Below, one piece after another: positions 1-46,408 of a DNA stretch of 46,408 nt. Position numbers and translations under genes: made by a program. The notes beneath the pieces are model-generated. The model was given only the letters and a program-made list of their open reading frames with translations, had not been told where the DNA came from and did no database searches. Source of the DNA: Alphaproteobacteria bacterium (GTDB lineage Bacteria > Pseudomonadota > Alphaproteobacteria > JBFXJJ01). The stretch is from positions 1 to 46,408 of the forward strand of contig JBFXJJ010000017.1 of NCBI GenBank assembly GCA_050175015.1, written 5' to 3'. The stretch's first letter is position 1. Every line of letters starts with the position of its first letter.

Positions 1-66
1 ACACTAATTAAAGATAAGGAGGTGATAAATAGAAATTTAAAAAAACTTTGCAAGAACAAACCCTGA
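1..66 (+). CDS. Possible 3' end of an upstream gene (truncated)
   Basis: Frame 1 is open from base 1 (TLIKDKEVINRNLKKLCKNKP*) and is followed directly by a terminator-like hairpin. Confidence 0.3.
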   Translation, partial: TLIKDKEVINRNLKKLCKNKP

Positions 67-70
67 TTTA

Positions 71-127
71 AAAAACGAGAGATTCCTTAAATGACCTAAA
101 TCTTTAAGAAATCTCTCGCTTTTTTTG
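71..127. terminator. Bidirectional intrinsic terminator
   Basis: Stem CGAGAGATTcCTTAAA...TTTAAGaAATCTCTCG (76-118) with an A-tract before and a T-tract after; downstream of upp. Confidence 0.7.
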
Positions 128-195
128 TGGTTTAAACGTAAGCCCCAAATTTAAGGACTTTTTTTAAAAAAGCCTTACAGCAAACAATGTAATTT

Positions 196-855
196 TTAAT
201 GTGTTTTGGTTCCAAAAAGCCTGTCCCCAGCATCACCTAATCCAGGAAGAATATATGCATTCTCATTTAGCTTTTCGTCCATTGCAGCGATATAAACAGG
301 GACATCAGGGTGTGCTTTTGAAAACACTTCAGCGCCTTCAGGAGCACCAACCAAAGCTAAAAACACAATATTTTCTGATGGAATTCCTCTTTTAATTAAA
401 ATATCAACAGCCGCAACTGCAGAATTACCTGTAGCAAGCATAGGATCAACAATTATGAATAAGCGCCCTTCCTGTTGTGGAATTTTTACTAAATATTCTA
501 CCGGTTTTTTAGTTTCTTCATCACGATAAAGCCCAATATGTCCTACTCTTGCGGAAGGAACCAGTTGAAGCAAACCGTCAGCCATACCAATTCCTGCTCT
601 TAAAATAGGAACAACTGTTAGCTTTTTTCCTGCAATGACTGGAGCTTTTTCCATACGACACAAAGGAGTTTCTATTGGCTCATAGGTAAGAGGAAGCTCT
701 CTTGTTACTTCATATCCCATAAGAAGAGCAATTTCTTTTAAAAGCTCTCTGAACGTACGAGTCGATGTTTCAATATCTCTCATCTTTGTCAGTTTATGTT
801 GGATTAATGGGTGTTCTACAATAAAAATGTTTTTATAATCCCTAAATTTTTTCAT
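196..855 (-). CDS. upp: Uracil phosphoribosyltransferase
   Basis: Motifs [24 protein letters not shown] and [16 protein letters not shown]. Confidence 0.98.
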
Positions 856-1073
856 CTTATAAAGCTCCCTTACTTGCTTATATGTCCTTGCTGTTCAAAT
901 CTTTTTTCAAAAAAACTGGGTTTTATATAACACGCATTTTTTTAAATACTACCCCTAACCTTGTTTTTTCCACCATAAAAATAAAAAAGATAAAATTTTT
1001 ATAAAATTGCTTGGTCTATAGAAAATTTAGGGATAATCTATACTGCTAACCTTAAATTATTTAAGAGAAATAT

Positions 1074-1478
1074 ATGATTAATCTAGAAAAAATGATCAAT
1101 TTAGCTAGAATTGCTGTCGAAAACGCTTATGCCCCTTATTCCAAATTTCCAGTCGGTGCCGTAGTTATGGGCACATCAGGAAATCTATATGTTGGCTGTA
1201 ACGTTGAAAACGCAGCATATCCCTCGGGATCTTGCGCTGAACAATCGGCTATTGCCGCTATGGTTGCCGCGGGAGAAACTGAAATTGAAGCAATTCTTGT
1301 TATGGGAAAAGGCGAAAATTTAGTATCACCTTGTGGTGCTTGCCGTCAACGAATCAGAGAATTTGCAAAAAAAAATATACCCGTTTATATTTGTGGATTA
1401 GATGGCGTCCGAAAAGAAACAACTATAGAGGAATTACTTCCTTATTCTTTCGGCCCTCAAAACTTAGACTTAAAATAA
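1074..1478 (+). CDS. cdd: Cytidine deaminase (homotetrameric type)
   Basis: AYAPYSKFPVGA, NVENAAY, and the CAE and PCGACRQ zinc motifs. Confidence 0.97.
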   Translation: MINLEKMINLARIAVENAYAPYSKFPVGAVVMGTSGNLYVGCNVENAAYPSGSCAEQSAIAAMVAAGETEIEAILVMGKGENLVSPCGACRQRIREFAKKNIPVYICGLDGVRKETTIEELLPYSFGPQNLDLK

Positions 1479-1511
1479 CAAAAAGTAATATTCTTTTAGG
1501 AGAAAATCTTT

Positions 1512-2330
1512 ATGAATGAACAAATAAGAGCTGTAACAGCCGCTATTAGCGCTAGAACTCAAAACTACTTACCAGAAACCGCTATTATTTTAGGAAGCGG
1601 ACTTGGCGGGCTTGCTGATAATATCGAAAACCCTATAATTATTCCTTACGAAGAAATTAGAGATTTCCCACATTCAACAGTTCAAGGCCATGCTGGACGT
1701 CTAGTGATTGGAACTTTAGGCGGCAAAGAAGTTGTTTGTTTACAAGGTCGTGTCCATCTTTATGAAGGACATACTCCTGAAAAAATCTCTCTTGTCATTA
1801 GGGTTTTAAGATCTTTGGGTGTTAAAAATCTGATTTTAACCAATGCTGCAGGCAGTGTAAAAAAAGATATGCCTTCTGGAAGCCTTATGGTTATTTCCGA
1901 TCACATTAATTTTTCTGGTTTTAACCCACTCATTGGCATCAACGATGACAACTTTGGTCCTAGATTTCCAGATATGTCTTATGCTTACAATTTAGAATTT
2001 CGCAATGCTATCAAAGAATGCGGCAAAAAAGAAGATGTCGATATGTTTGAAGGTTCTTACCTTATGGTTGCTGGTCCTAACTTTGAAACCCCTGCTGAAA
2101 TTAGGGCATTCCAGACTTTAGGAGCAAGTGCTGTCGGTATGTCAACTGTTCCAGAATGCTTGGTCGCAGTTCACTGCGGAATGAAAGTCGCTGGTATTTC
2201 AGTTATAACCAATTACGGTTCAGGTATGGTTAAAGAAAAGCAAACCCACGATGAAACTATTGAACAAGCAGATAAAGCAAGTAAAAAATTACAAAAGATT
2301 TTAACTAGATTTATTAAGGAGAAAATATAA
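1512..2330 (+). CDS. punA: Purine nucleoside phosphorylase, trimeric (PunA/XapA type)
   Basis: ILGSGLG, GHAG, GRVHLYEG, TNAAG, GPNFETPAE, VGMSTVPE. Confidence 0.93.
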   Translation: MNEQIRAVTAAISARTQNYLPETAIILGSGLGGLADNIENPIIIPYEEIRDFPHSTVQGHAGRLVIGTLGGKEVVCLQGRVHLYEGHTPEKISLVIRVLRSLGVKNLILTNAAGSVKKDMPSGSLMVISDHINFSGFNPLIGINDDNFGPRFPDMSYAYNLEFRNAIKECGKKEDVDMFEGSYLMVAGPNFETPAEIRAFQTLGASAVGMSTVPECLVAVHCGMKVAGISVITNYGSGMVKEKQTHDETIEQADKASKKLQKILTRFIKEKI

Positions 2331-3091
2331 TGACCGAACAAGAAATGGCAAAGAAAGCTATCTCATTGCTTGACCTTACAAGTCTTAACGAAAATGACAA
2401 TGATGAAGCAGTTATCAAACTTTGTGAACGTGCAAACAGCAAATTTGGCAAGGCTGCCGCTGTTTGTGTTTGGTCAAAATTCATTCCTTTATGCAAAAAA
2501 GAGTTAGAAGGCACTGGGATAAAAATTGCAACCGTTGTTAACTTTCCAGAAGGCAGCACAGATATTGATAAAACCGTAGCCGAAACTAAACAGGCAATTA
2601 AAGATGGCGCTGATGAAATCGACGTTGTTTTCCCATATAAAGCTTTTCTTGAAGGCGACAAAGAAATCGGCAAAAAACTTGTTGAAGCAACGAGGAAAGC
2701 CTGCGGGGATAAAATTAAATTGAAAGTCATTATTGAATCAGGCGTTTTAGAAAAATCTGTTTATATCGCAGAAGCTTCAAGAATAGCGATTGATGCTGGT
2801 GCAGACTTTATCAAAACATCAACTGGAAAAACCAAAGTATCAGCAACCGTTGAAGCTGCCAATGCCATGATTGAATCGATTAAACTTTCAGGCAAAAAAG
2901 TTGGTTTCAAAGCATCTGGCGGCATCAGAGACCGCAAACAAGCTGCTGCTTATTTAACTATTGCTAAATCTATTATGGGTGAAAACTGGATTTCATCTCA
3001 AAACTTCCGCTTTGGTGCTAGCGGTTTGCTAGACGACTTATTAGCTGCACTAGGAGAAAATGCAACCAACAAAGCAGAAGGAGGCTACTAA
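2330..3091 (+). CDS. deoC: Deoxyribose-phosphate aldolase
   Basis: LLDLTSL, TVVNFPEG, GADEID, FIKTSTGK, KASGGIR, FRFGASGLL. Confidence 0.97.
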   Translation: MTEQEMAKKAISLLDLTSLNENDNDEAVIKLCERANSKFGKAAAVCVWSKFIPLCKKELEGTGIKIATVVNFPEGSTDIDKTVAETKQAIKDGADEIDVVFPYKAFLEGDKEIGKKLVEATRKACGDKIKLKVIIESGVLEKSVYIAEASRIAIDAGADFIKTSTGKTKVSATVEAANAMIESIKLSGKKVGFKASGGIRDRKQAAAYLTIAKSIMGENWISSQNFRFGASGLLDDLLAALGENATNKAEGGY

Positions 3092-4410
3092 TGCTACCTC
3101 AAGAAATTATTCGCCACAAAAGAAACAAACAAAAACTTTCAAAAGAAGAAATTGACTTTTTCATTAAAGGCGTTGCTAGTTGGTCAGTTTCAGAATGTCA
3201 GATTGCCGCTCTTACCATGGCCATTTATTTAAATGGTATGGAAAAAGATGAGGTGGTGAATTTAACAAAGGCTATGACCCACTCTGGTTCTGTTATTAGA
3301 TGGGCAGAAAAAGATTTGGGAGGTCCTGTTTTAGATAAGCATTCAACTGGCGGTGTCGGCGACAAAGTAAGCTTAATGCTGGCTCCTATGGTCGCGGCTT
3401 GTGGTGGCTTTGTTCCTATGATTTCAGGACGTGGTCTTGGTCATACAGGTGGAACTTTAGATAAGTTTGATTCTATTCCTGGTTACAATACAACTCCAGA
3501 TCTTGACGTTTTCAGCAAGGTTACTAAAGAAGTTGGTTGCGCTATTATTGGACAAACCGCAGATTTAGCACCAGCAGATAAACGTGTTTATGCTGTTAGA
3601 GATGTTACCGCAACCGTTGAGTCTATTCCTCTTATAACCGCTTCTATTCTTTCCAAAAAACTCTCAGCAGGTCTTGATTCTTTGGTTATGGATTTAAAAG
3701 TTGGAACTGGTGCGTTTATGGACAATATGGAAGATGCTAGAGCTTTAGCTCATTCTATTGTTAAAGTTGCCGCTGGTGCAGGCTTGCCAACCAATGCTAT
3801 CATAACAGATATGAATGAAGTATTAGGCGATAACGCTGGCAATGCCGTTGAGGTTGTGGAGGCTGTTGATTATTTAACTGGCAAATACCGCGATCCAAGA
3901 CTTCACGAAGTTACTATGGCTTTATGTGCCGAACTTCTTATTCTAGGAAGACTTGTTTCCAGCCGCGAAGAAGCTCACAAAAAACTTCAAGAAGTTTTAG
4001 ACAACGGCAAAGCTGCTGAACTTTTCCAAAAAATGGTATTTAATTTAGGGGGACCAATTGATTTTGTTTCCAACCCAGAAAAACATCTGCCCAAAGCTAA
4101 TGTTATCAAACCTATTTTCTCAGAAAAAGAAGGCTTTATCTCTGCGGTTGATACTAGAGGTGTTGGACTTGCTGTTATTACATTAGGCGGCGGAAGAGTT
4201 CACCCAGAACAAACCTTAAATTACTCAGTAGGCTTTACTAAAATAGCCCATATCGGCGATAGAGTAGGCAAAGATATGCCTTTAGCTATTGTTCACGCCG
4301 ATGATGAAGCTGTTATTAATGATGTTTCTTCTCAGTTATCTAAAGCTTTCACTATTAGTGACAGTAAACCAGAAAAACAAAAAGTAATTTACGAAACTAT
4401 TACGGAGTAA
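3091..4410 (+). CDS. deoA: Thymidine phosphorylase (canonical copy)
   Basis: DKHSTGGVGDKVS, SGRGLGHTGGTLDK, RDVTAT and SILSKK are all intact. Confidence 0.96.
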   Translation: MLPQEIIRHKRNKQKLSKEEIDFFIKGVASWSVSECQIAALTMAIYLNGMEKDEVVNLTKAMTHSGSVIRWAEKDLGGPVLDKHSTGGVGDKVSLMLAPMVAACGGFVPMISGRGLGHTGGTLDKFDSIPGYNTTPDLDVFSKVTKEVGCAIIGQTADLAPADKRVYAVRDVTATVESIPLITASILSKKLSAGLDSLVMDLKVGTGAFMDNMEDARALAHSIVKVAAGAGLPTNAIITDMNEVLGDNAGNAVEVVEAVDYLTGKYRDPRLHEVTMALCAELLILGRLVSSREEAHKKLQEVLDNGKAAELFQKMVFNLGGPIDFVSNPEKHLPKANVIKPIFSEKEGFISAVDTRGVGLAVITLGGGRVHPEQTLNYSVGFTKIAHIGDRVGKDMPLAIVHADDEAVINDVSSQLSKAFTISDSKPEKQKVIYETITE

Positions 4411-4413
4411 ATA

Positions 4414-5634
4414 ATGAAACGTGTTTTTATTCTTATGCTTGATTCTTTCGGCGTTGGAGAAATGCCCGATGCCAAAATGTTTGGGGACAGCGGCGCTAAT
4501 ACCTTAATGAGTATTGCTAATGCCTGCGCTCAAGGAAAAGGTGATAATGAACAAAGAAAGGGAGCGTTAAAACTTCCTAACCTTGCTAGACTTGGGCTGG
4601 GAAAACTTGCTCAAGATGTTGCAGGTTCCTGCCCTAAAGGCTTAGAATATGATGGTGAACCAAAGTCAAAATATGGCTATGCCTGCGAAATAAGCAAAGG
4701 CAAAGATACCCCAAGTGGACACTGGGAAATGGCTGGAGTTCCCGTTCTTTTTGATTGGGGATATTTCAAACCAGATTATCCAAGTTTTCCTGAAGAATTA
4801 ATCAAAGAATTTTGTGAAAAAGGCAAAATTGATGGTATTTTAGGCAACAAAGCAGCCTCTGGCACTGAAATCCTTGAAGAATTAGGTGAAGAACATATCA
4901 AAACAGGTAAGCCTATTTGTTATACTTCAGCTGACAGTGTTTTCCAAATTGCGGCTCACGAAACCCATTTTGGCTTAGAGCGCCTCTATGATTTATGCCA
5001 TATTGCCCGTGACTTATGCGATAAATATAACATTGGTCGTGTTATTGCCCGCCCTTTTATTGGCGAAACCAAAGCCGATTTTAAGCGCACAGGTAATCGT
5101 CACGATTATTCTGTTTTACCACCTTCAAAAACGGTTTTGGAAAGACTAAAAGATGCTGGCGGTCAAGTTGTTTCTATTGGAAAAATCAGCGATATATATG
5201 CCCATCAAGGAATAACCAAGCAAGTTAAAGCAACAGGTCTTGAAGAAATTTTCGATCGTGCTTTAGAGGAAATTGAAGCCGCTAAAGACAACACCATCGT
5301 TTTCCCTAATTTTGTTGACTTTGATATGCTTTATGGTCACCGCCGTGATGTTGCAGGTTATGCTGCCGCTTTGGAATATTTTGACTCTCGTCTTCCTGAA
5401 ATTGAGAAAATATTAAAAGAAGATGATGTCGTTTTCATTACGGCTGACCATGGCTGCGATCCAACCGCAAAGGGCACGGATCACACCAGAGAACATGTTC
5501 CTGTTATCGCTTTTGGCCCCAAAGTATCACCTAAAAACATTGGAAAACGTGAAACTTTTGCTGATATCGGACAGTCTATTGCAAAAATTTTTAATTTAAC
5601 TAAAATGGACTACGGGACATCCTTTATCGATTAG
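4414..5634 (+). CDS. deoB: Phosphopentomutase
   Basis: [52 protein letters not shown]. Confidence 0.97.
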
Positions 5635-5865
5635 TTTTTTATAACTTATAAGGAGAGAAAAAGCTTTGGCAATTTCGGTCATATTTAAAATCAGATTATT
5701 AATATTTTTATTTTTTAATAAAATTACTAATTTTTTGAATGATGAAAATGTCAAAGTCTCTTTAAGTTGCTCTCTTAAGAGTCCCTTAAATATAAAATTT
5801 ATCTTGTTAGATATGAGGTAAATTTTATATCCTTATAAAAATAAAAAATGAGAAAAGGTGAAAAG

Positions 5866-7203
5866 ATGATACTGCCGCAAGAAATAATCCGAAAAAAAAG
5901 AGATGGCGAAGAACTTTCAACCAAAGACATTGAGCAATTTATTGAGGGTATAAAAGATTGGTCAATATCTGATGGGCAAATCGCAGCTTTTGCAATGGCG
6001 ATTGTTATCAATGGTATGACAAACGATGAAACCGTTGCAATGATTAATGCCGTTGTTGATACTGGTATGGTTATTGATTGGTCAACAGTTGATTTAAACG
6101 GTCCCGTTGTTGATGGACATACCACTGGCGGCGTTGGAGATAAAACCGACATTCTTTATGCGCCAATTCTTGCTGCTTGCGGAGCTCACGTTCCGATGAT
6201 TTCCGGACACGGACTTCATTATACAGGCGGTACCCTTGATAAAATGGAAAGCATTGTTAATTATAACAGTGTTCCAGAAACCAGTAAATTTAAAGAAACG
6301 GTAAAAAACGCTGGCTGCGCTATTATTGGAGCAACCCCCAACCTTATTTCTGTTGACCGCAGAATTTACCCTATTAGAGATATTACCGCAACCATCAACT
6401 CTGTTCCTCTGATTACCACATCTATCATCTCTAAAAAAATTGCCGCAGGTATTAAAGATGGCTTAGTTTTTGATGTCAAAAACGGTAATGGCACATTCAC
6501 AGCAACCCTTGAAGAAACAACTGAACTTGCCAAATCACTGGTTATTAACGCTAATAAAATCGGGCTGCCAACTGCCGCTATTATCTCGGATATGAATCAA
6601 GTTATGGGACATAACGCAGGTAATGCTCTTGAAATTTTAGAATGTATTGAATTTTTAACAGGCAAGAGAAGAGAAGCCCGCCTTCAAGAAATTGTAACAG
6701 CAGCCTGCGCTGAAGCTCTGGTTGTAAGTAAACTTGCGCTAAATATTGACGAAGCTAAAGCCAAAATAGGTGAAGTCCTTGATAACGGCAAAGCAGCCGA
6801 AGCCTTTGCCAAAATGGTTGCATCACTAGGTGGTGACAGCAACATAATTGAAAAGCCTGAAGACAAACTTCCTAAGGCAAAGTATAGCAAAGCTATATAT
6901 CCTAAAGAAGCTGGAATTGTCACCAGTATGAATACCAGATGGTTTGGTCTTTCCGTTGTCCATTTAGGCGGTGGCAGGCTTTATTTATCTCAAAAACTTG
7001 ACTACGCCGCAGGTTTTTCTGAAATAGCAGCCGTAGGTGAAAGAGTTGATGACAACCGACCTCTCGCAATTGCTCACGCAGAAACAGAAGAAGCCTGTGA
7101 AATGGCAGTAACCCATATTAGAGGTGCTGTTAACATTGGTGAAGAACAAATAAAGACAACGCCTCCAATATATCAAAAAATTACTGCTGATGATGTAAAA
7201 TAG
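5866..7203 (+). CDS. Thymidine-phosphorylase paralog with an altered phosphate site
   Basis: Full-length similarity to the deoA at 3091 (ILPQEIIR, GGVGDK, TGGTLDK, RDITAT, SKK). Start placed at ATG 5866 after AAGGTG, matching the N-terminus of the first copy. Confidence 0.88.
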   Translation: MILPQEIIRKKRDGEELSTKDIEQFIEGIKDWSISDGQIAAFAMAIVINGMTNDETVAMINAVVDTGMVIDWSTVDLNGPVVDGHTTGGVGDKTDILYAPILAACGAHVPMISGHGLHYTGGTLDKMESIVNYNSVPETSKFKETVKNAGCAIIGATPNLISVDRRIYPIRDITATINSVPLITTSIISKKIAAGIKDGLVFDVKNGNGTFTATLEETTELAKSLVINANKIGLPTAAIISDMNQVMGHNAGNALEILECIEFLTGKRREARLQEIVTAACAEALVVSKLALNIDEAKAKIGEVLDNGKAAEAFAKMVASLGGDSNIIEKPEDKLPKAKYSKAIYPKEAGIVTSMNTRWFGLSVVHLGGGRLYLSQKLDYAAGFSEIAAVGERVDDNRPLAIAHAETEEACEMAVTHIRGAVNIGEEQIKTTPPIYQKITADDVK

Positions 7204-7271
7204 CATCTTTTTTGTTTCTTAATTTACTTTTGTTTTTGTCATTTAATTATTAAAGGTTTATAAATAGCCTT

Positions 7272-8327
7272 ATGAAGCACTATGGAAAAATCATCGGAGC
7301 CGCTATCGGTCTCTTTATTGCTTGGCCATACGGCATATTTTTTGGTGCCGTTGCGGGGTATTATTTGTTTGATAAAAACCCCAATGATCAAAAACTAAAA
7401 GAAATAACAAGATATTTTAAAAACTACGTCAAAGAGCATAAAGACAAACTAACGCTGTCATATTTATTAAACCCTCGCCAAGTTTTTATCGGCAAAATAA
7501 CTATCGGTATAATTGGTTTATTATTCTTTGGCTTTCCTGGTCTTGTTCTAGGAGTTGCAACTGGGCATATTTTTATTGACTGCAATGATGTTGCCCCAAC
7601 CCATATTATAAAAGAACGCCTTTCTGAATTATTAAATTACATTCCACACAGTGAACTTTTTGATCCCTTTAAGCATATTGCCAAATCACGCAGCGCAAAA
7701 AATGTTGCCTTTATGCAGCATATGACTATTCTTGCTGCCAAACTTTCTAAAGCTGATGGCGTTGTTAGCAAAGAAGAAGTCGCAGCATTTAAAAAACTCT
7801 TTAATATCTCACCCAAAGATTTTGGCAAAATTGGAAAAACATTTGACGCGGCAAAAAAGACATCAGATGATTTTGAACCTTCAGCTAAACAGCTTTATAT
7901 CTTGTTTAAAGATGACCAAAAAACTTTAGAGCGTATTTTGGAATATCTCTTTTTTATAGCCGCTGCAGACGAAGAAATTAACGATAAGGAAATGGATTTT
8001 TTAGAAAATATTGCTGAGTTCCTTAATATTGATAAAGGACAATTTAACAATGTTTATGAAATATTTACCCATACGAAAGCTACCGGCAAAAAGCGCAGCA
8101 AACTACGTAAAAAGAGGTCATCAGATCCTTATGATACTTTGGGAATATCACCCAATGCTAGCAATGCTGAAATAAAAAAAGCTTGGAAAAAATTAATTAG
8201 AGAACATCACCCCGATGCCCTCGCCGCTAAAGGCTTGTCCGAAAAGATGCTGGAACAAGCAACCAAAAAAATGGCTGAAATCAATGCGGCTTATGATAGA
8301 ATTGCCACCGATCGGGGCATTAAATAA
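7272..8327 (+). CDS. djlA: DjlA-like co-chaperone (TM segments, TerB-like domain, C-terminal J domain)
   Basis: N-terminal GKIIGAAIG; LAAKLSKADGVVSKEE; DPYDTLGI...HHPD...INAAYD. Confidence 0.85.
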   Translation: MKHYGKIIGAAIGLFIAWPYGIFFGAVAGYYLFDKNPNDQKLKEITRYFKNYVKEHKDKLTLSYLLNPRQVFIGKITIGIIGLLFFGFPGLVLGVATGHIFIDCNDVAPTHIIKERLSELLNYIPHSELFDPFKHIAKSRSAKNVAFMQHMTILAAKLSKADGVVSKEEVAAFKKLFNISPKDFGKIGKTFDAAKKTSDDFEPSAKQLYILFKDDQKTLERILEYLFFIAAADEEINDKEMDFLENIAEFLNIDKGQFNNVYEIFTHTKATGKKRSKLRKKRSSDPYDTLGISPNASNAEIKKAWKKLIREHHPDALAAKGLSEKMLEQATKKMAEINAAYDRIATDRGIK

Positions 8328-8339
8328 TATTACTATGAT

Positions 8340-8795
8340 ATGAAAAGTATTTATCTTTATCTCTTACTTGGATTTTTTTATCTTTTTGCCCCTAGGATAG
8401 AAGAGTATTTCTCTGAAAACATCATTACTCCAGATAATATTTTTTACAGTGCGCTCGGCTTTGTAATCATATGTGTCATCGCAAGGCTTTTTAGAAATCT
8501 CTACCTTTGGCTCCTAAAAAGCGAAGCTTCCATAAAAGATAGTGAGACAGCACAAAAACAAAAAGTCCCTCCTCCATTTAAAGATATGAGTTACGATCCC
8601 TATAAAGTATTAAATATAAGTCCTGATGCTTCTGATGAAGAAATAAAAAAACAATGGCTGAAACTTGTTAAAGCAAACCACCCCGATACTTTAAGTTCCA
8701 GCGAAAAGTCTGATGAAAAAATTGCAAACGCAACCAAGATGGTTTCTGATATCAACGCTGCTTATGACGATATTGTTAGAGAACGCAAGCTTTAA
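8340..8795 (+). CDS. Small membrane-anchored J-domain protein
   Basis: Two hydrophobic segments, then DPYKVLNI...ANHPD...INAAYD. Confidence 0.85.
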   Translation: MKSIYLYLLLGFFYLFAPRIEEYFSENIITPDNIFYSALGFVIICVIARLFRNLYLWLLKSEASIKDSETAQKQKVPPPFKDMSYDPYKVLNISPDASDEEIKKQWLKLVKANHPDTLSSSEKSDEKIANATKMVSDINAAYDDIVRERKL

Positions 8796-8946
8796 AATAA
8801 AAATGCGGCTGATTTAAAACATATTAAACTAATTTCTTTATTCCTAAGCTTAGAAACAAAAAGCCTTATCATTACTTTTGCTAAAAATTTAAACTATGCT
8901 AAGATGCCTGCGTTATTTTTTTAACCCTGCAACCTTAGTTTAATTA

Positions 8947-9645
8947 ATGGATAAATTACCAATTATTAAAGCCCCTTCTCCTAACTACAATGAACGGCGT
9001 AATAATGCCGAAATTGATATGCTTGTTATTCATTATACAGGAATGCCTACAAGCCAAGATGCTCTATTGCGAATGCAGCAAAAAGAGTCTGAAGTAAGTG
9101 CTCACTATATGATTGATGAAAATGGAGAAGTATATCAACTGGTTGAAGAAAAATATCGAGCGTGGCACGCAGGCGTTTCTTTTTGGCGTGGCAACAAAGA
9201 TGTCAACTCGTCCTCTATTGGGATTGAGCTCGTCAACAAAGGACACGAATTTGGCTATCATAACTTTGCTTCTTTACAAATGAAAAGCCTTATAACTCTT
9301 AGCAAAGAAATCCTAAACCGCTATAACATTCCACAATACAATATTGTTGGTCATTCTGATGTGTCGCCAACAAGAAAAACCGATCCAGGAGAACGGTTTG
9401 ATTGGAAAGAGCTACATAAAAATGGCATAGGGTTATGGATTAATGAAGATGATACTTTATACAAAGATATTGATACAATTAACTTTGATACTTCTAAAGG
9501 ACTTGCTTTAATAGGTTATGATATATCTGACTTAGAGGCTGCAATTATTGCCTTTAAGCGCCACTTTATGGCTGATTACAATTTAACCCCCCAAATAGAC
9601 AGCAAAACCTTTTTTCGAATTTTTCAAATATCCCACTTGATATAA
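8947..9645 (+). CDS. N-acetylmuramoyl-L-alanine amidase (Amidase_2, AmpD/AmiD family)
   Basis: IHYTGM, VSAHY, RAWHAGVS, SIGIELVN, GHSDVSPTRKTDPG. Confidence 0.92.
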   Translation: MDKLPIIKAPSPNYNERRNNAEIDMLVIHYTGMPTSQDALLRMQQKESEVSAHYMIDENGEVYQLVEEKYRAWHAGVSFWRGNKDVNSSSIGIELVNKGHEFGYHNFASLQMKSLITLSKEILNRYNIPQYNIVGHSDVSPTRKTDPGERFDWKELHKNGIGLWINEDDTLYKDIDTINFDTSKGLALIGYDISDLEAAIIAFKRHFMADYNLTPQIDSKTFFRIFQISHLI

Positions 9646-9665
9646 TCGCAAAAAAAAACTAGCCT
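9637..9665 (+). promoter_or_regulatory. Sigma70-type promoter of rnpB
   Basis: TTGATA-N17-TAGCCT ending a few bases before the predicted 5' end of the RNA. Confidence 0.55.
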
Positions 9666-9671
9666 TACCAT

Positions 9672-10048
9672 AAAGTAGATGACCGAACGATCGCTTGCTT
9701 TGTTTAAAGCAGGAGGAAAGTCTGGGCTCCATGGAAATATAGTGCCAGATAACGTCTGGCAAAGGTAACTTTAGGGAAAGTGCCACAGAAAGCAAACCGC
9801 CTTTGTCCGCAAAGGTAAGGGTGAAAGGGTGAGGTAAGAGCTTACCGCATTGCTGGCAACAGTAATGGCATGGTAAACCCCACTAGGAGCAAGACCAAGA
9901 ATTCAGCACGCTTTTTGCGTAAAGAGCTAATTTCCAAGCTGCTGTGTGGTAGGTCGCGAGAGGCTGCAAGCAATTCCAGCCCTAGATGAATGATCGTTGC
10001 GCAAATTAAAATTTGCAGACAGAACCCAGCTTACAGGTCATCTACTTT
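9672..10048 (+). ncRNA. rnpB: RNase P RNA (type A)
   Basis: GAGGAAAGTCTGGGCTCC, AGTGCCACAGAAA, GGTAAACCCC and ACAGAACCCAGCTTACAG. The ends pair as P1 (AAAGTAGATGACC / GGTCATCTACTTT). Confidence 0.97.
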
Positions 10049-10092
10049 TTACTAAATTCCACATTTTTTATCATTAAATTAGGTTTGTTTTT

Positions 10093-10268
10093 TACTACAT
10101 ATAGTGTCGCCTAAACATCTTTACGACTCGAGTTCAATCTTTTAAATAAAATTAAATGAGACTCGCCTATTCTTAACTATATTTTCATCATTTTATGCAA
10201 AAAATGTTTTATTTTTTAACTGTAGCAGAAACACCACATCATATGATTGTGACTACTACATATAGTGT
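10093..10268. repeat. Exact 15-bp direct repeat TACTACATATAGTGT (10093-10107 and 10254-10268), NrdR-box-like
   Basis: Two identical copies; the reverse complement ACACTATATGTAGTA resembles the NrdR consensus acaCwAtATaTwGtgt. Confidence 0.55.
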
Positions 10269-10283
10269 TAACCCTTTTTTAAC
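10268..10283 (+). promoter_or_regulatory. CtrA-type box
   Basis: TTAA-CCCTTTT-TTAAC matches TTAA-N7-TTAAC, upstream of the dcw operon. AT-rich context lowers specificity. Confidence 0.5.
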
Positions 10284-10373
10284 TAATCAATATAGAGCTT
10301 TCGTTTTCAAAATGTTCTCACCCCTTACTAGTACCTTTTTCTAACGGGGTTATCTTTTCCCATTTTTTTCTAA

Positions 10374-10414
10374 TTGACACCCATGTTATCCCATGTTATC
10401 CCAAGATTCACCAC
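10374..10414 (+). promoter_or_regulatory. dcw promoter with MraZ-type 10-bp periodic boxes
   Basis: TTGACA (10374) N17 TATCCC, overlapped by CCCAT/CCCAT/CCCAA/ACCAC at 10380, 10390, 10400 and 10410 (TGGG boxes on the other strand). Confidence 0.75.
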
Positions 10415-10474
10415 AGTTATGCCTAAATTAGGCTTTGATGGTTAAAAACATTAATTTGGCGGGATACTAGATAA

Positions 10475-10951
10475 ATGTCTGAAAGCGTTAGAAAAAGAAC
10501 TCTATTTTTAGGGACGACCTTGAATAAGGTCGATGCTAAAGGAAGAGTGTCTTTACCAGCTGACTTCCGCTCATTATTGAAAGATCAAAACACTGTTATC
10601 GTTGCTTATCGCTCTTTTGCTAGCAGCTGCATTGAAGGCTGCACTGCAGAGACTATGGAAAAGCTTGCTGTTGAAATTGAAAACAGCCATGACTTTTTCT
10701 CTGAAGAACAAGATGATTTAACCAATCTTACCTTTGGCGATGCTCAGGAATTTAATTTTGACAGCACAGGAAGAATTCTCCTTACCGAGAAGCTGTTAAA
10801 ACACGCCCAGATAAGCGACAAGGCTGTTTTTGTTGGCAAAGGCCGCAAATTCCAAATATGGAACCCAGAAGCTTGGGAAAGAGAAGAAGCTCTTATGAGA
10901 GAAAAAGCTCTCAAAAATCGCCCTCATATTAAAAAAAATCTGGGGGAATAA
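10475..10951 (+). CDS. mraZ: Transcriptional regulator MraZ
   Basis: KVDAKGRVSLPADFR and FDSTGRILL repeats; FVGKGRKFQIW. Confidence 0.95.
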   Translation: MSESVRKRTLFLGTTLNKVDAKGRVSLPADFRSLLKDQNTVIVAYRSFASSCIEGCTAETMEKLAVEIENSHDFFSEEQDDLTNLTFGDAQEFNFDSTGRILLTEKLLKHAQISDKAVFVGKGRKFQIWNPEAWEREEALMREKALKNRPHIKKNLGE

Positions 10952-10954
10952 GCC

Positions 10955-11893
10955 ATGACTGACACCAGACATATATCTGTTATGCTACCAGAAGTTCTTG
11001 AAGCTTTAAATCCTAAAGACGGCGGCATCTATGTCGATGCAACCTTTGGTGCTGGCGGTTACAGCAAGGCAATTTTAGATAAAGCCGATTGCAAAGTAAT
11101 TGCTCTTGATAGAGATCCAACCGCTATTGCAGGCGCATCAGAACTGTTAGAGCAATATGGCGAAAAACTAACCCTCGTTAATGCTAAATTCAGCGAAGTT
11201 GAAGAAGTTGTTGCCTCTTATGGCTATGAAAAAATTGATGGCATTGTTTTTGATATTGGAGTTTCCTCTATGCAGATTGACAATGCGGAAAGAGGTTTTT
11301 CTTTCAGCAAAAAAGGCCCCTTAGATATGAGAATGAGTTGCAATGGGGTCTCAGCAAAAGATGTTGTGAACAAATTCAAAGAAAGCGACATCGCCGACAT
11401 TATTTTTAAATATGGTGAAGAAAGAGCCTCTCGCAGAATTGCTAGAGGCATTGTTTTTGCTAGAAATATCGCTCCAATAGAAACAACTGAAGACTTAGCA
11501 AAAATTGTTCATAAATCATTAGCTGCCAACAAGAAAGATAGAATAGACCCTGCAACCAAGACTTTTCAGGCTCTTCGCATTTATGTCAACAGTGAGTTAG
11601 ATGAGTTAGAAACAGCTCTTGCCTCTTCCGAAAAAATTTTAAAAAAAGATGGGGTTTTAGTTGTTGTTACCTTTCATTCTTTAGAAGATAGAATTGTTAA
11701 AAACTTTATAAAAGAAAAAACCGGCAAAGAAAACGGCAACCGTCACTTACCTTTAAATCTTAAAAATAAACCAACTTTTTATGCAACCGTAAAAAATGCG
11801 GTTAAACCAAGTTTAAGCGAAACAGAACAAAACCCACGCTCTCGCTCCGCCAAACTACGCTTCGCTTTAAGAACTGATACCTCAATCATTTAA
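10955..11893 (+). CDS. rsmH: 16S rRNA m4C1402 methyltransferase
   Basis: VDATFGAGGYS, DIGVSSMQID, FQALRIYVN, FHSLEDRIVK, NPRSRSAKLR. Confidence 0.97.
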   Translation: MTDTRHISVMLPEVLEALNPKDGGIYVDATFGAGGYSKAILDKADCKVIALDRDPTAIAGASELLEQYGEKLTLVNAKFSEVEEVVASYGYEKIDGIVFDIGVSSMQIDNAERGFSFSKKGPLDMRMSCNGVSAKDVVNKFKESDIADIIFKYGEERASRRIARGIVFARNIAPIETTEDLAKIVHKSLAANKKDRIDPATKTFQALRIYVNSELDELETALASSEKILKKDGVLVVVTFHSLEDRIVKNFIKEKTGKENGNRHLPLNLKNKPTFYATVKNAVKPSLSETEQNPRSRSAKLRFALRTDTSII

Positions 11894-11909
11894 TGAGAGA
11901 AACTAAATT

Positions 11910-12284
11910 ATGAGTACAAAAAACTTTATAACTTTTATCTGGCTTTTTCTGGCAATCTTTGTTGGTGTCGGTATGTATATTTTAAAATACGAAGTCAAAA
12001 AGCTAGAAACAGAATTGGCTTCTCTTAACGATACTATCCGCAAAGATCAGGAAAACATTCACGTTTTAAAGGCCGAATGGAGCCATTTAAACAATCCTGA
12101 ACGCATTAAAAATTTAGCCGAACGTTATATCAAATTAGAACCTGTTTCTCCAGAACAAATTATTGCTGTAGCTGATTTACCAATCGCTACAGACAAGCAA
12201 GATTTAAGAACTTTTGCTTCATCGAACAACCTTGAAGCTGATTTAAACAAAAGATTGAAAAAACTGGTAAGCACAAGAGATTAA
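11910..12284 (+). CDS. ftsL: Cell division protein FtsL
   Basis: TM helix, coiled coil, LKAEWSHLNNPERI; lies between rsmH and ftsI. Confidence 0.88.
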   Translation: MSTKNFITFIWLFLAIFVGVGMYILKYEVKKLETELASLNDTIRKDQENIHVLKAEWSHLNNPERIKNLAERYIKLEPVSPEQIIAVADLPIATDKQDLRTFASSNNLEADLNKRLKKLVSTRD

Positions 12285-12290
12285 AAAAAT

Positions 12291-14009
12291 ATGGGCTTTT
12301 TTTTGAACCGCAGACAGAGCAATTTTTATTACTTAGGACAAGAAATCCGTCTTGACCTTAAGAGCTCTTCTGTCAGCCCAAAAGATATTGAAAAAAACAG
12401 TAACCGCCTGCTTGTTGTCTCTGCAATGTTCTCTCTTGCTTTTTTAATCATTACAGCTCGTTTAATCAATATAACTATCTTTGAAAAAGATCAGGAAGAG
12501 CAGGTTACTGAAAATGTCTATCAAGACATACGCCGAGTTAAAAGAGCTGACATTACAGATCGCAACGGTATTATCGTGGCTACAAGTCTTCCTACGGTAA
12601 ATCTTTATGCAACACCAAAAAATATTATATATCCTGAAGCATCAGCTAAAAAAATTACCGATGTTCTACCTGATTTAGATTATCAGACCGTTTTGAATAG
12701 AATAAAATCTGATAAAACATTTGTTTACATTAAAAGAAATTTGACCCCTCGCCAACAATTAGAGATTAACAACTTAGGTCTCCCAGGATTGGACTTTGAA
12801 GAAGGCGAGACCAGAGTATATCCTCAAGGAACCCTCCTTTCTCATATCGTTGGACTTACCAATATTGAAAACAGTGGCGTTTCAGGAATAGAAAAAACCT
12901 TTAATGATAAGCTGTTAAATGAAAATAAAGCTTTAAAGCTTTCGATCGATCTTAGAGTGCAAAACACCGTTAGAGGCATTTTAAAAGAAAACATCAAAAA
13001 ATTTAGTGCGATTGGCGGATTAGCTATAATTGCAGATGTCAACAGCGGCGAAATTATATCTTTGGTATCCCTGCCTGATTTCGACCCTAACAATTTCTCT
13101 GATGCTGATGAAAATGCTTCCTTTAACAAGGCAACTTTAGGCGTTTTTGAACTAGGATCTATCTTCAAAATATTCAATACGGCAATGGCATTAGAAACAG
13201 GTAAAGTAAAAATTGATGACCGTTTTGATGCATCTAAGCCTTTACAGATGGCACAATTTAAAATCAAAGATTTCACTCCGCTTCATCGTAAAATATCCGT
13301 ACCAGAAGTAATGGTATATTCATCAAATATTGGCTCTGTTCAAATGGCATTAAGTGTCGGAACAGAATATCAGAAAAAGTTTTTGGGCGATCTTGGCTTC
13401 ACATCAAGAATGAGCTTAGAAATTCCGGAATTAGGAACCCCTTTGGTTCCCTCACCTTGGCGTGAAATAAATACGGCTACCATATCTTATGGATACGGTA
13501 TTTCAGTAACACCTTTGCACGTTGTCTCTGCTCTCAGTGCCATTGTTAATGGCGGGGAATATATAAGCCCAACCTTGATTGCAAGAGACACAGGTGAACC
13601 AATTTATAAAAGAAGAGTTATTTCAGAAGAAACATCAAATATGATGAGAGCAATTATGAGACTTGTCGTAACTAACGGCTCAGGAAGAAACGCCAATGTA
13701 TTTGGCTATGATGTCGGCGGCAAAACAGGCTCTGCTCTTAAAGTAAACCATAAGTCAGGCTATTCTGCTAAAAAATCTTTAACATCTTTTGTGGCAGGAT
13801 TTCCTATCTCTAACCCTAAATACGCTATGATTGTTATGCTTGATGAACCAGCCGCCACTAAAGATACCTATGGTTTTAATACTGCGGGCTGGAATGCTGT
13901 TCCTACAGCAGGTCAAATCATTTCAAAAGTAGCACCGCAATTAAATTTAAAACCAAAGCGCAAAACTTATGTCCCTGCTTGGCAATATTTAGTAAGTGCC
14001 GAACATTAG
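12291..14009 (+). CDS. ftsI: Penicillin-binding protein 3 (class B transpeptidase)
   Basis: RADITDRNG, RVYPQG, and SxxK (SIFK), SSN and KTG motifs. Confidence 0.95.
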   Translation: MGFFLNRRQSNFYYLGQEIRLDLKSSSVSPKDIEKNSNRLLVVSAMFSLAFLIITARLINITIFEKDQEEQVTENVYQDIRRVKRADITDRNGIIVATSLPTVNLYATPKNIIYPEASAKKITDVLPDLDYQTVLNRIKSDKTFVYIKRNLTPRQQLEINNLGLPGLDFEEGETRVYPQGTLLSHIVGLTNIENSGVSGIEKTFNDKLLNENKALKLSIDLRVQNTVRGILKENIKKFSAIGGLAIIADVNSGEIISLVSLPDFDPNNFSDADENASFNKATLGVFELGSIFKIFNTAMALETGKVKIDDRFDASKPLQMAQFKIKDFTPLHRKISVPEVMVYSSNIGSVQMALSVGTEYQKKFLGDLGFTSRMSLEIPELGTPLVPSPWREINTATISYGYGISVTPLHVVSALSAIVNGGEYISPTLIARDTGEPIYKRRVISEETSNMMRAIMRLVVTNGSGRNANVFGYDVGGKTGSALKVNHKSGYSAKKSLTSFVAGFPISNPKYAMIVMLDEPAATKDTYGFNTAGWNAVPTAGQIISKVAPQLNLKPKRKTYVPAWQYLVSAEH

Positions 14010-14032
14010 AACAGAAAACAAGGAGCTAAAAA

Positions 14033-16417
14033 GTGAAGCTTGGCAATATAATGAAAGGAGTTGAAACCGCCGTGGAATATACCAGAGACATCGATATTAG
14101 AGGTTTAGCTATTGATTCCCGCAGAGTTGAATCTGATTATCTCTTTGCTGCTCTTGATGGCAAGAAAACAAGCGGCTACAAATTCATTCCTGAAGCTATC
14201 AGACGTGGAGCTTCTGCTATCTTAACCGCTATTGGCAACGAAAAAGATGAAACTGTCATTACCAATGACAATAACAATGTTGAAATAATACCAGTTGCTA
14301 ATCCGCACAGATCTTTAGCTATAATGGCAGCCAACTTTTTTGAACATCAACCTGAACATATTGCCGCAGTTACAGGAACTAATGGCAAAACTTCAGTTGT
14401 TGATTTCACAAGGCAGATTTGGGAATATTTGGGCAATCAATCTGCCAGCATTGGAACACTTGGCACCATTGCCAAAGGCTTTCCAAGAAAACCTTCTCTA
14501 ACAACTCCAGATCCCATAAGTCTGCATCGTGATTTAGCCGAACTTGCTCAAAACGGCACAACCCATTTAGCTCTTGAAGCCTCCAGTCATGGCTTGGATC
14601 AATTCCGTTTAGATGGTGTTAAAGTAAGCATTGCTGGTTTTACAAATCTTTCAAGAGATCATCTTGACTATCACGGCGATATGAAAACTTATAAAAAAGC
14701 CAAAACTCGCCTTTTCAGTGAAATATTAGAAGAAGGCGGCACGGCTGTTATTAATGCCGATATTCCTGAATTTAGAGAGCTTGCCTTAATTTGCCTCAAC
14801 AGCGGAAGACGTATGTTTTCTTATGGATATGATGGTGTTGACTTAACTGTTATTAACAATCAGCCAATGGCTCACGGTCAAAAATTAACCTTAAGCATTT
14901 TTGGCAAAAGACACGAAATCATTCTCCCTATTGCTGCCGAATTTCAAGTTCAAAACGCCTTATGCGCTTTAGGTATGGTTATTGCGTCAGGATGCGATGC
15001 TGACAAAGCCACCAAAGCCTTAGAAACACTTACTGCTCCTAAAGGAAGAATTGACTTAATTGCAAGCTGCAATGGAGCAAGTGCATACATCGATTATGCT
15101 CATACCCCTGATGCTTTAAAAAAGGCTATTGCCTCATTGAAACCACACTGCGCTGGAAAATTCTATGTTGTGTTTGGTTGCGGCGGTGATCGTGATGCAG
15201 GCAAGCGACCAGAAATGGGAGCTATCGCATCTGAAATGGCTGATGTTGTAATTGTTACTGATGATAATCCACGTTCTGAAGATCCCGCAAAAATCAGAAG
15301 TCAAATCATTGAAGCCTGCCCTAAAGCCATTGAAATTGCAAACCGCAAAACCGCTATTTTCACAGCTGTAGGCGAACTTCAAGAAGGAGATATTCTTTTA
15401 GTCGCCGGCAAAGGACACGAGACGGGACAAATCATAAAAGGACAAATTCTGCCTTTTGATGACAGCAAAGTGCTTTTGCAAGCAATGACCGGCGAAGGCA
15501 ATATTCAAGAAAAATTTCAAGAAGAAACTGAAGTTTTATGGAATTCTGAAGAAATAGCAACCTCAGTTGCAGGAATTGCCTCAGGAAAATGGGACGCTTA
15601 TGGACTTGCCATAAGACACGATGAAGTAAAAGCTGGTGACTTATTTGTGGCTCTTGCAACTCAAGACTATAATGGTCACGAGTTTGTTAAGGAAGCACTT
15701 GAAAACGGAGCTGTTGCAGCGGTTGTTCATTCTGTTCCTGACAACATCGAGCGCGAAAAGCTAGTAATCGTAGCTAATACGGAAAATGCTCTTGAAGACT
15801 TAGCAAATGCTTCCAGACTGCGTTCAACTGCCAAAATTGCTTTAGTCATTGAAAATAATGAAAACGGTGAAATAACCAAAACTTTAAAAACAGCCTTAAA
15901 CAAAACGGCTCCAGTCCATAGTATAGAAAACGTTTTTGATACTAAAATTAATACCGCTTATGCCTTAGCATCTATGCCTGTTAAATGTTCATATTTAATT
16001 TTGAATGTTATGATGAATCAATCGGGTATTATTAAAGATGTTTCAGGTATGGCTAGACCCAACGTTGTTGTTTTTCCATATTCTGAAAACAGTATGCAAA
16101 ACAAATCTCGCGTTTTAGAAGCAATTACGGGCGTTGACACTAACGGACTCATTGTTTTAAGCCGTGATGACCAAGCTTTTGAAGAATATGGTTTAAGCGC
16201 TAGAAACTATGGAATCAGACGTATGGTTTCTTATGGATTTTCAGGAAGTTCTTATGTTCACATCAGAGCAGAAAAAAACAATAAAGTTCTTCGTTATGAA
16301 AATCAGGATTTCATTATTAATTCTAGAGTTTCACCTGAAACTTTAGCAACGACCGTAGCCGCATCTTTAGCATTAGGAGCTAATGCCAAAGAAATAGCTC
16401 AAATTATTTGCAACTAA
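14033..16417 (+). CDS. murE: MurE ligase fused to a degenerate MurF-like C-terminal half
   Basis: GTG start after AGGAG. MurE motifs TGTNGKT, EASSHGL, DHLDYH, DYAHTPD, DNPR and GKGHE; MurF-like N-domain from about 15536 (LWNSEEIA, GDLFVAL, GHEFV). Confidence 0.92.
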   Translation: MKLGNIMKGVETAVEYTRDIDIRGLAIDSRRVESDYLFAALDGKKTSGYKFIPEAIRRGASAILTAIGNEKDETVITNDNNNVEIIPVANPHRSLAIMAANFFEHQPEHIAAVTGTNGKTSVVDFTRQIWEYLGNQSASIGTLGTIAKGFPRKPSLTTPDPISLHRDLAELAQNGTTHLALEASSHGLDQFRLDGVKVSIAGFTNLSRDHLDYHGDMKTYKKAKTRLFSEILEEGGTAVINADIPEFRELALICLNSGRRMFSYGYDGVDLTVINNQPMAHGQKLTLSIFGKRHEIILPIAAEFQVQNALCALGMVIASGCDADKATKALETLTAPKGRIDLIASCNGASAYIDYAHTPDALKKAIASLKPHCAGKFYVVFGCGGDRDAGKRPEMGAIASEMADVVIVTDDNPRSEDPAKIRSQIIEACPKAIEIANRKTAIFTAVGELQEGDILLVAGKGHETGQIIKGQILPFDDSKVLLQAMTGEGNIQEKFQEETEVLWNSEEIATSVAGIASGKWDAYGLAIRHDEVKAGDLFVALATQDYNGHEFVKEALENGAVAAVVHSVPDNIEREKLVIVANTENALEDLANASRLRSTAKIALVIENNENGEITKTLKTALNKTAPVHSIENVFDTKINTAYALASMPVKCSYLILNVMMNQSGIIKDVSGMARPNVVVFPYSENSMQNKSRVLEAITGVDTNGLIVLSRDDQAFEEYGLSARNYGIRRMVSYGFSGSSYVHIRAEKNNKVLRYENQDFIINSRVSPETLATTVAASLALGANAKEIAQIICN

Positions 16418-16450
16418 AATCAATTAAAAAAAAGACAGGGTTTTTTATAA

Positions 16451-17539
16451 ATGCTTTATTATTTTTTATTTCCACTAGCCAATCAGTACAGTTTTTTTAA
16501 TATTTTTAAATATATAACTTTTAGAACTGGTTGTGCAGTTATGACGGCGCTAATTTTTGCCTTCTTAACTGGTCCTGTCATAATTAGAACCTTAAAGAAA
16601 TTTCAAGCAAACGGACAGCCTATAAGAGAAGATGGTCCTGAGTCCCATCTTTTGAAGAAGAAAGGAACTCCAACTATGGGCGGAATTATGATTCTGCTTG
16701 GAATTTCTATTTCTACTCTTCTTTGGGCAGATTTAAGCAATTCTTACGTTTGGATTGTCCTTGCCGTAACGCTTGGATATGGTGTCATTGGCTTTATTGA
16801 TGATTATATGAAAGTCATCAAACAAAATTCTAAGGGCATTTCAGCAAAACTAAAAATGGGCTTACAAATTTTAGTCGCATCAGTTGCAATCTTTTTTATC
16901 ATTGATGCGTCATCTGATGATATGGCAACTTGTCTTGCCATACCTTTTTTCAAAAATGTTTTAATTAAACTTGGCATCTTTTATATCCCCTTTGCTATCA
17001 TTGTTATGGTTGGTTCTTCAAACGCTGTTAATTTAACCGACGGTTTAGATGGACTTGCAATCGTCCCTGTTATGATTGCCGCCGCAGTGTTTATGATGAT
17101 TGCATACCTTGCAGGCAATATTGTTTTTGCCAACTACCTCCAAATTAATTACGTAGTTGGAGCTGGCGAACTCGCAGTTTTCTGCGGCGCTCTTGTCGGA
17201 GCAGCCTTAGGCTTTCTTTGGTATAATGCTCCTCCAGCATCAATCTTTATGGGCGACACAGGCTCTCTTGCCATCGGTGCGGCATTAGGTACAATAAGTG
17301 TCATCGCAAAACACGAATTAGTTTTGGCGATTGTCGGCGGACTTTTTGTTTTAGAAACCATCTCTGTTATTGTGCAGGTTGCTTCTTTCAAGTTAACAGG
17401 CAAGAGAGTTTTTAAAATGGCACCTCTTCATCACCATTTTGAAAAATTGGGCTGGGCAGAATCAACTGTTGTTATTCGTTTCTGGATTATAGCCATAATT
17501 TTGGGAATTGCAGGTCTCTCCACTTTAAAACTACGCTAA
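16451..17539 (+). CDS. mraY: Phospho-N-acetylmuramoyl-pentapeptide transferase
   Basis: [38 protein letters not shown]. Confidence 0.98.
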
Positions 17540-17558
17540 GCAAAAATAAGGTTAATAA

Positions 17559-18683
17559 ATGTCAAGAGCTTTTGCCCGAACTGATAATAGTATTTTAGGA
17601 AATTGGTGGTGGACAATCGATAAATGGATTTTTACATCTATTTTCATTCTAATCGGCATCGGCATTTTATTAAACTTTGCAGCCAGCCCAGCTGTTGCTA
17701 ATACTATTAACGTTAATATGTATCACTTCATCAAAAAACAGTTGTTTTTGATGCCTGTTGCCGTCCTTATTATTATCACCCTATCTCTGCAATCGCCTAA
17801 ATATATCCGTTATTTTTCGATTGGCGCTTTCTGCTTTTTTATGCTTTTGGTAATGCTTACCCCTTTTTTAGGAACCGAAATAAAAGGTGCGACAAGATGG
17901 ATTAGTCTTTTTGGTTTTTCTATTCAGCCTTCGGAATTTCTAAAACCATTATTTGTCGTTGTTTCTGCATCTTTATTTGCTCTGCCAGATAACGGCAAAA
18001 GAATTAACAGTCATATGATTGCAACGTTTCTATTCTTGTTTGTTATTTCTTTCTTGGTCATTCAGCCAGACATCGGAATGTCCTTAGTTATATCGACGGT
18101 ATGGGCTACGCAGTTTTTTATTGCGGGTCTGCCTATCATATGGGTCGTTGCCTTAGCTTGCTGCGGGGTTGTCGGCATTATTACTGCTTATTTCACATTG
18201 CAACACGTTCAACTTAGAATTGACCGTTTTCTTCACCCTGAAGGAGGACTTAGTTACCAAGTAAGACGCTCCTTGGAGGCTTTTTCTGATGGCGGACTTT
18301 TTGGAGTAGGTCCTGGTGAAGGTAAAGTTAAATTTCATTTACCAGATGCCCACACTGATTTTATTTTTGCGGTAGCAGGAGAAGAATTTGGCCTAATTTT
18401 CTGCCTCTGTATTGTTACCTTGTTTGCTATTGTCGTAATTAAAAGTTTTAATTTAATTATGAAAGAAAAAGATATGTTTATAATTCTTGCTGTAACTGGA
18501 TTAGCGGTTCAATTTGGTCTGCAAGCCTTAATAAATATGGCATCTTCGCTCCATTTGATGCCAACAAAAGGTATGACATTACCTTTTATTTCTTATGGAG
18601 GTTCCTCGTTGATTTCATCTTCAATCGGGATAGGAATGCTGCTTGGAGTAACCAGAAAAAGAATAGTACAAGGAACTAACTGA
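17559..18683 (+). CDS. ftsW: SEDS peptidoglycan glycosyltransferase FtsW
   Basis: GATRWI, QPSEFLKP, LPDAHTDFIFAVAGEEFG, LPFISYGGSS. Confidence 0.96.
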   Translation: MSRAFARTDNSILGNWWWTIDKWIFTSIFILIGIGILLNFAASPAVANTINVNMYHFIKKQLFLMPVAVLIIITLSLQSPKYIRYFSIGAFCFFMLLVMLTPFLGTEIKGATRWISLFGFSIQPSEFLKPLFVVVSASLFALPDNGKRINSHMIATFLFLFVISFLVIQPDIGMSLVISTVWATQFFIAGLPIIWVVALACCGVVGIITAYFTLQHVQLRIDRFLHPEGGLSYQVRRSLEAFSDGGLFGVGPGEGKVKFHLPDAHTDFIFAVAGEEFGLIFCLCIVTLFAIVVIKSFNLIMKEKDMFIILAVTGLAVQFGLQALINMASSLHLMPTKGMTLPFISYGGSSLISSSIGIGMLLGVTRKRIVQGTN

Positions 18684-18684
18684 C

Positions 18685-19788
18685 TTGAATTTAGAAAATG
18701 CCAATATCGTGATTACAACAGGGGGAACAGGAGGTCATATCTTTCCTGCTCTTTCTTTAGGTGTCCACCTAAAAAACCAAAAAGCAAGTGTTGTAATCGC
18801 TACCGACAAGAGGGGAATAAACTGGCTTCAAAGCCAAAACAATCCTTTAGAAACAATTTGCTTTACCTCATCCAGCCCTGCTTTAAGCGGCATTTTCAAT
18901 AAAATAAAAGCCCTAATTCTTATCCTTCAAGGAACTTTAAAAGCCTTATTATATGTTAAAAAAAATAAACCTGACTTGGTAATCGGTTTTGGAAGCTATG
19001 CCTCATTTCCAATAATGCTTGCCGCTTTATTTTTGAATATTCCCATAATGATGCACGAGCAAAATGCGGTATTAGGCAAAACCAATCGTTTTTTTGCTAA
19101 GCGAGCTAAAATTCTTGCGTTATCTTTCGAAAACACGGCTTTAATTCCCACTGGAGTTAAAACCGTTTTTACAGGAATGCCCGTCAGAAATGCCATCGCT
19201 AAAATAAAGAGCGCTCCTCTGCAATTTGAAGATAACAGTTTTAAAATTCTGGTTACAGGCGGCAGTCAAGGCGCCAGTATTTTTAGCGACATTATTCCCC
19301 AAGCAATTAATGCTCTGCCTGACGATTTGAGAACACAAATTGAAGTTGTTCAGCAATGCCGTGAAAGTGAAATCTCAAAAGTTACCGAAGGTTATCAAAA
19401 TCAAATTAAAAATTTTAGAATCGCCAGCTTCTTTAATGATATGCCAAATGAATTAAAAAGCTGTAATCTTGTTATATGCCGAGCAGGTTCTTCTACTATT
19501 GCAGAACTTGCTACCGTTCAAAGACCGGCTATTTTAGTCCCTCTTCCCTATGCCGCAGACAATCATCAAGCAGCAAACGCTAGGGCTTTCTGCAAAAACA
19601 ACGGGGGCTGGTTTTTTGAGCAAAAAGATTTTTCGGTTGAAACCCTTTGCCAAAAACTAACAGAATTAATAAAAAATGCAGATATTTTAGTTAAAATGGC
19701 ACAAAATATTAAAAATAGTGCTAATATAGAAGCCGTAAAAAATTTAGAAAAAATTGTTAACGACATAATCACCAAAAAAGAATTTTAA
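18685..19788 (+). CDS. murG: Lipid I N-acetylglucosaminyltransferase
   Basis: GGTGGHIFPA, HEQN, GGSQGA, RAGSSTIAE, HQAANA; TTG start. Confidence 0.96.
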   Translation: MNLENANIVITTGGTGGHIFPALSLGVHLKNQKASVVIATDKRGINWLQSQNNPLETICFTSSSPALSGIFNKIKALILILQGTLKALLYVKKNKPDLVIGFGSYASFPIMLAALFLNIPIMMHEQNAVLGKTNRFFAKRAKILALSFENTALIPTGVKTVFTGMPVRNAIAKIKSAPLQFEDNSFKILVTGGSQGASIFSDIIPQAINALPDDLRTQIEVVQQCRESEISKVTEGYQNQIKNFRIASFFNDMPNELKSCNLVICRAGSSTIAELATVQRPAILVPLPYAADNHQAANARAFCKNNGGWFFEQKDFSVETLCQKLTELIKNADILVKMAQNIKNSANIEAVKNLEKIVNDIITKKEF

Positions 19789-19792
19789 AGCT

Positions 19793-21205
19793 ATGAATTT
19801 TAAGCAGTTAGATATCGGAGTTATCCATTTTGTCGGTATTGGCGGTATTGGTATGAGCGGTATTGCCGAAATTATGCATAATATGGGATACAAAGTTCAA
19901 GGGTCAGATGTTTCCCGCAACAACAATGTGATAAGACTTGAAAAGCTCGGTATTAAAATTTTTATCGAACAAACCGCTGATAATATTAAAGATGCTGAAA
20001 TTTTAGTTATATCTTCTGCAATAAAAGATGATAACCCTGAAGTAATTGCAGCCCGCAAAAAATTGATTCCAATATTAGGCAGAGCCGATATGCTAGCTGA
20101 ACTTATGCGCCTAAAAGCATCAGTTGCTATCGCTGGAACTCACGGCAAAACAACGACAACATCTCTTGTTGCTGCCCTCTTTGATAGAGCTGGTTTAGAT
20201 CCGACGATTGTAAATGGCGGCATTATTAATTCTTTTGCTTCCAACGCCAGACTCGGTTCTGGAAATTGGCTTATTGCCGAAGCCGATGAATCTGACGGCA
20301 GTTTTACTAAACTCCCTGCAACGATTGCAGTTGTTACCAATATAGATCCTGAACATATGGATTTTTACGGTGATTTTGATAACCTTAAGAGTGCTTTCAC
20401 CTCTTTTATCAAAAACGTACCCCTGCACGGATTTGCCTGCCTTTGCATTGACCACCCTGTGGTTCAATCACTAATTCCAGAAATGTCAGAACATAGAATT
20501 ATAACTTATGGTTTCAGCCCTCAAGCAAACGTTAGAGCCATTGATGTTGAACAAACCTCTAAAGGCAGCACCTACAATATTATTATTAGTGATAACAACA
20601 GTGAAAACAGTCTGTTTTTAAGAGACGTCTTCCTGCCAATTCCAGGGAAACATAATGTTTTAAACTCTCTTGCCGCCATTGCTATTGCTCATAAGCTCGA
20701 TTTTGATATGAAGCTTGTAAAAGATGCCCTCTCAAAGTTTTCTGGGGTTAAAAGACGCTTTACCAAAACAGGCGAAACTAACGGCATTTCAATTATTGAC
20801 GATTATGGTCATCACCCGACAGAAATTATGGCAACATTAAAAGCTGCAAGAAGTGTTACCGAAAATAAAGTGATTGCTGTATGGCAGCCTCACCGTTACT
20901 CGAGGGTAAAAAATCTTTTTGATGATTTTTGCAAATGTTTCAATGATGCCGACACCGTTATCATAACCGACATTTACAAAGCTGGAGAAACTGAAACCTT
21001 TAATCTTAGCAAACACGAACTAGCAAAAGGACTTACGGCTCACGGACATCGCAATGTTATAGTGTTAGAAGATGAGAATAATTTAGCTAAAATAATCAAT
21101 GAAAACGCCCAAAAAGGTGACTTTGTTATCTGTCTTGGGGCTGGAAGTATTACTTATCTTGCAGAAAAACTGCCTCAACAAATTGAAGATTTATCAAAAA
21201 ATTAA
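19793..21205 (+). CDS. murC: UDP-N-acetylmuramate--L-alanine ligase
   Basis: GIGGIGMSGIA, GTHGKTTTTS, EADESDGSF, DDYGHHPTEI, QPHRYSR. Confidence 0.98.
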   Translation: MNFKQLDIGVIHFVGIGGIGMSGIAEIMHNMGYKVQGSDVSRNNNVIRLEKLGIKIFIEQTADNIKDAEILVISSAIKDDNPEVIAARKKLIPILGRADMLAELMRLKASVAIAGTHGKTTTTSLVAALFDRAGLDPTIVNGGIINSFASNARLGSGNWLIAEADESDGSFTKLPATIAVVTNIDPEHMDFYGDFDNLKSAFTSFIKNVPLHGFACLCIDHPVVQSLIPEMSEHRIITYGFSPQANVRAIDVEQTSKGSTYNIIISDNNSENSLFLRDVFLPIPGKHNVLNSLAAIAIAHKLDFDMKLVKDALSKFSGVKRRFTKTGETNGISIIDDYGHHPTEIMATLKAARSVTENKVIAVWQPHRYSRVKNLFDDFCKCFNDADTVIITDIYKAGETETFNLSKHELAKGLTAHGHRNVIVLEDENNLAKIINENAQKGDFVICLGAGSITYLAEKLPQQIEDLSKN

Positions 21206-21231
21206 AAAATAAAAAACAAAGAGAAAAATAA

Positions 21232-22182
21232 ATGTCACTTTTTAGAATCAGAGGAACTAAATTAATTGATTTGCTACCTAAAACCAAAGGCAGCCTAATC
21301 GAAAGTGCCCCTTTGAGCGACTTAACTTGGTTCGGTGTTGGGGGCCCTGCCGAAGTTATGTTTCGTCCTTTTGATGAAAATGACCTTATTAATTTTTTAA
21401 AAAACAAACCTCGCAATATTGCGGTCACCGTTATCGGTGTTGGTTCTAATATCTTGATTAGAGATGGAGGCGTGCCAGGAGTAGTCCTGAGGCTTGGAAC
21501 CCCATTCACTAAACATCAAATAAATGGTGATACAATCAAATGCGGCGCCTCGGCTCTTAACATAAACATAGCTAAAGAGGCTATGAAAAACGGCATTGCA
21601 GGATTAGAGTTTTTATCAGGAATACCTGGCACAATCGGCGGTTCTTTAAAAATGAATGCTGGCGCATTTAACAAAGAAATCAAAGATATCTTAGTATCAG
21701 TAACAATAATTGATTCTACAGGAAAAAAACACGAACTAGGCGTAGACGATATAGGTTTTGCATATCGAAAATGCCTTGTTCCTAACGATTGGATTTTTAG
21801 TTCTGCGGTATTAAGAGGTTATAAAGAAAATCCTGATATAATTGCTACGAAGATGCAGGAATATCGGAAAAAAAGAGAAGAAACCCAGCCTATTGGTATG
21901 AGAACTGGTGGTTCGACATTTAAAAACCCAGAAGGTCTTAAGGCTTGGAAGCTGATTGATAAAGCCGGTTGCCGAGGTCTTAGACACGGAGGAGCTATTA
22001 TTTCCGAGAAACACTGCAACTTTATTATTAATACTGGAGGAGCGACAGCTCTTGATATCGAAGAGCTTGGCGAAGAAGTTAGGAAAAGAGTAAAGGCTGT
22101 TAATTTCATTGAATTAGAATGGGAAATAAGACGTATTGGAGTTAAAAATCCTAAAGACAGCAGCTTTGGAGGAATGCGATGA
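21232..22182 (+). CDS. murB: UDP-N-acetylenolpyruvoylglucosamine reductase
   Basis: GGPAE, GVGSNIL, GIPGTIGG, MNAGA, GGSTFKNP, HCNFIIN. Confidence 0.97.
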   Translation: MSLFRIRGTKLIDLLPKTKGSLIESAPLSDLTWFGVGGPAEVMFRPFDENDLINFLKNKPRNIAVTVIGVGSNILIRDGGVPGVVLRLGTPFTKHQINGDTIKCGASALNINIAKEAMKNGIAGLEFLSGIPGTIGGSLKMNAGAFNKEIKDILVSVTIIDSTGKKHELGVDDIGFAYRKCLVPNDWIFSSAVLRGYKENPDIIATKMQEYRKKREETQPIGMRTGGSTFKNPEGLKAWKLIDKAGCRGLRHGGAIISEKHCNFIINTGGATALDIEELGEEVRKRVKAVNFIELEWEIRRIGVKNPKDSSFGGMR

Positions 22183-23030
22183 CCGAAAAACCTTTTAGGA
22201 GGGCTACTGATATAAACCTTCCTTTAAAGCTCATTCTTAACAGGCTGATAGGCATTGCCCTATTCTTAAGTGCAGCTTTTTTAACAGGCAGTCTTACTTG
22301 GGTTATAAAGTCAGGATATATTGAAGCTTTTTCTACTAAAACCATTGAAACTACTAAAGATTTTTCTCAAAAAGCAGGCTTTAAGCTAGATGAGGTATTG
22401 GTACAAGGCCGAAGACGGACCGATCCTGCGGTTTTTTTACGGACAGTTGCTCTAAAAAGAGGAACGCCAATTATGTCGATTGATATAATTGCCTTAAAAG
22501 ACCGTGTCGAGACAATGCCTTGGGTTAATAAAGCAATTGTTGAACGCAAGCTGCCCAATATTATCCATATTGTACTTGAAGAAAGAGAACCGATTGCTCT
22601 TTGGCAAAATGATGGGAAATTTATGCCAATCGATACTAACGGCAATGTTATCAATGTCAAAATTGACCGCCTCACCTACCTGCCGATTGTGGTTGGCGAA
22701 AATGCTCCAGCTCAAACCGCAGAGCTTCTAAATGAATTAAAAATTGAACCCGAGCTAAAAGAAAGAGTAAAGGCTGCTATTCTGGTAGGGGATAGAAGAT
22801 GGAATATTATGCTTGATGATATAGATAAGGGGATATCAATAAAACTTCCAGAAGAAAATGCTGATAAAGCTTGGTCTCGCTTGGCTAAACTAGACAAACA
22901 GCAACAGATTCTTAAACGCAAACTAACAATGATAGATTTAAGACTGCCAGATAAAATGATTGTAAAATTCTCTGGCGATGTTAAAGACATCAATTTTGAT
23001 GATGAAACTAAAAAAGGACGGCGTACTTAA
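22179..23030 (+). CDS. ftsQ: Cell division protein FtsQ
   Basis: TM segment, POTRA region (PWV...VERKLP), ALWQ, RRWN, IDLRLPDK; overlaps the murB stop (ATGA). Confidence 0.93.
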   Translation: MTEKPFRRATDINLPLKLILNRLIGIALFLSAAFLTGSLTWVIKSGYIEAFSTKTIETTKDFSQKAGFKLDEVLVQGRRRTDPAVFLRTVALKRGTPIMSIDIIALKDRVETMPWVNKAIVERKLPNIIHIVLEEREPIALWQNDGKFMPIDTNGNVINVKIDRLTYLPIVVGENAPAQTAELLNELKIEPELKERVKAAILVGDRRWNIMLDDIDKGISIKLPEENADKAWSRLAKLDKQQQILKRKLTMIDLRLPDKMIVKFSGDVKDINFDDETKKGRRT

Positions 23031-23058
23031 AAAAACGCTAAATTGAAAGAAACAAAAC

Positions 23059-24309
23059 TTGGCAAGAAACGAAATAAAAAACGGCATAATAGCTGCCCTT
23101 GATATTGGAAGCTCTAAGGTTTGCTGCGCAATAGCTCAAATCGATAAAAACTTTAATGCCAAAATTATTGGTTTCGGACACAACCTGTCAAAAGGTATAA
23201 AAAACGGCATTATCGTTGATATGGCAGAAGCTAAAAATGCCATAGCTCGAGCCGTCGAAGCTGCTGAATATGTTGCTGGTCTCAGAGTTGATTCGGTCTT
23301 TGTTAATATTTCCAGTTCTAGATTGCAATCTTCTATCATCAAAGCTGAAATGTCTTTGAGCAATAAGCCGATTGCCGAAAATGATATAAAAAAACTGGTT
23401 GAAAAAGGTCTTTATCGTCTTGATATTGGCGATTCTGAACTTTTGCACTGTATTCCAATCGGCTATTCAATTGACGGCGAAGATGCCGTTGCCGATCCTC
23501 GTGGTATGTATGGCTCATCTTTAGGAGTAAATATTCATACAATTACACACCCGTCAGCTCCGATTAAAAATTTAGAAACGGTTATTGAGAGCTGCCATTT
23601 AGATATTGCTATGAAAATCGCCACGCCTTATGCTTCTGGACTTGCAACCTTGGTTGATGACGAGAAAGAGCTGGGCGGAACGATTATTGACATTGGAAGC
23701 GGCTTAACCAACATTGCAGTCTTTAATAACGGTCATATAGTTCACGCTGGAAGTATTGCGGTCGGCGGTCAGAATATAACCCAAGATTTAGCTTGGGGTT
23801 TAACAACTTCTTTATCACAAGCAGAAAGGTTAAAAACCCTTTATGGCGGAGCAATATCATCTCCGAAAGACAATCGTGAAATGATAAAAATATTTCCAAT
23901 TGGTGAGGAAGATGAAACCTTAGTTAAAAATTTAGCGAAATCTGAAATCAACAATATCATCATTCCCCGTATAGAAGAAACAATGGAACTTGTTTTGCTT
24001 CATTTAAAAGAAAATAATTTATACGATATACCGAGCCATCGTGTTGTCTTAACTGGTGGCTGCAGTTTGATTCAGGGAATTAGAGAAAAAGCGTCATATA
24101 TTTTAAACCGCCAAGTCAGAATTGGCAATGTTATTGACATTACAGGTATGCCTAAAAATGCCAAAAGCCCAGAATTTGCAACCTGTATCGGCCTATTAAA
24201 TTTCGCCATAAAATCAAATATGATAAAACCAGAAAAACCGTCAGTATCGTTTCACAGTGTAACAAGTCCTTTTGAAAAATTAGGACAATGGCTTTTTCAA
24301 AGCAGTTAA
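23059..24309 (+). CDS. ftsA: Cell division protein FtsA
   Basis: ALDIGSSKV, IDIGSGLT, AERLKTLYG, VVLTGG, and a C-terminal amphipathic helix. Confidence 0.96.
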   Translation: MARNEIKNGIIAALDIGSSKVCCAIAQIDKNFNAKIIGFGHNLSKGIKNGIIVDMAEAKNAIARAVEAAEYVAGLRVDSVFVNISSSRLQSSIIKAEMSLSNKPIAENDIKKLVEKGLYRLDIGDSELLHCIPIGYSIDGEDAVADPRGMYGSSLGVNIHTITHPSAPIKNLETVIESCHLDIAMKIATPYASGLATLVDDEKELGGTIIDIGSGLTNIAVFNNGHIVHAGSIAVGGQNITQDLAWGLTTSLSQAERLKTLYGGAISSPKDNREMIKIFPIGEEDETLVKNLAKSEINNIIIPRIEETMELVLLHLKENNLYDIPSHRVVLTGGCSLIQGIREKASYILNRQVRIGNVIDITGMPKNAKSPEFATCIGLLNFAIKSNMIKPEKPSVSFHSVTSPFEKLGQWLFQSS

Positions 24310-24423
24310 ATTTAATAAAAAATGAATCTTGTTAAGATATTTTTTACTTTAAACATTATAAAACTATAGTTAATGCCATTTTTAGGCAAATTTAAGGATT
24401 AAAAAAAGATTGGAGAACTCCCT

Positions 24424-26184
24424 ATGATAAAAATTAGCGTTCCAGAGAATATCACCACTCAAATAACTCCCAAAATTACAGTAATAGGCGTTGGCGGTGC
24501 TGGCGGTAACGCTGTTAACAATATGATTGCTTCAAAACTTGAAGGTGTAGAATTCATTGTGGCAAATACTGATGCTCAAGCGCTTTCTTTAGCCAAAACA
24601 GATAGAAGAATTCAACTTGGAGCACAGACAACACAAGGATTGGGAGCGGGAGCAAAACCTGAAATTGGCAAAGAAGCTGCTGTTGAAGCTATTGATGAGA
24701 TTATTGAAGAAATTCAAGGCTCTAATATGGTATTCATTACTGCTGGAATGGGTGGCGGAACGGGTACTGGTGCGGCTCCTGTCATTGCCAAAGCAGCTAA
24801 AGAACATAATATTCTAACCGTAGGTGTTATTACCAAACCTTTCCAATTTGAAGGCATAAGGCGTATGGCCCTTGCTGAGGCAGGCATTGAAGAACTTGCT
24901 ATGCACGTTGACACCTTAATCGTTATACCTAATCAAAATTTGTTCCGTGTTGCCAACGAGAAAACAACCTTTGCTGATGCTTTTAAAATGGCCGATGATG
25001 TTTTGCACGCTGGCATTAGAAGCGTTACAGATCTTATGATTATGCCAGGTTTAATCAATCTTGATTTTGCTGACGTCAGGACTGTAATGGCAGAAATGGG
25101 TAAAGCTATGATGGGAACTGGCGAAGCCGAAGGTGAAGGCAGAGCAATTAAAGCTGCGGAAATGGCTATAGCTAATCCTCTGCTTGATGATACTTCTATG
25201 GCTGGCGCTAAGGGTGTTCTTATTAACATTACTGGCGGAATGGACTTAACACTATTTGAAGTTGATGAAGCTGCCAATAGAATTCGTGATGAGGTTGACC
25301 CTGATGCCAATATCATATTTGGTTCTTGTTTTGATGAAAACTTGCAAGGCAAGATGAGAGTTTCCGTTGTTGCAACAGGAATTAACACCGAAAAAAAGTC
25401 TGAGGATTCATCTCCTTACGCTTTTAAAGTAGACGGGGCAGCAAGAAGTGCAAGCAGTTCTAAAGCTAGCGAAAAGACTGACCGTCCAGTTGGCGTTAAC
25501 TCAATAAACAATATCTTTGCCGTAAAAACTATGCCGCAAGTAACAATCGCTCCAGAAAAGCCGATTGAAAACGCATCTAATGTTTTGCCTGTTATGCCCA
25601 AAGCATCAAGTGCTTTTGCGGTCATACGAAATGGCGGCCAAGAAAACAATATATCGAATCACAAAGATGACAATGTCTTTAAGCCCAAAATTTTGTCAGT
25701 AGATGAAGAAAAAAGCATTGAGCCTCCTGCAAGTATTGCAGAACCGGAACGCCACGAGCCTAACTTGGATATTTCCCATTCTGTAGAAACAACCAATGTT
25801 CAAGCAAAAGAAAAAACGGCATCTGAGGTAAAACCTACTCAGGGAGAATTCTTCATTCCTCCTGCTCCAGAGGTACCAGCTCACCGCAGCCACCTTGCTT
25901 ACCGTGAAAACATTGAAGCGAATAAAGATGATCATACGCAAGAAAGTCATAAACACGAAGAGCACGATGACGAAAAAGATCGCTCAAGGAATATCTTCGA
26001 AAGAGTTACTGGTCTTTCAATTATTAGAAAAGCACGTAATGAAGAGCTTGCCAAACAGGAAGCCCAGCTTAATCATCAACATCAAGAAGGCAGTCTTACG
26101 GTTTCAACCGAACCTAAAACAACGTCTTCATTTAACAGTGACGATTTAGAAATACCATCTTTCTTAAGAAGAAAATCGACTTAA
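24424..26184 (+). CDS. ftsZ: Cell division protein FtsZ (long alphaproteobacterial linker)
   Basis: GGGTGTG signature, INLDFADV, C-terminal [11 protein letters not shown]. Confidence 0.99.
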
Positions 26185-26211
26185 GAAAAATCTAAAAATT
26201 AAAATGGCTAT

Positions 26212-26244
26212 AAAAAAACCCCAATTTCTAAAATTGGGGTTTTT
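26212..26244. terminator. Bidirectional intrinsic terminator between convergent genes
   Basis: AAAAA-ACCCCAATTT cta AAATTGGGGT-TTTT. Confidence 0.85.
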
Positions 26245-26303
26245 ATTTACGAAAAAGTTTTCATTTTACTCTTATAAAAACATATTAATAAATACTGTAA
26301 ATC

Positions 26304-27167
26304 TCAAGGATTCATATACGGCACAGTTGCAATATTATTATTAACTACAGGATCATTAATAACGATATAATCAATTTTATCACTATGAATTCCCAAAATT
26401 CTAATATCAACGCCACCGACACTTATCAAAGATGTATTTTTATCATAAGCAAAGGTTTGATAAATCCCGCTCTGGAAACTGCCATCGCTGAAATTAGGAG
26501 CATAAACGTTATGAGTATTATCCATAAGGGTTATATAAAACTTATTATTTCTTATACCAGAATAAATAATCTCGAAATCGCTTAATGTCATATGGTCAAC
26601 GCCGTGTTCTGCAACAGCTTGAACAATCATTGTATTAGCAGGAAATGGAACATAAATATAGTTGATTACGTGAACTCTGCCAGATTTCAATCTGACTACT
26701 CTGCCTGAAAATGTAGAATTTTTTGTAATCAAAACACCTTCGTCGTCTTTTATCTGCATAACATCAAAAGTTTCACCATCAACCACCATTGTCCCGATTA
26801 AATCATAAATAACATCTTTAGAAATATAGATTTCTTCTGCACCGCCTTTAAGAACAACATCTTCAGTTGGGCGAACCTTATCATATCTAACAAAATTAGT
26901 ATCTCTTTGCACATTCATTCTAAAGCTGACCATAGGCTGCCCGATATATGCTACATTTTGAGTACCAATAGAATAGTTTTTCTCAACATAAGGCTGCTCT
27001 GAAACTTCTTGCTCTGTTGGCGCATAAGGTGTTATTTTATGCTGCAAGGTTGGAAACATATAATAATCAAGCCTGCCGTTGCTTTGCTTTAAAGCAAAAG
27101 GATCACAAGCTGTGAGCATCATCAAAGCAAAAAAAACATAAGATTTTTTTATAAAAGATGTTATCAT
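26304..27167 (-). CDS. Hypothetical lipoprotein
   Basis: 287-aa ORF; basic N-region, hydrophobic core, lipobox LTA-C. Confidence 0.75.
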   Translation of the reverse strand: MITSFIKKSYVFFALMMLTACDPFALKQSNGRLDYYMFPTLQHKITPYAPTEQEVSEQPYVEKNYSIGTQNVAYIGQPMVSFRMNVQRDTNFVRYDKVRPTEDVVLKGGAEEIYISKDVIYDLIGTMVVDGETFDVMQIKDDEGVLITKNSTFSGRVVRLKSGRVHVINYIYVPFPANTMIVQAVAEHGVDHMTLSDFEIIYSGIRNNKFYITLMDNTHNVYAPNFSDGSFQSGIYQTFAYDKNTSLISVGGVDIRILGIHSDKIDYIVINDPVVNNNIATVPYMNP

Positions 27168-27204
27168 TGCGTTTTTACCATCGTAGATTCAAAGGTTTAC
27201 AAAA

Positions 27205-28161
27205 TTGAATAATATCAAAAAAAGACATTGGAAAACAACAATTATAATTCCAGATTATGCAATATCTACTTTTGAAAATATTTCTAGTCTCAAGGATTGT
27301 GCCATACTTATTTCAGAAATAGAAGAAGGAATTAATAAAAACAAGTGGCAAATGGAAATAATAACTCCTGAAAAGCCGGATTTAAGCAATCTGGATTTAG
27401 CAATTACTTTAGCTGCCAAGGCCTGCAACCTTGAAAAACCTTCTTATGATGTTACTTCCTTTGAAGATAAAGACTGGCTAACAGAAAGTCTTGCTTCTTT
27501 TCCTCCAGTCTATGCTGGAAGATTTTTTGTTTATGGCTCGCACGAAAAAACTCCGCCGCCAAGAGCAATGTTTCCTATAAAAATTGATGCAGCGACAGCA
27601 TTTGGTTCAGGAGAGCATCACACAACAAAGGGGTGCCTGATTGCCTTATGCCAACTCAATAAAAAATATAAATTCCGCAGAATTTTAGATATGGGCTGTG
27701 GTTCTGGAATTTTATCTTTTGGAGCTGCCCACTTATGGCGCACGGCTTCAATAAATGCTGTTGATAACGATTCCGAAGCCGTCAGAGTTACCATAAACAG
27801 CGCCAAGAAAAATCATTTGCAACATCATATCAAATCATTTGTAGGTGATGGCTACAAGAAAACACCAATATGTTATAAAAATAAAAAATATGATCTAATC
27901 ATTGCTAATATTTTAGCAAAACCATTATCACTTATGGCTAAATCATTGAACTCTCATTTAAACAGAGGGGGCTATGCCGTCCTCTCGGGGCTACTTAACC
28001 GCCAAGAAAATTGGGTTTTAAGTTCACACTATATGACAGGATTAAAACTTGTAAAAAGAATCCGCATTAATGGCTGGTCAACACTAGTTATTGCCAAACC
28101 TAATTTGGCACCTAGTAAACCTATCCCAAAATCAAAAACTAACAAACTAAAGAGGAAATAA
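27205..28161 (+). CDS. prmA: Ribosomal protein L11 methyltransferase
   Basis: DWL, AFGSGEHHTTKGC, LDMGCGSGIL, ANILAKPL, LSGLL. TTG start uncertain. Confidence 0.92.
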   Translation: MNNIKKRHWKTTIIIPDYAISTFENISSLKDCAILISEIEEGINKNKWQMEIITPEKPDLSNLDLAITLAAKACNLEKPSYDVTSFEDKDWLTESLASFPPVYAGRFFVYGSHEKTPPPRAMFPIKIDAATAFGSGEHHTTKGCLIALCQLNKKYKFRRILDMGCGSGILSFGAAHLWRTASINAVDNDSEAVRVTINSAKKNHLQHHIKSFVGDGYKKTPICYKNKKYDLIIANILAKPLSLMAKSLNSHLNRGGYAVLSGLLNRQENWVLSSHYMTGLKLVKRIRINGWSTLVIAKPNLAPSKPIPKSKTNKLKRK

Positions 28162-28608
28162 ATGCTTAAAAATATTAATACTCTGCTTACTCCTGAATTG
28201 CTTTATGTTTTGCAATCTATGGGACACGGCGATGAAATTGTTTTGTGTGATGCCAATTTTCCTGCCTATTCTATAGCCGCTGAAACGGTTTATGGTGAAG
28301 TAATTCGTCTTGATGGCGCAGATGCTCCAAGCGTTGCTAAAGCCATTTTATCAGTTATGCCTCTTGATACCTTTGTTAAAGATGCTGCTTTTGGTATGGA
28401 AGTTGTCGGAAATCCTGATGAAGTTCCCGAAGTGCAAAGGCTGGTTCAAAAAGAAATTGATGAAGCCGAACCTAATTTTCGTCTTGCTCCTATTGAAAGA
28501 ATGGCTTTTTATGAAAGATCTAAAAAAGCTTATGCCGTAGTTGCAAGTAGTGAACGTAGGCTTTACGGCTGCTTTATTTTCAAAAAAGGCGTCGTTCCAC
28601 CAAAATAA
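28162..28608 (+). CDS. RbsD/FucU-family sugar mutarotase
   Basis: MGHGDEIVLCDANFP, PLDTF, FYERSKKAYAVV, YGCFIFKKGV. Confidence 0.9.
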   Translation: MLKNINTLLTPELLYVLQSMGHGDEIVLCDANFPAYSIAAETVYGEVIRLDGADAPSVAKAILSVMPLDTFVKDAAFGMEVVGNPDEVPEVQRLVQKEIDEAEPNFRLAPIERMAFYERSKKAYAVVASSERRLYGCFIFKKGVVPPK

Positions 28609-28858
28609 ATCTTTGCTTTAAACACCTATTTTATAATCGCTATACCTTACGAAATGGAATGGCTTTCATTTATAAAACTTAGATTATCTATCAAAAGTTT
28701 CACCTTTGCTTTTACCAAAAGCGAAGTCGCCTGCAAAGCTTGCCGCAAGGCAAAACTAAAAGACTTACAATAAATGAATTTTGCTCTATTTTATGAATAT
28801 TTTTAAACTGCCATACAATTTAGAAAAGTAACAAATAAACCATCTTAAAAGATGAGGT

Positions 28859-32613
<3,755 letters not shown>

Positions 32614-32628
32614 ATGTTTTCTCCTTGC

Positions 32629-33426
32629 CTAAAAAGACCAGCCAAACCATTTGCTCTTGCCACCAGTTCCTCTAGATTGCCCCATTTCAACCAGCCAATA
32701 GGAAATTTGATACCATTCACTACCAGGAAAATTATACCCTAAAACCGCAGCTGCGTTTTTTGCCTCTTCAACTAGCCCAAGAGACGTATAAGCCTCTGCC
32801 ATACGGTAAAGAGCTTCAGGAACGTGAGTCGTTGTTTGATAATCGGTAATTACTTTTTGAAATCGATTAATCGCTGCGATATATTGTCCCTGTCTTAAAT
32901 AGTAACGACCAATATCCATTTCCTTACCAGCCAAGTGATCAAAAGCTAAATCCCTTTTCAATTTAGCATCCTTGGAATATTCACTATCAGGAAATCTTTT
33001 AATAACTTCATCTAAGGCATCAAAAGACTGCTGTGTAATTTTTTGGTCTCTTTTAACATCAGAAATCTGGTCATAATAACAAAGCGCTTTTAAGTAATAG
33101 GCATAAGAGACATCTTTATTTCCTGGGTGCAGTTGAATATATCTATCAAGCGCTATGATAGCATCGTCGTACTTCCTTGCTTGATACCAAGAATAAGCCG
33201 ACATCAACTGAGCCTTAGTTGCCCATTCAGAATAAGGGTGCTGCCTCTCGACCTCGTCAAAAGCTTTCGCGGCACCTTCATAATTTTTGCCATCAATTAA
33301 CTTGGCAGCATCATCATAAAGAGTGGTTACCGGCTGTTCGACATATTCTTCCTTTGGCTTTGATTTGCAAGAAGCAATTAAAACCATTAAAGAACATAAA
33401 AGAATTTTAAAAAATATTTTTCTCAT
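32629..33426 (-). CDS. bamD: Outer membrane assembly lipoprotein BamD
   Basis: Lipobox IAS-C, TPR repeats, EVERQHPYSEW, AVLGYNFPGSEWY. Confidence 0.96.
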   Translation of the reverse strand: MRKIFFKILLCSLMVLIASCKSKPKEEYVEQPVTTLYDDAAKLIDGKNYEGAAKAFDEVERQHPYSEWATKAQLMSAYSWYQARKYDDAIIALDRYIQLHPGNKDVSYAYYLKALCYYDQISDVKRDQKITQQSFDALDEVIKRFPDSEYSKDAKLKRDLAFDHLAGKEMDIGRYYLRQGQYIAAINRFQKVITDYQTTTHVPEALYRMAEAYTSLGLVEEAKNAAAVLGYNFPGSEWYQISYWLVEMGQSRGTGGKSKWFGWSF

Positions 33427-33447
33427 AACAACAATATCTATAAAAGA

Positions 33448-34431
33448 TTATGCTGTTGCAAGCAAACTTTCTTTAATATCAAAAAGTTTTTTTTCAGAAG
33501 AATTATTTATTTCCTCTAAACACACCAATTCATAAGCATTTTTGTCAGCAAGAAGTTTTTTTACTAACTGGTATGTATGAGCATGACCAGAATACGAAGC
33601 CTTAAAATCGCCTATAATTGTATGCCCAGAAAGATATAAATCCCCAACAGCATCAAGAATCTTATGACGGACGAATTCATTATTATAACGAAGTCCATCT
33701 TCATTAACAACGCCGTTTTCATCAATAACAACAGCATTCTCTAAAGAACCGCCTTTTGCTAAGCCAAGGGAACGAAGCTGCTCAACTTCGTGAGCAAAAC
33801 CAAAGGTTCTAGCTTTTGCTATCTCTTTTTTAAATGCTTTTCCAGAAAGTTTAAAATTCATCTCTTGCTTTCCAATAACGTCAGCAGCAAAATCAATCTC
33901 AAAATTGATATTAAGTTCAGCAGAATTATTCGGAGATAGCGTAACTTTAGCGTTGCCATCAACAACACTAACTTCTTTTAAAACTCTAATAGCGTACTTT
34001 GGAGCATCTTGATTTATGATGCCAGCACATTCAATTAGGAAAACAAAAGCCCCTGCACTGCCGTCCATAGCTGGAACTTCAGGTCCATTAATCTCAACTT
34101 CAGCATTATCTATTCCCAAAGCGTGGAAAGAAGCCATTAAATGCTCTACTGTTGCAACTTTAGCATTAGCCGAATTTCCGATACAAGAACACAATTTGGT
34201 GTCAGAAACACTTGAAACATGAGCTGGAATTAAAATACTGTTACCTAATTCATCGATTCTTCTAAAAATGATTCCTGTATTAGGAGCCGCAGGCTTTAAT
34301 GTCATATAAATTCGGTTTCCTGAATGCAGGCCTATTCCAGAACAACTAATTGGGTTGCGCAGAGTTCTTTGAACAAAAAGCCCTGTTGGTCTATAGCTTT
34401 GATTTTGATATTTTCTTGCATTCATAAACAT
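33448..34431 (-). CDS. lpxC: UDP-3-O-acyl-GlcNAc deacetylase
   Basis: GIGLHSG, TVEHLMA, ARTFGF, EFVRHKILDAVGD, SGH. Confidence 0.97.
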   Translation of the reverse strand: MFMNARKYQNQSYRPTGLFVQRTLRNPISCSGIGLHSGNRIYMTLKPAAPNTGIIFRRIDELGNSILIPAHVSSVSDTKLCSCIGNSANAKVATVEHLMASFHALGIDNAEVEINGPEVPAMDGSAGAFVFLIECAGIINQDAPKYAIRVLKEVSVVDGNAKVTLSPNNSAELNINFEIDFAADVIGKQEMNFKLSGKAFKKEIAKARTFGFAHEVEQLRSLGLAKGGSLENAVVIDENGVVNEDGLRYNNEFVRHKILDAVGDLYLSGHTIIGDFKASYSGHAHTYQLVKKLLADKNAYELVCLEEINNSSEKKLFDIKESLLATA

Positions 34432-34526
34432 TTATATAAGCCTTAAATGAATTTAACTTTTTATATATTTTACTTTTAGCAACACTCTTTCGGCTATTCA
34501 AATCAAGCTTTGTTGCAAGTTGTAAC

Positions 34527-34558
34527 AAAAAAACCCTGAATAAAAAATTCAGAGTTCC
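34527..34558 (-). terminator. Intrinsic terminator of the small gene at 34598-34807
   Basis: Minus strand reads AACTCTGAAT ttttt ATTCAGGGTT followed by a T-tract. Confidence 0.65.
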
Positions 34559-34597
34559 TTAAAAATGTAGAAAATATAATAAATAAAAGGCTTAAAG

Positions 34598-34807
34598 TTA
34601 AACTGTAATATCTAAATTTTGACCTTTGACAGCAGAAACAGGAACATTATTGTCTTGAGAATCCTTTGCATTTTCAACAGCTTGTTCCATAGCTTTCATT
34701 GGAGCCATTGCTTCAACTGTTGCTGTTTGTTTAACAGCATTTAGTGCCATATAACGGCGAATCCCTGCCATTTGCGTAGCCGCACTATTTGAAGAATCTA
34801 TACCCAT
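34598..34807 (-). CDS. Small protein (69 aa), YjfB/putative motility-protein-like
   Basis: Ala/Met/Gln-rich helix ending KGQNLDITV. ATG 34807 has AAGGA upstream and TTGACT-N17-TAACAT at 34871-34843, favouring it over the longer ORF call. Confidence 0.65.
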   Translation of the reverse strand: MGIDSSNSAATQMAGIRRYMALNAVKQTATVEAMAPMKAMEQAVENAKDSQDNNVPVSAVKGQNLDITV

Positions 34808-35203
34808 ATACAATGTATTCCTTAAGATACCTTTAAAATTTAATGTTATTACATTTAATAACAAAAGTCAAACAAGGATAAAATAAAATCCCCTAAAAAG
34901 CGTAGAAAAACCAAGCATTTCGCCTTGTTATTGTTTTTTAACAACTCTTCAATTTAAAGTAGATGCCATTTTATCCCTATCTAGCCTAAATTTAAACATA
35001 CTTGCTAGTTTTGATTCAGCAAATCACTAAGCTTGAAAATTTTGTGTTTCAAATCATCTTAGTAATTAGAAACAAGAGGAACGTTTCGAAATAAAACTTT
35101 CCTCTCATAAATAACATTAACACTATTAGCAATGCACAAGATGAGCGGTTTCATCTTTAAAAAGGTTTGCCGCTCATTGTTTAGACGACGTTCTTAAATT
35201 CGC

Positions 35204-37918
35204 TTATGCGACCCTGCCGTGACAATGTTTAAATTTCTTGCCAGAACCACAAGGACAAGGAGCATTTCTTGGAATATTGCTCCAAGTTGATGGATTCTTG
35301 GGGTCAAATTCGTGCTTAAATGGTTCATGCTTACCGCTCTCAGGAGCACTGCCGCCAGAACCTATCAATGGTGCAGGATTTTCGTGGATTTCATTCATTT
35401 CAACTTCGCTATCATGAGGCATAGGAACGAAATCAGCACCAGTTCTAATTTCTACTCGAGACAATAGATTAATTAAGCGCTCTCTTATTTGGTCAAGCAT
35501 AAATCCAAACAATTCAAAAGCTTCTTTTTTATATTCATTCAAAGGATCTTTCTGACCATATGCCCTAAGCAAAATGGTATGACGCATAGCATCTAATGCT
35601 ATTAAGTGTTCTTTCCAACAAGAATCTACGACTTGCAAAAGCAAGCTTTTCTCTATCATACGCATAACTTCTGGAGAAAACTTCTCCTCTTTTTTGGTCA
35701 TTAAGTTATCAATGAGTTTTAACAATCGATCTCCAACTTCATAATGACTTAGAGAATCATCAACAACCCACTTTCTAACATCGGCTTCAATACCTGTTAT
35801 ATGGTAAATATCTTTGCTCAGACCTTCGTAATCCCATTGATCTGACAGTGTTTTTACAGGGCAGTACGTCTCTAACAAAGAATCAACCCATTCTTGTCTC
35901 ATATCAACAATGGTTTCAGAAACATCTTGCTCTGTCATTATCTCTAGGCGCTGCTCGTAGATAACCTTTCTTTGATCATTCATAACATCATCATATTTTA
36001 AAAGATTTTTACGAATGTCATAGTTACGGTCTTCTACCTTTTCTTGAGCCTTTTCAATAGCCTTATTTATCCAAGGGTGAATAATAGCTTCGCCGTCTTT
36101 TAAGCCCAATTTAACAAGCATTGTGTCCATTCTCTCTGAACCAAAAATGCGCATCAAATCATCTTGCAGCGAAATATAAAACTTAGATTCACCAGGGTCT
36201 CCCTGACGACCAGAACGACCTCTTAATTGATTATCAATACGGCGGCTTTCGTGTCTTTCAGTACCAAGAATAAATAAACCACCTGCATCAAGAGCCTTTT
36301 GCCTTGCATCTCTTATTTCTTCGGTTGTTTTCTTTATTATTTCTTCTTTCAATGCTTCATCTTTAACATTTTCCAGCCTTTGAGCAATTCTCATATCAAG
36401 ATTGCCTCCAAGTTGAATATCTGTACCACGACCAGCCATATTAGTCGCAATCGTTACCGCACCTGGAACGCCAGCTTCTGCAACAATAGAAGCTTCCCGT
36501 TCATGGTGTCTCGCATTTAGTACTTCAAATTTTATGTTAGTCTTTTTCCTTAATAATTCGGCGATAAGCTCTGACTTTTCGATAGAAACCGTACCAACAA
36601 GAATAGGCTGACCTTTTTTCTGGCATTTAGAAATAGTATCAATAATCGCATCATACTTTTCTTCAGCTGTACGGTAAATCTCATCGTTATTATCAATACG
36701 TTTGCAGGGAAGATTAGTTGGGATCTCAACCACTTCTAAACTATAAATATCGGAGAATTCTGTAGCCTCTGTAGCTGCAGTTCCTGTCATACCGGATAAT
36801 TTAGGATAAAGACGGAAAAAGTTTTGGAACGTAATTGAAGCCAAGGTTTGATTTTCAGATTGCACCGCCACCCCTTCTTTAGCTTCAATAGCTTGATGAA
36901 GTCCATCAGAATAACGGCGTCCTTCCATCATTCGACCTGTAAATTCATCAATAATGATAACTTTGTTGTCTTTAACAATATAATCGACATCTTTAGTAAA
37001 TATTTTGTGGGCTTTAAGAGCCTGATCAACGTGATGAACGATTGCCACATTCTGAATGTCAAACATAGAGCCTTCTTTAATTAGCCCAGCTTCTTTTAAA
37101 AGATCTTCGGCTTTAATTAAACCACTCTCACTAAGTGTCACAGATCTTTGTTTTTCGTCTATATCATAATGTTCTTTAGAAAGTTTAGGAATTATACGAT
37201 TTACGCTAATATATCTTTCAGAAGAATCTTCTGAATGTCCTGAAATAATTAATGGCGTTCTTGCTTCATCAATTAAGATAGAATCTACTTCGTCCACAAT
37301 AGCATAGCAGAAAGGTCTTTGAACCAAATCCTCTTTGCTGAATTTCATATTGTCTCTTAAATAGTCAAAGCCGAGTTCATTGTTCGTGCCATAAGTAACA
37401 TCACAAGCATACGCTTCCCTGCGTTCTCTATCAGAAAGATCGTGCACGATACAGCCGACAGTAAGCCCCAAAAAGCGGTAAACTCGCCCCATCCATTCAG
37501 AGTCACGCTTTGCCAAGTAATCGTTAACAGTTACAACGTGAACCCCTTTTCCGAGTAACGCATTTAAGTAAACTGGCAGCGTTGCAACTAATGTCTTACC
37601 TTCACCTGTCCGCATTTCGGCTATACGACCTTGATGCAAAACAATACCGCCAATTAACTGAACATCAAAATGCCTTTGTTTAAGCGTTCTTTTGGCCGCC
37701 TCTCTAACGGTTGCAAAAGCTTCTGGCAAAAGACTATCCAAAGTTTCGCCTTCTTTTAAACGTTCTTTAAATTCAAGAGTCTTTTTTCTTAACTCTTCAT
37801 CAGAAAGCTTCTCAAATTCTTCTTCAAGTTCATTAACGACTTCAATGGAAGATTTTAATCTCTTAAGGTATCGATCATTTGAAGTGCCAAAAATACGCTT
37901 AGCGACATTGCCTAGCAT
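35204..37918 (-). CDS. secA: Preprotein translocase ATPase SecA
   Basis: [36 protein letters not shown], and SEC-C motif [14 protein letters not shown]. Confidence 0.99.
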
Positions 37919-37960
37919 AAGCTATTGCTCCTTAAAATTTTTTAAATTTATGTAAATAAA

Positions 37961-37989
37961 GAAATAGTGTGCGAACAGCATTATGTCAA
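37961..37989 (-). promoter_or_regulatory. Candidate secA promoter
   Basis: TTGACA-N17-TATTTC on the minus strand, about 40 nt before the start. Confidence 0.45.
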
Positions 37990-38110
37990 TCCATTAAGCT
38001 ATATTATTATAAAGTATTTAATCAACAAGCCTTACGGAAGTATTGTCTTTTTATAAATAATATGTTTTAGATGGTTAGTTATTTTTCTATTTTTTAAGGA
38101 ACACTATAAT

Positions 38111-38956
38111 ATGAAAAAACAAATTCTAAAACTTGCAGCTTTATTCATTGCTTTTTTAGTAACAACATCTAACGTAAAAGCGGAAGATAGTGCAAAAACA
38201 TCAACATCAGATGATAAAAAAATTGTTGCAACCATTGGTGATAAAAACTTTTATTTATCAGATGTCAAGCAGCTCCAAGAATCAAATCCTCAATTAAAGC
38301 TAGTTCCATTAGACGTTGTATATGACAACCTTGTTGAACATCTTGTTGATGGTTACTTAGTAACTCAAAAGGCAAGAGCTCTCGGTCTTGATAAAGATCC
38401 AAACGTTGTTGAAGCTATGAAACACGCTGAAGATTTAATCTTAAGAAATGTTTACGTTCAAAAAGAAGTTGCAGCCAAACTTGAAAAAGTAAACTTAAAA
38501 GATATGTATAAAAAACACTTAAAAGAAAATCCATCTAAAGAACAAATTAAAGCCCGTCATATTCTTCTTAAAACTCAAGAAGATGCTCTTAAAGTCATTG
38601 AACAATTAAAAAAAGGTGCTGACTTTGCAGAGCTTGCCAAAGAAAAATCAATTGGTCCTTCAGCACCAACTGGCGGTGACTTAGGTTACTTTGACAAAGA
38701 CGCGATGGTTGCTGAATTTGCTGATGCTGCTTTCGCTATGAAAGTCGGTGATTTTTCTGAAAAACCTGTTCAAACTCAATTTGGCTGGCACGTTATAAAA
38801 ATAGAAGACCGCAAAATGGCAAAAGACCCTACAATGAAAGAGCTGGAACCAACACTAAAAGCAGAATATGCCGAAAATGTTATTGAAGAGATTGTAAAAA
38901 ATCTTCGTTCAAAGACAGAGGTTAAGCTTTTTGATATGAAAGGCAACGCTAAATAA
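38111..38956 (+). CDS. Periplasmic parvulin (PpiC/PrsA-type) peptidylprolyl isomerase
   Basis: Signal peptide (VKA-E), ARHILL, FAELAKEKS, GGDLGYF, TQFGWHVIK. Confidence 0.92.
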   Translation: MKKQILKLAALFIAFLVTTSNVKAEDSAKTSTSDDKKIVATIGDKNFYLSDVKQLQESNPQLKLVPLDVVYDNLVEHLVDGYLVTQKARALGLDKDPNVVEAMKHAEDLILRNVYVQKEVAAKLEKVNLKDMYKKHLKENPSKEQIKARHILLKTQEDALKVIEQLKKGADFAELAKEKSIGPSAPTGGDLGYFDKDAMVAEFADAAFAMKVGDFSEKPVQTQFGWHVIKIEDRKMAKDPTMKELEPTLKAEYAENVIEEIVKNLRSKTEVKLFDMKGNAK

Positions 38957-38958
38957 TT

Positions 38959-39363
38959 ATGGCTAAAAAGCCTCTTTTATTAGTAGTCGCCGGCGCGATT
39001 TTTGATAATAACAATCGGGTGCTTTTAGCTAAGCGCCCGATTGGTTCAATGATGGCTGGTTTATGGGAATTTCCTGGTGGAAAAATAGAACCTGAAGAAA
39101 CCCCTGAGCAAGCTCTAAAACGTGAACTATTTGAAGAATTAAATATCATTGTCGAAGAAAAAGATTTAAAACCTCTTAGCTTTACATCATATGAATATGA
39201 TAAATTCCATCTCTTAATGCCTCTGTTTTCTTGTAAAACTTGGGAAGGCACCCCAATTCCTAAAGAAAAGCAAGAACTCTTGTTTGTAGCAGTCAAAGAT
39301 ATAAATAAATTTGATATGCCCCCTGCTGACTTAGTTCTGCTCAAAGCTTTCAAAAATCTATGA
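38959..39363 (+). CDS. mutT: 8-oxo-dGTP diphosphatase (NUDIX)
   Basis: GLWEFPGGKIEPEETPEQALKRELFEELNI, FHLLMPLF, MPPAD. Confidence 0.9.
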   Translation: MAKKPLLLVVAGAIFDNNNRVLLAKRPIGSMMAGLWEFPGGKIEPEETPEQALKRELFEELNIIVEEKDLKPLSFTSYEYDKFHLLMPLFSCKTWEGTPIPKEKQELLFVAVKDINKFDMPPADLVLLKAFKNL

Positions 39364-39512
39364 CATAAAAGGTAAGCATACCTTTCCTTGACATATAACT
39401 TTAGTAATATCTTAACGTTTCTTTACTATATATCTATAACTAAATATAAATATAATATTTGCTTAAAAAGCATTAGAATAAAAATATAAATTAATTTTAA
39501 GGTATTTTAGTT

Positions 39513-40232
39513 ATGTATATATGGGTCATATTAGCGACTTTTTTTGTAGCGATTGTTGCCAAAACAATCAGCATCAGAGATGACTATGTTGACCTGACTG
39601 TTGTTCCCAAAGCTGAAGGCGTTGTTATCGGCTTAGACGTTTTAGAAAACAGCGTTTTTGCTTATGCTCGGAATGCAAGCAATCCTGTTTCTTATAAAAA
39701 TGGCTGTGCAGGAATAGCTCCTTGTGCAGATAATACCTTATCTGATAGCGATTTGCCTCTTGGTTTTAAGAACCCTTATAACTTTCAATCTTTTATCTTT
39801 TGCTTAAACAAAACCAATACCGATCAGATAGAAGCTTGCAGCAGTGACACTTGGAACTACGCATTAACTTACGGCAAGGTTCCAGAAAACTGGCAAGACC
39901 CAGTAACAACTGAACCTAGATACGAGTTTATCAAAGCTATTTATAAAGCAACCAGCAGTTACAGCGCTGGTATTGTAACGAAAATTGACACCCCGACAAC
40001 AACTACCAATAGCACCGTAATCGGCACTCATTTTGTTATAAGCTCTTTTGGAGGTCATATTGTCCAAAGGTTTGACGGCAGTACGATGATAATGGGTATT
40101 CCAGAAATAGCGATTGACCCCAACTGCGGCGGCATTGCTGGAGGACCTGGAGTTGTCTGCCCAGGAGACATTGCATACATTCAAATAATTCATAATCCAG
40201 TTGGACAAGGAACTCCGCTTCCTGCTCCATAA
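39513..40232 (+). CDS. Hypothetical exported or membrane-anchored protein, possible pilin partner (PilM-like layout)
   Basis: N-terminal hydrophobic helix, amphipathic helix, six Cys; 34 bp upstream of the pilin-like adhesin. Confidence 0.6.
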   Translation: MYIWVILATFFVAIVAKTISIRDDYVDLTVVPKAEGVVIGLDVLENSVFAYARNASNPVSYKNGCAGIAPCADNTLSDSDLPLGFKNPYNFQSFIFCLNKTNTDQIEACSSDTWNYALTYGKVPENWQDPVTTEPRYEFIKAIYKATSSYSAGIVTKIDTPTTTTNSTVIGTHFVISSFGGHIVQRFDGSTMIMGIPEIAIDPNCGGIAGGPGVVCPGDIAYIQIIHNPVGQGTPLPAP

Positions 40233-40266
40233 TGATTTTTAGGAACGTTTTTTTAGGAGGTTCCAA

Positions 40267-43230
40267 ATGATGACATTTAAAAGAAACAGCATAAACGACA
40301 GCGAACGTGGCAGCTTGCTAATTGAAGCTATTGCGATGCTTGGTTTAATATCTATGGTATCTCCTATGCTTTTCAGGCAAACAAATGAACGCCAAAATGA
40401 ATTAGCTGATATTGCTGTGGCTAATCAAACCAGAGTTTTAACTCAAGCGGTTAACGATTTTATGAGGTCTAACCAAACAACGCTTGTCGGCGGAATAATT
40501 CCTGATAACAGCTCTAAAGACTTTTACCTTTATCAATGTATTAATAAAACGGACGGCTCTATTTCTGATTACTCAGGAACCCCAGATGCAAACTTAATGT
40601 GTATGGCGGACTACCTGCCTGAAGGTATTGTTATCGATGCGGGGACAGGAACTTCGGCTCCAAACAGTTTAATTAAATCCTATAAAGTAAGTGTCCGTAA
40701 CGACAACAACAAACTAACAGGAATGCTTGGCGGTGTCGGACGACTTGGCACAGGAAGTGATCCTAACGGCCTTCCTAGAATAAGAGCTTCTCGTATTGCA
40801 TCTATGATTGGCGCTCAAGGAGGATATAGCGTTGAATTAAGCGGCAATACGGCTATTGCTGGAGCTCAGGGAACTTGGCAGATTGATGATGTTTCCAAAT
40901 TTTTTGATACCTCAAGTTTTGACCCGGGACAAGGTAGCATATTTTCAACCACATCATTTGAGCCAACCCAAGAATACACCGATTTTCTCCACCGCGAATT
41001 TAATGGCAACCCTTTGCTTAATACGATGCAAACGACAATGTTCTTCGACCCAGGCTGGGGCATTCAGATGGACGGCGGCAGTATTACCAGTGATAATGCT
41101 GGTGGAACCATTAGATTTGGAGACCCTGCAAGCGGCGGCAACGGCTTCTTACTTGACAGCAGTGTTGGAGCAACCACAACCCTCACAACCTCTGACGGTA
41201 TTACCGCCCGCACAGGAGATATTGCAGCTTTAGCTGGCAATATTGATGCTAGCAATGACGTTATTGCAGGAAACGATGTTGAAGCCACTTTTGATGTTAT
41301 TGCCAATCGAGATGTTCTAGCCGATAACAATGTAAGCGCTGACCAAGATGTGCTTGCTGGGAATAACGTTGACGCAAGTGTTGATGTTCATGCTGGCAAT
41401 GAAGTTGTTGCTGGAAGTGACATCAGATCAACAGGCGGCAATGTTATATCTGAGACCGCCAATGTTGAGGCGGGACTTGATGTTATTGCTGGAAGAGATG
41501 TTGATGCAGGAAGAGATGTTATTGCTCAAGAAAGTATTATTTCAAAAACAGGCGACATTGAAGCCCAAATGGGTAATGTCAGCGCTGCGATTGATGTCAC
41601 TGCAGGCAATGATGTTGACGCTGGTAATGATGTTTATGCTGGCAATGATGTTAATGCTACTTATGATGTTAATGCTGGCAGAGACGTTTCTGCTGGCGAA
41701 AATGTTTTTGCTGAAACTGGCGATATTGAATCACGAATGGGCAATGTCTACGCTAACTTAGATGTTATATCCGATACAGGAAACGTGGAAGCAACCTTGG
41801 GTGATGTCTATGCTGGTGCAAATGTTGTTGCGTCTGATAATGTTATATCCAAGAATGGGGATATTTATACCGAGACAGGAGATATTGAATCGGCTAACGA
41901 TATTTACGCAGCAAATAATATCACCGCCGGGCAAGATGTTATCGCAACAAGAAACGTCGAAGTTGGTCAAGATCTCATACTTAATGGTGATTTTCTAACA
42001 AAAAATGATATTAAGGCCGAAGGTTCTATCGGTGTTTATACTGATATTAACGACACTGATGCCAGAATCGTTATGTATCGAAATGGAGACATAGGTATGC
42101 TTAAAGTACGCAATGGCTCAACCGATCGCATAACTCTTAACGGCGAAGGCTTAGTAAATGTAGGCAGCGACTGGACTGATATGTGGGACTTTGCATCCAA
42201 AGATGCAGATAAAGGTTTAATAACTTCTAACTATATTCAATCGGAAGAAATATATGGCAACAAAGCTTATTTAGAAACCATAGAAACTGCGAATATCGCT
42301 TTAACCCTTTTGGATTCATCTGGTAATCCAATCTTAAGCGGCGGCTATCCTGTGTACTCAGGATTTATCGAAGGTCAGAGCTTTATGTTCGAAAATACGG
42401 ATTCAGGCGGCACAGAGCGAATCCTCAACTTTACTTTGGACGATACCTTTAACGAATTATCTTTTATCCGAGATCAACACGAAACAAGTATTCATACTGA
42501 AGGACACTCCATTTATTTAGATCATACTGGCGACGGCAATTTAGCGGCGGTTATTGGTAGTTATCCAACATCTGACACGGCTGTAAACGGCAGAGGTCTT
42601 TTGCTCTTTGATGAAGTCGGGGTTGAAAAAATCGTGCTTGATAGTGCAACTGGCGATATGATTAATTTTGGCGGCAACTTTTATCTAGCTAATGATAACG
42701 GCGTCAGCTTAACCGAACTTTTGAACCAAAGTAATTCTGGCGTTGCTGTTTTGCGTAATATTGATACTTATGGAGCCTTATATGCAACAGCAAGACTTGC
42801 TCCTGATAGTTTGGTTGGCTATGAAGAAGGCATTGACGAGGCTAATGTTAGATGGAAGTTGTATGCGGATAGTGACTATTCTGGTTCATTAGAATTAGTT
42901 TCTGCCATCAACACCGATACAAACATTTCGATGAATGCTCGACAATTCTATGATACCGAATTGATTGAAGACTATGAAATTACAATCACAGGCAGCTTAG
43001 GTTCAACCAAACTTAATTCAAACGCCTTAACTATCGTAAGAGACAGCGACAGTCGTGAAATTATTGCTGACCTGTTAGAAGGTTTCAGCATTGCCAATGA
43101 AACTGACCGTATCTTTCAAGTTGATATGGAAGGAAATGTTCACCTAGCTGGTTGTTTGCGTGATATGAACGGCAATATAATCCAAGCTGATGTTAATGGC
43201 GTTTTAACAGACATTTGCGGCGGTTTATAA
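40267..43230 (+). CDS. Type IV pilin-like adhesin: PilV/shufflon-N-like N-terminus plus beta-solenoid repeat stalk
   Basis: RBS AGGAGG; prepilin site ERG|SLLIE with Glu at +5; AVANQTRVLTQAVNDF; IASMIGAQGGY...GAQGTW; about 40 DVxAGN-type repeats. Confidence 0.75.
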   Translation: MMTFKRNSINDSERGSLLIEAIAMLGLISMVSPMLFRQTNERQNELADIAVANQTRVLTQAVNDFMRSNQTTLVGGIIPDNSSKDFYLYQCINKTDGSISDYSGTPDANLMCMADYLPEGIVIDAGTGTSAPNSLIKSYKVSVRNDNNKLTGMLGGVGRLGTGSDPNGLPRIRASRIASMIGAQGGYSVELSGNTAIAGAQGTWQIDDVSKFFDTSSFDPGQGSIFSTTSFEPTQEYTDFLHREFNGNPLLNTMQTTMFFDPGWGIQMDGGSITSDNAGGTIRFGDPASGGNGFLLDSSVGATTTLTTSDGITARTGDIAALAGNIDASNDVIAGNDVEATFDVIANRDVLADNNVSADQDVLAGNNVDASVDVHAGNEVVAGSDIRSTGGNVISETANVEAGLDVIAGRDVDAGRDVIAQESIISKTGDIEAQMGNVSAAIDVTAGNDVDAGNDVYAGNDVNATYDVNAGRDVSAGENVFAETGDIESRMGNVYANLDVISDTGNVEATLGDVYAGANVVASDNVISKNGDIYTETGDIESANDIYAANNITAGQDVIATRNVEVGQDLILNGDFLTKNDIKAEGSIGVYTDINDTDARIVMYRNGDIGMLKVRNGSTDRITLNGEGLVNVGSDWTDMWDFASKDADKGLITSNYIQSEEIYGNKAYLETIETANIALTLLDSSGNPILSGGYPVYSGFIEGQSFMFENTDSGGTERILNFTLDDTFNELSFIRDQHETSIHTEGHSIYLDHTGDGNLAAVIGSYPTSDTAVNGRGLLLFDEVGVEKIVLDSATGDMINFGGNFYLANDNGVSLTELLNQSNSGVAVLRNIDTYGALYATARLAPDSLVGYEEGIDEANVRWKLYADSDYSGSLELVSAINTDTNISMNARQFYDTELIEDYEITITGSLGSTKLNSNALTIVRDSDSREIIADLLEGFSIANETDRIFQVDMEGNVHLAGCLRDMNGNIIQADVNGVLTDICGGL
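41236..41970 (+). repeat. Intragenic 18/21-bp degenerate tandem repeats encoding hexa- and heptapeptides
   Basis: For example GCAGGCAATGATGTTGAC GCTGGTAATGATGTTTAT GCTGGCAATGATGTTAAT from 41602. Confidence 0.85.
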
Positions 43231-43251
43231 ACTTATCTTAGATTATGTTTT

Positions 43252-43289
43252 ATGGGTACCTCTTAAATCTTAAGGGGTACCTATTTTTT
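43252..43289 (+). terminator. Intrinsic terminator after the pilin adhesin
   Basis: GGGTACCTCTTAA atc TTAAGGGGTACCT followed by ATTTTTT. Confidence 0.8.
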
Positions 43290-43695
43290 GTTTTTTAGCA
43301 CCTTCCCATAAAAAACTTTTATATAGATAACTCTATCAGAGCATATTTTATTTCATCAGAATGAATACATTTAAATGCCAGATGCTCTAAACAAAATATA
43401 AAAAAGACTCCACGTGGATTTTATTTATAATTTAACCATATATTTATAACATATTGAAAAAACATTGTTTTTTATACATGATCATTTTACTTACAATTTT
43501 ACGCAATAAATAGTTATTAATATCTATTTAGCAGTTTTTTTCTTTTTTGGCTTAAAGGCTGATTTAAAATCATATTTTAAAAAATATCAACCATAAATAG
43601 ATTTGATTTATAAAAGCAATTTAAGGGTTATATATTGTATTAAATACGCAACAAGACTCGAATGTATTGTTATAATAAAATAACAATAAAAAACA

Positions 43696-43806
43696 CTATT
43701 TTACATTTTTTAGTGTTATTAATACAGAACAGTTGTAACTGTTGTTAGGATATAACTGGAATATAATCAAAAACAAGAAACCAAACAAGTTATTTTTACT
43801 AAACAT
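43696..43806 (-). CDS. Inverted leader: RBS, ATG and signal peptide of the GLUG gene (dead-end 36-aa peptide in this orientation)
   Basis: GAAAGGG-N7-ATG; MFSKNNLFGFLFLIIFQLYPNN then SYNCSVLITLKNVK*. Confidence 0.75.
   Translation of the reverse strand: MFSKNNLFGFLFLIIFQLYPNNSYNCSVLITLKNVK
43736..43756 (-). repeat. Left inverted repeat of the invertible segment
   Basis: Minus strand GTTATATCCTAACAACAGTTA; 20/21 identical to 44310-44330. Confidence 0.9.
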
Positions 43807-43859
43807 GGTCTTGCCCTTTCATAAAATAATCAATTAAAAGCAAATTTTTATTTATCTTT

Positions 43860-43888
43860 ATTTTGCTACAGTTTCTGCGTGATTGCAA
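43860..43888 (-). promoter_or_regulatory. Candidate promoter inside the invertible segment
   Basis: TTGCAA-N17-CAAAAT on the minus strand, about 55 nt upstream of ATG 43806. Confidence 0.4.
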
Positions 43889-44129
43889 GAATAAAAAATG
43901 ATGCCAAATTGTAATTGTAAGGGAATTTTTTAGTTCAAATTTTATATTAAATTGTATTAAAACAAGCTCTTAATTGTGTTTTTGTTATCGTTTTTATGCC
44001 TAAAAACAAGCAAAATCTAAAAGCGTAACATTTTGAATTTATTGTGTATTTTTTTAAGGCATTTTTTTGGGTAACTTATGGGTAGCAGATTCATTTATAA
44101 AAAAACGGCAAAGCGAATCTATATTTATA

Positions 44130-44142
44130 TAACACATTGATA
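44130..44142 (-). promoter_or_regulatory. IHF-consensus site
   Basis: TAACACATTGATA is the reverse complement of TATCAA-TGTG-TTA, matching WATCAANNNNTTR. Confidence 0.45.
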
Positions 44143-44309
44143 AAACTATGTTTTTTATAAAATAATTAAGTTTTTTGGGTAACACATAGGTATCTTTTTT
44201 AGTTGTTTTTTGATTATAACTAAAAAATAAGTAAAATTTTATATGATTAACGCATTGTTTTAATTTTATATTTTTTATATTTGTGCGTACTAAAAACCCA
44301 TAAAAATGC

Positions 44310-44330
44310 GTTATATCCTAACAACGGTTA
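44310..44330 (+). repeat. Right inverted repeat of the invertible segment
   Basis: GTTATATCCTAACAACGGTTA, read L-Y-P-N-N-G in the frame of the GLUG ORF. Confidence 0.9.
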
Positions 44331-46408
44331 TTCTCAAACAGCCATTACAACCTGTTCAGAATTACAGGCGATAAATAACAACTTATCAGGCAGTTACTAT
44401 CTTGCTAATGATATCGATTGTAGTGATACCGTTAATTGGAACAGCGGTGCTGGTTTTGTACCGATTGGAAATAATGCCTCACCATTTACTGGTATATTTG
44501 ATGGAGCAAGACATTCCATAATCAATTTAATTGTTAACAAAGATGCTGATTATGTTGGGCTTTTTGGTATTGTTTCCAATGCGGTAATTTCCAATGTTTA
44601 TGTCTCAGGAAAAGTTACAGGAAAAGCCTATGTCGGAGGAATAATAGGATTAGCTAACAACACACTTATAAACAGAGTTTCATCAAATGTGAAGACAACA
44701 GGAACTAGTTCAGTTAACGGTTGTTCTGGAGCCATTGTTGGTTATTTAAATGATTCTTCAACTCTTTTGAATAGTTTTGCTTCCTCTAATGTTCAAGGAA
44801 CTTGGTATGTTGGCGGTTTAGTTGGAACCTCCAACAATTCAATTATTAGAAATAGTTATTCAGAAGGAGCAGTCTTATTTGGGACGAATTATGTTGGTGG
44901 CATTTTAGGTCAAGGAATTAATTCGAACATCACCTCCAGTTTTTCAACAAGTCAGGCATCAGCCAGCGTTTATGGAGCAGGTGGTATTGTTGGATATGCA
45001 AATGTTGTTGGAGTAAGTGAAAGTTATGCTACAGGGTTAATTAGTTCTCCAAGTTATGTTGGAGGTTTGATAGGATATATTGGTGGTGGTTCTTCTGCTC
45101 CTAACAGTTATTGGAATACTCAGACATCTGGGCAAAGCTCCAGTGCCGGCAATTTAGGAACTGGAAAAACAACAGCTGAGTTGCAAATGCAAAGCACCTT
45201 TTCTGGTTGGAACTTTGACAATGTTTGGAAAATGACGGAAGGAAGCTATCCTAAGCTTCGCAGCAGTATAGAAATATCAACTTGTGAGCAGCTGCAAAAC
45301 ATTAATAGTAATCTTTATGGCAGTTATTATCTAACTGGTGATATTGATTGCAGCGATACCGTTAATTGGAATGGTGGTGAAGGCTTTGTTCCGATTGGTA
45401 CCGAAACCAGCCCATTTTATGGCAACTTTGATGGTAATAGCTTTGAAATTACTAGTCTCTATATTAACCGACCTTCAACAGAACTTGTTGGTTTATTTGG
45501 CTTTGTAAAATATTCAACAATAGAAAACGTTGATTTGATTGAGGGCAATATTAGTGGTCGTAGCAATGTTGGCGGCTTAGTTGGAGCTATGGAATATTCT
45601 CATGTCGATAAAGTTTCTTTTTCAGGCTCTGTAATTGCAAGTAAAGGAACTGTTTATATAGCTGGAGGTGATGGTTGGAGCCATGCTGGTGGTTTAATTG
45701 GTTTTGCTGTTACCTATTCTAATATTTCTAATAGTTATTCAAAAGGCTCTGTTTATGCTACGGGAGATCTTGTAGGAGGTTTAGTTGGAGCTGTATCTAT
45801 GGGTTCATCTGTTTTTCGTAGTTATTCAGAAGCAACCGTAAGCGTAACTGGTTATAATACTTACGGAGGAGTTGGAGGACTAATAGGACACGTTAATTTT
45901 GGATATAATGCTCAAATAGTTGATAACTATGCTACAGGCAATGTTACAGGAGTTTATGCAGTTGGTGGTTTAATTGGTGATATTTGCTGTGGAACTCCTA
46001 GTATTATTAATTCTTACTTTGCAGGTTCGATTTCTGGAAATAGTGAAGTAGGAAGCTTTATTGGCAAGTCTAGGTTAGGTAATCTTACGGCTAATAATTG
46101 CTATTGGGATATTGAAACAACGAGCCAAGCTTCAAGTTGTGGAGGCAGTGTAGTTTGCAACGGCATAACAGGCCGAACAACGGCTCAAATGAAGACACAA
46201 AGCACGTATTCTAATTGGGATTTTACCGATGTTTGGTATTTACCTGCTGGCGAATATCCTAAACTTAAATGGCAGATACCAGTCTGCACAGGCTGTGCAG
46301 TTTTAGATGGTATGGTTTGTGTAGCGGGTGGTAGTTGTTCTGGTGAACACCCGACGTGTAATGTTACGGGCTGGGTTGGACTTTGCGAATGTTCATCTAG
46401 CACTTGCG
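44311..46408 (+). CDS. Large secreted or surface GLUG-repeat protein (two tandem beta-helix modules then a Cys-rich region); headless here and runs off the window end
   Basis: Translated by hand: frame 1 is open from 44251 to the end. ITTCSELQAI...YYLANDIDC...GFVPIG...FTGIFDG...VGLFG, many VGGLVG repeats, W.F..VW...YPKL twice. First in-frame ATG is at 45187. Confidence 0.9.

Follow-up and report, generated by a model that had tools for sequence, protein, structure and literature searches.

A surface-protein gene without a start

How could a large surface-protein gene be expressed when it lacks both a start and a signal peptide of its own? The question is raised by the last gene of the window, as we call the whole 46,408-nt stretch of DNA that was analysed:

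44314–46407, plus strand: GLUG surface-protein open reading frame (ORF); own start and signal peptide absent; runs off the contig end, with 698 codons seen

This ORF matches the Pfam families Glug (PF07581, 50.8 bits against a cut-off of 20.5) and Peptidase_M26_N (PF05342, 35.9 bits against a cut-off of 27.7). As the first-pass annotation had described, its frame is open from 44251 and reaches its first ATG at 45187. An in-frame stop lies at 44248–44250, and the sole early start is a TTG at 44281, whose 20 upstream nt are all A/T and contain no Shine-Dalgarno sequence. The same annotation had placed the DNA in an alphaproteobacterium, in agreement with the best named FtsZ matches (Rhodospirillales, Magnetospirillum, Novispirillum and Telmatospirillum, about 80% identical in the conserved half); one FtsZ match among the best hits carries the label Bacteroidota.

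An inverted repeat in front of the gene

Immediately upstream, the annotation had located an inverted repeat, and this was found at the same place, with two 21-nt arms separated by 553 nt:

43252–43294, plus strand: terminator-like hairpin with T-run, downstream of the upstream 987-aa gene
43643–43735, no strand: non-gene flank, conserved, containing a small palindrome (TATTGTTA-N-TAACAATA) and used to mark cassette orientation
43736–43756, no strand: left (non-gene-side) arm, with the core TAACT-GTTGTTA-GGATA at 43736–43752 (outer half-site, 7-nt spacer, inner half-site), then four further repeat bases
43757–44309, no strand: candidate invertible segment, 553 nt, A+T-rich
44310–44330, no strand: right (gene-side) arm, with the core TATCC-TAACAAC-GGTTA at 44314–44330

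The arms are 95% complementary (20/21 nt), and their spacers are exact reverse complements of each other; the left outer half-site reads AGTTA on the leader strand. A 16-nt core occurs exactly twice within the window and has no match in dinucleotide shuffles. The enclosed segment is thus a candidate inverton, bounded by an inverted-repeat pair that exceeds chance, and the arrangement of TATCC and GGTTA (reverse complement TAACC) around 7 nt fits a tyrosine-recombinase core site. The longest ORF overlapping the segment has 43 aa (ORF listing, minimum 25 aa), and the segment can be aligned with 11 paralogous segments, with islands of conservation. On its far side, the hairpin at 43252–43294 was the one terminator found by a scan in which 0.2 were expected, which disfavours read-through from upstream as the route by which the GLUG gene is expressed.

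A leader facing away from the gene

The segment holds, on the opposite strand, what the gene lacks:

43696–43806, minus strand: leader ORF as assembled, 36 codons from ATG 43806, running through the left arm
43814–43820, minus strand: Shine-Dalgarno-like GAAAGGG, 7 nt 5' of the leader ATG
43860–43888, minus strand: candidate leader promoter TTGCAA-N17-CAAAAT (-35 at 43888–43883, -10 at 43865–43860)

The annotation had reported this backwards leader with the same elements, GAAAGGG at 43820–43814, a 7-nt gap and ATG at 43806–43804. The ORF comprises 18 codons for a basic n-region and a hydrophobic core (charge +1; highest 10-residue Kyte-Doolittle mean 3.12), the arm-derived Y-P-N-N and 14 non-conserved flank codons. 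The right arm encodes Y-P-N-N-G-Y in the GLUG frame, and, as had been noted, both arms read L-Y-P-N-N in either frame, that of the leader and that of the gene, so that recombination within the repeat gives an in-frame fusion. The putative promoter was absent from the list of a consensus scan and matches 8 of 12 consensus positions; both of its hexamer regions are conserved islands in an alignment of 12 cassettes.

Fourteen cassettes in one genome

The design recurs: 14 homologous cassettes lie on 10 contigs of the 2.5-Mb, 49-contig alphaproteobacterial MAG, each with two TATCC-N7-GGTTA cores about 0.55–0.58 kb apart. Twelve accompany GLUG paralogues, all of which start with [L/I]-Y-P-x-x-G-Y-[S/A]-Q-T-A-I-T with stops immediately upstream, and in 12/12 a reverse-complement partner arm lies 539–580 nt upstream. 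The thirteenth (C21:16221–16790) lacks a target gene, and its leader is weakly hydrophobic; the fourteenth is split between the starts of contigs C21 and C11. The N- and C-terminal ends of the protein family are conserved, including in a non-GLUG member of 1594 aa. In the cassette on contig C4, an in-frame stop falls inside the gene-side inner half-site.

The median identity between cassettes is about 54%. In 13/13 complete loci both arms carry the same 7-nt spacer, and the 13 spacers are all different; identical pairs between non-partner arms number 0 of 156, and none of 100,000 permutations matched every spacer to its partner. At the fourteenth locus both arms carry the spacer TAATAAA. The C10 and C17 cassettes, 93% identical over 742 nt, have spacers that differ by one base, and the change is present on both arms. 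Tyrosine recombinases generally require identity in the overlap region, according to the available text of PMC2817482.

Leader and gene are likewise held in register. In 13/13 complete cassettes, the ATG lies exactly 18 codons ahead of the core and in frame with the downstream gene, and in 13/13 loci the core encodes Y-P-x-x-G-Y in the same frame for both, at the level of sequence. A GAAAGGG-N7-ATG block is found at 10 cassettes, with up to three mismatches allowed. Over the first six leader residues the net charge is +1 to +3 in 13 cassettes, and the hydrophobic core is strong in the 12 GLUG-adjacent ones (Kyte-Doolittle 2.45–3.12); position -3 is G and position -1 is S or A in 13/13. The +1 residue is Q in the GLUG cassettes (12) and K in the cassette that lacks a gene. 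By these heuristic features (n-region, h-region and -3/-1 residues), the 12 GLUG-adjacent cassettes would encode Sec (type I) signal peptides, with cleavage likely after G-Y-S/A. The peptides read through beyond the core in the assembled orientation vary in length (23–42 residues) and are not conserved. Moreover, many GLUG homologues have an ordinary signal peptide immediately before the I-T-x-C-x-E-L-Q domain (for example, P0010, P0037, P0064, P0080 and P0100), and P0241, a 3360-aa homologue of the locus-14 protein, has a canonical signal peptide directly ahead of the shared Cys-rich domain. A related protein, P0005, starts without one.

Orientation of the cassettes

The leader points away from the gene in 13 cassettes; in the fourteenth, the junction with the conserved flank shows the flipped orientation. 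There, C21:27–127 (segment box end plus arm) matches the C10 and C11 cassettes on their plus strand, and C21:109–218 matches five cassettes, in their left arm and flank, on the minus strand (E 1e-28 to 1e-14); because these two alignments lie on opposite strands, the box end, and not the leader end, adjoins the conserved flank at locus 14. That flank is homologous in C10, C11, C13, C17, C27 and at the start of C21. The partner arm starts at the very first base of contig C11 and is followed by the 1594-aa ORF, which starts Y-P-N-K-G-Y-S-Q. The leader-arm-gene junction of an ON state is absent from the assembly, and a search of shorter protein fragments for this junction found none; the flank-side junction and the shared unique spacer suggest that the locus may be ON.

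For the locus in the window, orientation was read from assembled contigs at about 14x depth, from which rare variants are dropped. Contigs of four runs show the assembled orientation only. One run, X1, is the only real holder of the locus (0.91 of sampled words), and a 135-nt X1 contig spans the left arm in the assembled orientation with 0 differences, at a depth of 13.4 against 14.4 for the flanking contig. Among contigs, this locus appeared in the assembled orientation only, with no strand-changing joint listed, and the paralogous C21 cassette appeared flipped relative to the conserved flank. Since contigs at about 14x drop rare variants, an ON form at this locus is limited to a minority, in which it could still occur, and flipping here is a prediction. 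The comparison with related genomes that had also been proposed covered 40 other genomes, all merely of the same class, and gave a weak GLUG match in 1 of the 40, not at the N-terminus.

A proposed switch and its alternatives

We consider it likely that the locus is one of 14 per-gene invertible ON/OFF cassettes for large secreted or surface proteins, which form a genome-wide family. In the OFF state, as assembled, the promoter, ribosome-binding site (RBS), ATG and 18 Sec-type signal-peptide codons of the cassette would face away from the gene, which would begin in the middle of the signal-peptide c-region without an initiation signal. Strand exchange by a tyrosine recombinase within the 7-bp spacers of the inverted core pair (TATCC-N7-GGTTA) would flip the 0.55-kb segment, and in the resulting ON state the leader would continue in frame into G-Y-[S/A]-Q and the mature protein. 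The recombinase half-sites would at the same time code for the conserved Tyr-Pro and Gly-Tyr; the spacer, private to each locus, would encode the two variable residues between them and restrict recombination to a locus's own two arms. The annotation had proposed much the same mechanism from this one locus, with promoter, RBS, ATG and signal-peptide start joined to the GLUG gene by a crossover in the c-region. It is now supported by the recurrence at 14 loci, the co-variation of spacers, the conservation of leader length and frame, one oppositely oriented cassette, and homologues with an ordinary signal peptide at exactly the same position.

Could these instead be frozen or fossil invertons, which inverted in the past and whose recombinase or sites are now inactive, with the 12 GLUG genes now silenced for good and the differences in orientation a matter of history? 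The orientation common to 13 of the 14 cassettes, the single orientation in contigs at this locus and the degenerate look of two cassettes (C21:16221–16790 and C4) would agree with such a history. However, spacers are perfectly matched in 13/13 loci and leaders are intact and in frame despite about 54% cassette identity; unused 17-nt sites and 18-codon ORFs should decay like the rest of the segment, so this intactness counts against a fossil state. The near-duplicates C10 and C17, moreover, show a recent spacer change on both arms, and the GLUG ORFs stay open over 545–902 codons, making this explanation improbable. A silent archive, in which the start-less GLUG genes are gene-conversion donors to a single expression site and the inverted repeats are incidental, has precedents in Anaplasma msp2 and Neisseria pilS, whose silent donors convert an expression site. 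It would draw on the absence of starts from all 12 GLUG genes and on common ends that could anchor homology (5' Y-P-x-x-G-Y-S-Q-T-A-I-T-T-C and 3' E-R-Y-x-R-I-K-R-K), present even in the 1594-aa non-GLUG protein, whose locus is apparently expressed. We hold it to be very unlikely, as it leaves unexplained why each donor has its own opposite-strand RBS, ATG and in-frame 18-codon hydrophobic leader, why a private spacer is identical on both arms of each locus, and why one cassette is flipped relative to its flank.

There is only a slight chance that the gene is expressed as assembled, from TTG 44281 or an internal start and through another export route, with the repeats acting as sites of a looping regulator. 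The frame is indeed open from 44251 and includes that TTG, and GGGTARC boxes and several promoter-like hexamers face the gene. Yet the TTG lacks a Shine-Dalgarno sequence in its all-A/T upstream 20 nt, other paralogues have stops rather than conserved starts right before the arm, promoter-like matches are fewer than in shuffles (6 against 10.3), and a looping regulator needs no co-varying, locus-specific spacers. As to an assembly artefact or chance repeat, the MAG is in 49 contigs and these break at GLUG genes, but 0 chance matches are expected for the 16-nt core, the same design stands at 14 places on 10 contigs, the independent X1 assembly spans the left arm identically with 0 differences, and repeats of 17–21 nt are probably too short for mis-joins at usual k-mer sizes. 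The probability of such an origin is negligible.

A candidate recombinase and accessory sites

Which enzyme might carry out the proposed inversion? The genome has no match to the Resolvase-family (serine) recombinases and none above cut-off to IS110/Piv; it has 17 Phage_integrase matches, none adjoining a cassette. A lead comes from repeats within the segment:

44069–44086, plus strand: box pair 1, GGGTAAC-N4-GGGTAGC, directly repeated with 11-bp phasing; possible arm-type binding site of a recombinase
44177–44194, plus strand: box pair 2, GGGTAAC-N4-AGGTATC, 108 nt past pair 1
44130–44142, minus strand: site that fits the IHF consensus WATCAANNNNTTR exactly; the two other conserved positions have near-matches, which start at 44026 and 44248

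Across the genome the two-pair pattern has 12 occurrences, each within a GLUG cassette and all oriented alike with respect to the gene. The only GGGTARC box pairs beyond the cassettes are those at C1:265048 and C1:265185, which both lie directly 5' of a gene for a 424-aa recombinase (C1:263738–265012) with Arm-DNA-bind_3 (PF13356, 49.7 bits against a cut-off of 27), SAM-like and catalytic domains. This gene is flanked by a XerD-type gene on one side and by an ORF of 372 aa on the other; its vicinity contains no tRNA gene. By this co-occurrence of motifs, the Arm-DNA-binding integrase is the best candidate for the cassette recombinase, an assignment that we make tentatively. Exact IHF-consensus matches number 18 in the 12 segments, on one strand and at three conserved positions, compared with a shuffled total of 2.1 ± 1.4, and three HU/IHF-family genes are encoded in the genome; the boxes and IHF-like sites may be accessory sites. 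A search for the box-pair pattern in two large collections gave 138 loci, 0 of them with the arms or the N-terminal motif.

A broader reading, speculative and rather doubtful, is that the 14 cassettes make up one coordinated surface-coat system under a domesticated lambda-Int-like integrase in a free-living or host-associated environmental alphaproteobacterium. Intasomes would form within the invertons (GGGTARC arm-type sites, three IHF bends), the integrase would bind the same repeats at its own promoter, and the private 7-bp overlaps would be encoded in the signal peptides. In the sampled population, about one locus (that of the 1594-aa Cys-rich protein) would be ON and the 12 GLUG genes OFF, in a mutually exclusive, antigenic-variation-like programme.

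Relation to known systems

The nearest known counterparts are found in Mycoplasma pulmonis (vsa), Ureaplasma (mba) and M. penetrans (mpl). The novelty claimed in the first-pass annotation was overstated, since inversion of promoter, RBS and 5' coding region is already described for M. pulmonis vsa and Ureaplasma mba in the available text of PMC3047005 and PMC2268961. As in vsa and mba, the crossover in the cassettes would by sequence fall in the coding region, with promoter, RBS and 5' coding part moving together; unlike their shared expression module, each GLUG-type gene has its own leader cassette and spacer. In vsa, HvsR, a tyrosine recombinase, serves one expression site for several silent genes at a single locus and moves the first 714 nt of the coding region, whereas the cassettes are private to each gene and would move 18–22 leader codons only, each with its own spacer. 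Vsa proteins are also mollicute lipoproteins, in contrast to cassettes that have no lipobox cysteine in the leader and are scattered over 10 contigs of an alphaproteobacterial host. In Ureaplasma parvum mba/UU172, as excerpted from PMC3047005, one 21-nt repeat lies inside the ORF just past the signal peptide/anchor part and the other is intergenic, and inversion yields in-frame chimeras. The cassettes share the intra-ORF repeat after the signal-peptide part, the 21-nt length and the predicted in-frame chimeras; but inversion at mba/UU172, as described there, alternates two neighbouring divergent genes with a common N-terminal module, and the cassettes would be simple per-gene ON/OFF switches at 14 loci with nothing expressed on the other side.

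The mpl (P35) genes of M. penetrans form a large, scattered family of paralogous surface-protein genes, most with a small invertible element; their short inverted repeats are gene-specific, and the recombinase MYPE2900 is encoded elsewhere (available text of PMC2268961 and PMC3047005, citing Horino 2003 and 2009). A private element per paralogue with gene-specific repeats, here 14 loci each with its own spacer, is thus mpl-like. However, mpl elements are, by those accounts, invertible promoters next to genes, whereas the cassettes are about 0.55 kb, carry extra conserved repeats and split the ORF, with start codon and signal-peptide core travelling along. Escherichia coli fimS (FimB/FimE) and the multi-locus promoters of Bacteroides, the latter mentioned in the available text of PMC2268961, likewise invert a promoter segment between short inverted repeats (tyrosine recombinase). 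These elements are intergenic and leave coding sequence intact, whereas the cassettes interrupt an ORF. IHF sites in or beside fimS assist inversion, and one trans-acting enzyme can serve many invertible loci; neither FimB nor FimE has an arm-binding domain, and the Mpi enzyme of B. fragilis belongs to the serine recombinases.

The attP site of phage lambda combines arm-type and IHF sites with a core in which two inverted half-sites flank a 7-bp overlap (lambda Int architecture as listed for PMC4880445). The cassettes appear lambda-Int-like in their 7-bp overlap core, separate direct repeats at 11-bp phasing, IHF-consensus sites between these repeats and candidate Arm-DNA-binding enzyme. Lambda Int integrates or excises an element, whereas both cores of a cassette are inverted in one chromosome, where the reaction would serve gene expression.

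Implications

Genes of this kind are given by gene callers as start-less, truncated or internally started (P0001, P0049 and P0111). Inverton finders that require repeats of at least 22 bp, as described in the available text of PMC9881135, would miss a site of 17–21 nt. An arm-binding integrase with IHF sites, if it is the invertase, would be unusual among phase-variation systems. The site encoding, if true, would be economical, with half-sites that are Tyr-Pro and Gly-Tyr codons and an overlap that acts as a locus address, keeping 14 similar sites from scrambling the chromosome. If the proposed working holds, Mycoplasma/Ureaplasma-style inversion that hides both start and export signal would also exist in Proteobacteria, in a modular, per-gene form and 14 times over.

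A start-less surface-protein gene behind a probably invertible segment

The genome comprises 49 contigs (2.53 Mb, ~35% G+C; completeness 99.4%, contamination 0.56%), and the best named matches of its FtsZ are Rhodospirillales-type Alphaproteobacteria. On contig C17, the window, the first-pass annotation had described near-identical 21-nt inverted repeats, a GLUG surface-protein ORF without a start, a leader stored backwards between the repeats, and the residues LYPNN encoded in both repeats. All of this is borne out by the following features:

43736-43756, left arm (21 nt)
44310-44330, right arm, inverted relative to the left with one mismatch, 553 nt between the two
43806, minus strand, leader ATG, preceded by GAAAGGG-N7 and opening a 36-codon ORF that passes through the left arm
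44248-44250, in-frame stop upstream of the GLUG ORF
44281, TTG preceded by A/T alone
45187, first ATG of the GLUG ORF

The arms encode L-Y-P-N-N, whether translated with the leader or with the gene. The 16-nt arm core occurs twice in the window, both times at the arms, with no match in 100 shuffles, and the ORF matches the Pfam models Glug and Peptidase_M26_N, both above cut-off. An Rfam search of 43200-44500 returned nothing other than one sub-threshold chance match. The feature is real and its first reading correct. Most likely the locus works as an ON/OFF switch, inverted by a tyrosine recombinase, in which a surface protein's start and signal peptide are kept in reverse, and it is part of a system of fourteen loci. 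We call the assembled orientation OFF and the flipped one ON.

A family of fourteen cassettes

A genome-wide arm search recovered inverted pairs at equal spacing on further contigs, and a six-frame motif search found 12 GLUG paralogues, all opening [L/I]-Y-P-x-x-G-Y-[S/A]-Q-T-A-I-T. Every one of the 12 has stops just upstream and no start, and every one is preceded, at 539-580 nt, by a reverse-complement arm with 0-6 mismatches over 21 nt, the six belonging to a degenerate locus on C4. Pairwise identity between cassettes has a median of ~54%, the exception being the C10 and C17 cassettes, a recent pair with 93% identity over 742 nt. Two further cassettes complete the set:

C21:16221-16790 (L143:422-991), degenerate 13th cassette with matched arms, spacer TGATAAT and two boxes (GGGTARC repeats, see “Candidate recombinase and accessory motifs”)
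starts of C21 and C11, 14th cassette, split between the two contigs

The 13th has an 18-codon leader without a good ribosome-binding site (RBS) and of weak hydrophobicity, and no surface-protein gene lies downstream; the next ORF, 180 nt on, has a start resembling conserved enzyme sequence. Farther downstream, 3.5-3.7 kb from this cassette, come a tRNA-Leu gene and a 354-aa integrase.

Contig ends cut short six of the GLUG genes (C17:46407, C10:89575, C6:2, C11:88568, C27:2 and C23:2), so that the lengths seen for them are partial. Several break at identical residues (C10 with C17; C6 with C11 and C27), which makes the paralogue family itself a main cause of assembly breaks. All complete family members close with a conserved basic C-terminal tail, E-R-Y-x-R-I-K-R-K-[M/I]-N-R-I-x-x-S-A-Y-x-G:

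C5:145471-148176, complete paralogue with tail
C5:170142-172136, complete paralogue with tail
C6:51258-53072, complete paralogue with tail
C13:8872-11547, complete paralogue with tail
C23:2758-4992, complete paralogue with tail

The tail is also present in the non-GLUG 1594-aa protein of the 14th locus (C11:2-4783) and in an outside homologue, P0241. It matches no Pfam model and may serve as a signal for anchoring or sorting.

Core sites and private spacers

The cassettes share a conserved core, TATCC-N7-GGTTA, whose half-sites show imperfect dyad symmetry (GGTTA has TAACC as its reverse complement). At all 13 complete loci the 7-nt spacers of the two arms are identical, whereas the 13 spacers are mutually distinct (identical non-partner pairs, 0 of 156); full spacer matching was reproduced in none of 100000 permutations. 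At the 14th locus the spacer is TAATAAA on either arm. The C10 and C17 spacers are one base apart, each variant being present on both of its own arms, though the loci are near-identical. Because the overlap region of tyrosine recombinases must match between partners (PMC2817482), the spacers look like such an overlap, and private matched spacers imply that each locus should recombine with itself alone.

The outer half-site on the non-gene side is AGTTA at 8 of 13 loci, and on the gene side, where it doubles as a Gly codon, GGTTA at 12 of 13. This pattern is consistent with outer half-sites staying in place. A third core of the C10 type, with identical spacer (TATCC-TAATAAC-GGTTA), lies on the minus strand at C10:80113-80129 (L147:2614-2630), 6.9 kb from the C10 cassette, in a short gap between plus-strand ORFs of 730 and 325 aa, where it overlaps the RBS region that serves the latter. 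Relative to the gene-side arm this core is inverted, and relative to the other arm direct, so recombination with them could invert 7.4 kb or delete 6.9 kb.

The leader as coding sequence

Selection acts on the leader (RBS, ATG and 18 codons of predicted signal peptide) as protein-coding DNA, to judge by its pattern of conservation. Its ATG stands exactly 18 codons ahead of the core in all 13 cassettes, in the frame that the gene has at its own core, and it aligns without indels while the surrounding cassette DNA is full of them. The peptides vary in sequence; the first six residues keep a net charge of +1 to +3, and the best 10-residue Kyte-Doolittle mean is 2.45-3.12 in the 12 cassettes adjoining GLUG genes, denoting a strongly hydrophobic core. 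After the join, position -3 would be G and position -1 S or A in 13 of 13 cassettes, with Q next in each of the 12 GLUG cassettes and K in the cassette that has no gene. Read-through beyond the core as assembled is conserved in neither sequence nor length (23-42 residues in all). At the C4 locus an in-frame stop sits in the gene-side inner half-site; inversion would remove this half-site and bring in the leader-side one.

On the leader strand, conserved islands, TTGCAA-N17-CAAAAT, lie ~45 nt upstream of the RBS in the cassette alignment. We infer that they form a putative leader promoter, too weak for a consensus scan; such a scan found fewer sites than in shuffles and is uninformative.

Orientation of the cassettes

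Among the sequencing runs compared, the landfill metagenome X1 is the only one that truly contains the locus (0.91 of sampled words, against ≤0.05 in three others), and the comparison used assembled contigs. A 135-nt X1 contig spans the left arm in the same orientation as the assembly, with 0 differences, at depth 13.4 (neighbouring contig, 14.4), and no strand-changing joint at the C17 locus is listed among the contigs at ~14x depth. The assembled orientation is therefore the large majority at this locus; contigs drop rare variants and are uninformative on minor orientations, and a flipped minority is compatible with the data. One contig joins 43830 to 44326, skipping 495 nt with a shorter side of 28 letters; it is best read as a paralogous cassette of which just the conserved ends were aligned. 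Loose ends at 43650, 43794 and 44312 match, by eye, the C10, C23 and C6 cassettes in assembled orientation.

The 14th cassette appears reversed. At the start of C21, the segment end that elsewhere adjoins the gene, recognizable by a TAACATATTGAT motif followed by ~55 nt and then the arm, is joined to the conserved non-gene flank: C21:109-218 aligns on the minus strand to the left arm and flank of C10, C13, C17, C27 and C11 (E 3e-28 to 4e-14), and C21:27-127 on the plus strand to the C10 (E 3e-9) and C11 cassettes, at the end nearest the gene. An arm with the same unique spacer begins at the first base of contig C11, and the 1594-aa ORF that follows begins Y-P-N-K-G-Y-S-Q and carries the family's C-terminal tail (E-R-Y-x-R-I-K-R-K-[M/I]-N-R-I), with no Pfam or NCBIfam match. 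That C11 starts exactly where the two orientations become identical is suggestive, being expected from an assembly-graph branch. The leader end of this cassette was not found in the assembly, so its ON state is deduced from one junction, and a protein search did not find the ON form among shorter proteins.

If the coat were switched one protein at a time, a consensus assembly would be expected to show this picture of thirteen cassettes OFF and one apparently ON. The pattern would be the same if the system were frozen, its segments no longer moving. Our preferred reading remains the switch.

Candidate recombinase and accessory motifs

A serine invertase with a Fis enhancer was rejected, as a search of the genome gave no Resolvase-family match, the control search being positive in 12 of 14 named genomes. 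A Piv/IS110 invertase was rejected too: the single match scores 20 bits, below the 29-bit cut-off, and falls inside a 2367-aa ORF. There are 17 Phage_integrase matches in ~15 genes, none adjoining a cassette. Three 354-aa integrases were set aside as invertases; the one at C21:20517 adjoins tRNA-Leu, typical of island integrases.

The 12 GLUG cassettes carry two pairs of GGGTARC direct repeats with 11-bp phasing, the pairs 108-112 nt apart; genome-wide, the two-pair arrangement is seen 12 times, each time inside a GLUG cassette. The IHF consensus WATCAANNNNTTR falls at three conserved positions, with 18 exact matches on one strand in the 12 segments versus 2.1 ± 1.4 in shuffled segments; the genome has three HU/IHF-family genes. 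Outside the cassettes, box pairs occur at one place only:

C1:265048 and C1:265185, box pairs 36 and 173 nt upstream of the recombinase gene
C1:263738-265012, 424-aa tyrosine recombinase (Arm-DNA-bind_3, SAM-like and catalytic domains), candidate invertase

Because of this co-occurrence, the C1 integrase is tentatively put forward as the invertase, with the boxes as its arm-type sites, an assignment that we rate at somewhat under even chances. It lies between an XerD-type gene and a 372-aa ORF with no tRNA nearby, and matches no NCBIfam family above cut-off; a C4 paralogue (57% identity) is without boxes. On C39 (3878 nt), two tandem Xer-like tyrosine recombinases of 317 and 332 aa, 45% identical (L141:138-2086), fill most of the contig, with no cores or boxes nearby.

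Flanks and neighbourhood

The non-gene flank is conserved over ~100 nt at 6 of 14 loci (window 43643-43735, C10, C11, C13, C27 and C21:127-218). Within it is a palindrome, TATTGTTA-N-TAACAATA, which on the leader strand follows a run of T; the hairpin is no canonical intrinsic terminator on either strand and may serve to bind a protein or to end leader transcripts.

Further features of the window are:

40267-43230, plus strand, 987-aa ORF with no Pfam or NCBIfam match and an N-terminus prepilin-like by eye
42673-42700, near the C-terminal end of that ORF, stretch resembling the G-x-Y-Y-L-A-N-D start of the GLUG N-domain
43252-43284, terminator-like hairpin after that ORF
43318-43391, intergenic region left of the cassette
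12291-26184, same-strand ORF run ending in a 586-aa FtsZ

Summed X1 contig depth leaps from 14 to 49 over 43318-43391, and two differing continuations branch off at 43390 and 43391, suggestive of a short dispersed repeat. The 12291-26184 run looks like the dcw (mur/fts) cell-division cluster, FtsZ being the member checked.

Homologues and comparison with known systems

Among the 120 best N-domain relatives, many carry an ordinary signal peptide that immediately precedes the I-T-x-C-x-E-L-Q domain start (for example, P0010, P0037, P0064, P0080 and P0100). The sole strong outside relative of the 14th-locus protein is P0241 (3360 aa, 50% identity); a representative-protein search gave nothing besides this genome's copy, P0241 and one weak match. 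P0241 starts with M-F-N-K, a hydrophobic stretch and S-P-N-V-S-Y-A, leading directly into the shared Cys-rich domain, and, judged by this layout, is the contiguous form of the product that inversion would make here. P0005, from another metagenome, starts Y-P-K-Y-G-Y-A-Q with no signal peptide and so looks OFF there too; the gene call of P0111 begins at an internal Met. A check of 40 other genomes, all related at class level, gave 1 weak match. Scans of two collections for the box-pair pattern gave 109 metagenome and 29 genome stretches, none of the 138 having a matched arm pair or a G-Y-S-Q-T-A-I-T-T-C-like motif; these matches are unrelated to the cassettes, and the pattern is strict enough that absence elsewhere is not implied.

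Large surveys describe ‘partial intergenic’ invertons (PMC10028968), one filtering for repeats of at least 22 bp (PMC9881135). A term search of the text available for these two papers returned neither ‘signal peptide’ nor ‘N-terminus’/‘N-terminal’, and ‘start codon’ solely in a methods passage of PMC9881135, once. A literature search of the papers' own text found GLUG and phase variation together in no paper and no alphaproteobacterial analogue; similar loci may be listed in supplements.

Inversion inside an ORF that moves promoter, RBS and 5' coding region has been described for vsa of M. pulmonis and proposed for Ureaplasma mba and UU172, and in the mpl family of M. penetrans most of the scattered paralogues have private invertible elements with gene-specific repeats (PMC3047005, PMC2268961). 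As read from its sequence, the present system combines the vsa/mba design with that of mpl. The former use a shared expression site, whereas there is none here; in mpl the ORF is intact outside the element, whereas here it is not. To these designs the system would add a recombination core written into signal-peptide codons, private overlaps, and accessory motifs resembling those of lambda attP.
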